Positions 1 through 64,000 of a stretch of DNA of 64,000 nt are shown one piece after another. The DNA lies in the NCBI GenBank assembly GCA_026129305.1, contig JAHCII010000001.1:26270-90269 (forward strand). The letters are read 5' to 3'. The notes beneath the pieces were generated by a model that was not told the origin of the DNA, ran no database searches, and worked only from the letters and a program-made list of their open reading frames with translations. This stretch comes from Anaerolineales bacterium (GTDB lineage Bacteria > Chloroflexota > Anaerolineae > Anaerolineales > UBA11579). The position numbers were made by a program, and so were the translations under genes. Numbering within the stretch: the stretch's first letter is position 1; each line of letters opens with the position of its first letter.

Positions 1-125
1 CCTCGCGCTGGGGAGTGCTGAGTGTGCCTACCACCTATTTGTTTAATCGTCAGGGGGAAATGAAACACGCCAATTACGGCGTGGTTCGCTTGGAAAAACT
101 GCTGGAACAACTGCAGCAGTTATGA
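1..125 (+). CDS. 3' end of a thioredoxin-fold thiol:disulfide oxidoreductase (TlpA/ResA-like), cut by the window edge
   Basis: Frame-3 translation reads ...GVLSVPTTYLFNRQGEMKHANYGVVRLEKLLEQLQQL*, with stop TGA at 123-125. The 'PTT(Y/F)LxxRxG' pattern is typical of the C-terminal part of TlpA/ResA proteins. Confidence 0.4.
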   Translation, partial: SRWGVLSVPTTYLFNRQGEMKHANYGVVRLEKLLEQLQQL

Positions 126-527
126 CACAACCACATCTGCCAGGGAAGTCGTTTCCATCTTGTTTGAGGTGTAGTCGCGAATATCGCGGAAGACCCGCAG
201 CAATCCCTCTTCTTTTTCCACTGGGGTGGCTTCGTAAAAATTCTTGCTCACCGATTCGGTGGGCGCCAAGGCGCCGTCAAAGACGCGGATGATATCTGCC
301 AGAAAGATCTCGTTGGCCGGGCGGGCCAGGCTGTAGCCGCCGCGCTGGCCTTTCACACTGCGCACCACGTGTGCGCGCTTCAGCGAAAGCAAAATCTGCT
401 CCAAAAAGCGCGGTGGGATACCCTGCGCCTTGGCGATCGTCTCCACAGGGATGTGTGAGATCTCACTGTTGCGCGCCAGGTACACCAAAGCCAGCAAGGC
501 GTATTCACTACGGGCGGTCAGTTTCAT
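120..527 (-). CDS. Rrf2-family transcriptional regulator (no Cys ligands, so not an Fe-S type)
   Basis: N-terminal wHTH 'MKLTARSEYALLALVYLA', 'IPPRFLEQILLSLKRA' and 'GQRGGYSLA' are Rrf2 signatures. The protein has no cysteines. Confidence 0.85.
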   Translation of the reverse strand: MKLTARSEYALLALVYLARNSEISHIPVETIAKAQGIPPRFLEQILLSLKRAHVVRSVKGQRGGYSLARPANEIFLADIIRVFDGALAPTESVSKNFYEATPVEKEEGLLRVFRDIRDYTSNKMETTSLADVVVS

Positions 528-559
528 AGAAAGGTGATAACTCCGATAGGAGTGTAGCC

Positions 560-608
560 TAAAGAGTTACAAAGTCAAGCCCGCGCCGTAGCGGCGCGAG
601 CTTGACTT
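560..608 (-). terminator. Hairpin terminator after the helicase gene
   Basis: 572-588 AAGTCAAGCCCGCGCCG pairs with 592-608 CGGCGCGAGCTTGACTT with one mismatch. A U-rich TTTGTAACTCTTT follows on the minus strand. Confidence 0.55.
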
Positions 609-618
609 GAATTCTCCA

Positions 619-1854
619 TTAGCGATAGGAAGCCAGACGCTTGGCGTAGTCTTCCCCACGCCGATTGCGCTGAGGGCGGCGCGCGCCGCGGGGGAATGCG
701 GGCTCCGGCCCGGTGGCAGCCAGCTGTGGTTCACTGCCGTAGTCAAAGCCTTCCAACTTGCGGCGCTCGATCGGCTTGCCCAGCACACGCTCCAGGCTGC
801 GCAAGGCCGCTTTGTCTTCTGGCGTCACCAGGGTGTAAGCGTCGCCGCTGCGTTCCGCCCGGCCGGTGCGGCCAATGCGGTGGATGTAAGCATCCGTGGT
901 ATCCGGCATATCGTAGTTGATCACATGCGAAATCGACTGAATATCCAGGCCGCGGGCGGCAATGTCGGTAGCCACCATGATCTGGAAGCGGCCTTCGCGG
1001 AAGCCCTTGATCGCCGCCTGGCGTTGACCCTGGGTGCGGTTGCCGTGCAGGCTGGTGACGCGATAGCCAGACGTCTCCAGCTGGCGGGCCACCTTCTGGG
1101 CGCGGTGCTTGGTACGCGTAAAGACCAGTACGGAGTTGGCGGCCGACTGCGTCAGCAGTTCCACCAACAAGCGCGTCTTGGCGCCGTTCGAAACCGGGTA
1201 CAGCGCATGCGAAACGGTATGGGCCGGAGCGCTGATGCCGACTGCCACTCGCTGCGGGTCGTGCAGGGCCTGTTCGGCCAGTTCACGCACTTCTTTGGGG
1301 AACGTGGCAGAAAAGAACAGCGTCTGGCGCTGGTCCGGGACCAGCTTGAGGATGCGGCGCACATCGGGCAGGAAGCCCATGTCAAACATGCGGTCGGCTT
1401 CGTCCAGCACCAGCACTTCGACCTTGTCGAGGCGCGCCGCGCCCTGCCCTGCCAGGTCGAGCAAACGACCGGGGCAGGCCACGATGATCTCGGTGCCGTT
1501 GCGCAGCGCCTGGGCCTGCGGGCGGGCGCCCACGCCGCCGTAGACGGTGACCGAACGCAGACCCGTGCCGGTGGCCAACAGCTTCACGGTTTCGTGGATC
1601 TGCTCGGCCAGTTCACGGGTCGGGGTGACGATCAGGGCGCGCGTTTGGCGGCGCGGGCCGTCCAGCAGTTTGTTGAGCAAAGGCAGCACGAAAGCTGCGG
1701 TCTTGCCTGTGCCGGTTTGGGCCGTGCCGATGATGTCTGCGCCTTGCAGGGCCAAGGGAATGGCCTGGGCTTGGATCGGCGTGGGTTGCACGAAACCGGC
1801 GCGTTGGATGCCCACTTGAAGGCGAGCATCAAGGTTGAACTCAGTGAATTGCAT
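619..1854 (-). CDS. DEAD-box ATP-dependent RNA helicase (RhlE/CshA-like) with a basic C-terminal tail
   Basis: Q-motif 'FVQPTPIQ', Walker A 'AQTGTGKT', 'DEAD', 'SAT' and 'HRIGRTGR' are all present. Confidence 0.95.
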   Translation of the reverse strand: MQFTEFNLDARLQVGIQRAGFVQPTPIQAQAIPLALQGADIIGTAQTGTGKTAAFVLPLLNKLLDGPRRQTRALIVTPTRELAEQIHETVKLLATGTGLRSVTVYGGVGARPQAQALRNGTEIIVACPGRLLDLAGQGAARLDKVEVLVLDEADRMFDMGFLPDVRRILKLVPDQRQTLFFSATFPKEVRELAEQALHDPQRVAVGISAPAHTVSHALYPVSNGAKTRLLVELLTQSAANSVLVFTRTKHRAQKVARQLETSGYRVTSLHGNRTQGQRQAAIKGFREGRFQIMVATDIAARGLDIQSISHVINYDMPDTTDAYIHRIGRTGRAERSGDAYTLVTPEDKAALRSLERVLGKPIERRKLEGFDYGSEPQLAATGPEPAFPRGARRPQRNRRGEDYAKRLASYR

Positions 1855-1974
1855 ATATTCCTTTGTTATTCAGAAGTCAAGCGGGTGTTTGGGAATGAAC
1901 AGAGAAATAAGACTAAGTTCAGACAAGAACAGCGGCGACTGCCGAATAAAGTTGCTAGTGGATAAGACCGGGCT

Positions 1975-2003
1975 AGCATACAGGGTCTGAACGGGAAAGT
2001 CAA
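1975..2003 (-). promoter_or_regulatory. Candidate sigma-70 promoter of the helicase gene
   Basis: Minus strand reads TTGACT (2003-1998), 17 nt spacer, TATGCT (1980-1975). This would give a ~120 nt 5' UTR. Confidence 0.4.
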
Positions 2004-2053
2004 GTCAGACCAGCCGACAGTTTGACAGTCTACAGTTGACAGAGAAACCATCT

Positions 2054-2100
2054 GTCATTGCGAGAGAGGCCCGGCGAAGCCAGGGCCGACGAAGCAATCT
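2054..2100. repeat. Short 'GTCATTGCGAG...CGAAGCAATCT' palindromic element, copy 1
   Basis: Sequence is gtcattgcgagagaggcccggcgaagccagggccgacgaagcaatct. The ends ATTGC/GCAAT are inverted. A related copy lies on the opposite strand at 18256-18304. Confidence 0.6.
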
Positions 2101-2110
2101 TAGTCTTTGG

Positions 2111-2192
2111 TTGTAGGGGCGGGTCTGTGACCCGCCCGATTGGGCGAGTAACAAGCGTACCAGCAGGGCCGGTCTGAGACCGGCCCCTACAA
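2111..2192. repeat. REP-like nested hairpin pair
   Basis: Two perfect 9-bp hairpins: GGGCGGGTC-TGT-GACCCGCCC (2117-2137) and GGGCCGGTC-TGA-GACCGGCCC (2166-2186). They are enclosed by the outer inverted repeat TTGTAGGGGC (2111-2120) / GCCCCTACAA (2183-2192). Confidence 0.7.
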
Positions 2193-2346
2193 ATCAAACT
2201 CTTGGTCGAATTCCTCTTCAGTAAGCACCTGATCCAGCTCGTATTCCCTGCACGCCGCGCATAATGCTTGTTGGAAGGCCGGGTCAGCTTGTTCGCGGCG
2301 GATTTCTTCTTCAATCAGAAGTTGAACCGTCGCTCATCAATTGATT

Positions 2347-3114
2347 CTACTCCAGCGCCCAGACGCGCAAATCCGAAAAACTCACCGAGACATCCCCCTC
2401 CCCCGAGGTGTGCACGAACACACCCAGGGTGCCCTGGTAGAGCTGAGTATCACTCACGCTAAAGAAATACATGTCATTCACAAAGAAATGCATTTGGCTG
2501 CCGCGCGCCCACACCCCCAGCCGTACGCTGCTGGGGGCCAGGCTGGGGATAATGCGGTTGCTGGCCCAGCCTGCATGGCGCGTCAGGCTCCCCCCCAGGT
2601 AGCGGTCCACCTTGGCGCTCCCGTCACAGCTCAGGGCGAAGCGGTAGTGGTCGCCATTCTGGACGCGCAGCAGCAGGCCGTATTCATCCCCACCCCGGCA
2701 CAGGCTGGGCTCAGCGGTGATCTCGGTATAGAAATTGCCCAGAACCGGCTGGGCGCGCGTGCTAAACAAGTAATTGCGGCCCAGGTTGAGCGTGAGGTGC
2801 ACGGTATTGTTGGAGACGATCACCACCGCATCCCGCTCGCCCCCGGTGGTCCACAGCGCTGCGTCGCTAAAATCGTCCTCCAGCAGCAAGTCGCCAATGC
2901 CCGGGCGCATGTCTGTCGTGGGTTGCAACTGCGGCGTGGGGAAACTGGTGGGCTGCGCGGTGGGCGGGAACCACACCGGGGTGGGCGTGGGGCTGGGCAA
3001 TGGCGTTGGCGCCTCGGTGGGCGACGGCGGTGCAAAAGTGACCCGGCAGCCGGTCAGCCACAGCAGCGTCAGCAAGCCCAGGGTCTTGAACAGGCGGTCA
3101 TTCACAAGGCGCAA
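2347..3114 (-). CDS. Lipoprotein of unknown function (Pro/Thr linker plus a beta-sandwich-like C-terminal domain)
   Basis: Signal peptide with lipobox 'LWLTGC', a proline-rich linker 'PPSPTEAPTPLPSPTPTP', and a C-terminal ~180 aa reminiscent of LamG/DUF1080-type domains. Confidence 0.6.
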   Translation of the reverse strand: MRLVNDRLFKTLGLLTLLWLTGCRVTFAPPSPTEAPTPLPSPTPTPVWFPPTAQPTSFPTPQLQPTTDMRPGIGDLLLEDDFSDAALWTTGGERDAVVIVSNNTVHLTLNLGRNYLFSTRAQPVLGNFYTEITAEPSLCRGGDEYGLLLRVQNGDHYRFALSCDGSAKVDRYLGGSLTRHAGWASNRIIPSLAPSSVRLGVWARGSQMHFFVNDMYFFSVSDTQLYQGTLGVFVHTSGEGDVSVSFSDLRVWALE

Positions 3115-3203
3115 TTATAGCGATGCCAGCCGGGCTGAATGGCCCAGACTCATGCTGCGCCCATCTGCTGAGCCGAGTAGAATAGCCGCCCAAGGAGAAC
3201 GCA

Positions 3204-3551
3204 ATGCGCATTCTGGCACGCTCTAAGATCCACAAAGCCATCGTCACCGACGCGGATGTGAACTACGTCGGCAGCATCACGATTGATGAGGACCTGATCG
3301 AAAAGGCCGGGCTGTGGCCGGGTGAAAAAGTGCTGGTGGTCAGCAACACCAGCGGAGCGCGTCTGGAAACCTATGTGATCGTGGGCCCGCGCGGCAGCGG
3401 AGAGATCACGATGAATGGCGCCGCCGCACATCTGATCAAGCCTGGCGAAGAGATCATCATTATCGCCTTCGAAATTACCGACACCCCTGTGGAAACGCAC
3501 TTTATCCTGGTGGATGAGAACAATAAGTTTGTGCAGTACTTGGGCAAATAG
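3204..3551 (+). CDS. panD: Aspartate 1-decarboxylase proenzyme
   Basis: 'MRILARSKIHKAIVTDADVNYVGSITID' carries the Gly-Ser self-processing site. 'NGAAAH' is present, the length is 115 aa, and GGAGAA lies upstream of the ATG. Confidence 0.95.
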   Translation: MRILARSKIHKAIVTDADVNYVGSITIDEDLIEKAGLWPGEKVLVVSNTSGARLETYVIVGPRGSGEITMNGAAAHLIKPGEEIIIIAFEITDTPVETHFILVDENNKFVQYLGK

Positions 3552-3721
3552 TGAATTGGCCAATCAATAATTGGCATTCTGGTCTCTCATTTCACAAAAT
3601 CGAACTTGGTTTGGGTTAGCAAGCAAGCCGCCCTGGCCATAGTCTGTGTCAGATTGAATAAGGGCGTAACATGCTACGCCCCCTTCGCGATCGAATTTGA
3701 ACTCCTTGTCGGCCTAATAAG

Positions 3722-4729
3722 CTACTCGTAACGCTCCCTGATATTCGGCACCAAGTATTCATCAAAACAACGCTGCAGGTCATACTCGGGCGCCCAGCCC
3801 CAGTCGGTGCGGGCGGCGCGGTCGTCCACATCCAGCGGCCAGCTGTCCACAATGCCCTGGCGGGCTGCATTGGGCGCATAGCTGATCTTGGCCCCGGGGA
3901 AGGCGGTCTGCACCTGGCCGGCAAAGGCTTCGGCTGACAGGCTGAAGGCGCCCACATTGTAGGCGCGGCGGCCAAGCGCCGCAGCCGGCGCAGCGGCCAG
4001 CCCCAGCAGGGCGCGCACGGCGTCCGGCATGGCCATGAAGGGGATGGTGGTGTCCGGCCGCACGAAACAGGCATAGGCCTGGCCCTGGGCGGCGGCATGC
4101 AGCATCTCCGGTCCGTAGTCGCTGGTGCCGCCCGTGGGCGCGGTGTGGGCGCTGATCAGCCCCGGGAAGCGCAGGGAGCGAAAGTCCAGCCGGGTGAGGA
4201 CCTCCGCCTGCAGCTGCCCGTACTGGTTGGAGTAATACGCCCCCAATTTTTCCACGGCCAGCTTATTGCAGCCGTACATCGTGGTGGGGTCATTAAAGTC
4301 GCCTTCGCCCACTTTGGCGTGCGTCGCTTTAGCCGCCAGGTCAGGCAATCCATACACGGCGATCGAGCTGGGAAAAATCACCTGCACCGGTTGGCCGCCC
4401 TCCATGGACTGGCGGGCAGCCAGCTCCAGCAGCAGCAGGCTGGCATCCACATTGACCTGGTGGGCCAGGGCCGGTTTGCGCTCTGCGCTGGTGGAAAGCA
4501 AGGCAGCCAGATGAAAGATCTGGGCAAACCGGTATTGCTCAGCCAAACCTGCCAATAGGGTTGCATCCGCCACGCTGCCCTGCACATGCTGGCTGGGCTG
4601 TGCCCCCGCTGGCATGGCTTGCAGGTCCAGGGTCACCAGCGGGCTTTTGCCCCCGGCGGCCAACTCGGCCAGTAACGCCTGGCCAATTTCTCCGGCGGCG
4701 CCAGTGATCAGAATGGCATTTTTCTGCAT
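3722..4729 (-). CDS. NAD-dependent epimerase/dehydratase-family extended SDR (L-threonine 3-dehydrogenase-like)
   Basis: 'ILITGAAGEIGQAL' is a Rossmann motif and 'YGCNKLAVE' is the YxxxK catalytic motif. Length is 335 aa. Confidence 0.7.
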   Translation of the reverse strand: MQKNAILITGAAGEIGQALLAELAAGGKSPLVTLDLQAMPAGAQPSQHVQGSVADATLLAGLAEQYRFAQIFHLAALLSTSAERKPALAHQVNVDASLLLLELAARQSMEGGQPVQVIFPSSIAVYGLPDLAAKATHAKVGEGDFNDPTTMYGCNKLAVEKLGAYYSNQYGQLQAEVLTRLDFRSLRFPGLISAHTAPTGGTSDYGPEMLHAAAQGQAYACFVRPDTTIPFMAMPDAVRALLGLAAAPAAALGRRAYNVGAFSLSAEAFAGQVQTAFPGAKISYAPNAARQGIVDSWPLDVDDRAARTDWGWAPEYDLQRCFDEYLVPNIRERYE

Positions 4730-4813
4730 CTTGCTCCTGAGAATAGGCTGTAGATGATGGGGAACGCGTATTATTGCACAGCTTTTGGGAAAACAATAGG
4801 CCGCGCAAACAAC

Positions 4814-4842
4814 TTGACGTAGAACGGGCGTTCGTGTATAGT
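4814..4842 (+). promoter_or_regulatory. lexA promoter with an embedded LexA (Cheo-type) operator
   Basis: TTGACG (4814-4819), 17 nt spacer, TATAGT (4837-4842). The spacer contains the palindrome GAACGGGCGTTC (4822-4833), which fits GAAC-N4-GTTC. Confidence 0.75.
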
Positions 4843-4881
4843 TTTAGCACAAATGAACGAATTTTTGCGAGGAGAGCCAAA

Positions 4882-5598
4882 ATGATGATGGCCAAACGCC
4901 GCAAGGGGCTGAGCGAACGACATAAGAAGATCCTGGAGGTGCTGGAGAAGTACCAGACCGAAACCGGTTACCCACCCTCCATCCGCGAGATTGGCAAACA
5001 AACCGGCATCTCCTCGACCTCCGTGGTTAATTACTATTTAAACCAGTTGGAAGAAGAGGGTTACATTGAGCGCGACCGCAAGATCTCGCGCGGCGTACGT
5101 CTGGTCAAGGGCCTCACCGGACAGTTGGAGGAAGCCGCCGAGAAGGTGCGCAGCGCCATCGAGGACCTGATCCGCGTGCCGGTGATCGGTCGCATCGTGG
5201 CCGGCGAACCCATGCCGGTGCCCACCTCTGATTTCGGCTACTACGACCCGGAAAGCGGCGTGGAAATCGCCCGCAGCCTGCTGGCCCCCGGCGACAAAGA
5301 AGAAGACCTGTTCGCTCTGGAAGTGCAGGGCGACTCGATGATCGACGCCATGGTCAATGATGGCGACATCGTAGTCATGAAACGCTCGCAAGACGCCCGC
5401 AACGGCGAAATGGTGGCCGTATGGCTCACCGACCGCGACGAGACCACCTTGAAGTACTTCTACAAGGAAAACGGCGGCATTCGGCTGCAACCCGCTAACC
5501 CCACCATGCAGCCCATCATTGTGGATAACCCGCGCGCCGTGCAGGTGCAAGGCAAAGTGGTGATGGTCATCCGCCAGATGGACGCATCGGCCAACTAA
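4882..5598 (+). CDS. lexA: LexA repressor
   Basis: The wHTH 'YPPSIREIGKQTGISSTSVVNYYLNQLEEEGYI', the Ala-Gly cleavage site 'VAGEP', and S24 peptidase 'VQGDSM...VVMKR' are all present. ATG at 4882 is preceded by GGAGAG. The longer ORF starting at 4774 was rejected. Confidence 0.95.
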   Translation: MMMAKRRKGLSERHKKILEVLEKYQTETGYPPSIREIGKQTGISSTSVVNYYLNQLEEEGYIERDRKISRGVRLVKGLTGQLEEAAEKVRSAIEDLIRVPVIGRIVAGEPMPVPTSDFGYYDPESGVEIARSLLAPGDKEEDLFALEVQGDSMIDAMVNDGDIVVMKRSQDARNGEMVAVWLTDRDETTLKYFYKENGGIRLQPANPTMQPIIVDNPRAVQVQGKVVMVIRQMDASAN

Positions 5599-5625
5599 CA
5601 GTCATAGCTCCTCCTCCGTGGAGCA

Positions 5626-5656
5626 GAAAAGCCTGCCAGGTGGCAGGCTTTTCTCT
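5626..5656 (+). terminator. Rho-independent terminator after lexA
   Basis: AAAAGCCTGCCAGGTGGCAGGCTTTTCT hairpin followed by a T-rich run. Confidence 0.8.
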
Positions 5657-5682
5657 TTCCGCTTGCCGTTACAATCAGCCGC

Positions 5683-6645
5683 ATGACAGAAGCCAACAGC
5701 CAACGCGTCCTGGTCGAGCTGATTAAAGAGATTGCCGCAGACCAAAGATACGGCCTGACCTGTTTTTCGCACGACTGGATCCTGCGCCTGGAGAAGAACG
5801 GGGCCACCCGCCATATCTTTGGCTACAACTTCGAGATCAACTCAGCCACCGCCGAATTACTGGCCGGGGACAAAGCCGCCATCGCCGACCTGTTGGCCCA
5901 TCAAGGGATAGCCAATGTTCCGCATCGCCTATTTTTGCACCCGCGGCTGAGCGGCTACGTTTCTGCCAAAGGCAACTGGCCTGCCATGTTGGCCTCCGCA
6001 GAGGAATTCGGCTATCCATTGGTATGCAAGCCCAACGCGGGCACGGGCGGCCTGGGGGTAACCCTGGTGAACAACGTGGCCGAACTGGAGCTGGCCGTGT
6101 ACACCTTGTTTCAGAAACACCGCGGCATCAGCTTTTCGCCTTATCTGGAGATCGACCAGGAGTTCCGCGCCATCATGCTGGACGGGGAACTGCAGCTGCT
6201 CTACACCAAGCGCCGCCCCCACGTGGTCGGTGACGGGCAGGCCAGCCTGATGCAGCTGATTCAGGCTGCGCAGGCTGGCGGGCAGCTGTCCGCCGAGGCC
6301 GCCGGGCAAGCCATCGAAAACAAACAGAACGATCTGCAAACGGTGCCTGCTGTGGGCGAAGAAGTGCTGCTGGGGTGGAAGCACAACCTGGGCGCCGGCT
6401 CCAGCCCGCAACAGCTGGGCGATGGCCCCTTAGCCAGCCAACTGAGCCGTCTAGCGCGCCAAGCGCAGCAAGCGATCAACATCCGCTTCGCTTCGGTGGA
6501 TATTGTCGAGGTGCAAGGCGAACACCGCGTGCTGGAGATCAACTCCGGTGTGATGATGGAGCATTTTGTGCGCAGCCAGCCGGAACACCGCGCCACGGCC
6601 AAGGCGATCTATGCCAGGGCGATCGAGCGCATGTTCGGCGCCTGA
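5683..6645 (+). CDS. ATP-grasp family ligase (first gene of the acyl-sugar operon)
   Basis: Motifs 'YPLVCKPNAGTGGLGV', 'EFRAIMLDGE' and 'LEINSGVMMEH' match the ATP-grasp core (RimK/cyanophycin-synthetase-like). There is no obvious SD. TACAAT lies at 5670-5675. Confidence 0.7.
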   Translation: MTEANSQRVLVELIKEIAADQRYGLTCFSHDWILRLEKNGATRHIFGYNFEINSATAELLAGDKAAIADLLAHQGIANVPHRLFLHPRLSGYVSAKGNWPAMLASAEEFGYPLVCKPNAGTGGLGVTLVNNVAELELAVYTLFQKHRGISFSPYLEIDQEFRAIMLDGELQLLYTKRRPHVVGDGQASLMQLIQAAQAGGQLSAEAAGQAIENKQNDLQTVPAVGEEVLLGWKHNLGAGSSPQQLGDGPLASQLSRLARQAQQAINIRFASVDIVEVQGEHRVLEINSGVMMEHFVRSQPEHRATAKAIYARAIERMFGA

Positions 6646-6670
6646 GCGGCATGTGCCTGCCTGATAGAAT

Positions 6671-7324
6671 TTGAATGTGGCGCCAACCAAGCTGCCTGCG
6701 GGCATCCCCCGCAGCAAACGTATCTTAGACATCAGCCTGACCCTGCTGGCGCTGCCCTTGGCATTGCCCCTGGCGGGGTTGGTGGCGCTGCTAGTGCGCC
6801 TCTTCCTGGGGCGGCCGGTGCTCTTTCGGCAGGAACGCCCTGGCTACCGCGGCCTGCCCTTTACCCTCTACAAATTCCGCACGATGAAAGACCTGCGCGG
6901 GCCGGACGGCGAACTGCGTCCGGATGCCGAACGGCTGACCGTGCTGGGCCGCCTGCTGCGCGCCTCCAGCCTGGATGAGTTGCCCGAGCTATACAATGTG
7001 CTGAGCGGAGAGATGAGCCTGGTGGGGCCGCGGCCGCTGCTGATGCGCTACCTGGACCGCTACACCGCCGAGCAGGCGCGCCGCATGCAGGCGCTGCCCG
7101 GGCTGACCGGCTGGGCGCAGGTCAACGGGCGCAACAACGTTTCCTGGGAGGACAAGTTCGCCCTGGACGTATGGTATGTGGACCACTGGTCGCTGTGGCT
7201 GGACCTCAAGATCTTGCTGCTGACCCCACTGAAGGTGCTGCGCCGCGAGGGTATCAACCAGCCCGGCAACGCCACTGCGGTGGAATTTATGGGCAGCCAG
7301 GGCCAGGAAGGGCGGCGAGTATAA
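6671..7324 (+). CDS. Small monotopic phosphoglycosyltransferase (bacterial sugar transferase, PglC/WbaP C-terminal type)
   Basis: 'KRILDISLTLLALPLALPL' fits a re-entrant helix. 'PVLFRQERPGYRGLPFTLYKFRTM', the 'DELPEL' Asp-Glu dyad and 'MSLVGPRP' are family motifs. The start is uncertain (TTG 6671 or GTG 6677). Confidence 0.85.
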   Translation: MNVAPTKLPAGIPRSKRILDISLTLLALPLALPLAGLVALLVRLFLGRPVLFRQERPGYRGLPFTLYKFRTMKDLRGPDGELRPDAERLTVLGRLLRASSLDELPELYNVLSGEMSLVGPRPLLMRYLDRYTAEQARRMQALPGLTGWAQVNGRNNVSWEDKFALDVWYVDHWSLWLDLKILLLTPLKVLRREGINQPGNATAVEFMGSQGQEGRRV

Positions 7325-8226
7325 TGCCGCCCATGCCAGACCAGGCCGGCCTGTACCGGCAGATGTACCGCATCCGCCGCTTCGAAGAAACCGTACTGGA
7401 TGCCTTCCCCAAGGGTCTTTTCTACGGCACCACACATACCTATATTGGGCAGGAGGCCAACGCGGCCGGCGTGCTGGCCCACCTCGGCGCGCAAGACATC
7501 GTCTTCAGCAACCACCGCTGCCACGGGCACTTCATTGCCTACGGTGGCGACCTGCGGGCCCTGTTCGCCGAACTGATGGGCAAGGCCACCGGCGTGTGCG
7601 GCGGCCTGGGCGGCTCACAGCACCTGCACTGGCGCAATTTCTATTCCAACGGGGTGCTGGGCAGCACAGCGCCCATCGCCGTGGGGACCGCCCTGGCCGA
7701 GAAGGCCAAAGGCAGCCCGGCCGTGGCGCTCCTCTTCCTGGGCGATGGAGCCTTGGGCGAAGGCACGGTCTACGAGAGCCTCAATATGGCCAGCCTGTGG
7801 GGCGCGCCGGTCCTGTTCGTGGTGGAAAACAACCACATCGCCCAAACCACACCCATCGAGCTGGCCCTGGCCGGCGACATCGCAGCCCGTTTCAACGCCT
7901 TCGGCATCCCATGCCAGCGGCTGGATAGCAGCGATGTACTGGAAATCCATACAGCCGCCGAAGCGGAGTTCGCCGCGCTGCGGGCCGCGCCCGGTCCGCG
8001 GGCGCTGGTGTTGGACACCCAGCGTTTTGGCCCGCACTCCAAGGGCGACGACACCCGCGACGAAGCGGCGATGGCCAGCATCCGCCAGCAGCGCGACCCG
8101 CTGGCGCTGCTGGCCCCCAAACTGGCCGAGGCCCAACGCGCCGCCCTGGAGGCCGAGGTACAGGCCGAGGTGGCCGCCGCCTTTGCTCAGGCCGAGGCCG
8201 ACCCCTTCCCGGTGGCGCTCCCATGA
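7324..8226 (+). CDS. TPP-dependent 2-oxoacid (pyruvate/acetoin-type) dehydrogenase E1 alpha subunit
   Basis: The TPP motif 'GDGALGEG...VVENNH' and 'RFGPHSKGDD' (equivalent to YRxxGHSxSD) are present. ATG 7324 overlaps the upstream stop as TAATG. Confidence 0.85.
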   Translation: MPPMPDQAGLYRQMYRIRRFEETVLDAFPKGLFYGTTHTYIGQEANAAGVLAHLGAQDIVFSNHRCHGHFIAYGGDLRALFAELMGKATGVCGGLGGSQHLHWRNFYSNGVLGSTAPIAVGTALAEKAKGSPAVALLFLGDGALGEGTVYESLNMASLWGAPVLFVVENNHIAQTTPIELALAGDIAARFNAFGIPCQRLDSSDVLEIHTAAEAEFAALRAAPGPRALVLDTQRFGPHSKGDDTRDEAAMASIRQQRDPLALLAPKLAEAQRAALEAEVQAEVAAAFAQAEADPFPVALP

Positions 8227-9242
8227 CCAGCGTACTGCAAGCCCTCAACCGCGGCCTGCACGCTGCCTTCCAGGACCCGCGCGTCCACCTGCTGGGCGAG
8301 GATGTGCTGGACCCCTACGGCGGCGCCTTCAAGGTCAGCCAGGGGCTTTCGACCGCCTACCCCGAACGCGTCTGGACCAGCCCAGTCTCTGAGGCCGGGC
8401 TGGCCGGCGTGGCGGCGGGCATGGCGCTGCGCGGCCTGCGCCCGGTGGTGGAGATCATGTTCGGTGACTTCAGCACGCTGATCGCCGATCAGATCATCAA
8501 CAGTATCAGCAAATTTGGCAGCATGTATGGCGGGGCAGTCCACGTGCCGCTGGTGGTGCGCACGCCGATGGGCGGCCGTCGCGGCTACGGCCCCACCCAC
8601 AGCCAAACGCTGGAAAAGCTCTTTTTGGGAGTGCCCGGCCTGCGCGTCCTGGCGGCCAATTCCCTCAGCGACCCCGGAGAGCTGCTGCGCCGGGCGATCT
8701 TCGAAGATGACGGCCCAGTCTTCTTTATAGAGAACAAGCTGTTGTATTTGCAGCCCCTTCTGACGACCGAAGACTTGCAAGATTTCGAGATCGAATTGCA
8801 CACTCCCCCCGCAGCGTATGCGGCCACGCACACGCTGCGACTCAGAGGCGCGTCGGCCCCCGCTCTGACCCTGACCGCCTATGGCTACATGGCGGAGCTG
8901 GCCCGCCAGGCGCAGCTGCGCCTGGCCTTTGAACACGAGATTTTCTGCGAACTGGTGGTGCCGGCCCAACTGGCCCCTCTGGCAGCCGGCGGCGAACTGG
9001 ACGCGGCCTTGGCCGCCTCGCTGAGCAAGAGCGGCCGGCTGCTGGCCATAGAAGAAGGCAGCTACACCCTGGGCTGGGGCGCCGAGGTGCTGGCCCGCGC
9101 CGCGCAGGCATTCCCGGGCGGCCTCAAGACGGCCGCCCGCCTGGCCGCCCCCGACGCGCCCATCCCCGCCTCACGCCCACTGGAAGAAGCCGCCCTGCCG
9201 GATGTTGAGGACATCCTGGCAACCGCGCAAAGAATGGTATAA
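8223..9242 (+). CDS. 2-oxoacid dehydrogenase E1 beta subunit (transketolase-like Pyr and C-terminal domains)
   Basis: 'LLGEDVLDPYGGAFKVSQGL', 'PVSEAGLAGVAAGMALRGLRPVVEIMFGDF' match E1 beta. Its start overlaps the E1 alpha stop as ATGA. Confidence 0.85.
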   Translation: MTSVLQALNRGLHAAFQDPRVHLLGEDVLDPYGGAFKVSQGLSTAYPERVWTSPVSEAGLAGVAAGMALRGLRPVVEIMFGDFSTLIADQIINSISKFGSMYGGAVHVPLVVRTPMGGRRGYGPTHSQTLEKLFLGVPGLRVLAANSLSDPGELLRRAIFEDDGPVFFIENKLLYLQPLLTTEDLQDFEIELHTPPAAYAATHTLRLRGASAPALTLTAYGYMAELARQAQLRLAFEHEIFCELVVPAQLAPLAAGGELDAALAASLSKSGRLLAIEEGSYTLGWGAEVLARAAQAFPGGLKTAARLAAPDAPIPASRPLEEAALPDVEDILATAQRMV

Positions 9243-9253
9243 CCGCGCCAGAT

Positions 9254-10348
9254 ATGAGCGCAGCCTTGGCGGTCACCATCCCGCTGATCAACCCCAACGA
9301 AAATGAAGCCCATCTGGCCGCATTGCACGTTAAACACGGCCAGGCGGTAAAGAGCGGTACGCTGCTGGCCACGCTGGAGACCACCAAGTCCACCTTCGAG
9401 CTGATCGCCGAGGCGGACGGCTTTGTGGCCGGCCTGCAGGCCCAACCCGGCGGCAAGCTGCGCGCCGGGGCCTTATTCTGCTACCTGGCGCCCACCCCGG
9501 ACTGGGAAGCCCCCAAGGCCGAAGAGAAGCGCAGCCAGCCCGGCGAAGTTCCGGAAGGGCTGCGCATCACCCAGCCCGCCTTGCTGTTGGCGCAGCAAGA
9601 AGGCTTGGACCTGAGCCAATTGCCGGTCGGGCCGATCATCACCGAGGCGCAAGTGCGCGCAGCCCTGGGCGGGGCCAAAGCCGCAGATAGTGAAATTCCG
9701 CCCGGCGTGGCCGCCAGCAACGCCGTATTGGTCTACGGCGGCGGCGGTCACGGCAAGGCGGTCATCGACTTGATGCGCGCCGCCGGAAGCTACACACCGG
9801 CCGGCGTACTGGACGACGGCCGCCAGCCCGGCGAGCAGGTGCTGGATGTGCCCGTGCTGGGCGGCCAGGGCTTGCTCAGCGCGCTGCGCGCCGCGGGCAG
9901 CCGGCTGGCCGCCAACGCCGTGGGCGGCATTGGCGCGATGAGCAGCCGCATACACGTATTCGAAATCCTGCGCGGGGCCGGCTTTGAATTCCCCAGCCTG
10001 GTGCACCCCAGTGCCGTGCTGGAACCCAGCGTCCAGCTCAATGACGGTGGGCAGGTCTTCCCGCATGCCTACATCGGCTCAGATGCGCAAATCGGCTTTG
10101 GCGGCATCATCAACACCGGCGCCGTCGTCTCGCACGATTGCGTGCTGGCGGACATGGTTAACCTGGCGCCTGGCGCCATCCTGGCAGGGGGGGTGCAGGT
10201 GGGCCAGGGCGCGCTGATCGGCATGGGCGTCACCGTCAACCTGGGGGTCAAGATTGGCGCCGGCGCCCGGGTGGGCAACAGCGCCACGGTCAAGGGCGAT
10301 GTGCCGCCCGGCGGTGTGGTGCGCGCCGGGGCTATCTGGCCGAACTAA
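9254..10348 (+). CDS. Chimeric E2-like protein: lipoyl domain, then peripheral-subunit-binding-like segment, then PglD/NeuD-family hexapeptide sugar acyltransferase
   Basis: aa 1-80 look like a lipoyl/biotinyl fold with 'LATLETTKSTFEL' (K45, nt 9386-9388). aa ~103-137 'LRITQPALLLAQQEGLDLSQLPVGPIITEAQVRAAL' resemble a PSBD. aa ~157-364 carry 'VLVYGGGGHGKAVIDL', 'GVLDD', hexapeptide repeats and 'VVSHDC' (His294, nt 10133-10135). There is no E2 'DHRxxDG' core. Confidence 0.75.
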   Translation: MSAALAVTIPLINPNENEAHLAALHVKHGQAVKSGTLLATLETTKSTFELIAEADGFVAGLQAQPGGKLRAGALFCYLAPTPDWEAPKAEEKRSQPGEVPEGLRITQPALLLAQQEGLDLSQLPVGPIITEAQVRAALGGAKAADSEIPPGVAASNAVLVYGGGGHGKAVIDLMRAAGSYTPAGVLDDGRQPGEQVLDVPVLGGQGLLSALRAAGSRLAANAVGGIGAMSSRIHVFEILRGAGFEFPSLVHPSAVLEPSVQLNDGGQVFPHAYIGSDAQIGFGGIINTGAVVSHDCVLADMVNLAPGAILAGGVQVGQGALIGMGVTVNLGVKIGAGARVGNSATVKGDVPPGGVVRAGAIWPN

Positions 10349-10374
10349 CCTAAGGTCGGCAAGCCGACCTTAGG
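10349..10374 (+). terminator. Perfect hairpin closing the operon
   Basis: CCTAAGGTCGGCAAGCCGACCTTAGG sits immediately after the TAA stop (10346-10348). Only a short TT follows, so factor independence is uncertain. Confidence 0.55.
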
Positions 10375-10403
10375 TTGGCTCTCAACTTGCCGCGCCGCGC
10401 GCT

Positions 10404-11312
10404 TTGGGTTACAGTGAAGCCGTGGCCGGGAAGAAGACAGACCGCAAAGGCACACGCAGTTCCGCGTTTGGCACCGCCGGGCGCGTCAACCACGATGCCA
10501 CCACTTTTTACAACAGCGCCCTATACAGCCAACAGAACCCGCCAACTCCCGATAGCCTCAACGAAAACCCCCTTCCCGCAACCGCACACAACCGTATTTT
10601 CGGCCACAGCAGCGAGCACATGCCGGAACTGCCTGACGGCAGCGTGCATCTGATGGTCACCTCGCCCCCCTACAACGCCGGCAAAGAATACGACCAGGAC
10701 CTAAATCTGGAAGATTACTTGGCCTTGCTGCGCCGAGTGTGGGCCGAGACCTGCCGCGTCCTGGCCCCCGGCGGGCGGGCCTGCATCAACCTGGCCAATT
10801 TAGGTCGCAAGCCTTACATTCCGCTGCATGCCTACATCATCCAGGATATGCTGGCCCTGGGGTACCTGATGCGCGGCGAGATCATCTGGGACAAAGGCTC
10901 CAGCGCCAGCGCTTCTACGGCTTGGGGGTCCTGGCTATCCGCCAGCAACCCCACCCTGCGCGATGTGCATGAATACATCCTGGTCTTTAGCAAGGGCGCC
11001 TTTGGCCGGGCCAAACCAGCCGGCGGTGAAGACACCATCGCCAAAGAAGACTTCCTGCAGAACAGCAAAAGCGTATGGAGCTTTCCGGCGGTGTCCGCCC
11101 GGCGCGTCGGCCACCCGGCCCCCTTCCCCGAAGAATTGCCGGCCCGCCTGATCCAGCTGTACAGCTTTACAGGCGACGTGGTGCTGGACCCGTTCATGGG
11201 CAGCGGCACCACAGCACTGGCAGCCCGCAAAGCGGGCCGTAACTATGTAGGCTACGAAACCAGCCGGGATTACATCCAGCTGGCCGAGGCTCGCATCGCT
11301 AAAGGCAGCTAA
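10404..11312 (+). CDS. Beta-class N4-cytosine/N6-adenine DNA methyltransferase (SPPY type), no adjacent endonuclease
   Basis: Motif IV 'VTSPPYNAG' is near the N-terminus and motif I 'DPFMGSGTTALAA' near the C-terminus, which is the beta-class order. The start is uncertain (TTG 10404 or GTG 10422). Confidence 0.8.
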   Translation: MGYSEAVAGKKTDRKGTRSSAFGTAGRVNHDATTFYNSALYSQQNPPTPDSLNENPLPATAHNRIFGHSSEHMPELPDGSVHLMVTSPPYNAGKEYDQDLNLEDYLALLRRVWAETCRVLAPGGRACINLANLGRKPYIPLHAYIIQDMLALGYLMRGEIIWDKGSSASASTAWGSWLSASNPTLRDVHEYILVFSKGAFGRAKPAGGEDTIAKEDFLQNSKSVWSFPAVSARRVGHPAPFPEELPARLIQLYSFTGDVVLDPFMGSGTTALAARKAGRNYVGYETSRDYIQLAEARIAKGS

Positions 11313-12940
11313 GTCCCAAACTGCAAACGTACGATCTTGTCGTCTGAGGTGGGCACATGGTGATAACTGACCCAGATGTCGCCGTTGCCACTGTCAATGG
11401 CCATATGCCGGATCAGGGCATACGGCGTGGGCAGCGGATATTCCACAAAAGTTTCGGTCAGCGGGTCAAAACTGGCCACGCGGTTGCCGGCCGCATAGCC
11501 GATCCAGACCAGGCCGCGCTGGTGGTCAATCTTAACCACATAGGGCTCAGCATTCTTGGTGGGCACTTCCCACTCCGTAAAGGTTTCCGTGCCCGGGTCA
11601 AACATCGCCAGGCGGCCGCCGGAAAACTCGGGGATCCACAGTTTGCCGTCAGCATCAATATCAAACCGCCGCGGACCACTGGTATCATGCGGGAACTCAT
11701 AGTAAGCCACTTCGCGAGTCTCAGGATGCAGCTTATAGATCCGGTTCCAATTCAAGTCTGAGACCCACACCATGTTGTCCGGACCTACCCGAATCTCGTA
11801 AGAGATCGGCAGTCCGGCCAGGTTGGAAACGTTGTTGTCTGGGATGTCAAAAACCAAGCGAGAACCATCCGGACTGACCCGGATGACCTTGCCCGGGTCG
11901 GAGAGGAAATGCCCATTAACCCAAGCATTGCCTTCGGAATCGAGCGCGACACTGTGCGCGTACATGTCAATAGAGTAGGTTTCGAATTCCGCGGTGAGCG
12001 GGTCAAAGAGAGCCAATTGGTGCGGGCTGCCAAAGACGATCCACCAGTTCCCCTCAGCATCCAGTTCCAACGCGCGGGGGTTGGCGTTGGGCTTTAAAGC
12101 ATAGCGGGTAAATTCGCCGCTCTCCGGGTCCAACAAATACATGTTGTGGCTGAACATGCCGGTAATGATGATCTGACCGTTTGAGTCGAGCACCAGGTCG
12201 TGAGGGCCAGCGCCTGGGAAGTCATACTCGGTCATGCGTACCTTGGCGGCCTGGGCGGTCACAGGCTGCGGCAGCGGCGGCTGGGTTTCCGCAGTCAGAT
12301 AGTGCGCCAGCCAGGCAGCCGTTTCCTCCACATCCAGAGGCCCGATGATCGGGAACCCGCTCTGCGGTCCGTAAAAGCTCAGCATCTTGCGGATGGACGC
12401 TTGCCACTGGGTTTCCGTGGGCCAGCCATTGTAGGCCTTACGCGGCCAGCCGAGCTGGTGACAACCCTGGCAGTCCAAAATGAACTGCCGGGTTTGGGCA
12501 TCGTCCGGCAGGACGCTTAGCCATTCGGCACCGCTGACCTGGTCGCGAATGTCCGCGGTGGGCGGCAGGCTCAGGTCGATCTCAAGCGCAGCGGCGGAGG
12601 TGATTGTGACATTGTGCGGCAGGGAATATTGATAACCAAACCCATGCGAGGAGATCACATAATCCCCAGCCGCCAGACCCGGCAGGGCATAGCGGCCATC
12701 TCCGTCCGAAAAGACCGTTACGGTCACACCTCGATCGTTGCGGGCCTGCACAAAGGCGAAGGGCACCGGGTTGCTGGTGCCGGCCTGCGTGACCCAGCCC
12801 TGGACTGCGCCCACAAAATCGGTCTGGGTGGTCACAGTAACTTCGAGCGGGGCAGCCGCGGTTGTTGGTGCGGCCGGCGCAGGACCACAGGCACAAAGAC
12901 CAAGTATCCATACCAAGCATGCACGCTTTACCATCAACAT
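11309..12940 (-). CDS. Secreted lipoprotein: CarboxypepD_reg-like domain, CXXCH heme motif, and Vgb/NHL-like beta-propeller
   Basis: Lipobox 'LGLCACG', 'SDGDGRYALPGLAAGDYVI', and 'CQGCH' are present. Repeated 'G..W(I/V)...' blades resemble streptogramin-lyase-like propellers. Confidence 0.6.
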   Translation of the reverse strand: MLMVKRACLVWILGLCACGPAPAAPTTAAAPLEVTVTTQTDFVGAVQGWVTQAGTSNPVPFAFVQARNDRGVTVTVFSDGDGRYALPGLAAGDYVISSHGFGYQYSLPHNVTITSAAALEIDLSLPPTADIRDQVSGAEWLSVLPDDAQTRQFILDCQGCHQLGWPRKAYNGWPTETQWQASIRKMLSFYGPQSGFPIIGPLDVEETAAWLAHYLTAETQPPLPQPVTAQAAKVRMTEYDFPGAGPHDLVLDSNGQIIITGMFSHNMYLLDPESGEFTRYALKPNANPRALELDAEGNWWIVFGSPHQLALFDPLTAEFETYSIDMYAHSVALDSEGNAWVNGHFLSDPGKVIRVSPDGSRLVFDIPDNNVSNLAGLPISYEIRVGPDNMVWVSDLNWNRIYKLHPETREVAYYEFPHDTSGPRRFDIDADGKLWIPEFSGGRLAMFDPGTETFTEWEVPTKNAEPYVVKIDHQRGLVWIGYAAGNRVASFDPLTETFVEYPLPTPYALIRHMAIDSGNGDIWVSYHHVPTSDDKIVRLQFGT

Positions 12941-13060
12941 AAGCCCTCTTCGTAGGCGACTACTCGTCCTGACCAGCCTGCCATGGCAGGATTATGCTAC
13001 GATTGCTTGAAAGTATGCCAGCCTAACTCAGGCCGATTTTTAGCATCACACGGAGAACGC

Positions 13061-13714
13061 ATGGACAATCCTACCTGGCAGCAAGTGGACGATTTCCTCG
13101 AAAAGCTTCTGGCACCGGACGACCCGACCCTATCTGCCGCCCTGGCGGCCGCTGAAGCGGCCGGACTGCCCGCCATCCAGGTCTCGCGCATGCAGGCCCA
13201 GTTCCTGCACATCCTGGCCCGCGCCATCGGTGCGCGGCGCATTTTGGAGCTGGGCACGCTGGGCGGTTACAGCGGCATTTGGCTGGCGCGGGCCTTGCCC
13301 GCCGACGGCCAGCTGGTCACGCTGGAGGCAGAAGCCAGGCACGCCGAGGTGGCCGCCGCCAACTTTGCCGCGGCTGGAGTGAGTGAACGCGTCAGGCTGC
13401 ATGTGGGCCCGGCGCTGGAAACGCTGCCCACCCTGCTGGCGGAGTATGAAGCCGGCTTTGACCTGTGCTTCTTGGACGCCGACAAAGCCAACCTGCCCGC
13501 CTACTTCGACTGGGCGCGCCGGCTGACGCGCAAGGGCGGCCTGATCCTCAGCGACAATGTGGTGCGCAGTGGCCAGGTGCTGAACGGCACCGACGCCAGC
13601 AGCCAGGGCGCCCGCAGCCTGCTGCAAGCCCTGGGCAACCGTGGTGACAGCGCCGTGCTGCAGACGGTGGGCAGCAAGGGCTACGACGGTTTCGCCCTGA
13701 CTATCGTAGAATAA
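13061..13714 (+). CDS. Class I SAM-dependent O-methyltransferase (family 3, caffeoyl-CoA OMT-like)
   Basis: 'RILELGTLGGYSGIWLA' is SAM motif I. 'FDLCFLDADKANLPAYF' and 'GGLILSDNVV' also match. ATG 13061 follows GGAGAA. Confidence 0.85.
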   Translation: MDNPTWQQVDDFLEKLLAPDDPTLSAALAAAEAAGLPAIQVSRMQAQFLHILARAIGARRILELGTLGGYSGIWLARALPADGQLVTLEAEARHAEVAAANFAAAGVSERVRLHVGPALETLPTLLAEYEAGFDLCFLDADKANLPAYFDWARRLTRKGGLILSDNVVRSGQVLNGTDASSQGARSLLQALGNRGDSAVLQTVGSKGYDGFALTIVE

Positions 13715-13718
13715 CCCT

Positions 13719-14510
13719 GTGCCAACCATTGAACTGGGCCGCCTGAAACAAGAGGCGGCGCTTTTGTCCCAGCACTTTAGCGATCCGCCCAGCTATTTAC
13801 GCGAGCTGGAACGCCTGCTGGAAGCCTACTCGATGCCGGTCAACCGCCTGGGTGAAGTGCGCGGACTGCGGCCGGTGCTCAAAACCTACGAGGTGCCCAC
13901 TCCGCTGCTGCGCCAATTGCAACTGGAGATGAGCCAGTTGGCCGGGCAGGACCCGGCCACCGCACTACAGGTGGCCGATGGGCTCTGGGCGCGGCGCAGC
14001 ATCGAGACGCGCCAGCTGGCCGCCCGCCTGCTGGGCGCCACGCCGGCCGAGGCGCACGAAGTCACTGCCCGCCTGGCCGCCTGGGCACAGCAGAACCAGG
14101 AACCCTGGCTGGCCCCTGAACTGGCCCAGGCCGGCACGCAGGGTCTGCAAAAGCAACACGCAGAAGCGCTGGTCGCCTGGGCCGGCCAGTTGCTGGCCGG
14201 CGGCCACAACCGCCAGCAAAGCCTGGCGCTGGCTGCCCTGCAGCAGCTGCTGCAAGGCCCGGGCTACGCCAACCTGCCGGCGATCTACGCCTTGCTGGAG
14301 GCGCCGGTGCGCAGTGCCAACCGCAAGATCCGCCCGGATCTGGCGGACCTGCTGAGCGAGCTGGGCCGCCAAAGCCCGAAAGAGACCGAATATTTCTTGC
14401 AGCAAGCCCTGCAGCAGCCGGATCTGGACCCGGGCTGCCGCTGGATCGCGCGCCAAGTGTACAAGGTGCTACCAGCGGTCAGCCAGGCGCGGCTGCGGCC
14501 GCTGCTCTAG
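13719..14510 (+). CDS. Helical-repeat protein of unknown function (possibly HEAT/AlkD-like)
   Basis: All-alpha, Leu/Ala/Gln-rich 263 aa protein. 'GLWARRSIETRQLAARLLG' is weakly reminiscent of DNA-alkylation-repair HEAT-like proteins. Confidence 0.3.
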   Translation: MPTIELGRLKQEAALLSQHFSDPPSYLRELERLLEAYSMPVNRLGEVRGLRPVLKTYEVPTPLLRQLQLEMSQLAGQDPATALQVADGLWARRSIETRQLAARLLGATPAEAHEVTARLAAWAQQNQEPWLAPELAQAGTQGLQKQHAEALVAWAGQLLAGGHNRQQSLALAALQQLLQGPGYANLPAIYALLEAPVRSANRKIRPDLADLLSELGRQSPKETEYFLQQALQQPDLDPGCRWIARQVYKVLPAVSQARLRPLL

Positions 14511-14608
14511 ATTTTCGCCAAGCTTGAGGTATAATTTATGGTTGACTTGACCGGCAGGCTGGCCTTGGCTAGCTGCCTGGAGACCTGCAAAAAGGAGTGC
14601 AGAACGTC

Positions 14609-14884
14609 ATGCCCTTACCTCAAGAAAAGAAACAAGCCGTGATTGGCGAATACAAGCGCGCCGAAGGCGACACAGGTTCGCCTGAAGTACAGATTGCCCT
14701 GCTGACCAGCCGCATTGAGCAGCTGACCGGCCATCTGCAGACCCACAGCAAGGACCATTCCTCGCGCCGCGGCCTGCTGAAGCTGGTGGGCCAGCGCCGC
14801 CGCCTGCTGGAGTATGTGCGCAAGCACGACTACGACAAATATGTATCGCTGGCGGATAGGCTCAAGATCCGCCGCAAGGCCTAG
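14609..14884 (+). CDS. rpsO: 30S ribosomal protein S15
   Basis: '[50 protein letters not shown]' matches S15. AAGGAG lies at 14592-14597. Confidence 0.97.
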
Positions 14885-14893
14885 CCTTCAAAA

Positions 14894-14941
14894 AGAGGCG
14901 GCTTCGCATAGGCTCAGCTTATGCGGGCCGCCTCTTTTTTT
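14894..14941 (+). terminator. Rho-independent terminator after rpsO
   Basis: AGAGGCGGC (14894-14902) pairs with GCCGCCTCT (14927-14935), with inner CGCATA/TATGCG pairing, followed by a T7 run. Confidence 0.85.
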
Positions 14942-15118
14942 GTTCCGCTCCAGGAGGACATTCCAGCGCAGAAAATACTATAATTGCCTCTAACTTAACC
15001 CATCACTGCTCGTTGGCCAGGGCATTGGAACTTGCTCATAAGCCTGCTTGTGACCAGTTTCCAGTTCCTGGGCTAACGGGCCTGTGCGAAGCGCTGCGGC
15101 CTTCGCAAAAGGAGATTT

Positions 15119-17344
15119 ATGAAACCCGAGTCCAAAGACTTTAGCGCCCAAGTCGGTAACCAGACCCTCACATTTTCCACGGGCAAGGTCGCCCAACTGG
15201 CCGGCGGCGCGGTAACCGCCCGCCTGGGCGACACGCTGATCCTCGCCACCGCCACCATGTCGGCCAACCCGCGCAGCGGGATCGACTTCTTCCCGCTCAG
15301 CGTGGATTACGAAGAGCGCATGTACGCTGGCGGCAAGATCCCCGGCTCGTTCTTCCGCCGTGAAGGCCGCCCAAGCGAGGGCGCCATTCTGACCGCGCGC
15401 CTGACCGACCGGCCGCTGCGCCCGTTGTTCCCCAAAGACCTGCGCAACGACGTGCAGGTGATCATGTATGCCCTCTCCGCCGACGAAGAGAACGTCATCG
15501 ACGTGATCGCGGTCAATGCGGCTTCTGCGGCGCTGAGCATTTCCGACATCCCCTGGAACGGGCCGGTGGGCGCGGTGCGCGTGGGCCGCGTGGACGGCCA
15601 ACTGGTGATCAACCCAACCTACTCGCAGCTGGCCGTCTCCGACTTGGACCTGCGCGTGGCCGGCACGCGCGACGCGATCCTGATGGTGGAATGCGGCGCC
15701 AACGAAGTGGACGAAGACACCATGGTCGCCGCGCTGGAAGCCGCCCACCAGGCGATGCAGCCGATCATTGATATGCAGGTACAGATGGCCGAGCAGGTGG
15801 GCAAACCCAAGCGCGTCTACCAGAGCTTCAAGGTGGACGAGGCCCTGAAGGCTACGGTGCTGGAACGCACCCAGGCTGAGCTGGAGCAGATCTTTGACCA
15901 GCAGATCGGCAAAAGTGACCAATACGGCGCCATTGACGCGCTGCGCGACACGGTGGTGGCCGAACTGGCTGGCGACGACGCCGAGCTGGCTGGGCAAGTG
16001 AAAGAAGCCTACGGCTCGGCCGAGAAGGCGGTGGTGCGCCGCCGGATCATCGAGCAAGGCAAGCGCCCTGACGGCCGCACCCCGACCGAGATCCGCCCGA
16101 TCTGGTGTGAAGTGGACTACAGCCCGCGGGCGCACGGTTCCGGCATTTTCACCCGCGGCGAAACGCAGGTGCTGACCCTGGCCACACTGGGCACGCCGCG
16201 CGAGGCCCAGGAGCTGGACACGCTGACGCCGATCAAAGAAAAGCGTTACATGCATCATTACAACTTCCCGCCCTTCTCCACCGGCGAGGCGCGGCCGCTG
16301 CGCGGCTCCTCCCGCCGTGAGATCGGCCACGGCGCGCTGGCTGAGCGCGCCCTGGTGGCGGTGATCCCCTCCGAAAAAGAATTCCCTTACACGCTGCGCC
16401 TGGTCTCCGAGTGCTTGTCCTCCAACGGCTCGACCTCGATGGGCTCGGTGTGCGCTTCGACCCTGGCGCTCATGGACACCGGCGTGCCGATCAAGGCGCC
16501 GGTTTCCGGGATTGCGATGGGGCTGATCACGGACGGCAGCAAGTACCAGATCCTCAGCGACATCCAGGGCATTGAAGACCACCTGGGTGACATGGACTTC
16601 AAGGTGGCTGGCACGGACAAGGGCATCACCGCCCTGCAGATGGACATCAAGATCTCCGGCCTGACCACGCAGATGATGGCTGAGGCGCTGCAGCAAGCCA
16701 AGGCCGGGCGCAAGCACATCCTGGACAAAATGCTGGAAACCCTGCCGGCTCCGCGGCCAGACCTGAAAGCGCATGCCCCACGCATCACCACTGTGATGGT
16801 GCCGGTCGAGAAGATCGGCGCGGTGATCGGCCCAGGCGGCAAGACCATCCGGGCCATCCAGGAAGAAAGCGGTGCCAAGATCGACATCTCCGATGACGGC
16901 ACCGTGTTCATCGCCTCGGACAATGCCGAAGCGGCGCAGATCGCCCGCGAGCGCATCGAGGCGCTGACCGAGACGCCGGAGATCGGCCGCATCTACACCG
17001 GCAAGGTGGTACGCATCACCGACTTTGGCGCTTTCATCGAGATCATGCCCGGCACGGATGGCCTGGTGCATATTTCGCAACTGGACAGCGGCCACGTGGA
17101 AAGCGTGGAGAGCGTAGTCCAGATGGGCGACGAAGTTTCGGTAATGATCACCGACATCGATCCCAGCGGCAAGATCCGCCTGAGCCGCCAGGCCGTGCTG
17201 GAAGGCTGGACGGCCGAGGAAGCCCGCGAGAAGGACAAGGGCGGGCGACCCAGCGGTGGGGGCGGCGGCCGGCGGGACGACCGGCGCGGCGGGGGCCGCG
17301 ATGGCGGCCGGGGGGACCGCGGCGGGTTCCGCGGGCGCCGCTAG
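15119..17344 (+). CDS. pnp: Polyribonucleotide nucleotidyltransferase (PNPase) with an Arg/Gly-rich C-terminal tail
   Basis: Two RNase PH domains, a KH domain ('[20 protein letters not shown]') and an S1 domain ('[17 protein letters not shown]') are present. The tail reads '[34 protein letters not shown]'. Confidence 0.97.
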
Positions 17345-17370
17345 GCCTCTGCAGTTTCCAAGTAAAATCA

Positions 17371-17404
17371 AAACAGCCCCGCCAGATGACGGGGCTGTTT
17401 TTTG
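17371..17404. terminator. Bidirectional terminator between pnp and the SHOCT gene
   Basis: AAACAGCCCCG-ccagatga-CGGGGCTGTTTTTTG hairpin, with an A-run and a T-run on either side. Confidence 0.85.
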
Positions 17405-17413
17405 TCTAGATTC

Positions 17414-18142
17414 TTATTTCAATCGCCCCAACAATTTATTCTTTTGCGATTCATAGTCATCGTTAGAAATAGCGCCTGATTCTCGCAGTTTTGCTAATTC
17501 TTCAATTGTCGCCAAAATTTCTCTATTAGTGTTGTCAGCCACAAGAGCTTCATTTTTTCTGAAAAGATTATTTTTGCCCATTGAAATAGAAGTTTGAATT
17601 AGCTCCAAATCTCCCTTAAAGTGTCGTGCTATCTTCCACTCCCCCGTCGTAGTTACGACACGCAATATTCTTTCATCAACGGCGTGCGTTCCATGAATTT
17701 CTTCGAAAGAAATACGCCAAATCTGATCACCTTTATAGCGTTTTCGATCATCTCGCTCACCGCCAACTCCAGACAACACTTGATAGGCCAAGCTAGAAGG
17801 TACTGGAGGATAGTCTTTTGACAGTTTGTCAAAGACACATATGCAAAGACCGAAAGAACTAACGGCCAGATATCCAGTCCCGTACGAGCCTCTTAGCACT
17901 CTGTAGGATCTAGTTGAATATGTTCGCAATTGAGAAGTCTCATCCCAAATAAAACTACACGGCCAATACTCTACAAAGGCCTCATCGTTTTCTTCCAAAG
18001 AAGGTAGTAGCTCGCGTTCATAGTGTTCGTGAATAATTGAATACCAATCTTGCTTGGTGCCCTCGGTATTTGAAAGCTGCTCTTTTAGATACTCTTCATG
18101 ATGAGTTGCTAAGTCAAGCAATCTTTGTTCTAAATCTTTCAT
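17414..18142 (-). CDS. Hypothetical protein with a C-terminal SHOCT domain, encoded on an AT-rich islet
   Basis: The C-terminus 'ILATIEELAKLRESGAISNDDYESQKNKLLGRL' matches the SHOCT pattern. The central part may be PH/GRAM-like. GC content is much lower than in the neighbouring genes. Confidence 0.65.
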   Translation of the reverse strand: MKDLEQRLLDLATHHEEYLKEQLSNTEGTKQDWYSIIHEHYERELLPSLEENDEAFVEYWPCSFIWDETSQLRTYSTRSYRVLRGSYGTGYLAVSSFGLCICVFDKLSKDYPPVPSSLAYQVLSGVGGERDDRKRYKGDQIWRISFEEIHGTHAVDERILRVVTTTGEWKIARHFKGDLELIQTSISMGKNNLFRKNEALVADNTNREILATIEELAKLRESGAISNDDYESQKNKLLGRLK

Positions 18143-18201
18143 TTACCTCTCCAGATTCTTATTGTATCAAGAGTATCCACAATTCAAATGGGCTTCCATT
18201 A

Positions 18202-18304
18202 GTCATTGCGGCGAAGCCTAGTCAATGAACGCTCTGCCAAATCGGTGACCTTTCAAGATTGCTTGGTCGTTCGGCGGCATTGCCGCCTCGCTTCCCGCAA
18301 TGAT
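18202..18304. repeat. 'CATTGCG' element copy or copies upstream of the SHOCT gene
   Basis: GTCATTGCGGCGAAGC (18202-18217) is inverted relative to GCTTCCCGCAATGAT (18290-18304). There is an inner hairpin GGCGGCATTGCCGCC (18273-18287). AGATTGCTTGGTCG (18256-18269) matches the reverse complement of 2088-2101 with one mismatch. Confidence 0.55.
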
Positions 18305-18430
18305 GGGCAGTATTTTATTCTATGCATGTTGGACGCGTGTGGGGAACTGATGGAACCTGTCAAGTAGATGACTGTAAGGTTAGCAGCGGGGTGGGTACTA
18401 TATACTTAAGCTAGGTAGTAGAAGTATCTA

Positions 18431-20722
18431 ATGCGATCTTTACACGGCTTTGGTCTTTGTCTATTGGCCCTGCTTTTGGCTGCCTGTTCGCCAGGCGCTA
18501 CAGCAAACCAGCCTGACACGCAATCCAGCGCAGCTGACACTCCGCCACGCTTGGCTTTGGATGTGCCGCGTATAGCGATCCGGGTAGTGGAGGGTCGCGG
18601 CGAATTCTATAACTCACGCACCGGCCAGACTTTCGTCGCCCGCGGCGTCAACTATGTCGACTTTTACCGGGCGGAGCATGGGGGTTACGAAGACCGCCTG
18701 ATGGCCACCAATGTCTACGACCCACAGCGGGTGCGGGCAGCTTTCCGACTCCTGGCCCAATACGGCTACAACACCGTGCGCATCTTCTTCGATACCTGCG
18801 GCAGCGGGCCTTTTTGCATCGGCAACCCCGCCGGTAGCGGCCTCAATCCCGCCTATCTCGACAACATGGTCGACCTGATGCAGATCGCCGGTGAGGAAGG
18901 CATTTACATCATCTTCACCGCCAATTCGGTGCCGGAGAACGGCGGCTACTGGGCGTACTTTGACCAGCAGATCTATTCAGCCGATCAACGCTTCGGGTTT
19001 GAAGACTACCGCAACGCCGATTGGCTGCACCCGGCTGGGATAGAGATCAAACGCCACTTTTGGCAGGACTTGATGGCCGGGATGGTCGAGCGCGAAGCGC
19101 CCTTCGAGGTCATACTCGGCTGGCAGCTCACCAATGAGCTGTGGCTATGGAAAGACGTGCCCCCACTATCGCTGGACCAAGGCCAAGTCACCATTTCCAA
19201 CGGGAATAGCTACGACATGGCCGATGAAGCTCAAAAACGCCAGATGGTCGTGGATGGCGTGCTTTTTTATATAGACGAGGTGGCCGCGATCGTCAAACAG
19301 CACGACCCACAAGGATTGGTGACCGTAGGCTTCTTCGCGCCGCAATTCCCTAACCCGACCGGTATCGGCGGGGACTGGTATGTGGATACGGCCCCGTTGA
19401 TCGAAAGCGAGGCGGTGGATTTTTGGGACTTCCATGCCTACTACGACACCGACCTGAGCGTGGAACAACAAGCGGAAAATTTTGGCATGCTAGGGCATGA
19501 AGAAAAGCCCGTCATCATGGGCGAGACCGGTTCCGGGCACGCCATCTTCCCTTCGGCCTTCACCGCCCTCAGCATCGGTCTGCAGTACATCGCCGACTCC
19601 TGCGCAGTGGGCTTTGACGGCTGGCTGCACTGGGGCTACTACCCCTGGCCGGACGATCTGGACGGCAAGCCCTGGACAATGCTTGAAGAAGATCAGCTGA
19701 TGCTGAAGGCCATGTCGCCGGCCCAGCAGCCGGACCCCTGCGTGGTGCCGCCGCAGGAACAAGCCAACGTGGCGCTGGGGCGGGCAGTGCAATCCTCCAG
19801 CCAGCTCGTCGAAAACCCCGCCCGGGCCGCAGTGGATGGCAAGAGCACACCCTGGAACGCCGGCAATTACCCACCGCAATGGATCGAAGTGGCGTTGGAT
19901 GAAGCCACCACCATCCAGCAGGTGGGCATGAGCATTGAGCAATGGCCCCCCGGAAATACCCGTCACCAGGTCTGGGCCAGGTTCGAAGGCGGCGCGCAAG
20001 TGCTGGTGGCTGAATTCTACGGCTTCACCAGCCTTGATGGGCGGCTGGTCTTCCGGTTGCCCATCCCGCTGGCTGGGGTGAGCGCGGTGCGCATCCTGAC
20101 CCTCGAGAGCCCGGCTTGGGTCGCATGGCGCGAGATCGAAGTGATCTCCGCGCCCCCGTCAGATACAGACGCCTGCATTGGCCGGGCTCTGGTCACCACC
20201 CAGTTGCGCCGCTGGCCAGGCGGCGACCAGCCCAGTGTCTCCCAGTTGAGCGTTGGACAGCTGGCCTACTTGGATGGACGCTTGGAGGCAGCGGATGGCA
20301 GCCAGTGGCTGCGGGTGGGCGCCGGTTTATGGGCAGCCGCCGAAGATCTGGCGCTCTCCGGTGACTGTCAATCGAGCTTGCTAAGCGGCCAACCGCTGCC
20401 GTTCACGGTAGCAGTCACCTTTCAGGTTGAGGCGCCAGCCGGCTCGGGACCGGAGATCTTCATGGGCGGGGATCTACAGCACCCTGGCATCCCGCCCTGG
20501 ACTCCGTGGAGTGTGCTGCTGCAGCCAAGCGGCAATGTGTATCGAGTGACGGTGGATCTGCCGGTGGGCGAGGAGATCCGCTATGCCTACAATCTGGGCG
20601 GCTGGGAGCGGGTCGAGCGCGGCGTTAACTGCGCCGAGACGGCGCCGCGCAGCTTGGTGATCGAAGCCGACCCGATGCTGGTCGAAGACACTGTTTTGAA
20701 CTGGTTGGGCACACATTGCTAA
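18431..20722 (+). CDS. Secreted multidomain glycoside hydrolase (GH5-like clan GH-A, F5/8 type C discoidin, SH3-like, CBM-like)
   Basis: Lipobox 'LLAACS' is present. GH5-type motifs are 'YGYNTVRIFF', 'LTNELW' (acid/base NE), 'FHAYY' and 'IMGETG' (nucleophile). The discoidin-like stretch is 'NVALGRAVQSSS...WNAG...QWIEV', and the C-terminal 'FQVEAP...IFMGGD...YAYNLGGW' resembles a CBM. Confidence 0.65.
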   Translation: MRSLHGFGLCLLALLLAACSPGATANQPDTQSSAADTPPRLALDVPRIAIRVVEGRGEFYNSRTGQTFVARGVNYVDFYRAEHGGYEDRLMATNVYDPQRVRAAFRLLAQYGYNTVRIFFDTCGSGPFCIGNPAGSGLNPAYLDNMVDLMQIAGEEGIYIIFTANSVPENGGYWAYFDQQIYSADQRFGFEDYRNADWLHPAGIEIKRHFWQDLMAGMVEREAPFEVILGWQLTNELWLWKDVPPLSLDQGQVTISNGNSYDMADEAQKRQMVVDGVLFYIDEVAAIVKQHDPQGLVTVGFFAPQFPNPTGIGGDWYVDTAPLIESEAVDFWDFHAYYDTDLSVEQQAENFGMLGHEEKPVIMGETGSGHAIFPSAFTALSIGLQYIADSCAVGFDGWLHWGYYPWPDDLDGKPWTMLEEDQLMLKAMSPAQQPDPCVVPPQEQANVALGRAVQSSSQLVENPARAAVDGKSTPWNAGNYPPQWIEVALDEATTIQQVGMSIEQWPPGNTRHQVWARFEGGAQVLVAEFYGFTSLDGRLVFRLPIPLAGVSAVRILTLESPAWVAWREIEVISAPPSDTDACIGRALVTTQLRRWPGGDQPSVSQLSVGQLAYLDGRLEAADGSQWLRVGAGLWAAAEDLALSGDCQSSLLSGQPLPFTVAVTFQVEAPAGSGPEIFMGGDLQHPGIPPWTPWSVLLQPSGNVYRVTVDLPVGEEIRYAYNLGGWERVERGVNCAETAPRSLVIEADPMLVEDTVLNWLGTHC

Positions 20723-20861
20723 CATCTCACCTCTTAGAAGATTTTGATGACGCCTTCCAATTCGGAATCACAACGCAAAGAATGGTGTGATCCTCCATCC
20801 ACTCCCTTGACGCGGCCGTCTATCTTCACCACTCCAGCCGCGTCTCTTGTATATAGTCTGC

Positions 20862-21479
20862 ATGATCACCCGCCGCCTGCTTCACGCCATCATCCTTGGC
20901 CTGCCAGAGGAATTTCTCCAGCACCTGCCCCCACCCTGGCCCCTCATCGCCCGCCTCATCCACTTAGCCCGCCTGGAGGGTGCCAGCCCTGCCACTTCGC
21001 TGCGCTACGCCTTATACCGCTTGGGGGCCACCGGGCGCCAGACTCTCCGTAAAAGCCTCTCCATCATCTGGCCAGTCATGAACTTGCCTGGCCTCAGCTA
21101 CCGCCAGCGTGAAGTCCTCATCGTCCTGCGTTCGCTCCAAACCGCCTCGCTCACCCAAATCTGCACCCTCGTCTTGCAAGACCGTTCCAACACCTTTCGC
21201 CGCCTCGCCGTCCTCGTCCGCAAAGACCTTGCCATCAAGTTCAACAAAGGCAGTGCCGTTTTCTACATGGCCGTCCTGGTCCCTCTCAACCGCGCCGAAA
21301 AGGCCGCCATCAACCAAATCCTCGACCAATTGGTTAACAATTTCCCGAACGAAAACGAGGTAGACCTGCGCCAATACCAACAGGCCGCCGAACCATTGCT
21401 CCCCTGGTCCGAAAACTATCGCAAAAACAAGGCAGAAAACCAACAACACCTACAACAGCAACAACACGGACAATTATGA
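20862..21479 (+). CDS. Hypothetical winged-helix (MarR-like?) protein with a Gln-rich C-terminus
   Basis: 'LSYRQREVLIVLRSLQTASLTQICTLVLQDRSNTFRRLAVLVRKDLAI' has a wHTH-like pattern. The tail is 'NQQHLQQQQHGQL'. The family was not recognised. Confidence 0.35.
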   Translation: MITRRLLHAIILGLPEEFLQHLPPPWPLIARLIHLARLEGASPATSLRYALYRLGATGRQTLRKSLSIIWPVMNLPGLSYRQREVLIVLRSLQTASLTQICTLVLQDRSNTFRRLAVLVRKDLAIKFNKGSAVFYMAVLVPLNRAEKAAINQILDQLVNNFPNENEVDLRQYQQAAEPLLPWSENYRKNKAENQQHLQQQQHGQL

Positions 21480-21547
21480 CAACATCCAGCACACAAAGGA
21501 ATAGCGCCGCCGAACGCCGCGCCACTATTCTACGTGTAGAGTATTCG

Positions 21548-22048
21548 CTATCTCCGGCCGAACAGACCACTCAGTACCGCTGCCAGCCACTCAACCCCCA
21601 CAACCAGGCCCCACAGGACCGCACTGGCGACCAACAAGGGAGGCATCAGTTGCGGAAAGGCGTCTTTGAGCATGGTAATCGAATTGCCGTCAAACCAGAA
21701 CGCAAACAGGCATAGCGTCGCAAAGATCGCCGCCCCCAGCAAAAGATTGTGCAGACCGCTGCGCAGGCGGGCTTGCGCAAAGCTGCGTTTTTCAGCCTCG
21801 GCCCCAGGCAGGCTCAGTTGGGCATCCACACCCGCCAAAAGCGTATCCAGGTCCCGGTCCAGCTCATCCAAACTACGCGTGGTTTCCATTTCATCTCCTC
21901 GATTGTCTTTGGTCAATGCTTCGGCCAGGCGCCGCAGGCTGGCGTCTTCCACCAGGGCGGTCTCAACCAGCAGACGACCCTGCGGGCTAAGCTCGCCCGC
22001 GGCATACAGCGGCAACAAATCCACGATGACTTCGCGTGCTATGTTCAT
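21548..22048 (-). CDS. Putative membrane-anchored anti-sigma factor
   Basis: 'VIVDLLPLYAAGELSPQGRLLVETAL' resembles an anti-sigma N-terminal helix. There are C-terminal TM segments. The start overlaps the ECF sigma stop as ATGA. Confidence 0.5.
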   Translation of the reverse strand: MNIAREVIVDLLPLYAAGELSPQGRLLVETALVEDASLRRLAEALTKDNRGDEMETTRSLDELDRDLDTLLAGVDAQLSLPGAEAEKRSFAQARLRSGLHNLLLGAAIFATLCLFAFWFDGNSITMLKDAFPQLMPPLLVASAVLWGLVVGVEWLAAVLSGLFGRR

Positions 22049-22539
22049 TCTTCCTCCAGGTGCTGGCGAGCCAGCAACAGTTTCAAGCGCGCCCGATGCA
22101 CGGTGACCTTGGCTGTCGAGAGAGTCAGGTTCAAGGCAGCCGCGATCTCCGCATAGCTCAGACCCTCCACAGCACGCAGCAGCAAGGCATGGCGTTCATG
22201 GGGTTTCAAACCAGCCAGTGCCTCGGCCACCCAGGCCAATTGCTCGGCCTGTTCAGCGGCAGCCTGCGGCGAAGGCAGGCCAGCCGGCCAGTGATCCTCC
22301 ATGGCCTGCTCGCGTCCATACTTGCGGCGGTCTTCCAAGTAGAGATTGCGGGTAATGGCGAACAGGTATGCCCGCAAAGTGGGCTGGCGCAAATCATCCC
22401 AGCGCAGCCAGGCCCGCACGAAGGCTTCGCTGGTAAGGTCTTGGGCCAGGTGAACATCACCGCACAGCCAAAAGGCAAAACGCTGAACAGCGGGGGCGTA
22501 CCGTTCGTAGACTTGATGAAATTCCATCAACGCTTCCAT
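22045..22539 (-). CDS. ECF-subfamily RNA polymerase sigma-70 factor
   Basis: Region 2 'DLTSEAFVRAWLRWDDL...YLFAITRNLYLEDRRK' and region 4 'LSYAEIAAALNLTLSTAKVTVHRARLKL' are present. Confidence 0.9.
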   Translation of the reverse strand: MEALMEFHQVYERYAPAVQRFAFWLCGDVHLAQDLTSEAFVRAWLRWDDLRQPTLRAYLFAITRNLYLEDRRKYGREQAMEDHWPAGLPSPQAAAEQAEQLAWVAEALAGLKPHERHALLLRAVEGLSYAEIAAALNLTLSTAKVTVHRARLKLLLARQHLEEE

Positions 22540-22664
22540 GCAGTATATGCAGGCGAAGCCAGAAAGTTACAAAGGGACTTTATTGGATGCGGCGGGGACA
22601 GCAGAGTAACCGGCCCGCCATGCAATATTGCAGATTGCGACTGCCGCTGGGCAGTTGACGTAGA

Positions 22665-23213
22665 TCAGGAGGTCTTCTGATAATGCAACGCCACAATGCC
22701 AGACCGGAAAGTTCGCGTCTCCACCAGCTTCAGCGCATGCACACCGCCGTCCTCAAACAGGCGCGGGCCTTGGCCGGCAATCACCGGGTGCACGACGAAG
22801 CGGTACTCGTCAATCAGCCCCCAGCGAGCCACTTGCGAACCCAGATCCAACCCGCCAATCGAAACAACCTTGCCCGGTTGCTCCTTCCATTTCAGCACTT
22901 CTTCGCGCAAACCTTCGCGCCGCAGCGTAGCATTCACCCACTCGGCCCGTTCCAATGTCTTGGAGAAGACGATCTTCTGCAGTGCATCAAAGGCCAGGGC
23001 AAACTCATTCTCACTGTCACTACCGGACTGGGCCACGCCCACTTCATGCCAGTAGGGGTACATCAAGTCATAGGTCTTGCGGCCCATAATCTCAGCATCA
23101 GTCTCTTGCAAGAGCTGGGTGAAATACTGCATGGTTTCATCGTCCGGAATCCCCGACTCATGGCCGCAGTAACCGTCTATGGTAATGTTGATGGCAAAGA
23201 TTACTTTTCCCAT
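22665..23213 (-). CDS. Dihydrofolate-reductase-family protein (RibD C-terminal domain, YwjB-like)
   Basis: 'VIFAINITIDGY', 'IMGRKTYDLM', 'LIDEYRFVVHPVIAGQG' match the family. Confidence 0.8.
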   Translation of the reverse strand: MGKVIFAINITIDGYCGHESGIPDDETMQYFTQLLQETDAEIMGRKTYDLMYPYWHEVGVAQSGSDSENEFALAFDALQKIVFSKTLERAEWVNATLRREGLREEVLKWKEQPGKVVSIGGLDLGSQVARWGLIDEYRFVVHPVIAGQGPRLFEDGGVHALKLVETRTFRSGIVALHYQKTS

Positions 23214-23240
23214 TTGTTGCTCTCCTACATCTGCTAATCG

Positions 23241-24779
23241 CTATCCACTAGTCGGCAGTTTCGGCATTTCTGGGCCGGGGACGCCCAGGTATTCAGCCAG
23301 GGCGGCCCGGGTGGCAATGCGGTCATCCCAGGGGTATTCGATCTCACCGAAGCACATCGACTGCTCGTGGCCCTTGCCCAAGACCATCACCAGGTCGCCA
23401 GGCTGGGCCTGCAGCAGGGCGAAGGAGATTGCCGCGCCCCGGTCGCGCACGCGGAAGAAGCTCTTGCCCTCGGCGCCGCCCTTATGCCGCGCGCCGGCGG
23501 CCATCTCTTCCAAGATGCCGTCCAGCGACTCGCTGCGCGGGTCCTCGGCGGTCAGCACACTGACGTCGGCCAGCTCAGCGGCGGCCTCGGCCATCATGCG
23601 CCGCTTGGCCTTGTCGCGCAGGCCGGCGGAGCCGAAGACGGCGATGACCCTACCCTCGGTGAGCTGGCGGCCCGCCTTCAGGGCGGCAATCAAGGCGAAG
23701 GGCGTATGGGCGAAGTCCACAATGGTGCTGAAGTCCTGGCCCATCTCGATCCGCTCCATGCGGCCCGGCACGCCCTGCAGGGCGGCGAGACCCTGCTGCG
23801 CCGCCTCTACTGGCAGCCCGAGGCCGACCACCGTGGCGCCAATCGCGGCCAAGGCGTTGGAGACATTGTAGGCGCCAAACATGGGTGTCTGCACCGGAAA
23901 ACGCAGTCCGCCAGGACCTACAGCGGTGAAGCGGAGGCTGCCCGGCTGGTTGACCACATCCTCGGCGCGCAGATCGGCCTCAGCATGCAGGCCGTAGGCC
24001 AGCTGCGGGGCGCTCACTCGGGCAGCCAGCCCCGCATAGGAGCGGTCGTCACGGTTGAGCACCGCCAGGCGGCCCACTGGGCGCGTTTTATCGGCCGGCT
24101 GCGCCAGTCCATCAAAGAGCCTGGCCTTGGCATCGAAATAGGCCTCGTAGGTGCCGTGGTCGTTCAGGTGCTCGTGAGTGATGTTGGTCACCACGCCAAT
24201 ATCAAATTCTGCGGGACGCGCGCCGCGCTGCTGGGCCAGGCCGATCGAGGTCATCTCCAACACGGCGTGGCTCAGCCCGGCGTCGGCCATTTGGCGCAGG
24301 TAGGCTTGGGTGTCAAAAGCTTCCGGCGTGGTGACGTGGAAGCCGGTGTCCAGCACCTGCTCGCCGATCTGGGCGTTGACCGTGGAGATCATGCCGGTAT
24401 CCAAGCCAGCCGCTTGCAGGATCTGGTAGATAAAGTTGGACGTGGTGGTCTTGCCATCCGTGCCGGTCACGCCGATCATGGTCAGCGCGCGGGCCGGGTA
24501 GCCGTAGAAGGCCGCTGAGGCCGCCGCCAGGGCGGCGCGCGCATCGGGCACCTGGATGTGCGGGATCGGTAGCTGCACGCCGGGGCGCTCGCCGACCACG
24601 GCCACCGCCCCGCGCGCCAGCACCTCATCGAGGAACTGGTAACGGTCCACGCCCTGCACAATGGCGAAGAAGACGTCGCCCGGCTTGACCAGGCGCGAAT
24701 CCAAGGCCAAGCCGCCAACCGGCACATCCGGCAGGGCTGCCTGGGTGATCTCCCTTAGCAGTTCAGATAAGCTGAGCAT
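23241..24779 (-). CDS. murE: UDP-N-acetylmuramoyl-L-alanyl-D-glutamate--2,6-diaminopimelate ligase
   Basis: The 'GVTGTDGKTTT' P-loop, 'EMTSIGL', 'TAEDPRSE' and Mur ligase domain order are present. Length is 512 aa. Confidence 0.93.
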   Translation of the reverse strand: MLSLSELLREITQAALPDVPVGGLALDSRLVKPGDVFFAIVQGVDRYQFLDEVLARGAVAVVGERPGVQLPIPHIQVPDARAALAAASAAFYGYPARALTMIGVTGTDGKTTTSNFIYQILQAAGLDTGMISTVNAQIGEQVLDTGFHVTTPEAFDTQAYLRQMADAGLSHAVLEMTSIGLAQQRGARPAEFDIGVVTNITHEHLNDHGTYEAYFDAKARLFDGLAQPADKTRPVGRLAVLNRDDRSYAGLAARVSAPQLAYGLHAEADLRAEDVVNQPGSLRFTAVGPGGLRFPVQTPMFGAYNVSNALAAIGATVVGLGLPVEAAQQGLAALQGVPGRMERIEMGQDFSTIVDFAHTPFALIAALKAGRQLTEGRVIAVFGSAGLRDKAKRRMMAEAAAELADVSVLTAEDPRSESLDGILEEMAAGARHKGGAEGKSFFRVRDRGAAISFALLQAQPGDLVMVLGKGHEQSMCFGEIEYPWDDRIATRAALAEYLGVPGPEMPKLPTSG

Positions 24780-24795
24780 GATGACCCGCCCATGA

Positions 24796-24826
24796 TAACA
24801 AAAGGACGCCCATTGCTGGGCGTCCT
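24796..24826 (-). terminator. Rho-independent terminator after the atp F0 operon
   Basis: Minus strand reads AGGACGCCC-agcaat-GGGCGTCCTTTTGTT. Confidence 0.8.
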
Positions 24827-24845
24827 GTAAGCTCTCGGCAAAAGA

Positions 24846-25583
24846 TCAGCGCAGGTTCTGGCGCATGGAGCTGAGCTGGCCGGACACAGAACCGTCCAGG
24901 ACCTTATCACCCACGCGCACCACAATGCCGCCCAAGATGTTGGGGTCGACCTTGAAGCTGACCTCACCCTTGCCGCCAATTGCGGCCAGGACCTGCTTCT
25001 GCACATCGTCCTGCTCGGACTTGCTGAGCGGCAGGGCGCTGGTGACCGTGGCGGCCGCGCCGCTGACGCTGGCGCCCTCCAGCACAGTCACCTTGCCGGA
25101 CTTGACGCCGGAGAAGAATTCATCGATGAGGGCTTTCTGCTTCTTCTCGTCCATCGCCTCGCCGATCAGCTTCTGAGCGGCGGCAATCGCCAGGGCGCCG
25201 ACCTGACCGCGCACATCGCTAAGCACGCGGGCGCGCTCAGCGTCGACCTCCGCCAAGGCTTCCTCGCGGGCTTTGCCAGCGGTGGCTTCGGCGGCGCTGC
25301 GGATCTGTTTGGCTTGCTCTTCAGCGCGGGCAGTAACCTCGCGGGCCTCGGCAGCTGCCTTGGTACGAGCGTCATTCAGCAGCTTTTCAGCTTCCTTCTC
25401 GGCGTTGGCACGCGCCTCGGCAGCGATGGCAGCGTCTTCAAGACCCTTGCTGATGGTCTCGCGGCGGCGCTCCAACATGTTGGTGATGGGTGTGAACACC
25501 CAAGCGCGCAAAGCGATCAGCAACAGCAAAAAGCTGCAGATCTGAACGATCAGAAAACCCAGATTAATACCTAAGGCTTCCAA
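24846..25583 (-). CDS. atpF: ATP synthase F0 subunit b fused to a delta(OSCP) C-terminal-like segment
   Basis: An N-terminal TM helix and a long Ala/Glu/Lys coiled coil are typical of subunit b. The last ~65 aa 'KVDPNILGGIVVRVGDKVLDGSVSGQLSSMRQNL' match the conserved C-terminus of delta. Confidence 0.8.
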   Translation of the reverse strand: MEALGINLGFLIVQICSFLLLLIALRAWVFTPITNMLERRRETISKGLEDAAIAAEARANAEKEAEKLLNDARTKAAAEAREVTARAEEQAKQIRSAAEATAGKAREEALAEVDAERARVLSDVRGQVGALAIAAAQKLIGEAMDEKKQKALIDEFFSGVKSGKVTVLEGASVSGAAATVTSALPLSKSEQDDVQKQVLAAIGGKGEVSFKVDPNILGGIVVRVGDKVLDGSVSGQLSSMRQNLR

Positions 25584-25622
25584 TGTAGGGCTCCTTTCCT
25601 ATCGTGTCTCTCGCCTGTCCGC

Positions 25623-25847
25623 TTAGACGAACAGAACGAGCATGGCTACCACCAGGCAGTAAATGGCGATAGCTTCAGTGAACACGATACCCAGAATCAT
25701 GCTGGTTTGGATGGTGCCCGCGGCGTCCGGGTTGCGGGCAATGCCCTGCACGCCGCCATAAGCAGCCAAACCCACGCCCAAGCCGGCGCCCATCGCGCCG
25801 ATCATGGCAATTCCTGCACCAATCATTTTTGCGGCATCAGCTTCCAT
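25623..25847 (-). CDS. atpE: ATP synthase F0 subunit c
   Basis: 74 aa hairpin protein with a 'GIARNP' loop and the carboxylate in 'FTEAIAIY'. Confidence 0.97.
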   Translation of the reverse strand: MEADAAKMIGAGIAMIGAMGAGLGVGLAAYGGVQGIARNPDAAGTIQTSMILGIVFTEAIAIYCLVVAMLVLFV

Positions 25848-25882
25848 GTTTCTTCAACCTCCATCAAAGATGAGACAATTTT

Positions 25883-26911
25883 TTAGTGATGTTCTTCTTC
25901 GCCGTGATGCGAATGGGTGGCCTGAGCCATAAAGATCATGGTGAGCATACCGAACACCACAGCCTGAATCAGACCGACACCAAATTCCAGCAGCAACACA
26001 CCGGTCTGAGCCGCGACCGGAACAAGCGTACCGATAACCAACAGCAAGATCATGCCGGCGAAGATATTGCCGAACAGACGGAAAGAGAACGAAATGATCT
26101 TGGAGAATTCCGAGACGATCTCGAAGATACCGACGATGAAATCGATCTTGCCCATGCCGGGCTTGCCCAGCGCACGGATGTTGATGAACTTCTCAAAGTA
26201 GCCCAGCCCCAGAGAGCGGACACCGATAACCTGAATGGCCATGAAAGAAACGATGGCCAGACCCACGGTGAAGTTCAGGTCTGTGGCCGCAGCCCGCACG
26301 AAAGGCGCCATAATGGCGCCGCAGCTGGTGACACCGTTGACCGCCACCACCGGCAGGCTGCCAATGCGGAAGAGCTCGTCCTGGGTGCAGTCGTTGGCGA
26401 TGTCCAGATCGTGGTCGACATGATGGGCATGCTCGTAAGTGGCTTCGTTGATCACGCCGATACTGTCCACGCCGGGGATGAGTTCCATCCAGTTGACGGT
26501 CAGCACCAGCAGGGTGATGGTGGCAAAGATGGGGAAGATGGTCTTGGCCCACTTACCGGCAGTGCCTTCGGTCAAGTTGTAAATGCCTTCGAGCAGGGCT
26601 TCGATGACGCCGACGATGCCGGTGAAAACCTGCTTGCCAGACTTAAGCGCCGGGCGAATGACGAAAAAGGCCACGCCCAGCAGCAAAATGTCGGCGATGA
26701 TGACGGCCAACATGGTATTGGTCAGGTAAAAAGGCTCGCCAGTGAAGGGGAACGTGAACAAGGTGCCGGTGATCGGCTCTGCAGGCAACTGAATGTACGG
26801 GCGCAGAGGGGGAATCTTCCCTACCAAGTAAACATTAAGGGCAATAATCGCCAGAGCAATCCAGCGCTTAACCCCATACTTCCACTTGCGGGGGGCTTCT
26901 TCTTTAGCCAC
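25883..26911 (-). CDS. atpB: ATP synthase F0 subunit a (enlarged)
   Basis: 'SFSFRLFGNIFAGMILL' carries the essential Arg and 'ATDLNFTVGLA' also matches. The start is probably GTG 26911, overlapping the upstream stop as GTGGCTAA. The ORF track extends it to 26953. Confidence 0.9.
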   Translation of the reverse strand: MAKEEAPRKWKYGVKRWIALAIIALNVYLVGKIPPLRPYIQLPAEPITGTLFTFPFTGEPFYLTNTMLAVIIADILLLGVAFFVIRPALKSGKQVFTGIVGVIEALLEGIYNLTEGTAGKWAKTIFPIFATITLLVLTVNWMELIPGVDSIGVINEATYEHAHHVDHDLDIANDCTQDELFRIGSLPVVAVNGVTSCGAIMAPFVRAAATDLNFTVGLAIVSFMAIQVIGVRSLGLGYFEKFINIRALGKPGMGKIDFIVGIFEIVSEFSKIISFSFRLFGNIFAGMILLLVIGTLVPVAAQTGVLLLEFGVGLIQAVVFGMLTMIFMAQATHSHHGEEEHH

Positions 26912-27200
26912 TAGCCGCGTCCTCCTCGTCTTTCGGTAAATTAGTGGGGACAAAGCGCTTGGTAATCACGCGCGTGACCCACAGCATAGCCATTAGCGTA
27001 ACGGGCACACTTGCACACACCAAACCGAAAGTGTACATGTGGTTTTCCACTGCAAAGTAGTTGTCTAGCCATAATCCGGCGAACAGAGCTAGGAAAATGA
27101 TAGCAACTGTGAGGAGCCCGGCCAAGCCAGCCGCCGCCAACAAAGCCAGGGAAATCGGACTGCGGGCCTCACTCTGCCCGGGTTTGTTGGCTTGGCCCAT
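26904..27200 (-). CDS. AtpZ/AtpI-like small membrane protein preceding the F0 genes
   Basis: 98 aa with two TM helices, in the position upstream of atpB typical of AtpI/AtpZ. Confidence 0.6.
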   Translation of the reverse strand: MGQANKPGQSEARSPISLALLAAAGLAGLLTVAIIFLALFAGLWLDNYFAVENHMYTFGLVCASVPVTLMAMLWVTRVITKRFVPTNLPKDEEDAASG

Positions 27201-27209
27201 CGTTCGAGA

Positions 27210-27237
27210 ATTGTATCACAATCGAAAAAGCTGTCAA
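27210..27237 (-). promoter_or_regulatory. Candidate promoter of the atp F0 operon
   Basis: Minus strand reads TTGACA (27237-27232), 16 nt spacer, TGaTACAAT (-10 at 27215-27210). The ATG at 27200 lies only 9 nt downstream. Confidence 0.5.
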
Positions 27238-27255
27238 TAAAACCGGTGAGGCGGG

Positions 27256-28704
27256 CTAGAAAAGCCCGCCGGCGCCGGAAGCGGCCCAGTTGTACCAGGG
27301 CGCAATAACCACACCCAGGATAAGCACCAAGACAATCGAGACCACCAAAGTGGCCGCCTGCGGGCGGCTGGGCGCAATCACCGCCTCGCCCTTGGGTTCA
27401 TCCAGGTAGGCCACTTTCAGCACGATCAAGTAGTAGTACAGGCCTACGATCGAGTTGAGCACGCCCACCACAGCCAGCCAGATCAGGCCGGCTTGCACCG
27501 CGGCAGAGAAGGCCAGCACCTTGGCGATAAAGCCGCCCAGGGGCGGGATGCCGGCCAGCGAGAGGAAGGAGAGCAGCAAAGCCAGCGCCAACATGGGGTT
27601 GCGGCGATGCAGGCCCGCAAAATCGGCGATCTCGTCTGAACCGGTGACGTTGGAAACCACGATCACCACCGCAAAGGCGGCGATCTGCGTGACGGTGTAG
27701 ACCAGCAGGTAATAGACTACGCTGAGCACGCCCAGCTCCGAAGCGGCGGCCACGGCCAGCAGCGAATAGCCGGCATGCGCCACAGAGGAGTAGGCTAGCA
27801 GGCGTTTGATATTGTGCTGGCTAAGGGCGATCAGGTTGCCGATGGTCATGGTGAGGGCCGAACCGACGGCAATCACGTTCTGCCATTCCGGCTGAATGCT
27901 GGGGAAAGCCGCCAGCATCACCCGCATCAGCACCGCCAGACCGGCCGCCTTGGAGGCAGTGGAGAGGAAGGCGGTGATGGGTGTGGGGGACCCTTCGTAG
28001 ACATCCGGCGCCCAGAAGTGCAGCGGCGCCATGGAGACTTTGAAACCGAAGCCGACCAGCACCAACAGCAGGGCGCCGACCATGACCGGAACGGGCACAC
28101 CAGAGGCAGCCACACCGCTGGCGATGCCGTACAGGTTGGTGGTGCCGGCAAAGCCGTAGAGCAGGCTGAAGCCGTACAGCATGATGCCGGTGGTCACCGC
28201 GCCAAACAGCAGGTACTTGAAGCCCGCTTCGTTGGACTTGGGGTCGTTGGTCACGAAACCCGCCAGAATGTAGAGGGGGATGGAGGTGGTCTCGATAGCC
28301 AGGAAGAGCATGACCAGGTCGGCAGAGGCGCCCATCAGGGTCATGCCCATGGTGGAGGCCAGCAGCAGGATGTAGTACTCGCCCTTGTACCAGAGTTTCT
28401 GCCAGCCCACGCTCAGCAGGGTGACCAGCAGAGCCGAGAACAAGAAGATGACCTTGAAGATGAAGGCCAGCCAGTCATGGCGCAGCATGCCGCCCCACAG
28501 CAACTGGGGTTGGGCGCCGGGTTGGGCAAAGGCGATGGTGGCCAACAGGGTCAGGCCCAGGCCGCCAATCGTGATCCAGGCCGGCAGGGGGCTCTTCTTG
28601 CCGTGCAGCACCAAGTCGGCAACAAAAACCACCACCATCAGCAACAGCAGGGCAATCTCCGGGAGGATAGCCAACAGCATGTCAGCAGTAATCGAAGAAA
28701 ACAT
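27256..28704 (-). CDS. nuoN: NADH-quinone oxidoreductase subunit N
   Basis: 482 aa antiporter-like polytopic protein, last gene of the nuo cluster. 'LLAYSSVAHAGY' is present. Confidence 0.9.
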   Translation of the reverse strand: MFSSITADMLLAILPEIALLLLMVVVFVADLVLHGKKSPLPAWITIGGLGLTLLATIAFAQPGAQPQLLWGGMLRHDWLAFIFKVIFLFSALLVTLLSVGWQKLWYKGEYYILLLASTMGMTLMGASADLVMLFLAIETTSIPLYILAGFVTNDPKSNEAGFKYLLFGAVTTGIMLYGFSLLYGFAGTTNLYGIASGVAASGVPVPVMVGALLLVLVGFGFKVSMAPLHFWAPDVYEGSPTPITAFLSTASKAAGLAVLMRVMLAAFPSIQPEWQNVIAVGSALTMTIGNLIALSQHNIKRLLAYSSVAHAGYSLLAVAAASELGVLSVVYYLLVYTVTQIAAFAVVIVVSNVTGSDEIADFAGLHRRNPMLALALLLSFLSLAGIPPLGGFIAKVLAFSAAVQAGLIWLAVVGVLNSIVGLYYYLIVLKVAYLDEPKGEAVIAPSRPQAATLVVSIVLVLILGVVIAPWYNWAASGAGGLF

Positions 28705-30186
28705 TTATGCGCCTCCCAGCAGGGCCAGCACGGCATTCACGCCGTGCTGCACCATGGGCATAATCACGTTGGGGTAAATACCGATGGCAATCATAATGAA
28801 GCACAGGATGCCGATCGCCAGCTTTTCCGAAGGCTTGACATCGTGCATGTGGCCTTCCAGGTCCGCCGGCAGTTCACCGAAGAAGACCTGCCCCACCGCC
28901 CGCAGGATGTAAGCGGCGGTGACGGCGATGGAAACCACACTGATGATGGCGATCCAGGGGTAATTGGCGGCCCACAGGCCCATGAAGATGGGGAACTCGG
29001 CGATAAAGCCGGAGAAGCCGGGCATGCCCATCGAGACCAGACCGCCGATGATGAAGCCCACGCCGGCGAAGGGCATGATCTTCATCAGGCCGCCCAGCTT
29101 GGGAATTTCACGGGTGTGGGCCTGGTCGTAGATCATGCCGACCACGGCGAAGAAGAGGGCAGTCATCACGCCGTGCGAAACCATCTGCACGCTGGCGCCT
29201 ACCAGGCCGTTGTAGTCCAGCGTGGCGAAGCCCATCGCCACCAGGCCCATGTGCGAGACAGAAGAGTAACCGATCATGTACTTGAAGTCAGTTTGGGTCA
29301 TGGCAATAAAGGCGCCGTAGACTACGTTGACCAGTGTGAGCAGGATGATCCACCACATGTGGGTCTGGGCGCCGATAGGCAACAGCATAATGCCGACGCG
29401 CAGGGCAGCAAAAGCGCCCAGCTTCATCAGCACGCCGGCGTGGAACATGGACACCGCCGTGGGGGCCGCCACGTGGCCGACCGGGCTCCAGTTGTGGAAG
29501 GGGAAGATGCCACCCAGAACGGCGAAGCCGAAGAAGACGAAGGGGAACCACAGGTTCTGAAAAGCCGGCGAGAAGTTGGCCGTCGCCAGCAGGGTCATGT
29601 CAAAGGTGTTAAGGCCAGAGGCGAAGTACATCGCCAAGGCGCCAACCAGGGCGATCACCGAGCCGACGAAGAGGTACAGCGTCAGCTTCATCGCCGCGTA
29701 TTCCCGGGTCTGCTTCCAGCCCCACATCGCGATCAGTAGGTACATGGGGAAGACGGCGATCTCATAGAAGAAGAACAGGGCGAACATGTCCAGCGCCACA
29801 AAGACGCCAAAGACGCCGCTGGCCAGGATGAACAGGAAGGCGAAGAATTCGCGCACGCGGTCTTCGATGCGTTGTGAAATGATCACGCCGGTGAAAATCA
29901 CCACGCCGGTCAGCAGCACCAAGGGGGCGCTGATGCCGTCCACACCCAGCTTGAACGAGATGCCCAGGGCCGGCAACCAGGCGTAGTCTTCAATGAATTG
30001 ATATTGCGGCCCAGCGGCATCAAAGCCGAAGTAGACCGCCAGCGTCAACAGGAAGGTGACGAAAGCCGCACCCAGCGCGAAGCGATAGATCAGGTCGCGG
30101 TTCTTGGGGGGCAGGAAAAGCATCACCGCGCCGGCCAAAATGGGCAGCAGAACGATGGCGCTGAGGAGATAGGGGATTTGCATCAA
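28705..30186 (-). CDS. nuoM: NADH-quinone oxidoreductase subunit M (copy 2)
   Basis: 'LGVDGISAPLVLLT', 'FFFYEIAVFPMYLLIAMWG', 'MIGYSSVSHMG' are NuoM signatures. Confidence 0.9.
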   Translation of the reverse strand: MMQIPYLLSAIVLLPILAGAVMLFLPPKNRDLIYRFALGAAFVTFLLTLAVYFGFDAAGPQYQFIEDYAWLPALGISFKLGVDGISAPLVLLTGVVIFTGVIISQRIEDRVREFFAFLFILASGVFGVFVALDMFALFFFYEIAVFPMYLLIAMWGWKQTREYAAMKLTLYLFVGSVIALVGALAMYFASGLNTFDMTLLATANFSPAFQNLWFPFVFFGFAVLGGIFPFHNWSPVGHVAAPTAVSMFHAGVLMKLGAFAALRVGIMLLPIGAQTHMWWIILLTLVNVVYGAFIAMTQTDFKYMIGYSSVSHMGLVAMGFATLDYNGLVGASVQMVSHGVMTALFFAVVGMIYDQAHTREIPKLGGLMKIMPFAGVGFIIGGLVSMGMPGFSGFIAEFPIFMGLWAANYPWIAIISVVSIAVTAAYILRAVGQVFFGELPADLEGHMHDVKPSEKLAIGILCFIMIAIGIYPNVIMPMVQHGVNAVLALLGGA

Positions 30187-30202
30187 TTCACCTTATGTCC
30201 GA

Positions 30203-31777
30203 CTAGCCAAAGATTTTCAACATGGCTTGATTAATGACGTCCAGCAGCCAGGCCGGCCAAATGCCGAGCCAGAGCATCAGCACGACCAGCGGGGAAAGCA
30301 CCAGCAGCTCGCGGCGGGTGACATCCTCAAAGTGGCCTGCCTGGCCTTCGGCCACACGCCACTTCTCGTTGAGCGGGCCGTGCAGGGTCTTGGCGATGCC
30401 CTTCAGGATGTAGGCGCCGGTAAAGAGCAGGCCCAGCATGCTGAGGGCGGTGTAGAACGTGAAGATAGGCCAGGTGCCGCGCACCACCAGGAATTCCGAA
30501 ACAAAGCCATTGAGCCCGGGCAGGCCCAAGGAAGCCATGGAACTGAGGATCAGCAGGGCGCCGAAGACCGGGACGATGGCGAACAAGCCGCCCCACTCTT
30601 CCAGATTGCGAGTATGGGTGCGCTCGTAGATGATGCCGACCATGAAGAACATGGCGGCGGCTGAAATGCCGTGGTTGAACATCTGCAGCACGGCGCCGTT
30701 GACGGCGATGTTGGCGCTCTCGGTGCCCGCAGCGAAGGCCGCCGCGGCGATGCCGAGGACCACGAAGCCCATGTGGTTGACCGAAGAGTAGGCCACCAGG
30801 CGCTTGAAGTCAGTTTGAGCGAAAGCCGAGAAGGCGCCGAAGATGATGGCGGCGGTGGCCAAGGCGGCCAGCACCGGGGCATACTGCTGGGCCTGCTCCG
30901 GGTAGAGCGGCAGCACCAGGCGCAGGAAACCGTAAGCGCCCAGCTTGAGCAGTACGCCCGCCAGGATCATGGAACCGGCCGTGGGCGCTTCAGTGTGCGC
31001 ATCGGGCAGCCAGGTGTGGAAAGGCCAGATGGGCACTTTGATCGCAAAGGCAACCGCGAAGGCCCAGAAAGCCACGGCCTTGACCGTGCCGATCTCATAG
31101 CCAAAAAGCGTGCCGGTCAGGGCCGGCCAGCTCTGGTAGAGGGCAAGCAGGTCGAAGCTGCCGGACACCACGCCCAGCATTTGAATAGCGGCCAGCAGGC
31201 CCAGGGAGCCCGCCATGGTGTAGACCATGAACTTGAAGGCGGCGTAGCGGCGGGAAGGCATCTTGATGCCGTTCCACAGCTGGCGCTCGCCGCCCTTGCT
31301 GCCCCACTGGTCGATCAGGAAATACATCGGCACCAGGCCGATTTCCCAGAAGACGAAGAAGAGCAGCAGGTCCAGCGACAGGAAGACGCCCAGCATGCCG
31401 GTTTCCAGGGCCAGGAAAAGAGCCATATAGGCCTTGACCTTGTCATCCACATTGAAAGAGGCCAGAATCGCCAGCGGAGTCAAGATGACGGTGAGCAGCA
31501 CCATGCTGAGGGACAGGCCGTCAATCCCGAGGTGATAGCTGGCATTGATGGCCGGGAACCACACGTGCTGCTCCTGCATACGGAAACCGTCCACCTCCGG
31601 CGCGGCGCCGAAGCCGAACCAAGCGATCAGCGTAAAGACCAGCGGCACCAAGCTGAGAGCAAAGGCCACCCGGCGGGTCAGGTCTTTGTTCTGCCCGGGC
31701 AGCAAAAGCACCACCAGAGCCGCCAGCAAGGGGCTGAACAAAATCAGGGAGAGGATGTTTTGATTAATAAAGTCCAT
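30203..31777 (-). CDS. nuoM: NADH-quinone oxidoreductase subunit M (copy 1)
   Basis: 'LGIDGLSLSMVLLT', 'FFVFWEIGLVPMYFLIDQWG', 'LVAYSSVNHMG' are NuoM signatures. This is a paralog of the adjacent gene. Confidence 0.9.
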   Translation of the reverse strand: MDFINQNILSLILFSPLLAALVVLLLPGQNKDLTRRVAFALSLVPLVFTLIAWFGFGAAPEVDGFRMQEQHVWFPAINASYHLGIDGLSLSMVLLTVILTPLAILASFNVDDKVKAYMALFLALETGMLGVFLSLDLLLFFVFWEIGLVPMYFLIDQWGSKGGERQLWNGIKMPSRRYAAFKFMVYTMAGSLGLLAAIQMLGVVSGSFDLLALYQSWPALTGTLFGYEIGTVKAVAFWAFAVAFAIKVPIWPFHTWLPDAHTEAPTAGSMILAGVLLKLGAYGFLRLVLPLYPEQAQQYAPVLAALATAAIIFGAFSAFAQTDFKRLVAYSSVNHMGFVVLGIAAAAFAAGTESANIAVNGAVLQMFNHGISAAAMFFMVGIIYERTHTRNLEEWGGLFAIVPVFGALLILSSMASLGLPGLNGFVSEFLVVRGTWPIFTFYTALSMLGLLFTGAYILKGIAKTLHGPLNEKWRVAEGQAGHFEDVTRRELLVLSPLVVLMLWLGIWPAWLLDVINQAMLKIFG

Positions 31778-31783
31778 GGTCGC

Positions 31784-33949
31784 CTATTGCAAGATGTTGA
31801 GCAGGTAATAGAAGAAGCCGCCAAAGACCACCAGCGCCACCCACAGCAGGTACTGCTGCACCTGGCCGGTTTGGAGGATGCGCAGCAGGCGGCCCACGGC
31901 TTGGGTGATCCTGGCCAGCAAATCGGCTGCGTAGTCGATCACGGGGCCCTCGAACTTGTTGCGGAAGATCAGGCCCAGGCCCATGGCGCCGCGGGCGGCG
32001 CGGTGCAGCAGGCCGTCAATCACCACACCGTCCAGGAAGCGATAGCTGAAGTTCTCGGAAAAAGCCTGAGCGGGTTTGACAAAGATGCGCTGGTAGAGTT
32101 CGTCGAAGTAATACTTGTTTTCCAGCAGGGTGTAGACCGGGCCCAGCGCCTTGCGCAGCGGGTCGGTCTGGCCGGCATTGCGATAGACCAGATAACCCAG
32201 GCCCAAGCCGCCGAGAGCCACCACCAGCGAGACGATCAGCGGGATCCAGTTGAAGTCCACCGCAGAGGGATGCTCCAGCAGGGCGCCACCCAGGAAGTGG
32301 TGGAACCAGTTGGGGAGCAAGCCGCCGATCAGCGGGAAGTGCTCGGGGATGCCGACCCAGCCGGCGGCCACGGCAAAGACTGAGAGCACCACCAGCGGCA
32401 CGGTCATGGCCGGGACATTCTCGCTGGCATGCTCGGCTTCCTTGGTGCGCGGCTTGCCGAGGAAGGTCAGCGTGATCTGGCGCATGGTGTAGAAGGCGGT
32501 CAGCAGCGCTGCCAGGGCCAGGACGATGAACACAGCGAAATGGCCGTGGGCAAACGCGTCGGCCAGGATCTCGTCTTTGGACCAGAAGCCCGAAGTGAGC
32601 AGCGGGAAGCCGGACAAGGCCAAACCGCCGATCAGGAAGGTCCAGAAAGTGATCGGCATCTTGTCCTTCAGGCCGCCCATGTTGAACATGTCCTGCGGGT
32701 CGACCTTGTGGTCCCCGGTATGCAGCACGCCGTGCTCCACGCCGTGGATCACTGAACCCGAGCCGAGGAAGAGCAGCGCCTTGAAGAAGGCGTGGGTCAC
32801 CAGGTGGAAGGCGGCCGCCACGTAAGCGCCGATGCCGAGAGCGGCGATCATGTAGCCCAGCTGCGAAATGGTGGAGTAGGCCAGGACGCGCTTGATGTCG
32901 CGCTGGGCCACGGCGATGGTGGCGGCGAAGAGCGCCGTGAAGGCGCCGATGAAGGCCATGATGGTCATGGCCGTGGTCAGCTCGCCGTGGTGCCAGCCGG
33001 CGGAGATGAGCGGGAACATGCGCAGCACCATATAAATGCCAGCCGAGACCATCGTGGCGGCATGGATCATGGCCGAAACCGGGGTCGGGCCTTCCATGGC
33101 GTCCGGCAACCAGACGTGCAGCGGCCACTGGGCGGATTTGCCCACCGTGCCGATGAAGAGCAGAATGCTGATCAGCCCAGCCAGCGACAGCCCGCCGATA
33201 AAGCTGGGGCTGTGGGCCAGCATGTCGAGCACTTCGGCGTTGTAGAGAATGTCACGGAAGTTCAGCGTGCCGGTGGCAGCGTATAACGCCACGATGCCCA
33301 GCAGCATGAAGACATCGCCGATGCGAGTGGTCATGAAGGCTTTCATGGCCGCATCGCGGGCGGAAGGCTTGGCGTACCAGAAGCCGATCAGCAGATAGGA
33401 ACACAAACCCATGATCTCCCAGCCGACGAAGAGCGTCAGCAGGTTGTCTGAGACTACCAAGGTATACATACCAAAGGCGAACAAGGCGATGAAAGCGAAG
33501 AAACGCGCATACATCGGCTCAACCGAAGGCACCGTGTGCCCTGGATGCTTCGCATCCTTGGCACCGTGCGGCGGCAGGCCGGGGTGGTCGTGGTCACCTT
33601 TGGGCTGGCCAAAGTTGTGATAGCCGATGCTGTAGATGAAGATCATCAGCACAGTCCAGTTCACGAAGAACAGGACGATGGCTGAGAGCGGGTCGATCAT
33701 CACGCCGATCGACAAGAAGCCGTCCGCTAGGGGCAGCCAGTTGATGGCCGAGGCGAAGACGTGCTCGCCAAAGTGGTCCACACCCAGTGCAGCCATGAAG
33801 ACCAGCATGCCCAGCAGCCAGGAAATGGCGGCGGCGGCCACGCCCACCGTATGGCTGAGGGCGTTGTTGCGGCGCGTGAAGAGCAGAATAAGGAAGAACG
33901 CCAGCAGGGGCGGCAGCGGGATTAACCAGATCAGTATTTCAGTCGTCAC
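31784..33949 (-). CDS. nuoL: NADH-quinone oxidoreductase subunit L (721 aa, elongated lateral-helix region)
   Basis: 'FVGWEIMGLCSYLLIGFWY', 'VLAYSTISQLGYM' match NuoL. The C-terminus reads 'FDELYQ...VVIDG...LQTG' followed by a final TM helix. Confidence 0.93.
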   Translation of the reverse strand: MTTEILIWLIPLPPLLAFFLILLFTRRNNALSHTVGVAAAAISWLLGMLVFMAALGVDHFGEHVFASAINWLPLADGFLSIGVMIDPLSAIVLFFVNWTVLMIFIYSIGYHNFGQPKGDHDHPGLPPHGAKDAKHPGHTVPSVEPMYARFFAFIALFAFGMYTLVVSDNLLTLFVGWEIMGLCSYLLIGFWYAKPSARDAAMKAFMTTRIGDVFMLLGIVALYAATGTLNFRDILYNAEVLDMLAHSPSFIGGLSLAGLISILLFIGTVGKSAQWPLHVWLPDAMEGPTPVSAMIHAATMVSAGIYMVLRMFPLISAGWHHGELTTAMTIMAFIGAFTALFAATIAVAQRDIKRVLAYSTISQLGYMIAALGIGAYVAAAFHLVTHAFFKALLFLGSGSVIHGVEHGVLHTGDHKVDPQDMFNMGGLKDKMPITFWTFLIGGLALSGFPLLTSGFWSKDEILADAFAHGHFAVFIVLALAALLTAFYTMRQITLTFLGKPRTKEAEHASENVPAMTVPLVVLSVFAVAAGWVGIPEHFPLIGGLLPNWFHHFLGGALLEHPSAVDFNWIPLIVSLVVALGGLGLGYLVYRNAGQTDPLRKALGPVYTLLENKYYFDELYQRIFVKPAQAFSENFSYRFLDGVVIDGLLHRAARGAMGLGLIFRNKFEGPVIDYAADLLARITQAVGRLLRILQTGQVQQYLLWVALVVFGGFFYYLLNILQ

Positions 33950-33955
33950 AAGCGC

Positions 33956-34264
33956 CTACCACTTCATCAGATTGATTTCGTCGGCCGCGATGGTCTTGCG
34001 GCTGTTGTAGATCGAGATAAACAGCGCCAGGCCCACAGCCACTTCGGCGGCCGCCACGGCGAAGACCATGATGGCGAAGATCTGGCCGCCAATCTCTGCT
34101 GGGGCCAGGTAACGCCAAAAGGCGACGATATTAATATTGACGGCGTTCAGCATCAGCTCCACGCTCATCAAAATCGCCACGGCATTTTTGCGGGCCACGG
34201 CGCCAAACAGGCCCAGCGCGAACAGGCCGGCGGCCAGGTACAGATACCAAGAAAGCGGAATCAT
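33956..34264 (-). CDS. nuoK: NADH-quinone oxidoreductase subunit K
   Basis: 'MSVELMLNAVNINIVAF' and 'AAAEVAVGLAL' match NuoK. ATG 34264 was chosen over the longer ORF. Confidence 0.93.
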   Translation of the reverse strand: MIPLSWYLYLAAGLFALGLFGAVARKNAVAILMSVELMLNAVNINIVAFWRYLAPAEIGGQIFAIMVFAVAAAEVAVGLALFISIYNSRKTIAADEINLMKW

Positions 34265-34271
34265 AGTTCTC

Positions 34272-34790
34272 CTACTCACCCTTCTTCGGCGCGCGGGCAA
34301 CATACAGGGCGCCGATCAGCGCCGCCAGGAGCAGAACCGAAGCCACTTCAAAGGGGATCACAAAGCCTTGCGGGGAGAGGAAAGCCACACCAATCTCCAC
34401 CAATTCATTCCAGCTGGCGGGCAAAGCAGGAGCCAGCGATGTGACCGCCGGCCATTGCCCCAGCATAATAATGAGGGCGAAGCCGAACAATGAGGAGAGC
34501 AGCATGCCCCAGCCGAAGACGCTGTTCATGGTGATTGCCTCGCCGGTCACGTCGCCACGCGTGAGCATGACGGCGAAGATCATTAAGATGGCGATGGCGC
34601 CGATGTAGACGATGATCTGCACCACCGCCAGGAAGCCGGCGTTCAGCAAGACGAACAGCACCGCCACACCGAACAGCACCAGGATCAGATACAGCGCCGC
34701 ATGCACCAGGTTGGAGCGCGTCACCATCATGAACCCGGAGAACAGGATGAGGAAGCCGATAAAAAGAAAGATGCCTTGTTCAACAGTCAT
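34272..34790 (-). CDS. nuoJ: NADH-quinone oxidoreductase subunit J
   Basis: 'VHAALYLILVLFGVAVLFVLLNAGFLAVVQIIVYIGAIAILMIFAVML' matches NuoJ. Confidence 0.9.
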   Translation of the reverse strand: MTVEQGIFLFIGFLILFSGFMMVTRSNLVHAALYLILVLFGVAVLFVLLNAGFLAVVQIIVYIGAIAILMIFAVMLTRGDVTGEAITMNSVFGWGMLLSSLFGFALIIMLGQWPAVTSLAPALPASWNELVEIGVAFLSPQGFVIPFEVASVLLLAALIGALYVARAPKKGE

Positions 34791-34816
34791 AAACCAAATT
34801 GCTCCTGGGCGGCTGC

Positions 34817-36004
34817 CTAAGCCGGCTTGGCCACCGGGCGTTTCTTGAACTTGACACGCTGTTTAGCCTGACGGCGGGTCATAGCCGAGCTAATCACGTA
34901 GCCGATCGCCAGCACCACCAGATTGGCGATGAGCAAGACCGGAATACGCAGCGCAGTTTCAGAGAAGATCTTGTCCAAAAAGGCGGTCAGGATCAGCAAA
35001 GCCAGCGCCACCGGGGTGAGGAACTTCCAGTTGAAGGCCAGCATGTGGTCGATACGGATGCGCGGCAGCGTGCTGCGCACCCACATAATGATGAAGTAGC
35101 CGAAGATGCTCTTGAGCATCAAATAGAAGAGACCCAGGATGGGGGCCTGCTCCGCCCACGGGCCGCGCCAACCGCCCAGGAAGAAGATCGCGAAGAGCAC
35201 GCCGACCGTGAAGGCATGCAGGAATTCGGCGGCGAAGAACAGGCCGAACTTCATGCCGGTGTATTCGGTGTGGTAGCCGGCCACGATCTCGGATTCGGCT
35301 TCCAGCAGGTCGAAGGGCGTGCGGCCCAGCTCGGCGATGGAAGAGATCAGGAAGACGACCGCCGCGGCGGGGGCCAGGAAAATGAACCAGGTGTCCTGGG
35401 CCGTGACCATGTGCACCATGCCCATGCCGCGGGCCAGCAGCACCGGCACCAGCATGGTCAGCAGCATGGGCACCTCATAGGAGATCAGCTGCGCCACAGC
35501 GCGGAAGGCGCCCAGCAGGGCGTACTTGTTGTTCGAGGACCAGCCCGCCATCAGCACCGAGAGGATGCCGAAAGAGCCGACCGCAGCGATGTAGAGCACG
35601 CCGACGTTCAGGTCGGTGCCGATCCAGCCGGGGGCAAAAGGCACCACCGCCCAGATGAGCAGCACCGCCACCATCGAAAGGATGGGGGCGATGTTGAAGA
35701 CCAGCCGGTCCGCCTTCTCAGGCACGACGTCTTCTTTAGTCAGGAGCTTGACGATGTCCGCCAGAGTCTGCAGCAGGCCGTAGGGGCCGGCGCGGTTGGG
35801 ACCCAAGCGGTCCTGAAAGCGGGCGGCCACCTTGCGCTCCACCCAGATAAGGAAGATGACCAGGATCAAGCCAAAGGAGGCGACCACGATCACACCCAGC
35901 AGGGTGTAGATGAAGGTCACCCAGGCCTCAGGCAGGTTGAGGCTGATCAGCAGGTCCAGGATCCATTGACCAATTACTGCGACGGGGTCTTGCCAAAACG
36001 ACAT
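34817..36004 (-). CDS. nuoH: NADH-quinone oxidoreductase subunit H
   Basis: 'ERKVAARFQDRLGPNRAGPYGLLQTLADIVKLLTKED' and 'PFDLLEAESEIVAGYHTEY' match NuoH. Confidence 0.95.
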   Translation of the reverse strand: MSFWQDPVAVIGQWILDLLISLNLPEAWVTFIYTLLGVIVVASFGLILVIFLIWVERKVAARFQDRLGPNRAGPYGLLQTLADIVKLLTKEDVVPEKADRLVFNIAPILSMVAVLLIWAVVPFAPGWIGTDLNVGVLYIAAVGSFGILSVLMAGWSSNNKYALLGAFRAVAQLISYEVPMLLTMLVPVLLARGMGMVHMVTAQDTWFIFLAPAAAVVFLISSIAELGRTPFDLLEAESEIVAGYHTEYTGMKFGLFFAAEFLHAFTVGVLFAIFFLGGWRGPWAEQAPILGLFYLMLKSIFGYFIIMWVRSTLPRIRIDHMLAFNWKFLTPVALALLILTAFLDKIFSETALRIPVLLIANLVVLAIGYVISSAMTRRQAKQRVKFKKRPVAKPA

Positions 36005-36072
36005 GTTTTTCTCGGCTCCTCAGGCAACAAAAAAGAAGGCCGGCAGATCAACACCAGCCTTCTTCCTGTGAA

Positions 36073-36429
36073 CTAAGTCCATTCCAGGGCGCCTTTGCGC
36101 CAAGCGTAAAACAGACCGCCAACCAGAATAAGAATAAAGATGATTCCCTCGACCACCGCGAAAAGCGGCAGCATATCGAAAGCCACGGCAAAGGGGAACA
36201 GGAAGGCGACTTCGATATCAAAGATCAGGAAGATGAGGGCGTAGATGTAGTACTGCACCTTAAACTGCACCCAAGTATCGCCCACGGTTTCCATGCCGCA
36301 CTCGTAGGTGTCCAGCTTGATGGCGTTGGGCTTGCTTGGCGCCAGGAATTTGGCGACCACGATGGGCAGCAGAGGAAAAACCGCCGCCATAGCGACAAAA
36401 ATTCCGATAAATATCCAAGTGTTTTGCAT
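36073..36429 (-). CDS. nuoA: NADH-quinone oxidoreductase subunit A
   Basis: '[38 protein letters not shown]' matches NuoA. ATG 36429 has AAGGAAG upstream. Confidence 0.93.
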
Positions 36430-36497
36430 AACTTCCTTATTTACCGCAAAGAGGCTTGGGATTTGAGGTGACGAACTCCGAAAAATAGACTTTGTGG

Positions 36498-36525
36498 ATT
36501 TTACCACAGGTTGCCGTTTGTGCAA
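36498..36525 (-). promoter_or_regulatory. Candidate promoter of the nuo membrane-arm operon
   Basis: Minus strand reads TTGCAC (36525-36520), 16 nt spacer, TGgTAAAAT (-10 at 36503-36498). Confidence 0.55.
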
Positions 36526-36816
36526 CTTTCCGCAAACGAAACTACGCAAAACTACGGAATTGCCGATGCCTGATCACCGCTGCTGATCTATTCGCACCGC
36601 CCCAATAAGATACCCGGGGGTCGGGGGTCCTTCGCTGCCCTCAAGATGAAGGACTGGGCAGGGACAGAGTGCAAGGTGGGCGACTGCAGGTCACTCCGCT
36701 GCGATCAGGAGGCACGGCTGGGCGGACAGGCGACAGATGCCGCCAGGCGCCCGCGGAATTGCCGAGCGTGATGAGCTACGCTATACTGACCTGACCACCC
36801 GAAAGAGGAGAATTCA

Positions 36817-38397
36817 ATGGCTGAAAGCAGTAAGTTTAGACTTACCTATGCCACCATGTTCGATCCCCCGGAAGAATTGCACACGGGGTACGAAAAGGCA
36901 GTGGAAACGATGCGCGCGGCCGCCGGGCAGGACCACCCGATGTGGATCGGCGGCCAGGACGTGTTCACCAGCAAGAAATCCGAAGACAGCTCGCCGATCG
37001 ACACCAGCCTGATGTTGGGCACTTTTCAGGACGGCGGCCCGGCCGAGGCCGAACTGGCCATGCAGGCCGCCAAGCAGGCCGCCAAGGACTGGGGCCGGCG
37101 GCCCTGGCAGGAACGCGTGGCCTTGGTGCGCAAAGCGGCCGAGATCATTGACCAGCGCGTCTACCAGATCGCGGCGGTGATCTCGCTGGAAGGTGGCAAG
37201 ACGCGCATGGAAGCCCTGGCCGACGCGGCCGAGACCTCTGATCTGATGCGCTATGCCTGCGACCAGATGGAAGCCAACAACGGCTTCATCGTAGAAATGG
37301 GCCAAGACCCGCTCAAAGGCTATCAGGCGCGCAACACCTCCAAGCTGCGTCCCTATGGCGTGTGGGTGGTGATCAGCCCGTTCAATTTCCCAGCGGCGCT
37401 GACCGGCGGCCCGATGGGCGCGGCGCTGATCGCCGGCAACACAGTCGTATATAAGCCGGCCGAAGTGACCCCGTGGACCTCGCGCCTGCTGGCCGAGTGT
37501 TTCCGGGATGCCGGCTTCCCGGACGGCGTGGTCAACTACGTCACCGGCCGCGGCTCCGTGATCGGCCAGGCGCTGATCGACAACCCACTGACCGACGGCG
37601 TGACCTTCACCGGCTCGGTGGATGTGGGCATGGGCATTTACCGCAGCTTCGCCGCCGGTCGCTACCCGCGGCCGACCATCCTGGAGATGGGCGGCAAGAA
37701 TCCGGCGGTGGTCTCGCGCAATGCGGACCTGGAGCGCGCCGTGCAGGGCCTGTACCGCTCGGCCTTCGGCAACCAAGGCCAGAAGTGCTCGGCAGCCTCA
37801 CGTATATATGTAGAAGAGCCGGTGTACGAGGAGTTGGTGGCCAAGCTGGCCGAAGTGACCCGCGGTCTGAATATCGGCGACCCGACCCGCAAAGAAGTCT
37901 TCCTCGGCCCGGTGGTCAACCAAAGCGCCTACGAGAGCTTCAAGGGCTATACCGAGGAGCTCTCCCAGGCCGGCGAGTTCGTCACCGGCGGCAAAGTGCT
38001 GACCGAGGGCGAGCTGGGCAAAGGCTACTTCTGCGAGCCGACCATCGCCGCCAACGTGCCGCTGGAGCACCGCCTGTGGAAGCACGAGATGTTCCTGCCG
38101 ATCACCATGGTGCACAAGATCAAGAACCTGGAAGAGGGCATGGCCCTGGCCAACGATGTCGACTTCGGCCTGACCGCCGGCTTTTACGGCGCGCCGGATG
38201 AAGCCGCCTGGTTCTTTGAGAACATCGAGGCCGGCGTGACCTACGCCAACCGGCCGCAGGGCGCCACCACCGGCGCCTGGCCCGGCTTCCAGCCGTTCGG
38301 CGGCTGGAAGGGCTCTGGCTCCACTGGCAAGAACGCCGGTGGCCACTACTACGTGCAGGAATACATGCGCGAGCAGGTCAATACGGTCATCGAGTAA
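36817..38397 (+). CDS. Aldehyde dehydrogenase family, 1-pyrroline-5-carboxylate (glutamate semialdehyde) dehydrogenase-like
   Basis: 'EMGGKNPAVV' carries the catalytic Glu and 'FGNQGQKCSAASR' the catalytic Cys. 'QPFGGWKGSGSTGKNAGG' also matches. Overall it resembles Thermus-type P5CDH. Confidence 0.8.
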   Translation: MAESSKFRLTYATMFDPPEELHTGYEKAVETMRAAAGQDHPMWIGGQDVFTSKKSEDSSPIDTSLMLGTFQDGGPAEAELAMQAAKQAAKDWGRRPWQERVALVRKAAEIIDQRVYQIAAVISLEGGKTRMEALADAAETSDLMRYACDQMEANNGFIVEMGQDPLKGYQARNTSKLRPYGVWVVISPFNFPAALTGGPMGAALIAGNTVVYKPAEVTPWTSRLLAECFRDAGFPDGVVNYVTGRGSVIGQALIDNPLTDGVTFTGSVDVGMGIYRSFAAGRYPRPTILEMGGKNPAVVSRNADLERAVQGLYRSAFGNQGQKCSAASRIYVEEPVYEELVAKLAEVTRGLNIGDPTRKEVFLGPVVNQSAYESFKGYTEELSQAGEFVTGGKVLTEGELGKGYFCEPTIAANVPLEHRLWKHEMFLPITMVHKIKNLEEGMALANDVDFGLTAGFYGAPDEAAWFFENIEAGVTYANRPQGATTGAWPGFQPFGGWKGSGSTGKNAGGHYYVQEYMREQVNTVIE

Positions 38398-38630
38398 TGC
38401 GACGCCTGGCGAAGTTCGCGCTGTGGTCTGGGCTGTTTGGTCTGTTCCTGACCTTCGCCGCCTACAGCGTGGGCCAGCTCCAACTGGAGATCGCCGGTGG
38501 CTCACTGGCGCTGCTGCTCTTCGCCTGGCTGATATTGCGCAAGCCGGAAAGGCCGTTCCAGGCGGAACGGCCTTTCCGCACCTTGCGCAAGCTGGGTCTG
38601 CTGGGCCGCCCTCACCACCCCGAAGATTAA
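38397..38630 (+). CDS. Possible small two-TM membrane protein (uncertain)
   Basis: Overlaps the upstream stop as TAATG. There are two hydrophobic helices, but the C-terminal half is encoded by a perfect 15-bp hairpin at 38545-38578. Confidence 0.35.
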   Translation: MRRLAKFALWSGLFGLFLTFAAYSVGQLQLEIAGGSLALLLFAWLILRKPERPFQAERPFRTLRKLGLLGRPHHPED

Positions 38631-38717
38631 GTGAAACTTAGCGCTGAGAAACCAACGGACGCGGGGGATATAATCTTGGCTTGAGAAACCCGGCCTGCGG
38701 GCCACCAAGGATATGCA

Positions 38718-39395
38718 ATGAACCGAAAACGCCTGTTGTTCATCATCCCCCTCAGCCTGTTGGCCTTGGCGCTCAGCGCCTGCGGCGGCAGCCCCAGCGC
38801 CGATTCATCTTCTCTGGTGCTGACCGAGGCCGCCTTGATCTATGAGCAAAGCCTGACGCAAACGGCTCAGGCCGCGCCGCCCACGGCCACCCCCACGGAA
38901 GTGCCGCCCACTGCGACCAATACCCCGGAACTGCCCACGCTCACCCCGACCGTGACCGGCACGCCGTCCACGGCTACACCACTGCCGACCCAACCACCGG
39001 CGAGTGGCGGCGGGGGCGGGGCCAGCTTGGGCTGCCTGCGCGCCGAGCTGACCTACGAAACCATCCCCGATGGCACCCAGATGGAGATCAGTCAAAGTTT
39101 CAGCAAGCGCTGGGTGCTGAAGAACGTGGGCACCTGCCCGTGGACTCCCGCCTTTGCCGCCATTTTTGTGGACGGCGAACTGATGGGCGCCGAATCGGTG
39201 CAGGGCTTTGAAGACTACATTGATAAAGATATCTACCCCGGCGAACGCATCGATATGAGCATCGCCATGCAGGCGCCCAACGAGCGCGGTACCTACCGCG
39301 GCTACTGGATGCTGCGCAGCGACTCCGGCACCATCTTTGGCCTGGGCCCGGACGGGCGCGGCTGGTTCTGGGTGGAGATCTTTGCCCAAGACTAG
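38718..39395 (+). CDS. Lipoprotein with a Pro/Thr linker and an Nbr1-FW-like C-terminal domain
   Basis: Lipobox 'LALSACG' and linker 'PPTATPTEVPPTATNTPELPTLTPT' are present. 'FSKRWVLKNVGTCPW...GTYRGYWMLRSDSG' matches the pattern. Confidence 0.65.
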   Translation: MNRKRLLFIIPLSLLALALSACGGSPSADSSSLVLTEAALIYEQSLTQTAQAAPPTATPTEVPPTATNTPELPTLTPTVTGTPSTATPLPTQPPASGGGGGASLGCLRAELTYETIPDGTQMEISQSFSKRWVLKNVGTCPWTPAFAAIFVDGELMGAESVQGFEDYIDKDIYPGERIDMSIAMQAPNERGTYRGYWMLRSDSGTIFGLGPDGRGWFWVEIFAQD

Positions 39396-39416
39396 GCTGT
39401 GATCGGTTGTGCAAAC

Positions 39417-39450
39417 AAAAACACTCGCCGGAGGTCGGCGAGTGTTTTTT
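39417..39450 (+). terminator. Rho-independent terminator
   Basis: AAAACACTCGCCG-gaggt-CGGCGAGTGTTTTTT. Confidence 0.9.
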
Positions 39451-39510
39451 AATCGCAAGACTTTCTATACCAGTGAGTATTACTCCATCTAGCAGGAACG
39501 TTATGAGAAC

Positions 39511-40530
39511 ATGAGCAATCCGAAAGAAATTCTGATCGCAGCCCCATTCAGCGCCGAGCAAATCGACGAGTTGCGCCAGATGGCGCCAGACTACCAGGTG
39601 CGCAACCTACCCAAGAGCGACAATCAGTCCATCCCCGAGGATACCTGGGAGCATGCCGAGGTACTGTATGCCACCCGCGCCCTGCCCACCCCGGAGCAGG
39701 CGCCCAACCTGAAGTGGATCCAGTTCCATGTGGCCGGGATCGACGCCTACTTGGGCGCGCCGATCATGGCCAGGGAAGGCCTGCAGGTCACCACGCTGAG
39801 CGGGGCCAACTCGCCCCAAGTCGCAGAGCATGCGCTGACCTTGCTGCTGGCGCTGGGTCACCGCCTGCCGGAAATGCTGGCAGACCAGGGCCGCAGCCAT
39901 TGGTCTGCGGAACGCCTGACGCGCTTTGTGCCCAGCGAACTGGCGGGCAGCACCGTGGGCATTGTGGGCTATGGCGCGGTGGGTCAGCGGCTGGCCCAGC
40001 TGCTGCAGCCCTTTGGCTGCACGCTGCTGGCCAGCCGCCGCGACCTGTTGAACGTAGACAAGGCCGGCTACCAAGCCGAGGGCACCGGCGACCCACAAGG
40101 GGAATTGCTGCGGCGCCTGTATCCCGGCAAGGCGATCCGCAGTTTATTGAAAGAATGTGACTTCGTAGTGGTGACTGTGCCGCTGACCGCCGAGACGCGC
40201 GGCTTGTTGGGCGCCAGGCAGCTGGAAGCGATGAAGCCCGGCGCGTTCCTGGTGGATGTCTCGCGCGGCGGCGTGGTGGACCACACCGCCCTGGCAGCCG
40301 CGCTGGACAAAGGTCAGTTGGCCGGCGCCGGCCTGGACGTTTTCCCCGAGGAACCCCTGCCGGCCGACAGCCCGCTGTGGGCCATGCCCAACGTGATCGT
40401 CTCTCCCCATGTGGCCGGGCTTAGCGCACACTACACGGCCCGCGCCTTCGAGCTATTCAAGCAAAACTTACAGCGCTACCTGGCTGGCGAGGAATTGATC
40501 AGCAGCGCAGACCTTGAACGGGGGTATTGA
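39511..40530 (+). CDS. D-isomer-specific 2-hydroxyacid dehydrogenase family (NAD-binding)
   Basis: 'VGIVGYGAVGQRLA', 'FLVDVSRGGVVD', 'NVIVSPHVAG' match the family. Confidence 0.85.
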   Translation: MSNPKEILIAAPFSAEQIDELRQMAPDYQVRNLPKSDNQSIPEDTWEHAEVLYATRALPTPEQAPNLKWIQFHVAGIDAYLGAPIMAREGLQVTTLSGANSPQVAEHALTLLLALGHRLPEMLADQGRSHWSAERLTRFVPSELAGSTVGIVGYGAVGQRLAQLLQPFGCTLLASRRDLLNVDKAGYQAEGTGDPQGELLRRLYPGKAIRSLLKECDFVVVTVPLTAETRGLLGARQLEAMKPGAFLVDVSRGGVVDHTALAAALDKGQLAGAGLDVFPEEPLPADSPLWAMPNVIVSPHVAGLSAHYTARAFELFKQNLQRYLAGEELISSADLERGY

Positions 40531-41273
40531 TGGTTTCAGAAATCAAGGCGGTCATCTTCGACCTGGGCGGCACCCTGATCTATAGCGATCAGGCATGGCC
40601 GGACCTGATGCAAACCGCCATGCAGGAATTGCTCAACTATTTGCAAGACCAGGGCCTCTCAATAAAAACAGATCGTTTTCTGAAGGAATTCGACGCGCGC
40701 CTGCAGGCTTATTACGTCCAGCGCGATGCGGAATTTGTGGAATACACCACCGCGCATGTTTTGCGCACCCTGCTGGCCGATATGGATCAACCCGCCCTGA
40801 CTGAAGTGCAGATGACTACCGCGCTGCGCCAGTTGTATGCCGTCTCTCAGGCGCATTGGCAGCCCGAAGAGGATGCCCTGCCCACGCTGGATCGGCTGCA
40901 GGCCACCGGCTGCCGCATGGGCATCATCTCCAACGCCAGCGACGACGCCGATGTGCAAACCCTGGTGGACAAGGCCGGTCTGCGCAGCTATATGGACTTC
41001 GTGCTCAGCTCGGCGGCCTGCGGCATCCGCAAACCCAACCCGCTGATCTTCCAGACCGGGCTGGACGAATGGGGCTTGGCCCCCGCCCAGGTGGCCATGG
41101 TGGGTGATACCTTAGGCGCCGACATTCTGGGGGCGCGCAATGCTGGCTTGTACAGCATCTGGATCACGCGGCGGGCCGACAAAGCGGCCAACCGCGACCA
41201 CGCCGATACCGTCCAGCCGGATGCGGTGATCGCCACGTTGGCTGAACTGCCCGGGCTGCTCAGCAACAGTTAA
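40527..41273 (+). CDS. HAD-superfamily hydrolase (subfamily IA)
   Basis: Motif I is 'VIFDLGGTL', motif II 'IISNAS', and motifs III/IV 'K.N...MVGDTLGADILGA'. The start overlaps the upstream stop as ATGA. Confidence 0.8.
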   Translation: MMVSEIKAVIFDLGGTLIYSDQAWPDLMQTAMQELLNYLQDQGLSIKTDRFLKEFDARLQAYYVQRDAEFVEYTTAHVLRTLLADMDQPALTEVQMTTALRQLYAVSQAHWQPEEDALPTLDRLQATGCRMGIISNASDDADVQTLVDKAGLRSYMDFVLSSAACGIRKPNPLIFQTGLDEWGLAPAQVAMVGDTLGADILGARNAGLYSIWITRRADKAANRDHADTVQPDAVIATLAELPGLLSNS

Positions 41274-41577
41274 CCTGCCTGCTTGGGCCCTGCTTAGACC
41301 GAGTCTATAGGTTCTTTAGGCTCTTTTTAGGGCGCTTAGATTAACAAATCTCAGGGATTCGGGGAATCTATGGCATAATTCCGCGAATTAAGCCCTATAA
41401 TGCTCATACTATGAAGGCCGCATCGTGTTACGGTGCGGTTCTGGTTGGTCTGGATTCTGACACTACACAGATAACCAGCAAGAGCGTTAGGTTTCCGAGG
41501 AGGTGATTTGCCGCAAGGAACATGTGACACAGATCTACCCCGACTATCCCACTTTCAAAGTTTACGGAGGAGAAAAT

Positions 41578-44124
41578 ATGTACCGTAATCGCATTTTGGC
41601 GCTGTTCAGTGGCCTGATTATCCTCAGCCTGCTGTTGGGCGCCTGCGCGGCTCCTGCTCCGGCAGCGACCGAGGTTGCGACCGAAGATGATGTTGCAACC
41701 GAAGAAGCGACCGAAGAGGCCGCTCCCCAGACCACCCGCCGTGGTGGCTGGCTGGATGAGATCGGCATGAAGGTTGTTGGCGCCGACTCCGCGATCACCC
41801 AGATCGCGGCTGGCGACATCGACATCTACACGTCGAACCTGTCCCGCCCCCAGGACGTTCAGGCTTCTGACGCCGCTGGTTTGGAGCGCTCGTTCCAGTA
41901 TGGTATCTACTACGAGCTGACCTTCAATCCCGCGGAGTTCTCGACCGGCGTCTACAACCCGTTCACCAACCAGGCCATCCGCAAGGCCATGAACAACCTG
42001 ATTGACCGCGACTACATCAACCAGGAAGTTTATGGCGGCTTGGGCACGCCGAAGTTCTTCTCGTTCGTGTCCGCCTTCCCGGATTATGCCCGCCACGTGG
42101 ACGTGATCCGTGGTCTGGAAGCTGACCTGGCTTACGACCCGGCCCGCGCCGAAGCGGAAATCTCCGCTGCGCTGGAAGCCGATGGCGCTGAACTGGTCAA
42201 TGGTGTGTGGAGCCACAGTGGCGCCCCGCTGAACCTGATCTTCCTGATCCGCAGCGACTCCGACGGCACCCGCGTGCCGGTGGGCGATTATGTCGCCAAC
42301 CAGCTCGAGTCGATCGGTTTCGAAGTGACCCGCCAGTACGGCACCTCCTCGGAGTTGGCCGCCCTGTGGGTAAGCGGTAACGCCGCTGACGGCCTGTGGC
42401 ACATCTACACCGGTGCCTGGGGCGTGGGTGGTATCACCCGCGACGATGCTGGCGACTTCCAGTTCTTCGATTCTCCGGACAGCGCTTACGGCTTCACCAC
42501 CCTGTGGCAGTCGTTTGGCAACCACATCGATCCTGAGTATCAGGCCCTGGCGAATGACCTGGCCAATGCTGCTTACTCCAACCTGGATGAGCGCAAGGAA
42601 ATGGTGGGCCGCGCCCTGCAGTACTCTGCTGAGCACGCTTTCCATGTCTGGTTGATCGACGGTCAGGCCTTCAGCCCCTGGCAGCCGAACGTCTCCGTGG
42701 CGTTCGACTTGGCCGCTGGTGTGGACATCAACCCCCTGACCACCTTCACCCTGCGCTTCGATGATCGCGAGGGCGGCACCCTGCAGTGGGGTACCCCTGA
42801 CCTGTTCGTCGAGCCCGCCAACCCGATTGGTGGTAGCAACTGGACCTACGACAACCAATGGCAGCTGCTAACGCGTGACTCCGCTGTGTTGCTGAACCCG
42901 CACACCGGTATCCCGCTGCCGCAGCGCATTGCTGGCGCTGAGGTTTACGCTCAGGAAGGTCTGCCCATCGGCACCACCTATGACTGGGTCGACCTGAGCT
43001 TCGTGGATGGCAATGAAGTCCCGGCTGAGGCCTGGATCGATTGGGATCCCGTTGCTGAAACCTTCATCACCGTGGGTGAGGCTTACCCGGATGGTCTGTC
43101 CTCCCTGATCAAGACCGTGGTGACCTACCCCTCCGAACTGTATGACCGCACCTGGCACGATGGCAGCCCGATGACCGTGGCTGACTTCATCATGCCGGCG
43201 ATCATGACCTTTGCCACCGGCACCGAGGGCAGCAGCATCTACGATGAAGCTGCCGCTGGCGGCCTGGCTGCCTTCAAGGGCGGCTTCAAGGGTTGGAACA
43301 TCACCTCCACCGATCCTCTGACGATTGAGTACTACACCGATGTGTGGACTCAGGACGCTGAGCTGATCGCTGGCGCCGGCGCCGCCACCCTGTGGCCGGA
43401 ATACGGCTACGGCAACTCTGGCTGGCACGCGATCGCTGCTGCCAACCTGGCTGAAGCCGCTGGCGACCTGGCCTACACGCCTGACAAGGCTGTGGTTCAG
43501 GAAACCGAGCAGACCAACTTTGTGGGTGGCCCCAGCCTGGAAATCCTGGCTGGCTACCTGCAGCAGGCTGCTGACGAAGGCTACGTGCCTTTCGCCGCCG
43601 TCTTGGGTGATTACATCACCGCTGACGAGGCGAGCGCCCGCTACAACAACCTGCTCGGCTTCTACGCCGACCATGGCCATGTGTGGGCGGGTGTCGGTCC
43701 GTACATCCTGGATCAGGCCTTCTTGGTAGAGAAGACCGCCGTCCTGGTGCACAACGCCGACTACACTGACTTGGCTGACAAATGGTCCTCCTTCGCTGCG
43801 CCGAAGGTTGCCACCACTGAGATCGATGGTTCCGCCCGCGTCACCGTGGGTGAGGAAGCCACCTTCGATGTGTTGGTCTCCTTTGCTGGTGATGCGTACC
43901 CGGCCAACGAGATCAGCAGCGTCAGCTACCTGCTGTACGACGCTGAGGGTGCCTTGGTTGAGACTGGCGAAGCCACTCCGGTTGCTGATGGTCATTACAC
44001 CGTCACCCTGAGCGGCGCCTCCACCTCCGCCCTGGGCGCTGGCTCCAACAAGCTCGAAGTGGCTGTTGTGGTCATCCCGGTCAGCATCCCGGCCTTTGCC
44101 ACCTTCGACTTCGTGACCGAGTAA
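41578..44124 (+). CDS. Family-5 (peptide/nickel-type) ABC substrate-binding lipoprotein, unusually large (~848 aa)
   Basis: Lipobox 'LLLGACA' is present and SBP_bac_5-like sequence runs throughout. There is a C-terminal Ig-like extension. ATG 41578 follows GGAGGA. Confidence 0.8.
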   Translation: MYRNRILALFSGLIILSLLLGACAAPAPAATEVATEDDVATEEATEEAAPQTTRRGGWLDEIGMKVVGADSAITQIAAGDIDIYTSNLSRPQDVQASDAAGLERSFQYGIYYELTFNPAEFSTGVYNPFTNQAIRKAMNNLIDRDYINQEVYGGLGTPKFFSFVSAFPDYARHVDVIRGLEADLAYDPARAEAEISAALEADGAELVNGVWSHSGAPLNLIFLIRSDSDGTRVPVGDYVANQLESIGFEVTRQYGTSSELAALWVSGNAADGLWHIYTGAWGVGGITRDDAGDFQFFDSPDSAYGFTTLWQSFGNHIDPEYQALANDLANAAYSNLDERKEMVGRALQYSAEHAFHVWLIDGQAFSPWQPNVSVAFDLAAGVDINPLTTFTLRFDDREGGTLQWGTPDLFVEPANPIGGSNWTYDNQWQLLTRDSAVLLNPHTGIPLPQRIAGAEVYAQEGLPIGTTYDWVDLSFVDGNEVPAEAWIDWDPVAETFITVGEAYPDGLSSLIKTVVTYPSELYDRTWHDGSPMTVADFIMPAIMTFATGTEGSSIYDEAAAGGLAAFKGGFKGWNITSTDPLTIEYYTDVWTQDAELIAGAGAATLWPEYGYGNSGWHAIAAANLAEAAGDLAYTPDKAVVQETEQTNFVGGPSLEILAGYLQQAADEGYVPFAAVLGDYITADEASARYNNLLGFYADHGHVWAGVGPYILDQAFLVEKTAVLVHNADYTDLADKWSSFAAPKVATTEIDGSARVTVGEEATFDVLVSFAGDAYPANEISSVSYLLYDAEGALVETGEATPVADGHYTVTLSGASTSALGAGSNKLEVAVVVIPVSIPAFATFDFVTE

Positions 44125-44153
44125 TTCACGAACTAGAAGCGTAAAAGCCAAAC

Positions 44154-44188
44154 AAAGAGGCAGGGCGAACGCCCTGCCTCTTTTGTTT
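44154..44188 (+). terminator. Rho-independent terminator or attenuator after the binding-protein gene
   Basis: AAAGAGGCAGGGCG-aa-CGCCCTGCCTCTTTTGTTT. Confidence 0.85.
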
Positions 44189-44278
44189 AACCCACCGAAT
44201 CATTTCTCATTGTGCAAATGTTGTTTTTTGGTATGATTGATTATCTGCCCCCTTACCACGGAGCAAGGAGAGATCTCT

Positions 44279-45421
44279 ATGAGCGTTGATGTGACAAGCC
44301 TCGAGGCTCAGCCAGGCGCACCTCAAGAACAAGTGACAAAGAAGGGGTCTGGCCGAGCAAGCACTCTGGTACGCGTTACCAAATACACCGCAGTTAAGAC
44401 GATCACGTTGTTTATTAGTGTGGTGATTGCCGTATACCTAACCATACTTATCGCGAATATGGGCGGTTATGTGGACCAGATCGTACGCGGTCAAATCCGC
44501 GAGTTCATCGGCCAGCAGTTGCGCGCCAACCAAGAATACCAATTGATGGACCCTGCTGAAAAGAATGCTTTCTTTCTGAGCCAAGTGGAACGTGCTGAAA
44601 AACGCTATGGCCTCGACCGCCCCTTTGCCGTCCGCAGCCTGGCGTTTCTGTGGAATGCGATTCGCATGGATTTCGGCACCGCGCAGCTGATGTCGAGCGA
44701 TACCGGCTCCCGGCAGGTGAGTTTGATCATTCTAGACCGGCTTGGGCCTACTTTGTTACTGCTGGGAGCATCCAATCTGATACTTTTCTTCGTAAGTATT
44801 GGCTTGGCCCTGGCGCTCTCAAGGTCTTATGGCAATATCTGGGACAAGCTGATCATCGCTTTCTCGCCCACCTCGTCTGCCCCATCGTGGTTTTACGGGC
44901 TTTTCCTCATTCTGCTTTTCGCGGCTGTCCTCAAGTGGTTGCCGTTTGGTGGCATGATCGATTCGCCGCCGCCGCGCGATCAGTTGGGGTATGCGCTGAA
45001 TGTAGCCAAGCACTTGATCCTACCGACTGCGGCGATCATCACCAGCTCCATTTTTATCAGTATTTACAATTGGCGCACCTTCTTCCTGATCTACTCCAGT
45101 GAAGACTACGTGGAAATGGCCAAGGCCAAAGGCCTCGGCGATCGAGATATCCAAAACCGCTACATCCTGCGGCCGACTTTGCCGACGATCATCACCAGCT
45201 TTGCCTTGTTGGTGATCTCGCTTTGGACCGGTCTGATCCTGACCGAGGGTGTATTCCAGTGGCCCGGTTTGGGGCGCACATACATCACCGCCATCGGCCT
45301 GTACGACACGCCAGTGATCGTAGCGATTACGATTATTTACGCTTATTTACTGGCGCTGACCGTATTCTTGCTGGATTTTGTGTACGCTCTGGTAGACCCT
45401 CGGGTCAAAATCGGCGATTAA
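44279..45421 (+). CDS. ABC transporter permease (DppB/OppB-like)
   Basis: EAA-type loop 'YVEMAKAKGLGDRDIQNRYILRPTL'. ATG 44279 follows AAGGAGAG. Confidence 0.88.
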   Translation: MSVDVTSLEAQPGAPQEQVTKKGSGRASTLVRVTKYTAVKTITLFISVVIAVYLTILIANMGGYVDQIVRGQIREFIGQQLRANQEYQLMDPAEKNAFFLSQVERAEKRYGLDRPFAVRSLAFLWNAIRMDFGTAQLMSSDTGSRQVSLIILDRLGPTLLLLGASNLILFFVSIGLALALSRSYGNIWDKLIIAFSPTSSAPSWFYGLFLILLFAAVLKWLPFGGMIDSPPPRDQLGYALNVAKHLILPTAAIITSSIFISIYNWRTFFLIYSSEDYVEMAKAKGLGDRDIQNRYILRPTLPTIITSFALLVISLWTGLILTEGVFQWPGLGRTYITAIGLYDTPVIVAITIIYAYLLALTVFLLDFVYALVDPRVKIGD

Positions 45422-45452
45422 AAAAAGACAAACAAGGTAAGGTGCCTATTCC

Positions 45453-46799
45453 ATGGAAGGTTTACGCAACGGTTTTAAACAGCTGATCAAATACCCCTCA
45501 GCGCTGATTGGGCTGATCTTGATCGCGCTGCTCGTGCTCACTTCGATCTTGACGGTGATCTTCATTCCGCGCAACGAAGCGATTCGTCTGTGGCGCGGCG
45601 GCGAGGCGATCTGGGGCCACAACCCCAAGACGGCCCCACCCGCCTGGACCAATATCTTCCGCTCCAAGAAATTGCCGGAAACCATCCTCCTTAACCCCAG
45701 CAGCCCTAATGTCGAGAGCCAGGTTTCTGAGCGTGCTACGGGTGAAGCCTTGCTGGTGACCTATGCCTTTGATTACACAGCAGATGAGGCGCCCCAAGAT
45801 ATCGTCTTCAACTTTAGCGCAAGCTTTAAGAGCCGCAATCCCTTTGTAAGCATCTTCTGGATCACCCCGGATGGCCGGGAAATCCGTCTGATCGAACAAG
45901 GCATCAACTACAACACCACTTACCGTGTGGTGCAAGATACCAAGCTTCAACGACGCTTGGGTGGATTAAGTCCTGAGATCGGTCTCTTCGATAATCCTGA
46001 AACCGAAGCGGTAGATGTGCTCAAAGGCACTTATCAGATCGTGATCGACGGCATCAGCTTTGAAGAAGGCTCGCAGATCACCAGATCTGACGTGGTCCTG
46101 CACGGCAAGGTGCATGGCCTCTTCGGCACGGACAACCAGCGCCGCGACCTGACCATCGCCATCTTGTGGGGCACCCCCATCGCTTTGGCTTTCGGTCTGG
46201 TGGCTTCTTTCGGCACTTCGATTTTCTCGATGATCTTTGCCGCCATCGGCGTGTGGTTTGGCGGATGGGTGGACGAATTGATCCAGCGCATTACTGAGAT
46301 CAGCATCAATATGCCCCTGCTCAGCATCCTGATCATGATCGGCACCTTTTACTCTCGCAGTATTTGGGTGATTCTGGTCGTAACTGTGGCTCTAAATATC
46401 TTCAGCGGGGCGATTAAGAGTTATCGCGCCATCTTTTTGCAAGTCAAAGAGGCGCCTTACATTGAGGCGGCCAAGACCTACGGCGCCAGCAGTGGCCGCA
46501 TCATCTTCAGCTACATGATCCCGCGAGTCACCCCCCTGCTGATCCCGGGGTTGGTACTGGGCGTGCCCACCTTCGTATTCCTGGAAGCCACGCTGGCGGC
46601 GCTGAACCTGGGCGATCCGGTGCTGCCCACTTGGGGCAAAGTGATCTACGATGCCTGGCAAACGGGCGGCGCGGTGTACAACGGCTTTTACTACTGGATC
46701 CTGGAGCCGGCAGCCCTGCTGATTGTGACCGGTCTGGCTTTTGCCATGGTAGGTTTTGCCATGGACCGGGTCTTCAATCCCCGCCTGCGGGATATTTAA
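45453..46799 (+). CDS. ABC transporter permease (DppC/OppC-like) with a long extracytoplasmic loop after TM1
   Basis: 'YIEAAKTYGASSGRIIFSYMIPR' matches the family. About 190 aa separate TM1 from TM2. Confidence 0.88.
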   Translation: MEGLRNGFKQLIKYPSALIGLILIALLVLTSILTVIFIPRNEAIRLWRGGEAIWGHNPKTAPPAWTNIFRSKKLPETILLNPSSPNVESQVSERATGEALLVTYAFDYTADEAPQDIVFNFSASFKSRNPFVSIFWITPDGREIRLIEQGINYNTTYRVVQDTKLQRRLGGLSPEIGLFDNPETEAVDVLKGTYQIVIDGISFEEGSQITRSDVVLHGKVHGLFGTDNQRRDLTIAILWGTPIALAFGLVASFGTSIFSMIFAAIGVWFGGWVDELIQRITEISINMPLLSILIMIGTFYSRSIWVILVVTVALNIFSGAIKSYRAIFLQVKEAPYIEAAKTYGASSGRIIFSYMIPRVTPLLIPGLVLGVPTFVFLEATLAALNLGDPVLPTWGKVIYDAWQTGGAVYNGFYYWILEPAALLIVTGLAFAMVGFAMDRVFNPRLRDI

Positions 46800-46829
46800 T
46801 CCTTTCAATAAGAAAGAACACTATCGCAC

Positions 46830-47810
46830 ATGAAGAACGACGTACTACTCGATGTAGAGAACTTGAAACTGTTTTTTCGCACCTCTAAAGGGATCGTGCA
46901 GGCCGTGGATGGCGTCGATTTCCAGATGCCGTCCAACCAGGCTGTGGTGGTCATCGGCGAATCGGGTTGCGGCAAGACCTCTTTTGCCAAAGCGCTGTTA
47001 CGCCTTACCCCCCGCAACATTCATGAATACAGCGGGCATGTGCGCCTCAATGGCATGGACACCATGGCTTTGGACGACGAAGCTTTCCGCGAAGATGTGC
47101 GCTGGGTCAAGATCTCGATGGTGCCGCAAGCGGCCATGAATTCGCTGAACCCGGTGCTAAAGGTGGGTGACCAGGTAGCCGAGCCACTCATCATCCACAT
47201 GGGGATGAGTCAAAAAAACGCTTTAGAGACCGCCAAAGAAATGTTCAAGAAGGTGGGCGTTCCTGTGGACTTTCTGGACCGCTACGCTTTCGAGTTGAGC
47301 GGCGGCATGCGCCAACGCGTGGCGATCGCCATGGCACTGGTGACCAACCCGCAACTGGTGGTGCTGGACGAGCCCACCTCGGCGCTGGACCTGCTGACCC
47401 AGGCCAACATCATGAACCTCCTCAAGCGCGTCAAAAAAGAGACGGATGCCAGTTTCATCCTGATCACGCACGACATCGCCACGTCCAGCGAGCTGGCTGA
47501 CCGGGTGGTGGTGATGTACGCCGGGCAGATCGTGGAAGATGCCGATGCCCGGCGCTTCTTCGAGGATCCGCTGCACCCCTATTCACAAAAGCTGATGGCC
47601 AGCGTGCCGCGCCTGCGCGCCACGGTGGAACCGGAATACATCACCGGGCAGCCGCCCAGCCTGATCAACCCGCCCACCGGCTGCCGATTTGCAGCCCGTT
47701 GTACCCAACGTTTTGACAAATGTGATCAAGACCCGCCGCTCTTTGAACAAGAGGGCCGTCAAGTAAAATGCTGGTTGTACGAACCCGGTCGCAAGGAGCG
47801 CAAAAAGTAA
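46830..47810 (+). CDS. ABC transporter ATP-binding protein (DppD/OppD-like)
   Basis: Walker A 'GESGCGKTS', signature 'LSGGMRQRV', Walker B 'LVVLDEPTS', and the C-terminal oligopeptide-type 'PPTGCRFAARC' are present. Confidence 0.93.
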   Translation: MKNDVLLDVENLKLFFRTSKGIVQAVDGVDFQMPSNQAVVVIGESGCGKTSFAKALLRLTPRNIHEYSGHVRLNGMDTMALDDEAFREDVRWVKISMVPQAAMNSLNPVLKVGDQVAEPLIIHMGMSQKNALETAKEMFKKVGVPVDFLDRYAFELSGGMRQRVAIAMALVTNPQLVVLDEPTSALDLLTQANIMNLLKRVKKETDASFILITHDIATSSELADRVVVMYAGQIVEDADARRFFEDPLHPYSQKLMASVPRLRATVEPEYITGQPPSLINPPTGCRFAARCTQRFDKCDQDPPLFEQEGRQVKCWLYEPGRKERKK

Positions 47811-48874
47811 TGGCAACAAAGACAAAGAAGGCGGCCCAGGCCGCCAGCCCAAATGGCAAAGCCAGCGAGACCTTGCTTTCCATCAAAGATCTGCGTGTTT
47901 GGTTTGAACTGCGCCGCTTCGGCTTTGGCAACGCCGGTTATGTACGCGCGGTGGATAACGTGTCCTTTGACTTGCACCAGGGTGAGGCGATCGCCATTGT
48001 GGGCGAAAGTGGCTGCGGTAAATCCAGCCTGATGAAAACCATTCTGGGCATCAACAAGCCCACTGAGGGTTCTATCGTTTTTGAAGGCCGCGATATCAGC
48101 AAGTTCAACCGTGAAGACTTGTCCTGGTACAGCGCCCAGGTGGGCTATGTACAGCAGGACCCCTTTGGTTCGCTGCCGCCTTTCATGACCATCGAGCGCA
48201 TTCTGGAAGAGCCGCTGATCATTCACGGCGTGAATGACAAAGAAGAGCGCATGCGCCGCATTTACAAAGTGATGGAAGAGGTAAAACTGACGCCCCAAGC
48301 GGAGGTGTTGCCCAAATTCCCGCACCAGATCAGCGGCGGCCAGGCGCAGCGCGTGGTGATCGCCCGGGCGATGATTCTGGAGCCCAAGTTGATCGTGGCC
48401 GATGAGCCGGTCTCGATGCTGGATGCCTCTGTGCGCGTGGAGATCTTGAAGTTGCTGCGCGGCCTGCAAGAAAGCCACAACCTGGCAGTCATCTACATCA
48501 CGCATGACCTCTCGACCGTGCGCTACTTCTCTGAGCGCATCTTCGTGATGTATGCTGGCCAGCTGATCGAAAAAGCCAAGATGGGGGCGCTGCTGAAGAA
48601 TGCCCGCCATCCCTATACCCAGGCGCTGTTAGCGGCCACTTCCGACCCGGATGCCGACAATGCCCTGCACTACAAAGATGTACCCCCTGGCGAGCCGCCC
48701 AGCCTGGTGAAACCCCCCACCGGCTGCCGCTTCCACCCGCGCTGCCCCCACTTCATGGAAGGGCTGTGTGATGTGGAAGAGCCCCCGGAAACCCAACCCG
48801 AGAGCAATTACCTAACCTTGTGCTGGCTGTATGACCCAGAGCTTGAGGTAAAACTTGCTGCAGTTAAGCGCTAA
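47810..48874 (+). CDS. ABC transporter ATP-binding protein (DppF/OppF-like)
   Basis: 'GESGCGKSS', 'ISGGQAQRV', 'LIVADEPVS', '[11 protein letters not shown]' are present. The start overlaps the upstream stop as TAATG. Confidence 0.93.
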
Positions 48875-49097
48875 GCAATATTTGGTCTACGGCTTTCTGA
48901 TGGTCCTGTTTGGATTCGTCATGCCCTACATGTTCGTCCTGGGCATAGTCAAGATCAACTTTTTCTTAGCCTTCTTATCCTACGGCGCTTCGCTGGTTGG
49001 GATGCTTTTTGGCATGATCGGCGTTGCCATGATCGGTGTGCAGCGCATTAAAAAACGAAAAGAAGAAGACTATTACGAAGACCGCGAAGGTCAATAG
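48855..49097 (+). CDS. Small two-TM membrane protein trailing the ABC operon (uncertain start)
   Basis: Hydrophobic stretches 'YLVYGFLMVLFGFVMPYMFVLGIV' and 'FLAFLSYGASLVGMLFGMIGVAMIGV' are followed by a charged tail. Confidence 0.45.
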   Translation: MLQLSAKQYLVYGFLMVLFGFVMPYMFVLGIVKINFFLAFLSYGASLVGMLFGMIGVAMIGVQRIKKRKEEDYYEDREGQ

Positions 49098-49124
49098 AAA
49101 AACGGGCCGATGGCCCGTTTTTTA
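49098..49124. terminator. Bidirectional terminator (ABC operon / rsgA)
   Basis: AAAAACGGGCC-gat-GGCCCGTTTTTT. Confidence 0.9.
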
Positions 49125-50033
49125 TTCCTTGGCGCCCTGGCGCAGAAGTTTGTAGGACTCGTAGCGGGCGGGATGCAAGTCGCCCGTTTCCACGGCAGCG
49201 CGCACCGCACAGCCGGGCTCATCAAAATGATGGCAGCTGCGATACTGACAGTGGTGAATCAGGGCTCGCAATTCAGGGAAATAGCCGTCCAGTTCCTCAG
49301 GTTCAATATCCCAAAGTGCCAGCGCCTTCAAACCCGGTGTGTCGGCCACATAGCCGCCGGCAGCCAGCTTGAACAGCCGGCGTTCCACGGTAGTGTGCTT
49401 GCCCTTGCCTGAACTTTGCTGCACTTCGCCCACGCGCAGGTCCAGGCCGGGTTCCACCAGGTTCATCAGGCTGGATTTGCCCACGCCGGAGGGCCCGGCC
49501 AGCACAGACAGTTTACCGTGCAACAGCTGGCGCAGTTCCTCCACTCCCTGCCCGGTGGCCGCCGAGGCATAGATCAGGCCATAACCCAGGCCGGCGTAAT
49601 GGCCAAACTGCTCTTCGGCGGCTGCCTGGCCAACTACATCGACCTTGTTGGCCACCACTGTGGCGGGGATCTGCTGGGCTTCGGCCACCACCAGAAAACG
49701 GTCCAGCATGCGCAGCCGCGGTTGCGGGTTGGCGCAGGCGAACACGAATAGGGCCTGGTCCGGGTTGGCGACGATGACCTGTTCGTACAGCCCATTGGGG
49801 CGCGGGTCCTGGCGCACCAGCGCCCGGCTGCGCGGTTCGACCGACTCGATCATCGCCTCCACGCCCCCGCCAGGGTGCGAGACCTCCACCCGGTCGCCCA
49901 AGGCGACGATGTCGCCCGTGGCGCGGCCCTTTTTGAGGCGGCCGCGCAGCCGGGCGACAATATGTTCGTCGCCAGTCTCCACTGTGTAGAAACCCGATTG
50001 CGAGCTGACGACCAGACCGTGGCTGATGGTCAT
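49122..50033 (-). CDS. rsgA: Ribosome small-subunit-dependent GTPase A
   Basis: The GTPase motifs are circularly permuted: 'VANKVDV' (G4) precedes 'GPSGVGKSSLMN' (G1). A Zn knuckle 'CQYRSCHHFDEPGC' is present. ATG is at 50033. Confidence 0.93.
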   Translation of the reverse strand: MTISHGLVVSSQSGFYTVETGDEHIVARLRGRLKKGRATGDIVALGDRVEVSHPGGGVEAMIESVEPRSRALVRQDPRPNGLYEQVIVANPDQALFVFACANPQPRLRMLDRFLVVAEAQQIPATVVANKVDVVGQAAAEEQFGHYAGLGYGLIYASAATGQGVEELRQLLHGKLSVLAGPSGVGKSSLMNLVEPGLDLRVGEVQQSSGKGKHTTVERRLFKLAAGGYVADTPGLKALALWDIEPEELDGYFPELRALIHHCQYRSCHHFDEPGCAVRAAVETGDLHPARYESYKLLRQGAKE

Positions 50034-50035
50034 GC

Positions 50036-52264
50036 TTAGGGCGAAGGTGTGATCACTGTGGAACTGTCTGAGCCGGCGGTTTCCGTAGCCTGCGCCTGCA
50101 GGGTTTCGTCGAAGTAGACCGGGTCCAAGACGCCGAAGCTGGTCTCCCACGGATACAAGGTGCCTGGACTACCGAAGAAGTAATAGCTGGCCACACGGCG
50201 CCAGACTGGGGCCGCAAATTCCGAGCCGTCGCCGATGTTCTCGATCAGCACCGCAATCGCAATATCCGGCTGGTTCTGACGGCCGGCATTGGTGTAACCA
50301 ATGAACCAGGCATGCGGATCAAGGCCCTGGCCAGCGGTGGCAGTGCCGGTCTTTCCGTGCACGGGGATACCGAGGCCGGAGAATTGGCGGAAAGCCGTGC
50401 CGCGCGGGTTGGCGGTGACCATGCCCATCGCCGTTTGCAGGTTGGCCAGGGTGTCTCCGCTGATCGGCAGGCTGCCGCGCGCCTGAGGTTCAAAGCTCAA
50501 CAAGGCGGTCCCGTTGGCGTCCACCACGCGGTCCACCAATAGAGGCTGGTAGAGCGTGCCCCCATTGCCCACCGCAGCCGCATAGACCACGGCCTGCAAC
50601 GGCGTGATGGTGGTGGTGCCCTGGCCAAAAGCCTGCTGCACGGCCTGGTTGCGGCCGGTGTCACCGTCTTCGATGCTGGGGGCGGACAGGGTGCCGGCCG
50701 ATTCCGGCACGCCCTGGATGCCGGTCAGGGCCCCCAGGCCAAAGCCGCGCGACATCTCGGTGATGGCGTCTTCCTGGCCGGCGTTGAAGAGATCCAGGCC
50801 GATCTGGTAGTACCAGGGATTGCAGGAGCGCATCAGGCCCTGCAAATAGTTAAGCACACCGTCGGCAGGCAACTCACGCGCCACCGTCCAGTTGTCCAGC
50901 ACGATGCCGGAAAGGCCGAACCACTGCTGGGTGCAGTCCAGGGTGTCCTCCGGCGTGTACAGGCCGCTTTCCAGGCCGGCGGCGAAGGTGATCACCTTGA
51001 AAATAGAGCCTGGAGGATATTGGCCCTGGGTGGCGCGGTTGAAAAAGCGCTGCTGATTGTCCGGGAAGTAATTGTTCCAGAAGCTGTTGGCGTTGTTGGG
51101 GTCTGCCCAGTTTTGGTTGAAGCCGGGAGAGGAGACCATCGCCAAAATGCGGCCGGTGTCGCGCTCCATCACCACGATGGCGCCGCTAAAGTCCTTGATA
51201 GCGTCCTGTGCCTGGCGCTGCAGCTGCACGTCGATGGTGGAGTAGATCGAGGCGGCGGGTTGCGAAGCGGCCTGGGCCAGCTGCGTCACCACGGCGCCGT
51301 TGGGATCCAGTACGTAAAGGGTTCCCCCGCGGGTGCCGGACAAGTATTCCTCTCCCCAAGCTTCCAGCCCCATGCGCCCCACCCAATCATGGCTTTGGTA
51401 GCCCAGTGGGATGTAGGTGGAGATCTCTTCGGCCGGGATGGCGCCGTAAAAGCCCACGGCTTGGGGGGCTGCAGCACCATTAAAGTACAGGCGGGTGTTG
51501 TATTCAAAATAGTAGATCCCGCTCAGGCCTTCCCAGCTGCCGGCCCGCGCTTGAAATTCTTCGCGTGAGACCTCAGCGATCGGCACGTAATAGGGTTCCT
51601 CGCCCTCCTCGGGGAAGAGCAGCGCGCTGACCTCGCCGGCCGGGCGCTGGCCGACGCGGGCCAGTTCAGAGACGACTTGGCTGACATCGTCGTCGGCAAT
51701 GCTCCAGGGAAAGGCGCCCACCGCTACGGCGGTGGTATTGGCCGCGATCGGCTCGCCGTCTCGGTCGTAGATGATGCCGCGGGTCGGCACGCTGCGCTCC
51801 AGGCTAAGCGTGTTGCCGCCGGCCAGCTCCGGCAGAATGATGCGGTCATCCCACACCACCAGCCAGCGATCGCCTTCCAACTCCAGGTCCATCTGCGTAT
51901 CGCGGGTGATGGCGCCCACCACCGCCGAATTCAGTGTCACGCGGTAACCCACCTGGGCCGTGCGCGGGTGGGTCAGCTGTTGCAAAATCTCGTACTGTAC
52001 GCCAAATAGATTGGTTTGGGTGGCGACCATGGCGTAGCGCGCCAGGAAATCTTCTTCAGTGACCGCCGAGCGGCTGGCCGGGGTCAGCATTTGGTACATG
52101 GCAGCGTAATCGCCCTCGTTCCAGGCATCCAGGTAAGCGCGCACGGCCCCCTCAGGGTCTGGCGCAGAGGCCACGCTGATCACCGGCGTGGGCAGTTCTT
52201 GGGCGCCGGGGGCGCCGCAGGCAACCAGCAATAAGGTCAAAAGAAGCAGGTATAGGGGTTTCAT
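50036..52264 (-). CDS. Penicillin-binding protein 2-type transpeptidase with an NTF2-like N-terminal domain
   Basis: SxxK 'GSIFKV', SxN 'RSCN' and 'KTGT' are present, with lipobox-like 'LLVACG'. ATG 52264 overlaps the maf stop as ATGA. Confidence 0.9.
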   Translation of the reverse strand: MKPLYLLLLTLLLVACGAPGAQELPTPVISVASAPDPEGAVRAYLDAWNEGDYAAMYQMLTPASRSAVTEEDFLARYAMVATQTNLFGVQYEILQQLTHPRTAQVGYRVTLNSAVVGAITRDTQMDLELEGDRWLVVWDDRIILPELAGGNTLSLERSVPTRGIIYDRDGEPIAANTTAVAVGAFPWSIADDDVSQVVSELARVGQRPAGEVSALLFPEEGEEPYYVPIAEVSREEFQARAGSWEGLSGIYYFEYNTRLYFNGAAAPQAVGFYGAIPAEEISTYIPLGYQSHDWVGRMGLEAWGEEYLSGTRGGTLYVLDPNGAVVTQLAQAASQPAASIYSTIDVQLQRQAQDAIKDFSGAIVVMERDTGRILAMVSSPGFNQNWADPNNANSFWNNYFPDNQQRFFNRATQGQYPPGSIFKVITFAAGLESGLYTPEDTLDCTQQWFGLSGIVLDNWTVARELPADGVLNYLQGLMRSCNPWYYQIGLDLFNAGQEDAITEMSRGFGLGALTGIQGVPESAGTLSAPSIEDGDTGRNQAVQQAFGQGTTTITPLQAVVYAAAVGNGGTLYQPLLVDRVVDANGTALLSFEPQARGSLPISGDTLANLQTAMGMVTANPRGTAFRQFSGLGIPVHGKTGTATAGQGLDPHAWFIGYTNAGRQNQPDIAIAVLIENIGDGSEFAAPVWRRVASYYFFGSPGTLYPWETSFGVLDPVYFDETLQAQATETAGSDSSTVITPSP

Positions 52265-52923
52265 TGGCGCCATTCCAAAATAGCTTCGCTCACCGGACAT
52301 TGGTAATTCAGATGAGCCTGGCAAGCCGCGGGCAAGTCCTGCGGCAAAGAGAGGTCGAATTTTTCCATAGTGCGCTTCAGGTGACATAGGGGCAGGCCAA
52401 TCACATTGGCCCGGCAGCCCTGCAATTCCTCTACGGGGTGGAAGCCCGCATGTTGTATCGCATAAGCCCCGGCCTTGTCCAGAGGGTCTCCCGTGGCGAT
52501 GTAAGCCTCCACCTCAGCCTGCGTGTAATCACGCATCGGCACGCTGGTGTCAGCTACATCGCTGTGCAGCTGGCCGTCCATCGTGCGCAACACAGCGATG
52601 CCGCTGAAGACCGAATGCTGGCGGCCGCGCAGCTCGGCCAGCATCTGGCGCGCTTCTTGCTCATCGGCTGGTTTGCCCAGAATACGCTGGCCCTGGGCCA
52701 CGCTGGTATCGGCGGCCAAAACGATCACATCCTGCCCGGCAAAGCGCTCGGCAACCTTGGCGGCCTTCTCCTCTGCCAGGCGGCGCACATAAGCACGCGG
52801 GTCTTCGCCGGGGAGAACATCTTCATTTATATCGGCGGCGAGGACTTCAAAGGGCTGGCGGGTCAAAGCCAGCAATTCTTTACGGCGCGGGGAGCTGGAT
52901 GCAAGAATGAGGGTTTTGGGCAT
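52261..52923 (-). CDS. maf: Maf-like nucleoside triphosphate pyrophosphatase with a Cys-containing C-terminal extension
   Basis: 'LILASSSPRRKELL' and 'KAGAYAIQ' match Maf. The last ~40 aa contain four Cys. Confidence 0.9.
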   Translation of the reverse strand: MPKTLILASSSPRRKELLALTRQPFEVLAADINEDVLPGEDPRAYVRRLAEEKAAKVAERFAGQDVIVLAADTSVAQGQRILGKPADEQEARQMLAELRGRQHSVFSGIAVLRTMDGQLHSDVADTSVPMRDYTQAEVEAYIATGDPLDKAGAYAIQHAGFHPVEELQGCRANVIGLPLCHLKRTMEKFDLSLPQDLPAACQAHLNYQCPVSEAILEWRQ

Positions 52924-53025
52924 GAGCAATCCAGCGATTCTAGCATATCCACCTTACAGACGGATGAAGAGCCCCAAAGCCGTTGTAAAATCTGGCAACG
53001 CAGTCTTCTAATTCGAAAGGCCAGC

Positions 53026-53598
53026 ATGCAAGCACTTAAAGAGCGCATATTAAAAGAGGGCCAAAACCTGGGCAACGGGATTTTGAAGGTGGATGGCTTT
53101 ATTAACCACCAGGTGGACGCCCAATTGATGAACGCCTGCGGACAGGAATTTGCCCGTCTGTTTGGTTCGATAGGTGCCAGCAAAGTACTGACCGCCGAGA
53201 TCTCTGGGATCGCCCCGGCGTTGACCACCGCCCAACACTTGGGCATCCCCGTGGTCTATGCCCGCAAACACAAGCCGATCACCATGCCGGACCAGGTGTT
53301 CCTGACCCTGGCGCCCTCGCACACTAAGGGCCGCACGGTAGAGCTGATCGTTTCGCCGGAATACCTGGCCAGCGGTGAGCGCGTGCTGATCATTGACGAC
53401 TTCCTCGCCTCGGGCAGCACCATCCTGGGCCTGGCCCGCCTGGCGCAGACCGCCGGCGCCCAGATCGTGGGCGTGGGCGCCCTGGTGGAAAAGACCTTTG
53501 AAGGCGGCCGCCAGGCCCTGCAAAGTCTGGACGTGCCGATCCACTCGCTGGCGGCCATCAGCCGCATGGAAGACGAGATCATCGAGTTTGCCGAATGA
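53026..53598 (+). CDS. xpt: Xanthine phosphoribosyltransferase
   Basis: '[31 protein letters not shown]' and the PRPP motif '[13 protein letters not shown]' are present. Confidence 0.92.
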
Positions 53599-55127
53599 TC
53601 GTAATCCTGGACTTCGGTTCACAGACATCGCAGCTGATCGCCCGGCGTTTGCGCGAGGCGCAGGTCTACTGCCAGCTGTTCCCCTGCGATGCCCCGGCGG
53701 AAGAGGTGCTGGCCGCGCAACCCCTGGGCTTTATCCTCTCCGGTGGGCCGGCTTCGGTGTACGCTCCCGGCGCCCCGCAGCTGCCGGACTACGTGCTGAC
53801 CAGCGGCAAGCCCGTGCTGGGCATCTGCTACGGCATGCAGGCGCTGACGCATGCGCTGGGCGGCACAGTGGCCGCTTCCGGGCAGCGCGAATACGGGGCA
53901 GCCGAGATCCACAGCACCACGGAAAACCCGCTGTTGGATGGCGCGCAACGCGTGTGGATGTCTCACGGAGACCGGATCGAGCAGGCGCCGCTCGGGTTCG
54001 TGCCGATCGCCAGCAGCGACAACGCCCCTGTGGCGGCCATGGCCGACCTGCAGCGTAAGCTGTTTGGCGTGCAGTTCCACCCCGAGGTGCAGCACACTCC
54101 AGGCGGCCAGGAGCTGTTGCGGCGTTTTGCTGTGCAGGTGTGCGCCGCGCCGGCCCACTGGACCCCGGAGGGAATTGTGGAGCAGTCTGTGGCCGCCATC
54201 CGCCGGCAGGTCGGTGGGCAGGCCGTGCTGGCCGCCATCAGCGGCGGCGTGGATTCCAGCGTGGCCTCGGCCTTGGTACACCGCGCGATTGGCGACCAAC
54301 TGGTCGCCATTTTTGTAGACAATGGCCTGCTGCGCCAGGGGGAGCGCCAACAGGTGACCCAGGCGCTGCAAAGCGGCCTGGGGATCGAGCTGGTGGTGGT
54401 GGACGCCGCCGCACAGTTCCTGGCGGACCTGGCGGGGGTCACAGACCCGGAGGAAAAGCGCCGCCGGATCGGCGAGCGCTTCATCCGCATCTTTGAAGAG
54501 CAGGCCAAGACCCTGGGCCAACCGCCCTTCCTCCTGCAAGGCACCATCTATCCGGATGTGATCGAATCACGCGCGCCGGAGCGCCAGCACGCCGAACGGA
54601 TCAAAACGCACCACAACGTGGGCGGCCTGCCCGAGGATATGCAGTTCGAGTTGGTCGAGCCGCTGCGCTACCTATTCAAGGATGAAGTGCGCCAGGTGGG
54701 GCTGCAGCTGGGCCTGCCCGTTGAATTGGTCTGGCGCCAGCCGTTCCCCGGGCCTGGGCTGGCGGTGCGCTGCCTGGGCGAGGTGACCGCCCAACGCCTG
54801 GAGCGCCTGCGCGGGGCGGATGCCATCTTCACCAGCGAGCTGCAGGCCGCCGGACTATTGGGCGTGGCAGGCGCGGCGCTGGCGCAGGCCTTCGCCGTGC
54901 TGCTGCCGGTGTACAGCGTGGGGGTGATGGGCGACCAGCGCACCTACCAGGAATGCGTGGCCCTGCGGGCAGTGAGCAGCCAGGACTACATGACCGCCGA
55001 CTGGGCCCGGCTGCCGGAGGATCTGCTGGCCCGCGTCTCCAGCCGCATCGTCAACGAGGTGCAGGGCATAAACCGCGTGGTCTACGACATCAGCAGCAAG
55101 CCGCCGGCCACCATCGAATGGGAGTGA
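53595..55127 (+). CDS. guaA: GMP synthase (glutamine-hydrolysing)
   Basis: GATase 'GICYGMQ', PP-loop 'ISGGVDSSV' and the C-terminal 'PPATIEWE' are present. The start overlaps the xpt stop as ATGA. Confidence 0.97.
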
Positions 55128-55251
55128 TGTGGATATCCGAAGGGTGCCAGCAGCATCCTTTTTGGTTAAACTAGCTGAACTGTAACCATTGCTCTGCGGG
55201 TTTCGTATTATTGTATGAACATGGATATTTGGGTCACATAAGGAGAAACCG

Positions 55252-56217
55252 ATGGATTTTGGAAGAGTGTTAACCCGTTCCTGGGAAATCATTTGGAAGA
55301 ACAAGGTGCTGTGGCTGTTTGGCATCTTAGCCTCTTGCGCCAGCGGCGGGGGTGGTGGGGGCGGCGGATTTGGAGGCGGTTCCGGCTGGGATGCTGATAC
55401 AACCCCAGGCACACTGCCGCCCCAATTCGAGCAGTTCGGCCGCGGCGTGGAGGAGTTCTTCACCAACGGCGGCTGGGTGCTGATCGTGGGGTTGGTCTGC
55501 CTGATCGTGCTGATCAGCCTGATCGCGTGGGCCATCGGCATCTTCGGCAAGGTTGGCCTGATCCGCGCTGTGCTGCGCGCCGAAAGTGACCGCCCCATTT
55601 CCTTCCGCACCATCTTTGAAGACGCCAAGGTGGAGTGGATGCCCGCTCTGGGCCTCAACCTGTTGCTGGCTCTTATCGCGCTGGGCGGCACGCTGGTGAT
55701 CGTGGCCATCGGCCTGCCGCTGGGGGTCCTGACCCTGGGCATCGGCCTGATCTGCCTGGTGTGTCTGGCCGTGCCGCTGGCGATCGCCTTCAACATCTAC
55801 AGTGAACTGGCCAACGTGGCCTTGGTGAAAGACCGCCAGGGCGTGAGCGCCGCGCTGAGCAAGGCCTGGGAGACGCTGCGCAGCCAGCCGGGACCGGTGA
55901 TCATGCTGGCGGTGATCCTGTTCATTGTGGGGTTGGTGGCCGGCGTGGTGATCGCTTTGCCGCTGCTGGTGATCTTCATCCCCTTCTTTTTTACCATCTT
56001 CAACGACGCCAACACGCTGGGCCAGAGTTTTCTGGTGGCGATTGGCCTGTTCGTACTGATGCTGCCGCTGGTGCTGTTGCTGCAAGGCATCCTGACCAGC
56101 TATGTGCAAAGTGCCTGGACGCTGGGCTACTTGGAATTGGACACCCCGGCGGCTCCACAGATCGTGGAGCCGGCCCCCAAACCACGCCGCCCGCGCACCC
56201 CGAAGGCGGCCGCGTAA
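55252..56217 (+). CDS. Polytopic membrane protein of unknown function with a poly-Gly loop
   Basis: Has several TM helices and 'SGGGGGGGGFGGGSG' after TM1. AAGGAGAA lies upstream of the ATG. Confidence 0.6.
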   Translation: MDFGRVLTRSWEIIWKNKVLWLFGILASCASGGGGGGGGFGGGSGWDADTTPGTLPPQFEQFGRGVEEFFTNGGWVLIVGLVCLIVLISLIAWAIGIFGKVGLIRAVLRAESDRPISFRTIFEDAKVEWMPALGLNLLLALIALGGTLVIVAIGLPLGVLTLGIGLICLVCLAVPLAIAFNIYSELANVALVKDRQGVSAALSKAWETLRSQPGPVIMLAVILFIVGLVAGVVIALPLLVIFIPFFFTIFNDANTLGQSFLVAIGLFVLMLPLVLLLQGILTSYVQSAWTLGYLELDTPAAPQIVEPAPKPRRPRTPKAAA

Positions 56218-56218
56218 C

Positions 56219-56734
56219 TTGAACCCACTGCAATCTCTGCTCCAAATCCCGTGGTTGCTGCGCACCCGCCGCAACCACGGGCTGGAGCATGCCAGCATTC
56301 ACATCCTGACCGCCCGGCGCAGCCATAGCGGCCTGGCGGGGCATTCGGATGCCGGCGGTTTCTGGCTGATCGGTGAGGTCCAGACCGAAATCGTGGAAGC
56401 GGCCGTGCAGGAAGCCCTGCAGCGTTTCCGCGCCGGCCAAGCCGGGCTGGCGGTGCACCCCAACTGCGGCACCAACCTGGTGACCGCCGCGGCGGTCACC
56501 GGCGGCATGGGCAATCTGGCCCTGCGCGGCAGCCAGCGCAACACTTGGGCTCTGCGCCTGCCGCTGGCCCTGCTGGCCAGCGTACTAGGCCTGCTGCTGG
56601 CCCGCCCGCTGGGCGGCTGGCTGCAAAAATACATCACCACCAGCGCCGACATGGGCGACCTGCAAGTCATCAGCATTCGGCGCAGCCAGCGCGGCCGCAC
56701 CACCCTGCACCGCGTGGAAACCTTCAGTTCATGA
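56219..56734 (+). CDS. Conserved hypothetical protein ('HPNCGTN' motif)
   Basis: 'RRNHGLEHASIHIL' and 'AVHPNCGTNLVTAA' look like a conserved uncharacterised family. The TTG start at 56219 was chosen only by gene packing. Confidence 0.45.
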   Translation: MNPLQSLLQIPWLLRTRRNHGLEHASIHILTARRSHSGLAGHSDAGGFWLIGEVQTEIVEAAVQEALQRFRAGQAGLAVHPNCGTNLVTAAAVTGGMGNLALRGSQRNTWALRLPLALLASVLGLLLARPLGGWLQKYITTSADMGDLQVISIRRSQRGRTTLHRVETFSS

Positions 56735-57708
56735 GCGCCCCCAGCATCTACCTGTTCCACGGGGACGACGAGCCGGCCATCAAGGCAGCTACCGCCGCCT
56801 TGGTTACCCAACTGGGCGACCCCAGCACGGCGGAGATGAACACAGCCCATTTCGAGGGCAGCCTCTCACTGGACGCGCTGACCGGGGCCGCCATGGCAAT
56901 GCCCTTCCTCAGCGCCCGGCGGGTGGTCAGCGTGCTGGGAGCCGCCAAAACCTTCAACGCCGCCGAGCCGCGCGCCGCCTTCATCCGCTTTCTGGAGCAA
57001 ATTCCCGCCAGCACGGCCTTTGTGATCCAGGAGTTTGCCGCACTGGACGCCAAACATTGGCTGCTGAAGTGGGTGCAGGCTGCCGGCTCACGCGCCCAGG
57101 TCCAGCGGTTCGAACTGCCCAAAGGTCCGCAAATGGCGGCCTGGCTGCAGCAGCGCACCACCGAACTGGGTGGGACGCTGCAGCCGCAGGCCGCCGTGGC
57201 GCTGGTGCAGCTGCTGGGCAGCGACAAGCTGGCTGCGGACGGTGAACTGGCTAAATTGCTGGCCTATGTGGACTACAGCCGTCCTATTCAAGCGCAGGAC
57301 GTACAGCTGCTGTGCCAGCCGATCGGTGAGCAAGGCGACTTCTTCGGCCTGCTCGATTCGCTGGTGGGCGGCAACCCGGCCCAGGCCATGAACCGGCTGG
57401 AAACCCTGCTGCAAGAGCGCGACCATATTCTGTTCTTCTTCAGCCTGGTGGGCCATTTTCGGCTTCTGGTGCAAACCCGCCAACTGATGGATGCCGGCCT
57501 CAAAGCGCCAGAGATCGCCAAGGAGTTGAGCATCCACCCCTTCCGGGCGGAAAAGCTGGCCGGGCAGGCGCGCCGTTTTTCGGCGCGGGCACTCAAGGCA
57601 CTCTATCAGCGCTTATTTACACTCGATCAGGAAATGAAGACGGGGAAGATCGAACCCAGCCTGGCGATGGAAACCTTTGTGGCCGCCCTCAGCGTGCCAA
57701 CGGCTTAA
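56731..57708 (+). CDS. holA: DNA polymerase III delta subunit
   Basis: 'IYLFHGDDEPAIKAA' and 'PFLSARRVVSV' match, and the length and helical C-terminal domain fit HolA. The start overlaps the upstream stop as ATGA. Confidence 0.85.
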   Translation: MSAPSIYLFHGDDEPAIKAATAALVTQLGDPSTAEMNTAHFEGSLSLDALTGAAMAMPFLSARRVVSVLGAAKTFNAAEPRAAFIRFLEQIPASTAFVIQEFAALDAKHWLLKWVQAAGSRAQVQRFELPKGPQMAAWLQQRTTELGGTLQPQAAVALVQLLGSDKLAADGELAKLLAYVDYSRPIQAQDVQLLCQPIGEQGDFFGLLDSLVGGNPAQAMNRLETLLQERDHILFFFSLVGHFRLLVQTRQLMDAGLKAPEIAKELSIHPFRAEKLAGQARRFSARALKALYQRLFTLDQEMKTGKIEPSLAMETFVAALSVPTA

Positions 57709-57943
57709 CCCGGCCCTCGGGCGCCACCGAACCCAACCAAAGATAATTGGGCAGCAAGGCAGGTTTGGCCTCCACCCGCAGGCCGGCAATGCGCCCGCCG
57801 GCGGCGGGCAGCAAGCTGGGGTGCACCAGGCACAAACTGGGATCTTGCCCATAGCGGTGGCGATAGCGTTCCGCCGCCCACAGCACGCGGGCCTCCGGGC
57901 TCATACTGGTGTCTTCGATCAAAAACAATTCGCCGAGTTCCAT
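57689..57943 (-). CDS. Small hypothetical protein
   Basis: ATG 57943 lies 6 nt after AAGGAG. Codon usage looks coding. No family was recognised. Confidence 0.4.
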   Translation of the reverse strand: MELGELFLIEDTSMSPEARVLWAAERYRHRYGQDPSLCLVHPSLLPAAGGRIAGLRVEAKPALLPNYLWLGSVAPEGRVKPLAR

Positions 57944-58011
57944 AATGAACTCCTTCATGGGAGCCAACGAGCGCTCCCATGAAGATACTATCGGCCCGAT
58001 ATTGGAGAAGT

Positions 58012-58638
58012 CTAAGAATTGCGCGGCGCAGTTAAGCGCGGGATGAAAGCCGGCGTACGCTCTTTATAGGCCTGATAGGCCCGGCCAAAGGCCTTTTCCA
58101 GCTTGCGCTCCTCGAACCAGGACCCCACCACAAAGTACAGCGTGATCGCCACGATCAACGCCAGTGTGTTCGAGCTCATCCAAGGCAGCAGCCACAAGAC
58201 CAGCAGGCTGCCAGTATACAGCGGGTGGCGCACGCGGGCGTACACGCCGCCAGTCACCAGGCCTCCCGGCGCGGCAGGGCCGGCCAGCTGGCTAAAGCCC
58301 AGAAAGTCAGCGATACCTGTTTGGCGCAGCGAGGCGGCCAGCAACCCCAGCCCGGCCAGCTGGCCCAGCAAGCTGAAAGGCAAGGCCCAGACCGGCAGGC
58401 GGTACAGCAGGCCGTCCGGCAGCCAAGCGACCAAGACCAGCACGGGCAGCAGGCTGACCAGGCCGACTACATTGAAGAACAGCCGATAGCAGCGCTGCAC
58501 AACCGCGGCGCCCAAGCGCCGGGTTGCCCAATCTTTGACGCCAGCCCCTGCCAGCAGCGAGTGCAACACTGCATACAAACCAAAGGCCAGCAGGATCCCC
58601 CCAGCAGAGGAGAGATTCATGGCAGGGCCAGCTCCCAA
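58012..58638 (-). CDS. ICMT/PEMT-superfamily membrane methyltransferase
   Basis: It has 4-5 TM helices. 'GGVYARVRHPLYTGSLL' is the RHPxYxG signature. Confidence 0.7.
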   Translation of the reverse strand: MGAGPAMNLSSAGGILLAFGLYAVLHSLLAGAGVKDWATRRLGAAVVQRCYRLFFNVVGLVSLLPVLVLVAWLPDGLLYRLPVWALPFSLLGQLAGLGLLAASLRQTGIADFLGFSQLAGPAAPGGLVTGGVYARVRHPLYTGSLLVLWLLPWMSSNTLALIVAITLYFVVGSWFEERKLEKAFGRAYQAYKERTPAFIPRLTAPRNS

Positions 58639-59702
58639 ACACGCTCAAACTCGCCCAAGTATTCCGCCGCCAGCAACGGACTTCCGATCACCAGCACATT
58701 CTCGTCATTGTGCCGCTCGGCACTGTTGCTGAAGTTGTACGAACCGGTCACCACAATGCTCTCGTCGATGATCAGCACTTTGTGATGCATGGCGCCGCGC
58801 TCCCCATCCAGACGCACGTCCAAGCCAGCTTCAATGAAGCCATGATATTCGCCGCCGGTGTTGTTGAGGCCCTGCTCCTCGTCCATCACGCCGTAGATCT
58901 GCACACCGCGCTGGGCGGCGGCGTGCACCGCGGCAGCCAGATCGTCTGAGGTGAAAGAAAAGGCCATGAAATAGATGCTCTCTTCGGCGGCATTGACCAG
59001 AGCCACCAAACGGCGCAGCACGCCGTCCTCCGGGGCAAAGTAGGTCTCCACGCGCAGCTCGCCAAAATACCACTGTGGATAAGGTGTATTGGCCGGAGAA
59101 AGATCGCCAAAGTCAAAGCCGAGGAACATTTCCTCAAATTCGGTCAGGTAATTCTCGGCCAGCTCGGGCGAAACAATCCGCAGCAGGTTGTTGCGGTTGA
59201 AGTAAGCGCCGCTGACGTTGTAGTTCATCGACCCGGTCCAGACCTCCTGGCGGTCAATGATGGTGAACTTGTTGTGCATAAAATCCTGGTCGCGGTCATC
59301 CACCACGGCAATGCCTGCGGCCTGCAGTTCTTGCAGTTCCGTCCGGCGACGCAGGTTGTCGCTCTCCACCACCAGGCGCACCAGCACCCCGCGCTGGTGC
59401 GCGTCCAGCAGAGCGTCACGCACGCTCCACAGATCCAGGTCGTAGATGGCCATGTCCACACTGACCTTGGCGGCGGCGATGGCCGCCGCCAAGTGTGCAT
59501 CTGGACCGCCGCGCACACTCTGGGCGTGCGGGCTTTGTGGATCGCTAAAATACACGCTGATCAGAGGCGCTTCGCCGGCTGCCTCCGGCGGCTGAGGCGC
59601 GGCGGGCTGGGGACTGCAAGCCAGCAGCAGGGCGAACAAGACAAAAAGGCCAATGTAGGTACGCAAGCCAACATTATAATGAGACCCACTGACAATGGAC
59701 AA
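58617..59702 (-). CDS. Secreted phospholipase D-superfamily protein (two HKD motifs)
   Basis: 'HNKFTIID' and 'HHKVLIID' are HxKxxxxD motifs. A signal peptide or lipobox 'LLLACS' is present. Confidence 0.85.
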   Translation of the reverse strand: MSIVSGSHYNVGLRTYIGLFVLFALLLACSPQPAAPQPPEAAGEAPLISVYFSDPQSPHAQSVRGGPDAHLAAAIAAAKVSVDMAIYDLDLWSVRDALLDAHQRGVLVRLVVESDNLRRRTELQELQAAGIAVVDDRDQDFMHNKFTIIDRQEVWTGSMNYNVSGAYFNRNNLLRIVSPELAENYLTEFEEMFLGFDFGDLSPANTPYPQWYFGELRVETYFAPEDGVLRRLVALVNAAEESIYFMAFSFTSDDLAAAVHAAAQRGVQIYGVMDEEQGLNNTGGEYHGFIEAGLDVRLDGERGAMHHKVLIIDESIVVTGSYNFSNSAERHNDENVLVIGSPLLAAEYLGEFERVWELALP

Positions 59703-60249
59703 CCAGACCTATTCCGTAGAGATCGCCGGGCTGACCCGGGAACTGCCCCTGGTGGAAGTCGCCCCCGGCGTGACCATTGCGCTGCTCAATATCTTGGGCG
59801 ATACTGCTTTAGTGCGCGCCAGCGCCCAAGCCCTGGCCGAGAAACTGGCCAGCGTGGAGTACGACACGCTGGTCACCGCCGAAGCCAAAAGTATTCCGCT
59901 GACCCATGTGCTGGCCGAAGTGACCGAAAAGCCATACGTGGTGCTGCGCAAGAGCTACAAGCTCTACATGGGCGAGGCCATACAAGCTGAGACGGTCTCC
60001 ATCACCACCGGCGCCCCGCAGACCCTGTACCTGGACGCCAAAGACCGCGGCCTGGTGAGCGGCAAGCGCGTGGTGCTGGTGGACGATGTAGTCAGCACCG
60101 GGTCCACTCAGCAGGGCATGCGAGCCGTGATGGAAAAGGCCGGGGCGCAGGTCGCAGCAGAAGCGGCTATCTTCACCGAAGGCGACCAGGCCAAGTGGGC
60201 GCACATCATCGCCCTGGGCCATCTGCCTATCTTTTTGCAAGATTCCTAA
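59695..60249 (+). CDS. Type I phosphoribosyltransferase (adenine/xanthine PRT-like)
   Basis: PRPP loop 'VVLVDDVVSTGST'. The N-terminus 'YSVEIAGLTRELPLVEV' is typical of this PRT subfamily. Confidence 0.8.
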   Translation: MDNQTYSVEIAGLTRELPLVEVAPGVTIALLNILGDTALVRASAQALAEKLASVEYDTLVTAEAKSIPLTHVLAEVTEKPYVVLRKSYKLYMGEAIQAETVSITTGAPQTLYLDAKDRGLVSGKRVVLVDDVVSTGSTQQGMRAVMEKAGAQVAAEAAIFTEGDQAKWAHIIALGHLPIFLQDS

Positions 60250-60295
60250 GTATCAATTGCCTCCCCTTTTCGTTCTGTAAGCAGGAGTGAATGCC

Positions 60296-60703
60296 ATGCA
60301 AAAGAAATCTATTTTGATGCTTGTTTTGGCCGTATTGGTTGTGGCGCAGATCGCCTGTGGTTTCAACTACAGCACCGCCAACATTGCTGACGCCTACATG
60401 AGCCTGGACAGCGAAGGCACCCAAGGCACCAGCGTGTACAGCGACGAGGCTGTCTTTTACGCGATTGTGGACCTGGCCAACGCACCCGACGGTACAGAAG
60501 TGACCGCCGCCTGGATCGCGGCAGACGTGGAGGGTGAAGAACCCAACCTGCTGATCGACGAGGTCTCCATCACCAGCGGCAGCACCGTGCTGGTCTTCGA
60601 CCTGGCCAATGAAGTCGGTTTCCTGTGGCCGGCCGGCGCCTATCAGGTGGAGATATACCTGAACGGCGAACTGGACACCACGCTGAATTTCCAAGTACAA
60701 TAA
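60296..60703 (+). CDS. Small secreted/lipoprotein of unknown function
   Basis: Signal peptide 'KKSILMLVLAVLVVAQIACG'. ATG 60296 lies 8 nt after AGGAG. Confidence 0.6.
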   Translation: MQKKSILMLVLAVLVVAQIACGFNYSTANIADAYMSLDSEGTQGTSVYSDEAVFYAIVDLANAPDGTEVTAAWIAADVEGEEPNLLIDEVSITSGSTVLVFDLANEVGFLWPAGAYQVEIYLNGELDTTLNFQVQ

Positions 60704-60722
60704 GGGCACAGACCAACCCAAC

Positions 60723-60753
60723 AAAAACAGCCGCGCATGCGCGGCTGTTTTTG
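60723..60753. terminator. Bidirectional terminator
   Basis: AAAAACAGCCGCGC-at-GCGCGGCTGTTTTTG. Confidence 0.9.
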
Positions 60754-60775
60754 TTACCTCTTCTGTCGCTGACGG

Positions 60776-61765
60776 TTAGCGCAGCCCCATCTTCTCCATC
60801 GCCTCGCGCAGCGTGGCCTGCACCAGCGGACGGGCGCGCTCGGTGCCTTCATCCAGCACTTTGACCACATAGCCGGCATCTTTCTGCAGCTCCACACGGC
60901 GAGCGCGCAGCGGCGCCAAGTAGTCGTTGAGCGCTTCGGCCAAGCGACGTTTGACTTCCACGTCGCCCACCTTGCCCTGACGATAACGCGTTTTGAAGTC
61001 CTCCACTTCGTCAGTGTTGGGGTTAAAGACCTCATGGTATTCGAAGACCGGGTTGCCCTCGACTGTGCCAGGGTCGGTGGCGCGCAGACGGGTCGGGTCG
61101 GTGTACATGCTCATCACTTTCTTGGTGGTCTCTTCCGACGTGTCGCCCAGGCGGATGGTATTGCCGTAAGAGTTGTGCATGGTGCGGTTGTCGGTGCCGG
61201 GCAAACGGGCGGTTTTGGTCAGCAGCCCTTCCGGCTCCGGGAAGGTTTCGCCGTACTGGGTATTGAAGCGCCGGGCGATCTCGCGGGTCAGCTCGATGTG
61301 CGGCAGCTGGTCCTCGCCTACCGGCACCAGGTTGGCCTTGTAGATCAGGATATCGGCACTTTGCAGCACCGGGTAGGTTAGCAAGCCCAGCGAGGGGTTG
61401 AGCTTGAGCTGCTGGATCTGCTCCTTGTAGGTCGGCACGCGCTCCAGGCGGGCCACGGTGGTGAGCATGCCGAACAGCAGCGAGAGCTGGGCATGCTCCA
61501 TCAGCGCCGATTGGCGTACGAAGGTGGCCTTGGCCGGGTCCAGGCCCGAAGCCAGCCAGTCCACCATCACGTCGGTAATGTTGGACTGGATGCGACCGGG
61601 GTGCTCAAAGTCCGTGGTCAGCACGTGCAGGTCGGCAATGAGGAAATAGCACTCATAGTCGTCCTGCATCTTGCCCCACTGCTCCAGGGTGCCCACCAGG
61701 TGGCCGATGTGGCGCGGGCCGGTGGGCCGATGCCCGGTAAGAATGCGCCCTTTTGTCAGTACCAT
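60776..61765 (-). CDS. trpS: Tryptophan--tRNA ligase
   Basis: 'ILTGHRPTGPRHIGHLVG' carries HIGH, and 'GEDQLPHIELTREIARRFN' matches. The KMSKS position reads 'TMHNS'. ATG 61765 follows GGAGG. Confidence 0.92.
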   Translation of the reverse strand: MVLTKGRILTGHRPTGPRHIGHLVGTLEQWGKMQDDYECYFLIADLHVLTTDFEHPGRIQSNITDVMVDWLASGLDPAKATFVRQSALMEHAQLSLLFGMLTTVARLERVPTYKEQIQQLKLNPSLGLLTYPVLQSADILIYKANLVPVGEDQLPHIELTREIARRFNTQYGETFPEPEGLLTKTARLPGTDNRTMHNSYGNTIRLGDTSEETTKKVMSMYTDPTRLRATDPGTVEGNPVFEYHEVFNPNTDEVEDFKTRYRQGKVGDVEVKRRLAEALNDYLAPLRARRVELQKDAGYVVKVLDEGTERARPLVQATLREAMEKMGLR

Positions 61766-62051
61766 TGCTCTACCTCCAGAGAAATAAAATTCGTCCTCAA
61801 TCACATGATTGAAATCATGTGATTGAGGACGAATAGGGATCCGTGGTGCCACCTCAGTTAATCAGCCGTATGGGCTGATTCGCTTGAAGCCCGCTAACGG
61901 GGGCGAACCGGCGGCAGCTACTGGAAATCCGTTCACTGCGCAACTCGGCGGTCCATTCCAAGCCGGCGTGGGGGCAGGCTTTCAGCGCTTCCTGCTCTCT
62001 GTGCCTTCGTTTCGGCGTGTACTTGTCCGCTTCGCGGTCTTTGCTTATTGA
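61766..62051 (-). ncRNA. T-box leader (tRNA-Trp specifier) controlling trpS
   Basis: On the minus strand I see a GA/'AGAGAG' motif and a specifier-like GGAAUGGACC, with UGG at 61955-61953 followed by A. The T-box sequence AACUGAGGUGGCACCACGG lies at 61860-61841. The terminator is UUCGUCCUCAAUCACAUGAUU-UCA-AAUCAUGUGAUUGAGGACGAA followed by UUUUAUUU (61833-61782). Confidence 0.88.
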
Positions 62052-62057
62052 GTAAGG

Positions 62058-62086
62058 ATTATGCGGGCGAAAGCAAGGCTTGTCAA
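62058..62086 (-). promoter_or_regulatory. Promoter of the T-box/trpS unit
   Basis: Minus strand reads TTGACA (62086-62081), 17 nt spacer, CATAAT (62063-62058). Confidence 0.65.
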
Positions 62087-62092
62087 GCCAGG

Positions 62093-63973
62093 CTAGTCGC
62101 ACCATTCGGCATAACCGTAGTTTTCCATAGTCTGCAGCAACTGACTGCCCGCTTCGCTGCTGAAACCACAGAAGTCGGCCCGCGCCGCCGCCAGCTGATA
62201 GGGCACGAACAGCGGCAATGCAGGAATACGTTGTGCAAAGATGTTCTGCGCCAAGGCCTGGGCTTCGGCGTAGCCGGGCTCACCCGGCAGGCTGCTCAGC
62301 GCGGCCTGGCAGGCGGCATCGTACTCCGCATCCGCCCAGCCGGTAATGTTCCAGCCGCCCCAGCTGTAGCGATAGGTCAACAGGTCCTGCCCGGGGATGG
62401 CCTCGCTCAGGTACAGGTAGCAGGCTGGTCGGTCGCTGTGCGGCCAAGCGAACTGGGCCAGCTGGAAACGACGGCCAAAAACAGCCCCATCCGGCCCCGG
62501 CGCAAAGGCCTCGGCCGCCGGGCCGGTTTGCACATCCAGCGCAATGCCGCAGTCATCCAGGCTGGAGCGCAGCAGGCCGGCGATCGCCGCCGCGGCCAGG
62601 CTGTCGCTGGTGATCAGAGTTAGCTGCAGCGGCACGCCAAAGGCAGCGCCTGGGTAGAACTGGTTGACGCGCGTGCCTTCCGGGCCAGCCAGCCAGCCAA
62701 TCTCCTCCAGCAAGGCACTGCCTTCACTGGGGGAATAGGGAATGCCGTAGCCGGCCGCGATCAGATGCTCCGGCTGATAGCTGTTAAGCACCTGCCCCTG
62801 GCCAAAGGCCAGTTGATCAACCATGGCCTGGCGGTCGATGCACATGGCGATGGCTTCACGCATGCGCACATCGCCGAACCAATCTGGGTTGTCCTGGAAG
62901 ACATTAAAGCCATCGTCATGGCTGATCTCACGGATGCCGAAGCTGAGCTGCTCCCAGCGCCCGCTGGAAGCATAATGCAGCTGCGCCCCGGCCGCCTGCA
63001 GCGCTTCAGCCTGGTCGGCCAAAGCGTCAGCGGGCAGCAGCAAGTCACAATTGCCATTTTGCAGGTCCGCCGCGCTGTGCACGCCAAAAATAATATTGAG
63101 GGTGCTGAACTTGGGCAACCCTTCCGCAGCCCGGAAGTAGTTGGGGTTGCGCTCCAGCACAATGCGCTGGCCGGGCTGCCATTCGCGTAGGCTGTAGGCG
63201 CCCCAACCCAGCGGCTGGCGGCTGCTGGCCTGGGCCGTGAGCAAGTCGGCGGCAGAGCTGCCGCCCCAGGCGTGGAGCGGCAGCGGCGTCCAAAAGTGGG
63301 TTTGGTAGCCCTGGTCCAGGTAGCCCGGCAGCCCCTGCCACACAGCGCGCTCGCCTTCGGCAGTGTAGCTGGCGGTGCGCTGCACCAGACTTTTGTCGCC
63401 CGGCGTGGCTGGGTCGGCGGCGAGTTCAAAGGAATACAGCGAGTCGGCGGCGGTCAACGGCGCCCCATCCGCCCAGGTCAGGCCCGGCAGCAGCATGAAG
63501 GTCACGCTGAGCTGGTCCATCTGTACCTCACCCTCGCGGTATTCGATAACACAGTTGCCGTCCCGGCAGCCTGCCGGGCGGATGCGCAGGCCCGGCTCAA
63601 GTGGGCGCACCTGGCCGTCGGCGTCCACCACCAGGGTGCCGCGGCCCACGCTGACTGCCTGCAAAGTCGCCCCGCCGTTATCCAGGCTGGGCACGCTCTG
63701 CAAGATCACCGCTTGCGGCTGGTAGCCCTGGCTGTCAAAGGGGCCGTCGTAGATCGCCTGGCGCACCAAGCGCGCCGCGGCGGAATTGTCCGCATACAGA
63801 TATAACGAAGCCGGCTCGGTCGCCGCGCAAATATTGAGGGTCTGCGGGCCAGCCGGGGTGGGTGTGGCGCTGGGCTCCGGCGGGGTTACTGGACCAGGGC
63901 CGGCGCAAGCGGCCAGCAGCAGGGCAAAAACGATGAATGCAATCAAGTACCAGGGAGATTTGGCGATAGGCAT
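62093..63973 (-). CDS. Family-5 ABC substrate-binding lipoprotein (peptide/nickel type)
   Basis: Lipobox 'LLLAACAG', SBP_bac_5-like sequence, 626 aa. No cognate permease lies within the window downstream of it. Confidence 0.8.
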   Translation of the reverse strand: MPIAKSPWYLIAFIVFALLLAACAGPGPVTPPEPSATPTPAGPQTLNICAATEPASLYLYADNSAAARLVRQAIYDGPFDSQGYQPQAVILQSVPSLDNGGATLQAVSVGRGTLVVDADGQVRPLEPGLRIRPAGCRDGNCVIEYREGEVQMDQLSVTFMLLPGLTWADGAPLTAADSLYSFELAADPATPGDKSLVQRTASYTAEGERAVWQGLPGYLDQGYQTHFWTPLPLHAWGGSSAADLLTAQASSRQPLGWGAYSLREWQPGQRIVLERNPNYFRAAEGLPKFSTLNIIFGVHSAADLQNGNCDLLLPADALADQAEALQAAGAQLHYASSGRWEQLSFGIREISHDDGFNVFQDNPDWFGDVRMREAIAMCIDRQAMVDQLAFGQGQVLNSYQPEHLIAAGYGIPYSPSEGSALLEEIGWLAGPEGTRVNQFYPGAAFGVPLQLTLITSDSLAAAAIAGLLRSSLDDCGIALDVQTGPAAEAFAPGPDGAVFGRRFQLAQFAWPHSDRPACYLYLSEAIPGQDLLTYRYSWGGWNITGWADAEYDAACQAALSSLPGEPGYAEAQALAQNIFAQRIPALPLFVPYQLAAARADFCGFSSEAGSQLLQTMENYGYAEWCD

Positions 63974-64000
63974 GCAGGGGATTATATCGGCTGGCCTGGA

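Follow-up and report, generated by a model that had tools for sequence, protein, structure and literature searches.

The locus studied here raises the question of what a TPP-dependent E1 alpha/E1 beta pair is doing next to a PglC-type phosphoglycosyl transferase (PGT) and a protein, LipPglD, that joins a lipoyl domain to a sugar N-acyltransferase. The window (the whole 64-kb stretch of Anaerolineales DNA that was analysed) carries five plus-strand genes in a row with two stable hairpins flanking them, as checked on its ORFs. Pfam and NCBIfam matches gave the order ATP-grasp ligase, PglC-type PGT, E1 alpha, E1 beta and LipPglD, and direct reading of the sequence found ORFs and junctions where a sequence-only reading had placed them:

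5625-5654, + strand: upstream hairpin (-27.1 kcal/mol, z -4.9), sequence AAAAGCCTGCCAGGTGGCAGGCTTTTCTCTTT
5683-6645, + strand: ATP-grasp carboxylate-amine ligase, 320 aa (weak RimK, CPSase_L_D2 and cyanophycin-synthetase matches)
6671-7324, + strand: small monotopic PGT, PglC type, 217 aa (Bac_transf, E 5e-59)
7324-8226, + strand: TPP-dependent 2-oxoacid dehydrogenase E1 alpha, 300 aa (E1_dh, E 6e-57)
8223-9242, + strand: E1 beta, 339 aa (Transket_pyr and Transketolase_C)
9254-10348, + strand: LipPglD (Biotin_lipoyl, PglD_N and Hexapep in one polypeptide by Pfam)
9254-9493, + strand: lipoyl domain of LipPglD, aa 1-80 (Biotin_lipoyl, E 1e-7)
9551-9673, + strand: PSBD-like two-helix linker of LipPglD, aa 100-140 (predicted helices 107-115 and 131-139)
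9722-10348, + strand: sugar N-acyltransferase part of LipPglD, PglD/PerB/VioB type (TIGR03570, 167 bits)
10345-10378, + strand: downstream hairpin (-27.6 kcal/mol, z -7.1), overlapping the LipPglD stop codon

The ATP-grasp and PGT genes are 25 nt apart (6646-6670), the PGT/E1 alpha junction is a TAATG (7322-7326), the E1 beta start overlaps the E1 alpha stop in an ATGA (8223-8226) and 11 nt (9243-9253) separate E1 beta from LipPglD. The E1 alpha ORF is open from 7171, and homologue lengths of 303-306 aa favour the start at 7324. The unit had also been described as bounded by terminators, which holds on one side: the upstream hairpin is followed by a U-rich tract, UUUUCUCUUU, and is probably both the lexA terminator and the upstream limit of the unit, whereas the downstream hairpin, which is the downstream limit, has no U tract in its sequence and so does not qualify as a canonical intrinsic terminator. 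A simple terminator scan flagged neither.

We then consider LipPglD itself, whose proposed nature as a chimeric lipoyl-acyltransferase was borne out, as its lipoyl, PSBD-like and PglD-type domains were seen by Pfam, NCBIfam and structure search. The best sequence matches of the lipoyl domain are lipoyl domains of E2 and protein X, and its model is a beta-barrel with 1.6-1.7 Å rmsd to PDH L2 lipoyl domains. Going by the fold, Foldseek could not tell lipoyl and biotinyl carriers apart; the lipoyl assignment is thus based on the sequence matches and the E1 context. The lipoyl lysine is K45 (codon 9386-9388). For the linker, the top PDB match of the family profile is the T. thermophilus E2 PSBD 2eq8_C, a weak one (E 0.021). 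Its residues L103, R104, P108, A109 and A113 are invariant in the alignment of LipPglD homologues, and the basic residues that bind E1/E3 in canonical PSBDs are Leu/Gln in the window lineage. Considering the weak match and these replacements, the "retained subunit-binding segment" of the earlier reading is better called PSBD-like.

The acyltransferase part consists of a PglD_N nucleotide-binding domain (aa 157-241) and a left-handed beta-helix (LbH, aa 242-364), and its TIGR03570 score is above the cut-off of 160.8 bits. It matches PerB (4ea7, E 5e-29), Neisseria PglB (4m98), VioB (7txp) and PglD (3bss), and Foldseek returned the same set. The catalytic His294 (codon 10133-10135) aligns with PerB His141, and the H141N/A mutant entries deviate at precisely that column. 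Neither K45 nor H294 varies among 81 close homologues. The family counts 388 library matches at E≤1e-30, and full-length fusions make up 121 of the best 150 representatives, down to 30% identity; in these 121 proteins, which share at most 50% identity with one another, K45 is always present (121/121) and the catalytic His is found in 120.

The E1 subunits resemble those of PDH-type complexes (E1 alpha2beta2). E1 alpha keeps the GDG...NN TPP motif and the "PHS" histidine, and of the solved structures human PDH E1 alpha is nearest to it (157 bits, vs about 75 bits for BCKDH), while E1 beta keeps the HSQ histidine and scores 142 bits against human PDH E1 beta. As both are nearest to PDH-type E1, pyruvate is the default guess for the substrate. 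Both fall under the NCBIfam PDH equivalog cut-offs (for E1 alpha, TIGR03182 gives 238 bits, cut-off 393.85), and they share 40-50% identity with cassette E1s from loci where LipPglD identity is down at about 30-36%. These two results suggest, at the level of sequence comparison, a dedicated E1 co-inherited with LipPglD.

LipPglD also has the layout of an E2, with a lysine-bearing lipoyl domain, a PSBD-like segment and a catalytic acyltransferase on one chain. Unlike in an E2, the catalytic domain is a PglD/PerB LbH and not a 2-oxoacid_dh core, and there is no DHRxxDG motif. Neither an E2 catalytic motif, nor E2 homology, nor an E3 redox-disulfide motif came up in searches of the 64-kb window, in agreement with the sequence-only reading. 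CAT-type E2 cores and E3 motifs were likewise absent from the window and 89 loci taken together (1.54 Mb in total), the Kordia E2 being recovered as positive control for the E2 search. The cassette could be a minimal, non-canonical 2-oxoacid or pyruvate dehydrogenase, in which the LbH replaces the CAT-like E2 core and the acceptor is CoA and not a sugar, giving an acyl-CoA that the cell would use locally or more generally. In favour of this, CoA binding is a property of LbH acyltransferases, E2 cores are built from trimers that the trimeric LbH resembles, and canonical E2 is absent nearby in the loci searched. Moreover, E2 catalytic domains are replaceable, as in acetoin dehydrogenase AcoABC, whose E2 AcoC bears a non-CAT catalytic domain, and NF011457 matches the lipoyl part of LipPglD. 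We nonetheless regard this explanation as distinctly unlikely: conservation extends to PglD_N, which binds nucleotide sugars, and to the His that serves as general base in amine acylation, no E3 accompanies the cassette in the loci searched, and the genes stand in amino-sugar, nonulosonic-acid and PGT clusters, at the N-acetyltransferase position, rather than in central metabolism.

The window shows little of this glycan context. As had been noted, further glycan genes are missing: tblastn found no DegT, GT4, UbiA or related genes in the 64 kb, and an aminotransferase or 4,6-dehydratase for an amino-sugar acceptor was found nowhere within 64 kb of the window lineage, this stretch being a small fraction of the genome and the Pfam scan of ORFs of 150-350 aa covering positions 1-13 kb. 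Outside the cassette, 20 ORFs of at least 350 aa were scanned, of which 19 encode housekeeping functions (complex I, ATP synthase, Mur ligase, PBP, ABC transport etc.); a 763-aa ORF (18431-20722) has no Pfam match. Taken alone, this neighbourhood, in which housekeeping genes lie on both sides of the cassette, would fit an ordinary PDH E1 that happens to lie beside glycan genes without forming a functional unit with them.

Related loci argue against such an accident. Of 80 Chloroflexota loci, about 75 carry the E1 alpha/beta and LipPglD core, with E1 beta directly upstream of LipPglD in 70 (match coverage of at least 50%) and partial matches in 3 more; the sole clear exception is L075, where LipPglD is accompanied by DegT and no E1 lies within 10 kb. 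The order PGT, E1 alpha, E1 beta, LipPglD is kept down to 42% identity. In all six distant loci (L084, L085, L088, L089, L090 and L091), E1, split or fused, lies immediately upstream, and overlaps of stop and start codons are frequent. One of the six is from Omnitrophota. An order kept over 80 genomes and other phyla, with overlapping or near-abutting frames and an E1 that scores under the PDH equivalog cut-offs, leaves chance neighbourhood with a very slim probability. Judged from synteny, E1 alpha/beta and LipPglD together make up the conserved functional unit, which in Chloroflexota is coupled to a PglC-type PGT. The five-gene cassette, previously taken as the unit to be looked for in relatives, is not the conserved unit, as the ATP-grasp ligase is linked in the window's close clade only.

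We also looked at which sugar-modifying genes travel with the core in relatives, and DegT aminotransferases and 4,6-dehydratases were indeed among them, together with PGTs and NeuB-type clusters. DegT directly follows LipPglD in 36 of the 80 Chloroflexota loci, and GT4 glycosyltransferases lie upstream in 11. LipPglD of relatives has the pathway position of PglD-family enzymes, acting after a DegT aminotransferase and lying beside a PglC-type PGT or NeuB. Relatives in Chloroflexota and L091 follow the gene logic of Campylobacter PglF-E-D-C (diNAcBac), with dehydratase, DegT, N-acyltransferase and then PglC-type PGT, while L084, L085 and L090 have the core amid nonulosonic-acid genes. In L085 and L090 the order, as in Leg/Pse pathways, is dehydratase, DegT, (NTP transferase), E1 alpha, E1 beta, LipPglD, NeuB, Epimerase_2 and CMP-transferase, so that LipPglD fills the LegH/PglD N-acetyltransferase slot of legionaminic-type clusters. 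The difference from the diNAcBac and Leg/Pse pathways is that the E1 and LipPglD module replaces the acetyltransferase step and that the window has no dehydratase or aminotransferase in its 64 kb. In L084 an extra stand-alone PglD lies beside the fusion, which implies that neither acyltransferase is redundant with the other.

Some deoxysugar pathways contain E1-like alpha/beta pairs, and in the pathways of branched-sugar antibiotics such pairs have been proposed to add a two-carbon branch. With 4,6-dehydratases making 4-keto sugars in related loci, the E1 pair might instead form a C-C bond, adding a two-carbon branch to a 4-keto sugar, and the lipoyl domain would be only an electron sink or vestigial. 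We find this very unlikely, considering that the lipoyl Lys is invariant, that the canonical E1 reductive-acylation histidines are retained, that DegT plus an N-acyltransferase domain is a simpler and complete pathway, and that the fusion partner is an N-acyltransferase and not a sugar-branching enzyme.

The data directly establish how the genes are ordered, which domains the proteins carry, which residues are conserved and that the core is syntenic with amino-sugar genes. From these we infer every chemical step, the acyl identity, the acceptor sugar and complex formation, and we think it reasonably probable that E1 loads a 2-oxoacid-derived acyl group on the lipoyl arm and that the PglD domain passes it to a nucleotide 4-amino sugar. 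The TPP-dependent E1 heterotetramer would decarboxylate the 2-oxoacid and reductively acylate K45. The acyl-dihydrolipoyl arm would then enter the active site of the trimeric LbH, where acetyl-CoA would otherwise insert its acetyl-pantetheine arm, and His294, as general base, would allow transfer of the acyl group to the 4-amino group of a nucleotide-linked 4-amino-4,6-dideoxy sugar held by PglD_N. The PGT would move the N-acylated sugar phosphate onto polyprenyl phosphate, starting a glycan. For re-oxidation of the dihydrolipoyl arm, the PSBD-like segment would presumably bring in a housekeeping E3; that E3 is co-located at none of the loci searched (1.54 Mb) is a point against the model. The predicted acceptor is a nucleotide amino sugar and not CoA, and the setting glycan biosynthesis and not central metabolism, unlike in 2-oxoacid dehydrogenase complexes, which the cassette also fails to resemble in having no co-located E3. 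Of the route first proposed, from E1 through the lipoyl arm and the amino sugar to PglC, the adjacency, the amino-sugar synteny and K45/H294 are in favour, and the acceptor-making genes are what the window does not supply. As E1 and the fusion sit, in related genomes, where the acetyl-CoA-dependent acetyltransferase sits in bacillosamine and legionaminic-acid pathways, the data suggest an undescribed, CoA-independent route of amino-sugar acylation; no literature on a lipoyl-arm sugar N-acylation cassette was found.

The LbH domain resembles an ordinary acetyl-CoA-dependent enzyme and, going by its sequence, may use acetyl-CoA. LipPglD shares with PglD, PerB, VioB, LegH and Neisseria PglB the TIGR03570 score above cut-off, full-length alignment, catalytic His and PglD_N, and differs from them by about 155 extra N-terminal residues (lipoyl and PSBD-like) and by having E1 alpha/beta as its obligatory neighbour; acetyl-CoA is the acyl donor of the known members, which stand alone or are fused to a PGT. 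The PglD domain could consequently be a conventional acetyl-CoA N-acetyltransferase, as are PerB, PglB, VioB and PglD, with the lipoyl-PSBD part merely tethering it to E1 (and to E2/E3 elsewhere), either for local acetyl-CoA from pyruvate or for regulation of activity, and the arm not a direct donor. This is unlikely in our view, because passing acetyl from lipoyl to CoA needs an E2 catalytic domain, found near none of the 89 loci, because the cross-phyla E1/LipPglD adjacency, translational coupling and invariant lipoyl Lys are hard to explain with an idle arm, and because L084 keeps its separate ordinary PglD.

The PGT matches C. concisus PglC (8g1n) over its full length (E 7e-55) and keeps the catalytic motifs, i.e., the DE dyad (SLDELP) and the PRP motif. 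The AF2 model of the ATP-grasp ligase (pLDDT 93.3) has as best Foldseek match the G domain of the cyanophycin synthetase CphA1 (TMq 0.71), followed by GshF, ArgX/LysX, Ddl and RimK. Among the 80 Chloroflexota loci, its gene is found upstream of the PGT only where LipPglD is at least 63% identical; homologues outside the window's clade are stand-alone genes in unrelated contexts, in other phyla outside glycan clusters. Here it is probably co-transcribed with the cassette. Precedents for such combinations come from Neisseria, where PglB joins a PGT to an acetyltransferase and PglB2 is a PGT fused to an ATP-grasp domain that makes a glyceramido-acetamido-trideoxyhexose (PMC11130364). The window's ATP-grasp ligase adjoins a PglC-type PGT, a likeness to PglB2 in gene placement, although the two are separate genes; by this analogy, our guess is that it might form, for example, an extra amide bond on the sugar.

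All five open reading frames claimed by the sequence-only reading were found at its positions, on the + strand throughout:

5683-6645, + strand: ATP-grasp ligase, with weak RimK, CPSase_L_D2 and cyanophycin-synthetase matches
6671-7324, + strand: PglC-type phosphoglycosyl transferase (PGT), Bac_transf, E 5e-59
7324-8226, + strand: E1 alpha, E1_dh, E 6e-57
8223-9242, + strand: E1 beta, Transket_pyr and Transketolase_C
9254-10348, + strand: LipPglD, the fusion of a lipoyl domain, a PSBD-like linker and a PglD/PerB-type sugar N-acyltransferase; Biotin_lipoyl at residues 8-76, PglD_N at 158-237, hexapeptide repeats, TIGR03570 at 167 bits

The tight junctions were also confirmed by reading the sequence (TAATG at 7322-7326, ATGA at 8223-8226 and an 11-nt gap, to which a 25-nt gap can be added). 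The E1 alpha frame is open from 7171 upstream, and its start at 7324 is supported because orthologues of 303-306 aa begin at the PGT stop. Both hairpins said to bound the operon greatly exceed shuffled controls in stability (upstream, -27.1 kcal/mol, z -4.9; downstream, -27.6 kcal/mol, z -7.1). The first has a U-rich tract behind it and resembles the lexA terminator, but the second has no U tract. Just 26 nt (5657-5682) lie between the upstream hairpin and the ATP-grasp ATG, and they include a TACAAT hexamer (5670-5675) 7 nt ahead of this ATG; being so close to it, the hexamer suggests a possibly leaderless mRNA for the operon. A -35-like element was looked for in vain, and in an Rfam scan the cassette showed neither a riboswitch nor a leader.

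A genome scan gave 80 loci, all Chloroflexota-type but one contig labelled 'Methanosarcinales'. On that contig (JAIWHF010000009.1, from a 'Methanosarcinales archaeon' bin) there is a Chloroflexota-like PGT-E1 alpha-E1 beta-LipPglD-DegT cassette at 52% identity, which probably reflects a binning error and not an archaeal occurrence. When the window proteins were compared with the Chloroflexota loci by tblastn, the order PGT-E1 alpha-E1 beta-LipPglD was kept down to 42% LipPglD identity. E1 beta is directly upstream of LipPglD in 70/80 loci and partial in 3 more (contig edges or gaps), and that the genes are mere chance neighbours seems to us extremely improbable. The sole clear exception is one locus (L075, 10001-11104) in which DegT and UbiA genes come after LipPglD and no E1 alpha or beta is present within 10 kb on either side of it. 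The sequence-only reading had also raised the question of which sugar-modifying genes travel with the cassette. In 36 of the 80 loci, clustering of neighbouring ORFs showed LipPglD to be followed immediately by a DegT/DnrJ/EryC1 aminotransferase, often with a UbiA-family gene next, and dehydratases are found in the distant loci L085, L089, L090 and L091. Moreover, a GT4 glycosyltransferase lies upstream of PGT in 11 loci, most of which have a GFO/MocA-type oxidoreductase and a heparinase II/III-like protein before GT4, and some a second GT4 farther upstream.

The fusion itself belongs to a large family. Searching 1.84 billion 50%-identity representatives exhaustively, we obtained 388 matches to LipPglD at E<=1e-30. 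Among the best 150 of these 388, full-length fusions account for 121, down to 30% identity, and they keep the lipoyl lysine (121/121) and the catalytic histidine (120/121). Biotin_lipoyl, PglD_N and Hexapep were retained in all nine family members sampled. In databases the label is uniformly 'NeuD/PglB/VioB family sugar acetyltransferase' and no more, which hides the lipoyl fusion from view in current annotation.

Within Chloroflexota, the view of a conserved five-gene cassette holds for PGT, E1 alpha/beta and LipPglD, which are syntenic, but not for the ATP-grasp gene, which is confined to the close clade (about a dozen loci with LipPglD at least 63% identical). We discarded it as a conserved member, as its homologues of 43-48% identity in Kordia and Acidobacteriota stand alone. 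In this window it is probably co-transcribed with the cassette. The protein has a confident ATP-grasp fold (AF2 pLDDT 93.3), and Foldseek matched it to the cyanophycin synthetase G domain (TMq 0.71) and also to GshF, LysX/ArgX, Ddl and RimK; its CPSase_L_D2 and RimK profile matches are barely above their cut-offs. Neisseria PglB2, a PGT-ATP-grasp fusion, makes a glyceramido sugar (PMC11130364). A comparable pathway role for the ligase is a conjecture guided by this one precedent, and it stays conjectural because of the stand-alone homologues. In Kordia zhangzhouensis (538-6954 of the locus), a 45%-identical homologue lies beside an AsnC regulator and adjoins a canonical branched-chain-type operon with fused E1, class IV aminotransferase and CAT-type E2, which may be a coincidence or a second, different association of ATP-grasp and 2-oxoacid dehydrogenase genes.

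Results for the E1 subunits point to the pyruvate dehydrogenase type. E1 alpha has its nearest solved relative in human PDH E1 alpha (157 bits vs about 75 bits for BCKDH) and keeps the TPP motif (GDGALGEG...ENN, for GDG...NN); its 'PHS' aligns with human 'GHS', so that the histidine ahead of the phosphorylation-loop serine in the human enzyme is conserved. In E1 beta, the HSQ histidine is retained and a Transketolase_C domain forms the C-terminal part. Both fall widely short of the NCBIfam PDH equivalog cut-offs (E1 alpha 238 vs 393.85, E1 beta 175 vs 321). That this E1 is a sugar C-branching enzyme we consider very improbable. The cassette E1s of the distant loci are 40-50% identical to the window E1, and thus better conserved than LipPglD. 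PGT aligns over its full length (residues 16-209) to Campylobacter concisus PglC (8g1n, E 7e-55), with the DE dyad (SLDELP) and the PRP motif of the re-entrant helix (GPRP) retained; by sequence, it is a PglC-type small monotopic PGT.

We also looked at the fusion part by part. An AF2 model built from 81 homologues (pLDDT 76.7) shows a lipoyl beta-barrel, two helices (107-115 and 131-139), a Rossmann-like PglD_N domain and a beta-helix. The first 80 residues find their best sequence matches in the lipoyl domains of E2 and protein X, and K45, the predicted lipoyl-lysine, sits within an ETTK turn and is invariant among homologues. Foldseek superimposed the N-terminal part on PDH L2 lipoyl domains at 1.6-1.7 A rmsd, and BCCP biotinyl domains fit equally well, so the fold search does not discriminate. 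A biotinyl carrier is nevertheless less favoured considering the lipoyl sequence matches, the absence of the biotinyl MKM motif from this domain, the neighbouring E1 and the PSBD-like segment. This segment had been read as retained for subunit binding. The two helices and the top PDB match of the linker profile (T. thermophilus E2 PSBD, 2eq8_C) agree with that reading, but the match is weak (E 0.021), Pfam E3_binding had no match in LipPglD at E<=0.01, and in the window lineage other residues (PALLLAQQ) stand where canonical PSBDs have basic ones; distant members often have K or R there. Because of the weak match and the replaced residues we call the linker PSBD-like, which is short of proven.

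The remainder of LipPglD is that of a sugar N-acyltransferase. TIGR03570 (NeuD/PglB/VioB) scores 167.3 bits against a curated cut-off of 160.8 over residues 158-356, and PglD_N is matched at E 1.6e-9. Over their whole length, the last 210 residues align with the perosamine N-acetyltransferase PerB (4ea7, E 5e-29), and also with the Neisseria PglB acetyltransferase domain (4m98), VioB and C. jejuni PglD; the same four proteins were returned by Foldseek for the C-terminal part of the AF2 model, a monomer whose confidence is low at the C-terminus of the left-handed beta-helix (LbH). H294 aligns with PerB His141, the column at which the mutant PerB entries H141N and H141A depart from the wild-type sequence, and this identifies H294 as the putative catalytic general base; across homologues PglD_N is retained and H294 is invariant but for one distant representative. 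The NeuD/PglB/VioB family thus has a genuine member in this C-terminal domain. It shares with that family the HMM score above cut-off, the general-base histidine and the nucleotide-binding domain, and differs by an N-terminal lipoyl-PSBD-like extension that is unprecedented. A conventional acetyl-CoA enzyme that merely carries a tethering module would agree with such a C-terminal domain; we find this unlikely.

We then considered the partners that a 2-oxoacid dehydrogenase complex would have. The module resembles such complexes in the logic of an E1-E2 pair, with a TPP-dependent E1 alpha/beta keeping its catalytic histidines and a lipoyl domain keeping its lysine, but differs from them by having neither an E2 catalytic core nor an E3 in the searched DNA. 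The CAT-like core PF00198 (2-oxoacid_dh) had no match in LipPglD, and neither the E2 core (DHRxxDG motif, tblastn) nor the E3 redox-disulfide motif CxNxGCxPSK was found in the window and 89 loci (1.54 Mb), in a search whose positive control, the canonical Kordia E2, was recovered. No E3 was seen among the large window ORFs either. The lack of a canonical E2 and of an E3 that had been noticed is thus borne out by motif and homology searches over the 64 kb. That LipPglD is a non-canonical E2 forming acyl-CoA appears to us quite unlikely. An NAD-linked E3 would fit the physiology of the host, as the genes for ATP synthase and complex I in the window indicate a respiratory lifestyle; subunit a of the former, with NuoH and the NuoN/M/L-type antiporter subunits of the latter, is encoded at 25883-36004 on the - strand. 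A strong positive AT skew of the + strand coincides with this gene run.

The absence of any further glycosyltransferase, flippase or polymerase likewise held for the 64 kb of the window when searched by tblastn and by a scan of its large ORFs, and neither an aminotransferase (DegT by tblastn) nor a dehydratase was found there. In this the window is unlike the diNAcBac-type pathway (PglF/E/D/C), in which both are encoded along with acetyltransferase and PGT; among the relatives, both enzymes do occur. A neighbouring SDR at 3722-4729 gained no support as the missing 4,6-dehydratase: it is Epimerase-like with a weak Polysacc_synt_2 match, and D-erythronate dehydrogenase, which it matches best in NCBIfam, scores far under the cut-off.

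In addition, six distant members were analyzed, and in all six an E1, with split or fused alpha and beta, lies directly upstream of LipPglD together with amino-sugar genes:

L085 and L090: legionaminic-acid-type; dehydratase, DegT, (NTP transferase), E1 alpha, E1 beta, LipPglD, NeuB, Epimerase_2, CMP-transferase
L084 (Omnitrophota): NeuB, two DegT, PseB-like dehydratase, CMP-transferase, second stand-alone PglD
L091: PglF-like dehydratase, DegT, glycosyltransferases
L088: Bac_transf PGT adjoining
L089: fused E1 and dehydratase

The conserved unit is thus E1 alpha/beta plus LipPglD, a portable module. Its place is that of the N-acetyltransferase, next after the C4 aminotransferase, in pathways of the bacillosamine type, where a PglC-type PGT goes with it, as well as in those of the legionaminic type. 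In the Omnitrophota locus (L084, 8001-11026), the lipoyl-fused PglD and a 640-aa fused E1 alpha-beta occur with an ordinary 205-aa PglD and two DegT, which suggests two different N-acylations in one nonulosonic-acid pathway. Genes for AP_endonuc_2 proteins (xylose-isomerase-like TIM barrel) were seen in L089 (4107-4985) directly after LipPglD, in L084 (2984-3871) three genes ahead of E1, and in L090 (19747-20523) next to a second NeuB at a distance of about 8.7 kb. This family includes hydroxypyruvate isomerase, and these neighbours are a possible hint at the 2-oxoacid fed to E1, to be taken as a lead and not as evidence.

The reading that we favour, and rank above all four alternatives, is that the lipoyl arm acylates the sugar amine; we consider it rather probable, with a chemistry that we infer throughout. 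In what seems to us the simplest mechanism, E1 would reductively acylate lipoyl-K45, the arm would swing as in E2, and the acyl-dihydrolipoyl group would replace acetyl-pantetheine inside the LbH active site, where H294 would serve as base in the acylation of the sugar amine. By default, the acyl source would be pyruvate, yielding acetyl. The acyl group may differ from acetyl, considering that L084 keeps an ordinary PglD and that a dedicated E1 for mere acetyl seems uneconomical.

We propose tentatively, as a serious possibility, that E1 alpha/beta and LipPglD form an unrecognised class of multienzyme, a '2-oxoacid:amino-sugar N-acyltransferase', which in several phyla would replace PglD or LegH of the bacillosamine and legionaminic-acid pathways, use protein-bound lipoate instead of CoA to carry the acyl group in glycan tailoring and perhaps install N-acyl groups other than acetyl. 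To our knowledge, the enzymology of N-acyl decorations on such sugars is largely unknown. If the proposal is true, the 2-oxoacid specificity of E1 may choose the N-acyl group: hydroxypyruvate, for instance, would give glycolyl, and 2-oxobutyrate propionyl. Non-acetyl groups would then explain part of the unexplained N-acyl diversity in bacterial nonulosonic acids, and the module would give a genetic handle on N-acyl diversification of bacillosamine-, legionaminic- and pseudaminic-type sugars. Finding the genes behind these substitutions has been termed 'a major challenge' (PMC5378307). If the lipoyl arm is the direct donor, lipoate would acquire a new role, delivering acyl to a sugar amine instead of CoA, and E2-like scaffolds a new way to be built. 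The module is a hybrid of two well-known systems, and there is a substantial chance that it puts lipoate to a new biochemical use. In the full-text literature, where subscription journals are thinly covered, we found no description of a LipPglD fusion or of E1 genes in these sugar pathways.

Finally, we looked at the neighbours of the cassette. The gene lexA (4774-5598 in the window) neighbours the PGT-E1-LipPglD cassette in 19 of the 80 Chloroflexota loci (L021, L029, L030, L033, L036, L054 and L083 among them), either upstream on the same strand or downstream on the opposite strand, an association that outlasts rearrangements. The single GAAC-N4-GTTC site of the window, GAACGGGCGTTC (4822-4833), lies within the lexA promoter region (4814-4842), between the promoter-like hexamers TTGACG and TATAGT, and its position suggests LexA autoregulation. 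As site and hexamers lie past the listed TTG at 4774, and relatives measure 238-244 aa, the true lexA start is suggested to be downstream. LexA control of the cassette was rejected for this window, because no GAAC-N4-GTTC precedes the cassette and the terminator-like hairpin parts lexA from the ATP-grasp gene. On the other side, an N6/N4 DNA methyltransferase (10404-11312, PF01555, E 3e-44), for which no restriction enzyme partner was noted, directly follows the cassette throughout the close clade. Next comes, in convergent orientation, a 543-aa NHL/Vgb-lyase-like beta-propeller with CarboxypepD_reg (11309-12940, - strand). Farther along the window, a 763-aa ORF (18431-20722, + strand) has no Pfam match at E<=1e-5, and a T-box leader (61822-62044, - strand; RF00230, 109.7 bits) lies upstream of a 358-aa ORF (60776-61852, - strand).

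What the first reader, a model, noticed from the sequence alone, without database searches (positions are those of the whole stretch)
9254..10348. E2 scaffold whose catalytic core is replaced by a PglD/NeuD-type sugar N-acyltransferase
**Seen in the sequence**
- aa 1-80 look like a lipoyl (biotinyl/lipoyl hybrid-barrel) domain, with the candidate swinging-arm lysine in 'LETTKST' (K45, nt 9386-9388).
- aa ~103-137, 'LRITQPALLLAQQEGLDLSQLPVGPIITEAQVRAAL', resemble the peripheral-subunit-binding domain that docks E1/E3 in 2-oxoacid dehydrogenase complexes.
- aa ~157-364 are not the chloramphenicol-acetyltransferase-like E2 core, and no DHRxxDG motif is present.
- That region is instead a NeuD/PglD-type module: 'VYGGGGHGKAVIDL...VLDD', then a left-handed beta-helix of hexapeptide repeats with 'VVSHDC' (His294, nt 10133-10135) at the position of the PglD catalytic His.

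**Established background**
- PglD/NeuD enzymes N- or O-acylate nucleotide-linked amino sugars using acyl-CoA.
- E2 lipoyl arms carry acyl groups generated by E1.

**Inference**
The acyl group loaded on the lipoyl arm may be handed directly to an amino sugar, bypassing CoA. As I recall, AcoC proteins of acetoin systems carry an alpha/beta-hydrolase fold behind the lipoyl domain. That would be a precedent for core swapping, but not with a sugar acyltransferase.
Basis: partly seen in the sequence, partly recalled or inferred. Interest (0 to 1): 0.86.

Follow-up and report, generated by a model that had tools for sequence, protein, structure and literature searches.

The report
Lipoyl-arm sugar N-acyltransferase with dedicated E1
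This gene fuses the lipoic-acid "swinging arm" and docking domain of a pyruvate-dehydrogenase E2 subunit to a PglD/PerB-type amino-sugar N-acyltransferase. It almost always sits just after its own E1 decarboxylase genes, which suggests a widespread, undescribed way to acylate cell-surface amino sugars from a 2-oxoacid without acyl-CoA.

Summary
ORF 9254-10348 (364 aa) has four parts:
- a lipoyl domain, with K45 at the hairpin tip;
- a short peripheral-subunit-binding domain (PSBD), seen only at profile and structure level;
- a PglD_N domain;
- a left-handed beta-helix closest to GDP-perosamine N-acetyltransferase PerB, with His294 on PerB's catalytic His141.

There is no CAT-like E2 core and no DHRxxDG motif.

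The gene is the last in a tightly coupled operon: phosphoglycosyl transferase, E1 alpha, E1 beta, fusion.

The fusion is a large family. At least 124 of the best 150 cluster representatives (50% identity) carry both halves, and named members come from at least six phyla. K45 is kept in 120 of 121 diverse members and His294 in 119 of 121.

E1 beta lies directly upstream in 79 of 80 Anaerolineae genomes and in 54 of 57 diverse metagenome loci. Two relatives without a lipoyl domain have no E1. Typical neighbours are DegT aminotransferases, 4,6-dehydratases, PglC-like transferases and NeuB.

The C-terminal domain carries a clade-specific signature (Ser293, Met324, Asn342) that free-standing relatives lack.

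Most likely, E1 loads an acyl group (probably acetyl, from pyruvate) onto lipoyl-K45, and the beta-helix domain passes it to an NDP-4-amino-4,6-dideoxy sugar. The CoA bypass is inferred, not shown. No description was found in the searchable literature.

The parts
9254..10348 (+). Fusion protein (364 aa): lipoyl domain, linker, PSBD, linker, PglD_N, left-handed beta-helix
   Evidence: It is 100% identical to P0001, from an Anaerolineales bacterium MAG.
9263..9493 (+). Lipoyl domain (aa 4-80)
   Evidence: Pfam Biotin_lipoyl covers aa 8-76. The family profile hits E2 and E3BP lipoyl domains. The AF2 model shows beta-strands with pLDDT 89-98. Foldseek matches 3crk_C.
9386..9388 (+). AAG codon of K45, the predicted lipoyl-lysine in 'LETTKST'
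   Evidence: The codon was read directly. K is kept in 120/121 diverse members and E42 in 119/121. It aligns to the lipoyl-lysine of E2p and lies in the turn between strands 37-42 and 47-51.
9560..9682 (+). Peripheral-subunit-binding domain (aa 103-143), with a loop 3 residues shorter than canonical PSBDs
   Evidence: The family profile A3 hits solved PSBDs at 1e-4 to 1e-2. The model has helices 107-115 and 131-143. [ST]106 and A109 are kept in 120/121 members. Pfam E3_binding does not detect it.
9722..9973 (+). PglD_N-type nucleotide-sugar-binding domain (aa 157-240), containing 'YGGGGHGK'
   Evidence: Pfam PF17836 covers aa 158-237. It aligns with PerB and PglB-ATD.
9995..10333 (+). Left-handed beta-helix acyltransferase domain (aa 248-360)
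   Evidence: Hexapep and TIGR03570 hits. PerB matches with TM 0.91. The clade signature is E257, Q267, G275, S293, M324 and N342.
10133..10135 (+). CAC codon of His294, the predicted catalytic base
   Evidence: It aligns to PerB His141; 4eaa and 4eab are the H141N and H141A mutant structures. It is kept in 119/121 members.
7324..8226 (+). E1 alpha (300 aa), ThDP-dependent and PDH-like
   Evidence: Pfam E1_dh at 1e-56. The best solved relative is human PDH E1 alpha at 5e-45, against 2e-20 for BCKDH. The GDG...ENN and 'GPHS' motifs are visible in the translation. Its start overlaps the PGT stop as TAATG.
8223..9242 (+). E1 beta (339 aa)
   Evidence: Transket_pyr and Transketolase_C hits. Human PDH E1 beta matches at 2e-40. 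It overlaps E1 alpha through ATGA. It lies directly upstream of the fusion in 79/80 and 54/57 loci.
6671..7324 (+). Small PglC/EpsL-type polyprenyl-phosphate phosphoglycosyl transferase (217 aa)
   Evidence: Pfam Bac_transf at 5e-59 and TIGR03025. It is found upstream in more than half of the Anaerolineae loci and in 12/29 large metagenome loci.
5683..6645 (+). ATP-grasp protein (320 aa), an accessory gene kept only in the closest relatives
   Evidence: Weak ATP-grasp, RimK and cyanophycin-synthetase hits. It is present in the loci whose fusion protein is at least 63% identical, and is replaced by an EamA transporter in L001.

Best explanation
The ORF appears to be the carrier-plus-transferase subunit of a small, self-contained system that makes acyl-lipoyl and uses it to N-acylate a sugar. 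The proposed cycle has four steps.

1. The E1 alpha/beta heterotetramer encoded just upstream decarboxylates a small 2-oxoacid. Pyruvate is the most likely substrate, because the E1 is PDH-like. E1 then reductively acylates the lipoyl group on K45 of the fusion protein.
2. E1 is held on the fusion protein by the PSBD. The same PSBD probably also recruits the cell's housekeeping E3.
3. The flexible linkers (aa 81-102 and 144-156) let the acyl-dihydrolipoyl arm swing into the active site. That site lies between subunits of the trimeric left-handed beta-helix. There His294 deprotonates the 4-amino group of an NDP-4-amino-4,6-dideoxy-hexose, which is held by the PglD_N domain. The amine attacks the thioester. 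The products are the N-acyl sugar and dihydrolipoyl-K45.
4. E3 re-oxidises the arm.

The N-acylated sugar is then used by the co-encoded PglC-like phosphoglycosyl transferase. In other lineages it is used by nonulosonic-acid or O-antigen enzymes.

**Shown here:** the domain architecture, conservation of the key residues, the near-obligate linkage to E1, the amino-sugar gene contexts, and a clade-specific remodelling of the beta-helix.

**Inferred:** lipoylation of K45, loading by E1, direct transfer without CoA, the identity of the acyl group, and the use of E3.
For: **Architecture and model.**

**Conservation.** Across 121 members at 28-56% identity, K45 is kept in 120, E42 in 119 and His294 in 119. 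The motif is E-[TS]-[ST]-K. Per-member Pfam scans find Biotin_lipoyl in 119/121 and PglD_N in 119/121.

**Operon.** Start and stop codons overlap between PGT and E1a and between E1a and E1b. An 11-nt gap precedes the fusion gene.

**Linkage to E1.**
- E1b is adjacent in 79/80 GTDB Anaerolineae loci.
- In diverse metagenome loci, E1b is adjacent in 54/57 and E1a in 45/47.
- E1 is a fused alpha-beta polypeptide, still adjacent, in Bacteroidota and Omnitrophota.
- The lipoyl-less relatives L129 and L131 have no E1.
- L093 has lost the PSBD and also has no E1.

**E1 looks catalytically complete.** It has the ThDP motif and the alpha-His and beta-His motifs used for lipoyl acylation. These are read from the translations; the family assignment rests.

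**Amino-sugar context.** Among 29 loci of at least 8 kb, DegT occurs in 21, a 4,6-dehydratase in 13, a PGT in 12 and NeuB in 3. In L004 the fusion occupies the LegH/PglD slot of a legionaminic-acid-type cluster. L168 and L170 give further examples.

**No canonical E2 nearby.** None of the loci whose genes were Pfam-annotated or scanned (window, L001-L004, L006, L007, L168-L170) contains a CAT-like E2. The fusion is therefore the only lipoyl partner encoded next to these E1s.

**Remodelled beta-helix.** S293/M324/N342 occurs in 106/121 fused members. Free-standing NeuD-like relatives have E293 with S or I at 324 and A or M at 342. The changed positions form ladders 18 residues apart along the helix.

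**Precedent.** An E1-plus-lipoyl system that feeds an amide-forming enzyme and borrows the host E3 has been proposed for pepteridine biosynthesis (PMC5384830).
Against: - There is no biochemical evidence of any kind.
- The C-terminal domain is still 40-46% identical to ordinary acyl-CoA-dependent enzymes such as PerB and free-standing NeuD-like proteins. It passes the TIGR03570 cut-off. It could therefore still bind acyl-CoA.
- The PSBD is seen only at profile and structure level, not by Pfam.
- No E3, lipoate ligase, DegT or 4,6-dehydratase gene lies in this 64-kb window. Here the acceptor pathway and cofactor machinery must be encoded elsewhere.
- The profile separates lipoyl from biotinyl domains only modestly: 2e-13 against 3e-12.
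- If the acyl group is plain acetyl, the advantage over acetyl-CoA is unclear.
- In two Flavobacteriia loci the cassette sits in NRPS clusters. The acceptor is therefore not always a sugar.
Confidence: 0.6

Rival explanations
1. The machinery is the same, but the point of it is a non-acetyl acyl group. E1 would accept another small 2-oxoacid, for example hydroxypyruvate (giving glycolyl), 2-oxobutyrate (giving propionyl) or acetoin-type substrates. The module would then install an unusual N-acyl substituent for which the cell has no acyl-CoA pool.
For: The Omnitrophota cluster L169 encodes both the lipoyl fusion and an ordinary 205-aa PglD-like acetyltransferase side by side. That suggests the two have non-redundant acyl donors or target different amines. 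A dedicated E1 is hard to justify for acetyl alone. Nonulosonic acids are known to carry varied N-acyl groups such as glyceroyl and possibly glycolyl, with no known genetic basis (PMC5378307). The E1 scores well below the PDH equivalog cut-offs: 237 against 394 bits for alpha and 175 against 321 for beta.
Against: E1 alpha is far closer to pyruvate dehydrogenase (5e-45) than to branched-chain E1 (2e-20). No substrate-pocket analysis was possible. The two acyltransferases in L169 could simply act on two different amino groups.
Confidence: 0.3
2. The beta-helix domain remains an ordinary acyl-CoA-dependent N-acetyltransferase. The lipoyl/PSBD module and E1 would serve another role. One option is local production of acetyl-CoA, with the beta-helix site first passing acetyl from the arm to bound CoA. 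Another is simple scaffolding or regulation.
For: The protein passes the TIGR03570 cut-off. It is 40-42% identical to PerB, whose structures contain CoA, and superposes at rmsd 1.2-1.3 A. Free-standing relatives at 40-46% identity exist.
Against: No CAT-type E2 domain is present to move acyl groups from lipoyl to CoA. K45 is nearly invariant and E1 is almost obligately adjacent, which would be unexplained if the arm were idle. The fused clade has its own conserved active-site and groove signature: S293 in place of E/D, plus M324 and N342.
Confidence: 0.15
3. The N-terminal barrel is not lipoylated. It would be a biotinyl carrier or a cofactor-less barrel-sandwich docking domain. The E1-like enzyme would do ThDP carboligation on a keto-sugar rather than reductive acylation.
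For: The Pfam model covers both biotinyl and lipoyl domains. Biotinyl domains score only slightly below lipoyl domains with the family profile. Weak Biotin_lipoyl_2 and HlyD hits are also present.
Against: The motif is E-T-[ST]-K-[AS], like E2 'ETDKA', and there is no M-K-M. The top hits are E2 and E3BP lipoyl domains. A PSBD follows. The partners are E1 alpha/beta carrying both lipoyl-acylation His motifs, never carboxylases.
Confidence: 0.05

Closest known systems
E2 (dihydrolipoyl acyltransferase) subunits of 2-oxoacid dehydrogenase complexes with heterotetrameric E1, for example the Geobacillus or human PDH complex
   Same: The N-terminal lipoyl domain has its lysine at the hairpin tip. 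Flexible linkers and a PSBD follow. The gene lies immediately downstream of E1 alpha and E1 beta. The catalytic module is trimeric with active sites between subunits. E3 is presumably needed to recycle the arm.
   Different: The chloramphenicol-acetyltransferase-like core with DHRxxDG is absent. It is replaced by PglD_N plus a left-handed beta-helix. The predicted acceptor is an amino sugar, not CoA. A bare trimer cannot form a 24- or 60-mer core. The PSBD loop is 3 residues shorter.
PerB, PglD, PglB-ATD and VioB (NeuD/PglB/VioB family, TIGR03570): acetyl-CoA-dependent N-acetyltransferases of NDP-4-amino-4,6-dideoxy sugars
   Same: The two-domain fold matches (TM 0.91 to PerB). The catalytic His sits in the 'xHDC' motif and the conserved Asn287 is retained. 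The gene neighbourhood is the same: DegT aminotransferase, 4,6-dehydratase and PglC-type transferase. In Neisseria, PglB is itself fused to the transferase.
   Different: The fusion carries about 155 extra N-terminal residues (lipoyl domain plus PSBD) and has a dedicated E1. The acidic residue before the catalytic His is Ser. There are clade-specific residues E257, Q267, G275, M324 and N342. The acyl donor is predicted to be protein-bound acyl-dihydrolipoyl rather than acyl-CoA.
AcoC-type acetoin dehydrogenase E2 (NCBIfam PRK14875) and the solved alpha/beta-hydrolase with an N-terminal PSBD (7qjm)
   Same: These show that the lipoyl and/or PSBD scaffold can be joined to a non-CAT catalytic fold.
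   Different: Their C-terminal module is an alpha/beta-hydrolase, not a sugar acyltransferase. They are catabolic and CoA-directed.
E1/E2-lipoyl systems recruited to secondary metabolism: the pepteridine pathway (E1-like protein plus E2 fused to NRPS T and C domains; PMC5384830), and the glycolicacyl extender unit of naphthyridinomycin/quinocarcin, as cited in that paper
   Same: An acyl group made by a ThDP-dependent E1 on a lipoyl arm is diverted from CoA into amide or assembly-line chemistry. E3 is not in the cluster and is borrowed from the host.
   Different: Those systems keep a canonical E2 catalytic domain and hand the acyl group to a phosphopantetheinyl carrier. Here the E2 core is gone, and a hexapeptide-repeat transferase is predicted to take the acyl group straight from the arm.

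Membership tests
2-oxoacid dehydrogenase E2 (dihydrolipoyl acyltransferase) | Lipoyl domain with the modifiable Lys at the tip of a beta-hairpin | tested here: met
   Pfam 32 bits against a cut-off of 22.1. The profile hits E2 and E3BP lipoyl domains with the Lys aligned. In the AF2 model K45 lies between strands 37-42 and 47-51. Foldseek matches 3crk_C at TM 0.80.
2-oxoacid dehydrogenase E2 (dihydrolipoyl acyltransferase) | Peripheral-subunit-binding domain | tested here: met
   This holds at profile and structure level only. A3 hits nine solved PSBDs at 9e-5 to 1e-2, and the model has two helices. Pfam E3_binding fails on the single sequence and on 120/121 members.
2-oxoacid dehydrogenase E2 (dihydrolipoyl acyltransferase) | CAT-like catalytic core (Pfam 2-oxoacid_dh) with the DHRxxDG motif | tested here: not met
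   There is no PF00198 hit and no DHR motif. The region folds as PglD_N plus a beta-helix. The protein is therefore not an E2 in the strict sense.
2-oxoacid dehydrogenase E2 (dihydrolipoyl acyltransferase) | Encoded with a cognate E1 | tested here: met
   E1a and E1b lie directly upstream with overlapping codons. This arrangement is kept in 79/80, 54/57 and 45/47 loci.
2-oxoacid dehydrogenase E2 (dihydrolipoyl acyltransferase) | Lys is actually lipoylated and reductively acylated by E1 | not testable with these tools
   This needs mass spectrometry or enzymology.
NeuD/PglB/VioB sugar N-acyltransferases (TIGR03570) | Score above the curated family cut-off, with PglD_N plus a left-handed beta-helix | tested here: met
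   167.3 bits against 160.8 over aa 158-356. PerB matches at TM 0.91 and rmsd 1.2-1.3 A.
NeuD/PglB/VioB sugar N-acyltransferases (TIGR03570) | Catalytic His equivalent to PerB His141 and PglD His125 | tested here: met
   His294 aligns to PerB His141. It is kept in 119/121 members.
NeuD/PglB/VioB sugar N-acyltransferases (TIGR03570) | Acyl-CoA as the acyl donor | not testable with these tools
   There is only indirect evidence for a changed donor: the S293/M324/N342 signature in 106/121 fused members against E/S,I/A,M in free-standing ones, and the obligate E1 and lipoyl partners.
NeuD/PglB/VioB sugar N-acyltransferases (TIGR03570) | Acts on an NDP-4-amino-4,6-dideoxy sugar made by a DegT aminotransferase | tested here: inconclusive
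   DegT, dehydratase, PGT and NeuB are neighbours in most large loci elsewhere. This window has only the PGT. Two loci are NRPS clusters.
Biotin carboxyl carrier domains | Met-Lys-Met biotinylation motif and carboxylase partners | tested here: not met
   There is no [AVE]MK[ML] motif. The family motif is E-[TS]-[ST]-K. The partners are E1 subunits.

The most novel reading that the evidence does not exclude
This would be a previously unrecognised class of swinging-arm enzyme: a minimal '2-oxoacid:amino-sugar N-acyltransferase complex'. A trimeric hexapeptide-repeat transferase replaces the E2 core. Acyl groups made by a dedicated E1 travel on a lipoyl arm directly to an amine, with no CoA thioester involved. 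The system is widespread (Chloroflexota, Bacteroidota, Omnitrophota, Armatimonadota, Gemmatimonadota and others). It has been reused in bacillosamine-type, nonulosonic-acid, O-antigen and even NRPS pathways. It may be the missing source of unusual N-acyl groups on bacterial surface sugars.
Probability: 0.55. Interest if true: 0.88.

Novelty: new variant of a known kind. Interest (0 to 1): 0.8.

Why it matters
**Enzymology.** As far as I know, lipoyl swinging arms deliver acyl groups only to CoA or, in a few natural-product pathways, to carrier proteins, and always through a CAT-like E2 core. If the proposed mechanism holds, this family would show two new things. A left-handed beta-helix transferase can take its acyl group from a lipoyl arm. 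Glycan tailoring can draw directly on the 2-oxoacid pool.

**Unusual sugar decorations.** The family would give a genetic handle on N-acyl diversity in bacillosamine-like and nonulosonic-acid sugars. The biosynthetic origin of several of these substituents is unknown.

**Annotation.** Hundreds of genes are currently named only 'NeuD/PglB/VioB family sugar acetyltransferase' or 'EpsM', and their E1 partners are named 'pyruvate dehydrogenase'. Those names inflate apparent central-metabolism content in MAGs, especially in Anaerolineae.

**Engineering.** The small three-gene module would also be an attractive part for glyco-engineering.

Tried and rejected
- **Pfam E3_binding.** The single linker sequence gave no hit even at E<=10. 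Per-member scans hit 1/121. I therefore built a family profile and searched solved structures instead.
- **Genome scan with the 121-sequence alignment.** It was redone with a 24-sequence subset. The best 80 loci were all Chloroflexota, so the wider taxonomy had to come from source names and individual look-ups.
- **Exact look-up of P0001.** It is not on record.
- **P0190 (865 aa).** This turned out to be an unrelated multi-hexapeptide protein with no E1 nearby.
- **Literature.** Ten searches combined lipoyl, E1 or pyruvate dehydrogenase with NeuD, PglD, bacillosamine, nonulosonic, legionaminic, pseudaminic or O-antigen terms. None found a description of this architecture. Apparent hits were unrelated: 'lipoylation' used to mean fatty acylation, an IlvB-like TPP enzyme in Shewanella, and a thiamine pyrophosphokinase-like domain in Maf.
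- **Tannerella forsythia lead.** The PglD-like BFO_1067 has a start codon earlier than annotated and could not be expressed. It lies in a Leg locus with five undescribed genes, and the glycan may carry an N-glycolyl group. I could not check it. The papers do not describe BFO_1068-1072, and no Tannerella protein appeared among the homologues.
- **Cofactor and pathway genes in the window.** I looked for E3, lipoate ligase, DegT and a 4,6-dehydratase and found none.
- **Horizontal transfer.** I considered it. The operon GC is 67.4% against 61.1% for the window. The synteny is conserved across Anaerolineae, so I did not pursue this.
Full report
**1. The observation**

ORF 9254-10348 (+) is real and encodes 364 aa. 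It is 100% identical to a protein of an Anaerolineales MAG that is annotated only as 'NeuD/PglB/VioB family sugar acetyltransferase'. Pfam gives Biotin_lipoyl (aa 8-76), PglD_N (aa 158-237) and Hexapep. No 2-oxoacid_dh core is found. NCBIfam TIGR03570 passes its cut-off, at 167.3 against 160.8 bits. The N-terminus hits E2o, E2p, AcoC and lipoyl-E1 beta models. There is no DHR or DHRxxDG motif and no M-K-M biotinylation motif.

**2. Domain by domain**

*Lipoyl domain.* A 50-sequence family profile finds E2p, E2o and E3BP lipoyl domains first. Examples are 1ghj at 2e-13 and 2dnc at 3.5e-13. The family 'ETsKa' aligns to 'E(G/T)DKA'. Biotinyl carriers follow closely, for example 8hz4_E at 3e-12. 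The profile score alone is therefore only a modest discriminator. The motif and the partner genes decide the question.

*PSBD.* Pfam E3_binding misses it. A 70-sequence profile of aa 98-142 hits nine solved PSBDs at 9e-5 to 1e-2. It also hits an alpha/beta-hydrolase that carries an N-terminal PSBD (7qjm). In each alignment the family loop is 3 residues shorter.

*Structure.* AlphaFold2 on a 121-sequence alignment gives mean pLDDT 94.2 and pTM 0.72.
- The model has a beta-barrel with K45 in the 43-46 turn.
- It has two PSBD helices (107-115 and 131-143).
- It has two lower-confidence linkers (81-102 and 144-156).
- A Rossmann-like domain and a beta-helix follow.

Foldseek returns PerB (TM 0.91, rmsd 1.2-1.3 A, 40-42% identity), PglB-ATD, PglD, VioB and WeeI. 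For the N-terminus it returns the PDH L2 lipoyl domain. 'VVSHDC' aligns to PerB 'VVDHDC', and the PerB H141N and H141A mutant structures mark that His as catalytic.

**3. It is a family, not an accident**

A search of 1.84 billion cluster representatives found 388 with E<=1e-30. Of the best 150, 124 carry both the lipoyl and the PglD-like halves, down to about 30% identity. In 121 full-length members K45 is kept in 120, E42 in 119, His294 in 119, and [ST]106 and A109 of the PSBD in 120 each. Source names place members in the following groups:
- Anaerolineales/Chloroflexota
- Omnitrophota
- Armatimonadota
- Gemmatimonadetes
- Bacteroidetes (Polaribacter, Dokdonia, Chitinophagaceae)

The scan of GTDB species genomes found 318 related stretches. 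The best 80 were all full-length and all from Chloroflexota.

**4. Gene context**

In the window the order is lexA, ATP-grasp, PglC-like phosphoglycosyl transferase (6671-7324), E1 alpha (7324-8226), E1 beta (8223-9242), then the fusion (9254-10348). The junctions TAATG and ATGA overlap, which indicates one translationally coupled operon. The rest of the window is housekeeping: ATP synthase, complex I, a Mur ligase, PNPase and similar genes. It holds no E3, lipoate ligase, DegT or 4,6-dehydratase.

Across genomes the E1 genes are the constant partner.
- E1 beta lies directly upstream on the same strand in 79 of 80 Anaerolineae loci. The one exception is cut by a contig end.
- Among 74 lipoyl-bearing loci from a metagenome scan centred on a 35%-identical member, E1 beta is adjacent in 54 of 57 and E1 alpha in 45 of 47 with enough flank. 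Two of the three exceptions have E1 nearby in another orientation.
- In Bacteroidota and Omnitrophota, E1 alpha and beta are fused into one polypeptide of 640-685 aa that is still adjacent.

Two natural controls support the link.
- Two relatives without a lipoyl domain (L129 and L131) have a PGT or DegT upstream instead of E1.
- L093 keeps the lipoyl domain, has lost the PSBD and has no E1 nearby.

**5. The acceptor**

In 29 loci of at least 8 kb, DegT aminotransferases occur in 21, 4,6-dehydratases in 13, PglC-like transferases in 12 and NeuB in 3. Individual loci are explicit.
- L168 reads E1ab, fusion, Bac_transf, DegT, PglF-like dehydratase.
- L004 reads LegB-like, DegT, PtmE-like, E1a, E1b, fusion, NeuB, Epimerase_2, CMP-transferase. 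There the fusion sits in the LegH/PglD slot.
- L170 is a Wza/Wzc/Wzx O-antigen-type cluster with DegT, E1ab and the fusion.
- L169 is a nonulosonic-acid cluster holding both the fusion and an ordinary 205-aa PglD-like enzyme.

This is the classical neighbourhood of PglD, PerB and VioB enzymes. An NDP-4-amino-4,6-dideoxy sugar acceptor is therefore well supported as inference. Two Flavobacteriia loci place the same cassette in NRPS clusters, so the acceptor can differ.

**6. The donor**

E1 alpha is PDH-like: human PDH E1 alpha matches at 5e-45, against 2e-20 for BCKDH. E1 beta behaves likewise. The translations show the GDG...ENN ThDP motif, and the 'GPHS' (alpha) and 'THSQ' (beta) histidines. 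From established knowledge of PDH E1, these histidines act in reductive acylation of lipoamide. Acetyl from pyruvate is the default reading. However, both subunits score far below the PDH equivalog cut-offs, and L169 has a second plain acetyltransferase. Other small 2-oxoacids therefore remain possible.

The fused clade's beta-helix carries its own signature. S293, M324 and N342 occur together in 106 of 121 members, along with E257, Q267 and G275. Free-standing relatives at 40-46% identity have E293, S or I at 324, A or M at 342, and S, I and N at the other three positions. Positions 257/275/293/311 and 306/324/342 are spaced 18 residues apart, which is one coil, so they form two stripes along the prism. 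That is what a changed donor groove would look like. Without coordinates I could not map them onto the CoA site of PerB.

**7. Mechanism and rivals**

Best explanation (confidence about 0.6):
1. E1 loads an acyl group on lipoyl-K45.
2. The PSBD tethers E1 and E3.
3. The arm delivers the thioester to the His294 site of the trimeric beta-helix, where the sugar's 4-amine attacks.
4. A housekeeping E3 re-oxidises the arm.

Rivals:
- The same machine is dedicated to a non-acetyl acyl group (0.3; this refines the main model rather than contradicting it).
- The transferase is still CoA-dependent and the arm has another role (0.15).
- The barrel is not lipoylated, or E1 acts as a carboligase (0.05).

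**8. Comparison and novelty**

By membership tests the protein is not an E2, because the catalytic core feature is not met. It does pass the sequence definition of the NeuD/PglB/VioB family. It works like a hybrid of the two. Precedents for parts of the idea exist:
- AcoC-type lipoyl/PSBD proteins with an alpha/beta-hydrolase core (PRK14875; 7qjm);
- E1/E2-lipoyl systems feeding NRPS carrier proteins with a borrowed E3 (PMC5384830).

Ten literature searches found no description of a lipoyl-fused hexapeptide-repeat sugar acyltransferase. I therefore rate it a new variant of a known kind. It is computationally well supported as a functional module, with the CoA-independent chemistry still to be demonstrated. 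Interest: 0.8.

Noticed in passing
window 4882-5598 (+), and L001, L002, L008-L019, L028, L029, L042, L044, L055, L076: A lexA gene lies just upstream of the cluster and in the same orientation. It recurs there in many Anaerolineae genomes. This may be plain synteny, or it may hint that this surface-glycan operon is under SOS control.
   Followed up: partly
L006 1-11113 and L007 1-11110: In two Flavobacteriia-type contigs (one named Dokdonia), the fused E1ab plus lipoyl-PglD cassette sits inside an NRPS cluster. That cluster has C, A, PCP and TE domains, a PPTase and a TonB-dependent receptor. There the cassette may N-acylate a peptide or siderophore amine rather than a sugar.
   Followed up: partly
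L169 8082-13026: An Omnitrophota nonulosonic-acid cluster encodes the lipoyl fusion, and two genes downstream an ordinary 205-aa PglD-like acetyltransferase. This suggests two distinct N-acylation steps or two acyl donors.
   Followed up: no
L093 7881-8945: This variant keeps the lipoyl domain ('LETSKTALE') and the PglD-like half. It lacks the PSBD and has no E1 gene nearby. That fits a role for the PSBD as the E1 dock.
   Followed up: partly
proteins P0415, P0412, P0146, P0155: Several rearranged versions exist. P0415 (474 aa) joins E1 beta domains directly to the beta-helix. P0412 (287 aa) has a lipoyl domain only. P0146 and P0155 (about 235 aa) carry the fused clade's S/M/N signature without a lipoyl domain. 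These may be split genes or truncated gene calls.
   Followed up: partly
window 10404-11312 (+): An N6/N4 DNA methyltransferase lies directly downstream of the fusion gene. It is conserved at that position in the closest relatives (L002, L008-L019, L033, L085). No restriction enzyme partner was noticed.
   Followed up: no
window 6671-10348: The operon has 67.4% GC, against 61.1% for the whole window.
   Followed up: no
window 18431-20722 (+), 41428-42858 (-), 42868-44151 (-), 41503-44124 (+): Long ORFs of 763, 476 and 427 aa have no Pfam match at E<=1e-5. The last two overlap an untested 873-aa ORF on the opposite strand, so which strand is coding is unresolved.
   Followed up: no
window 11309-12940 (-): A predicted 543-aa protein combines a CarboxypepD_reg domain with a virginiamycin B lyase-like beta-propeller. 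It converges on the methyltransferase gene.
   Followed up: no
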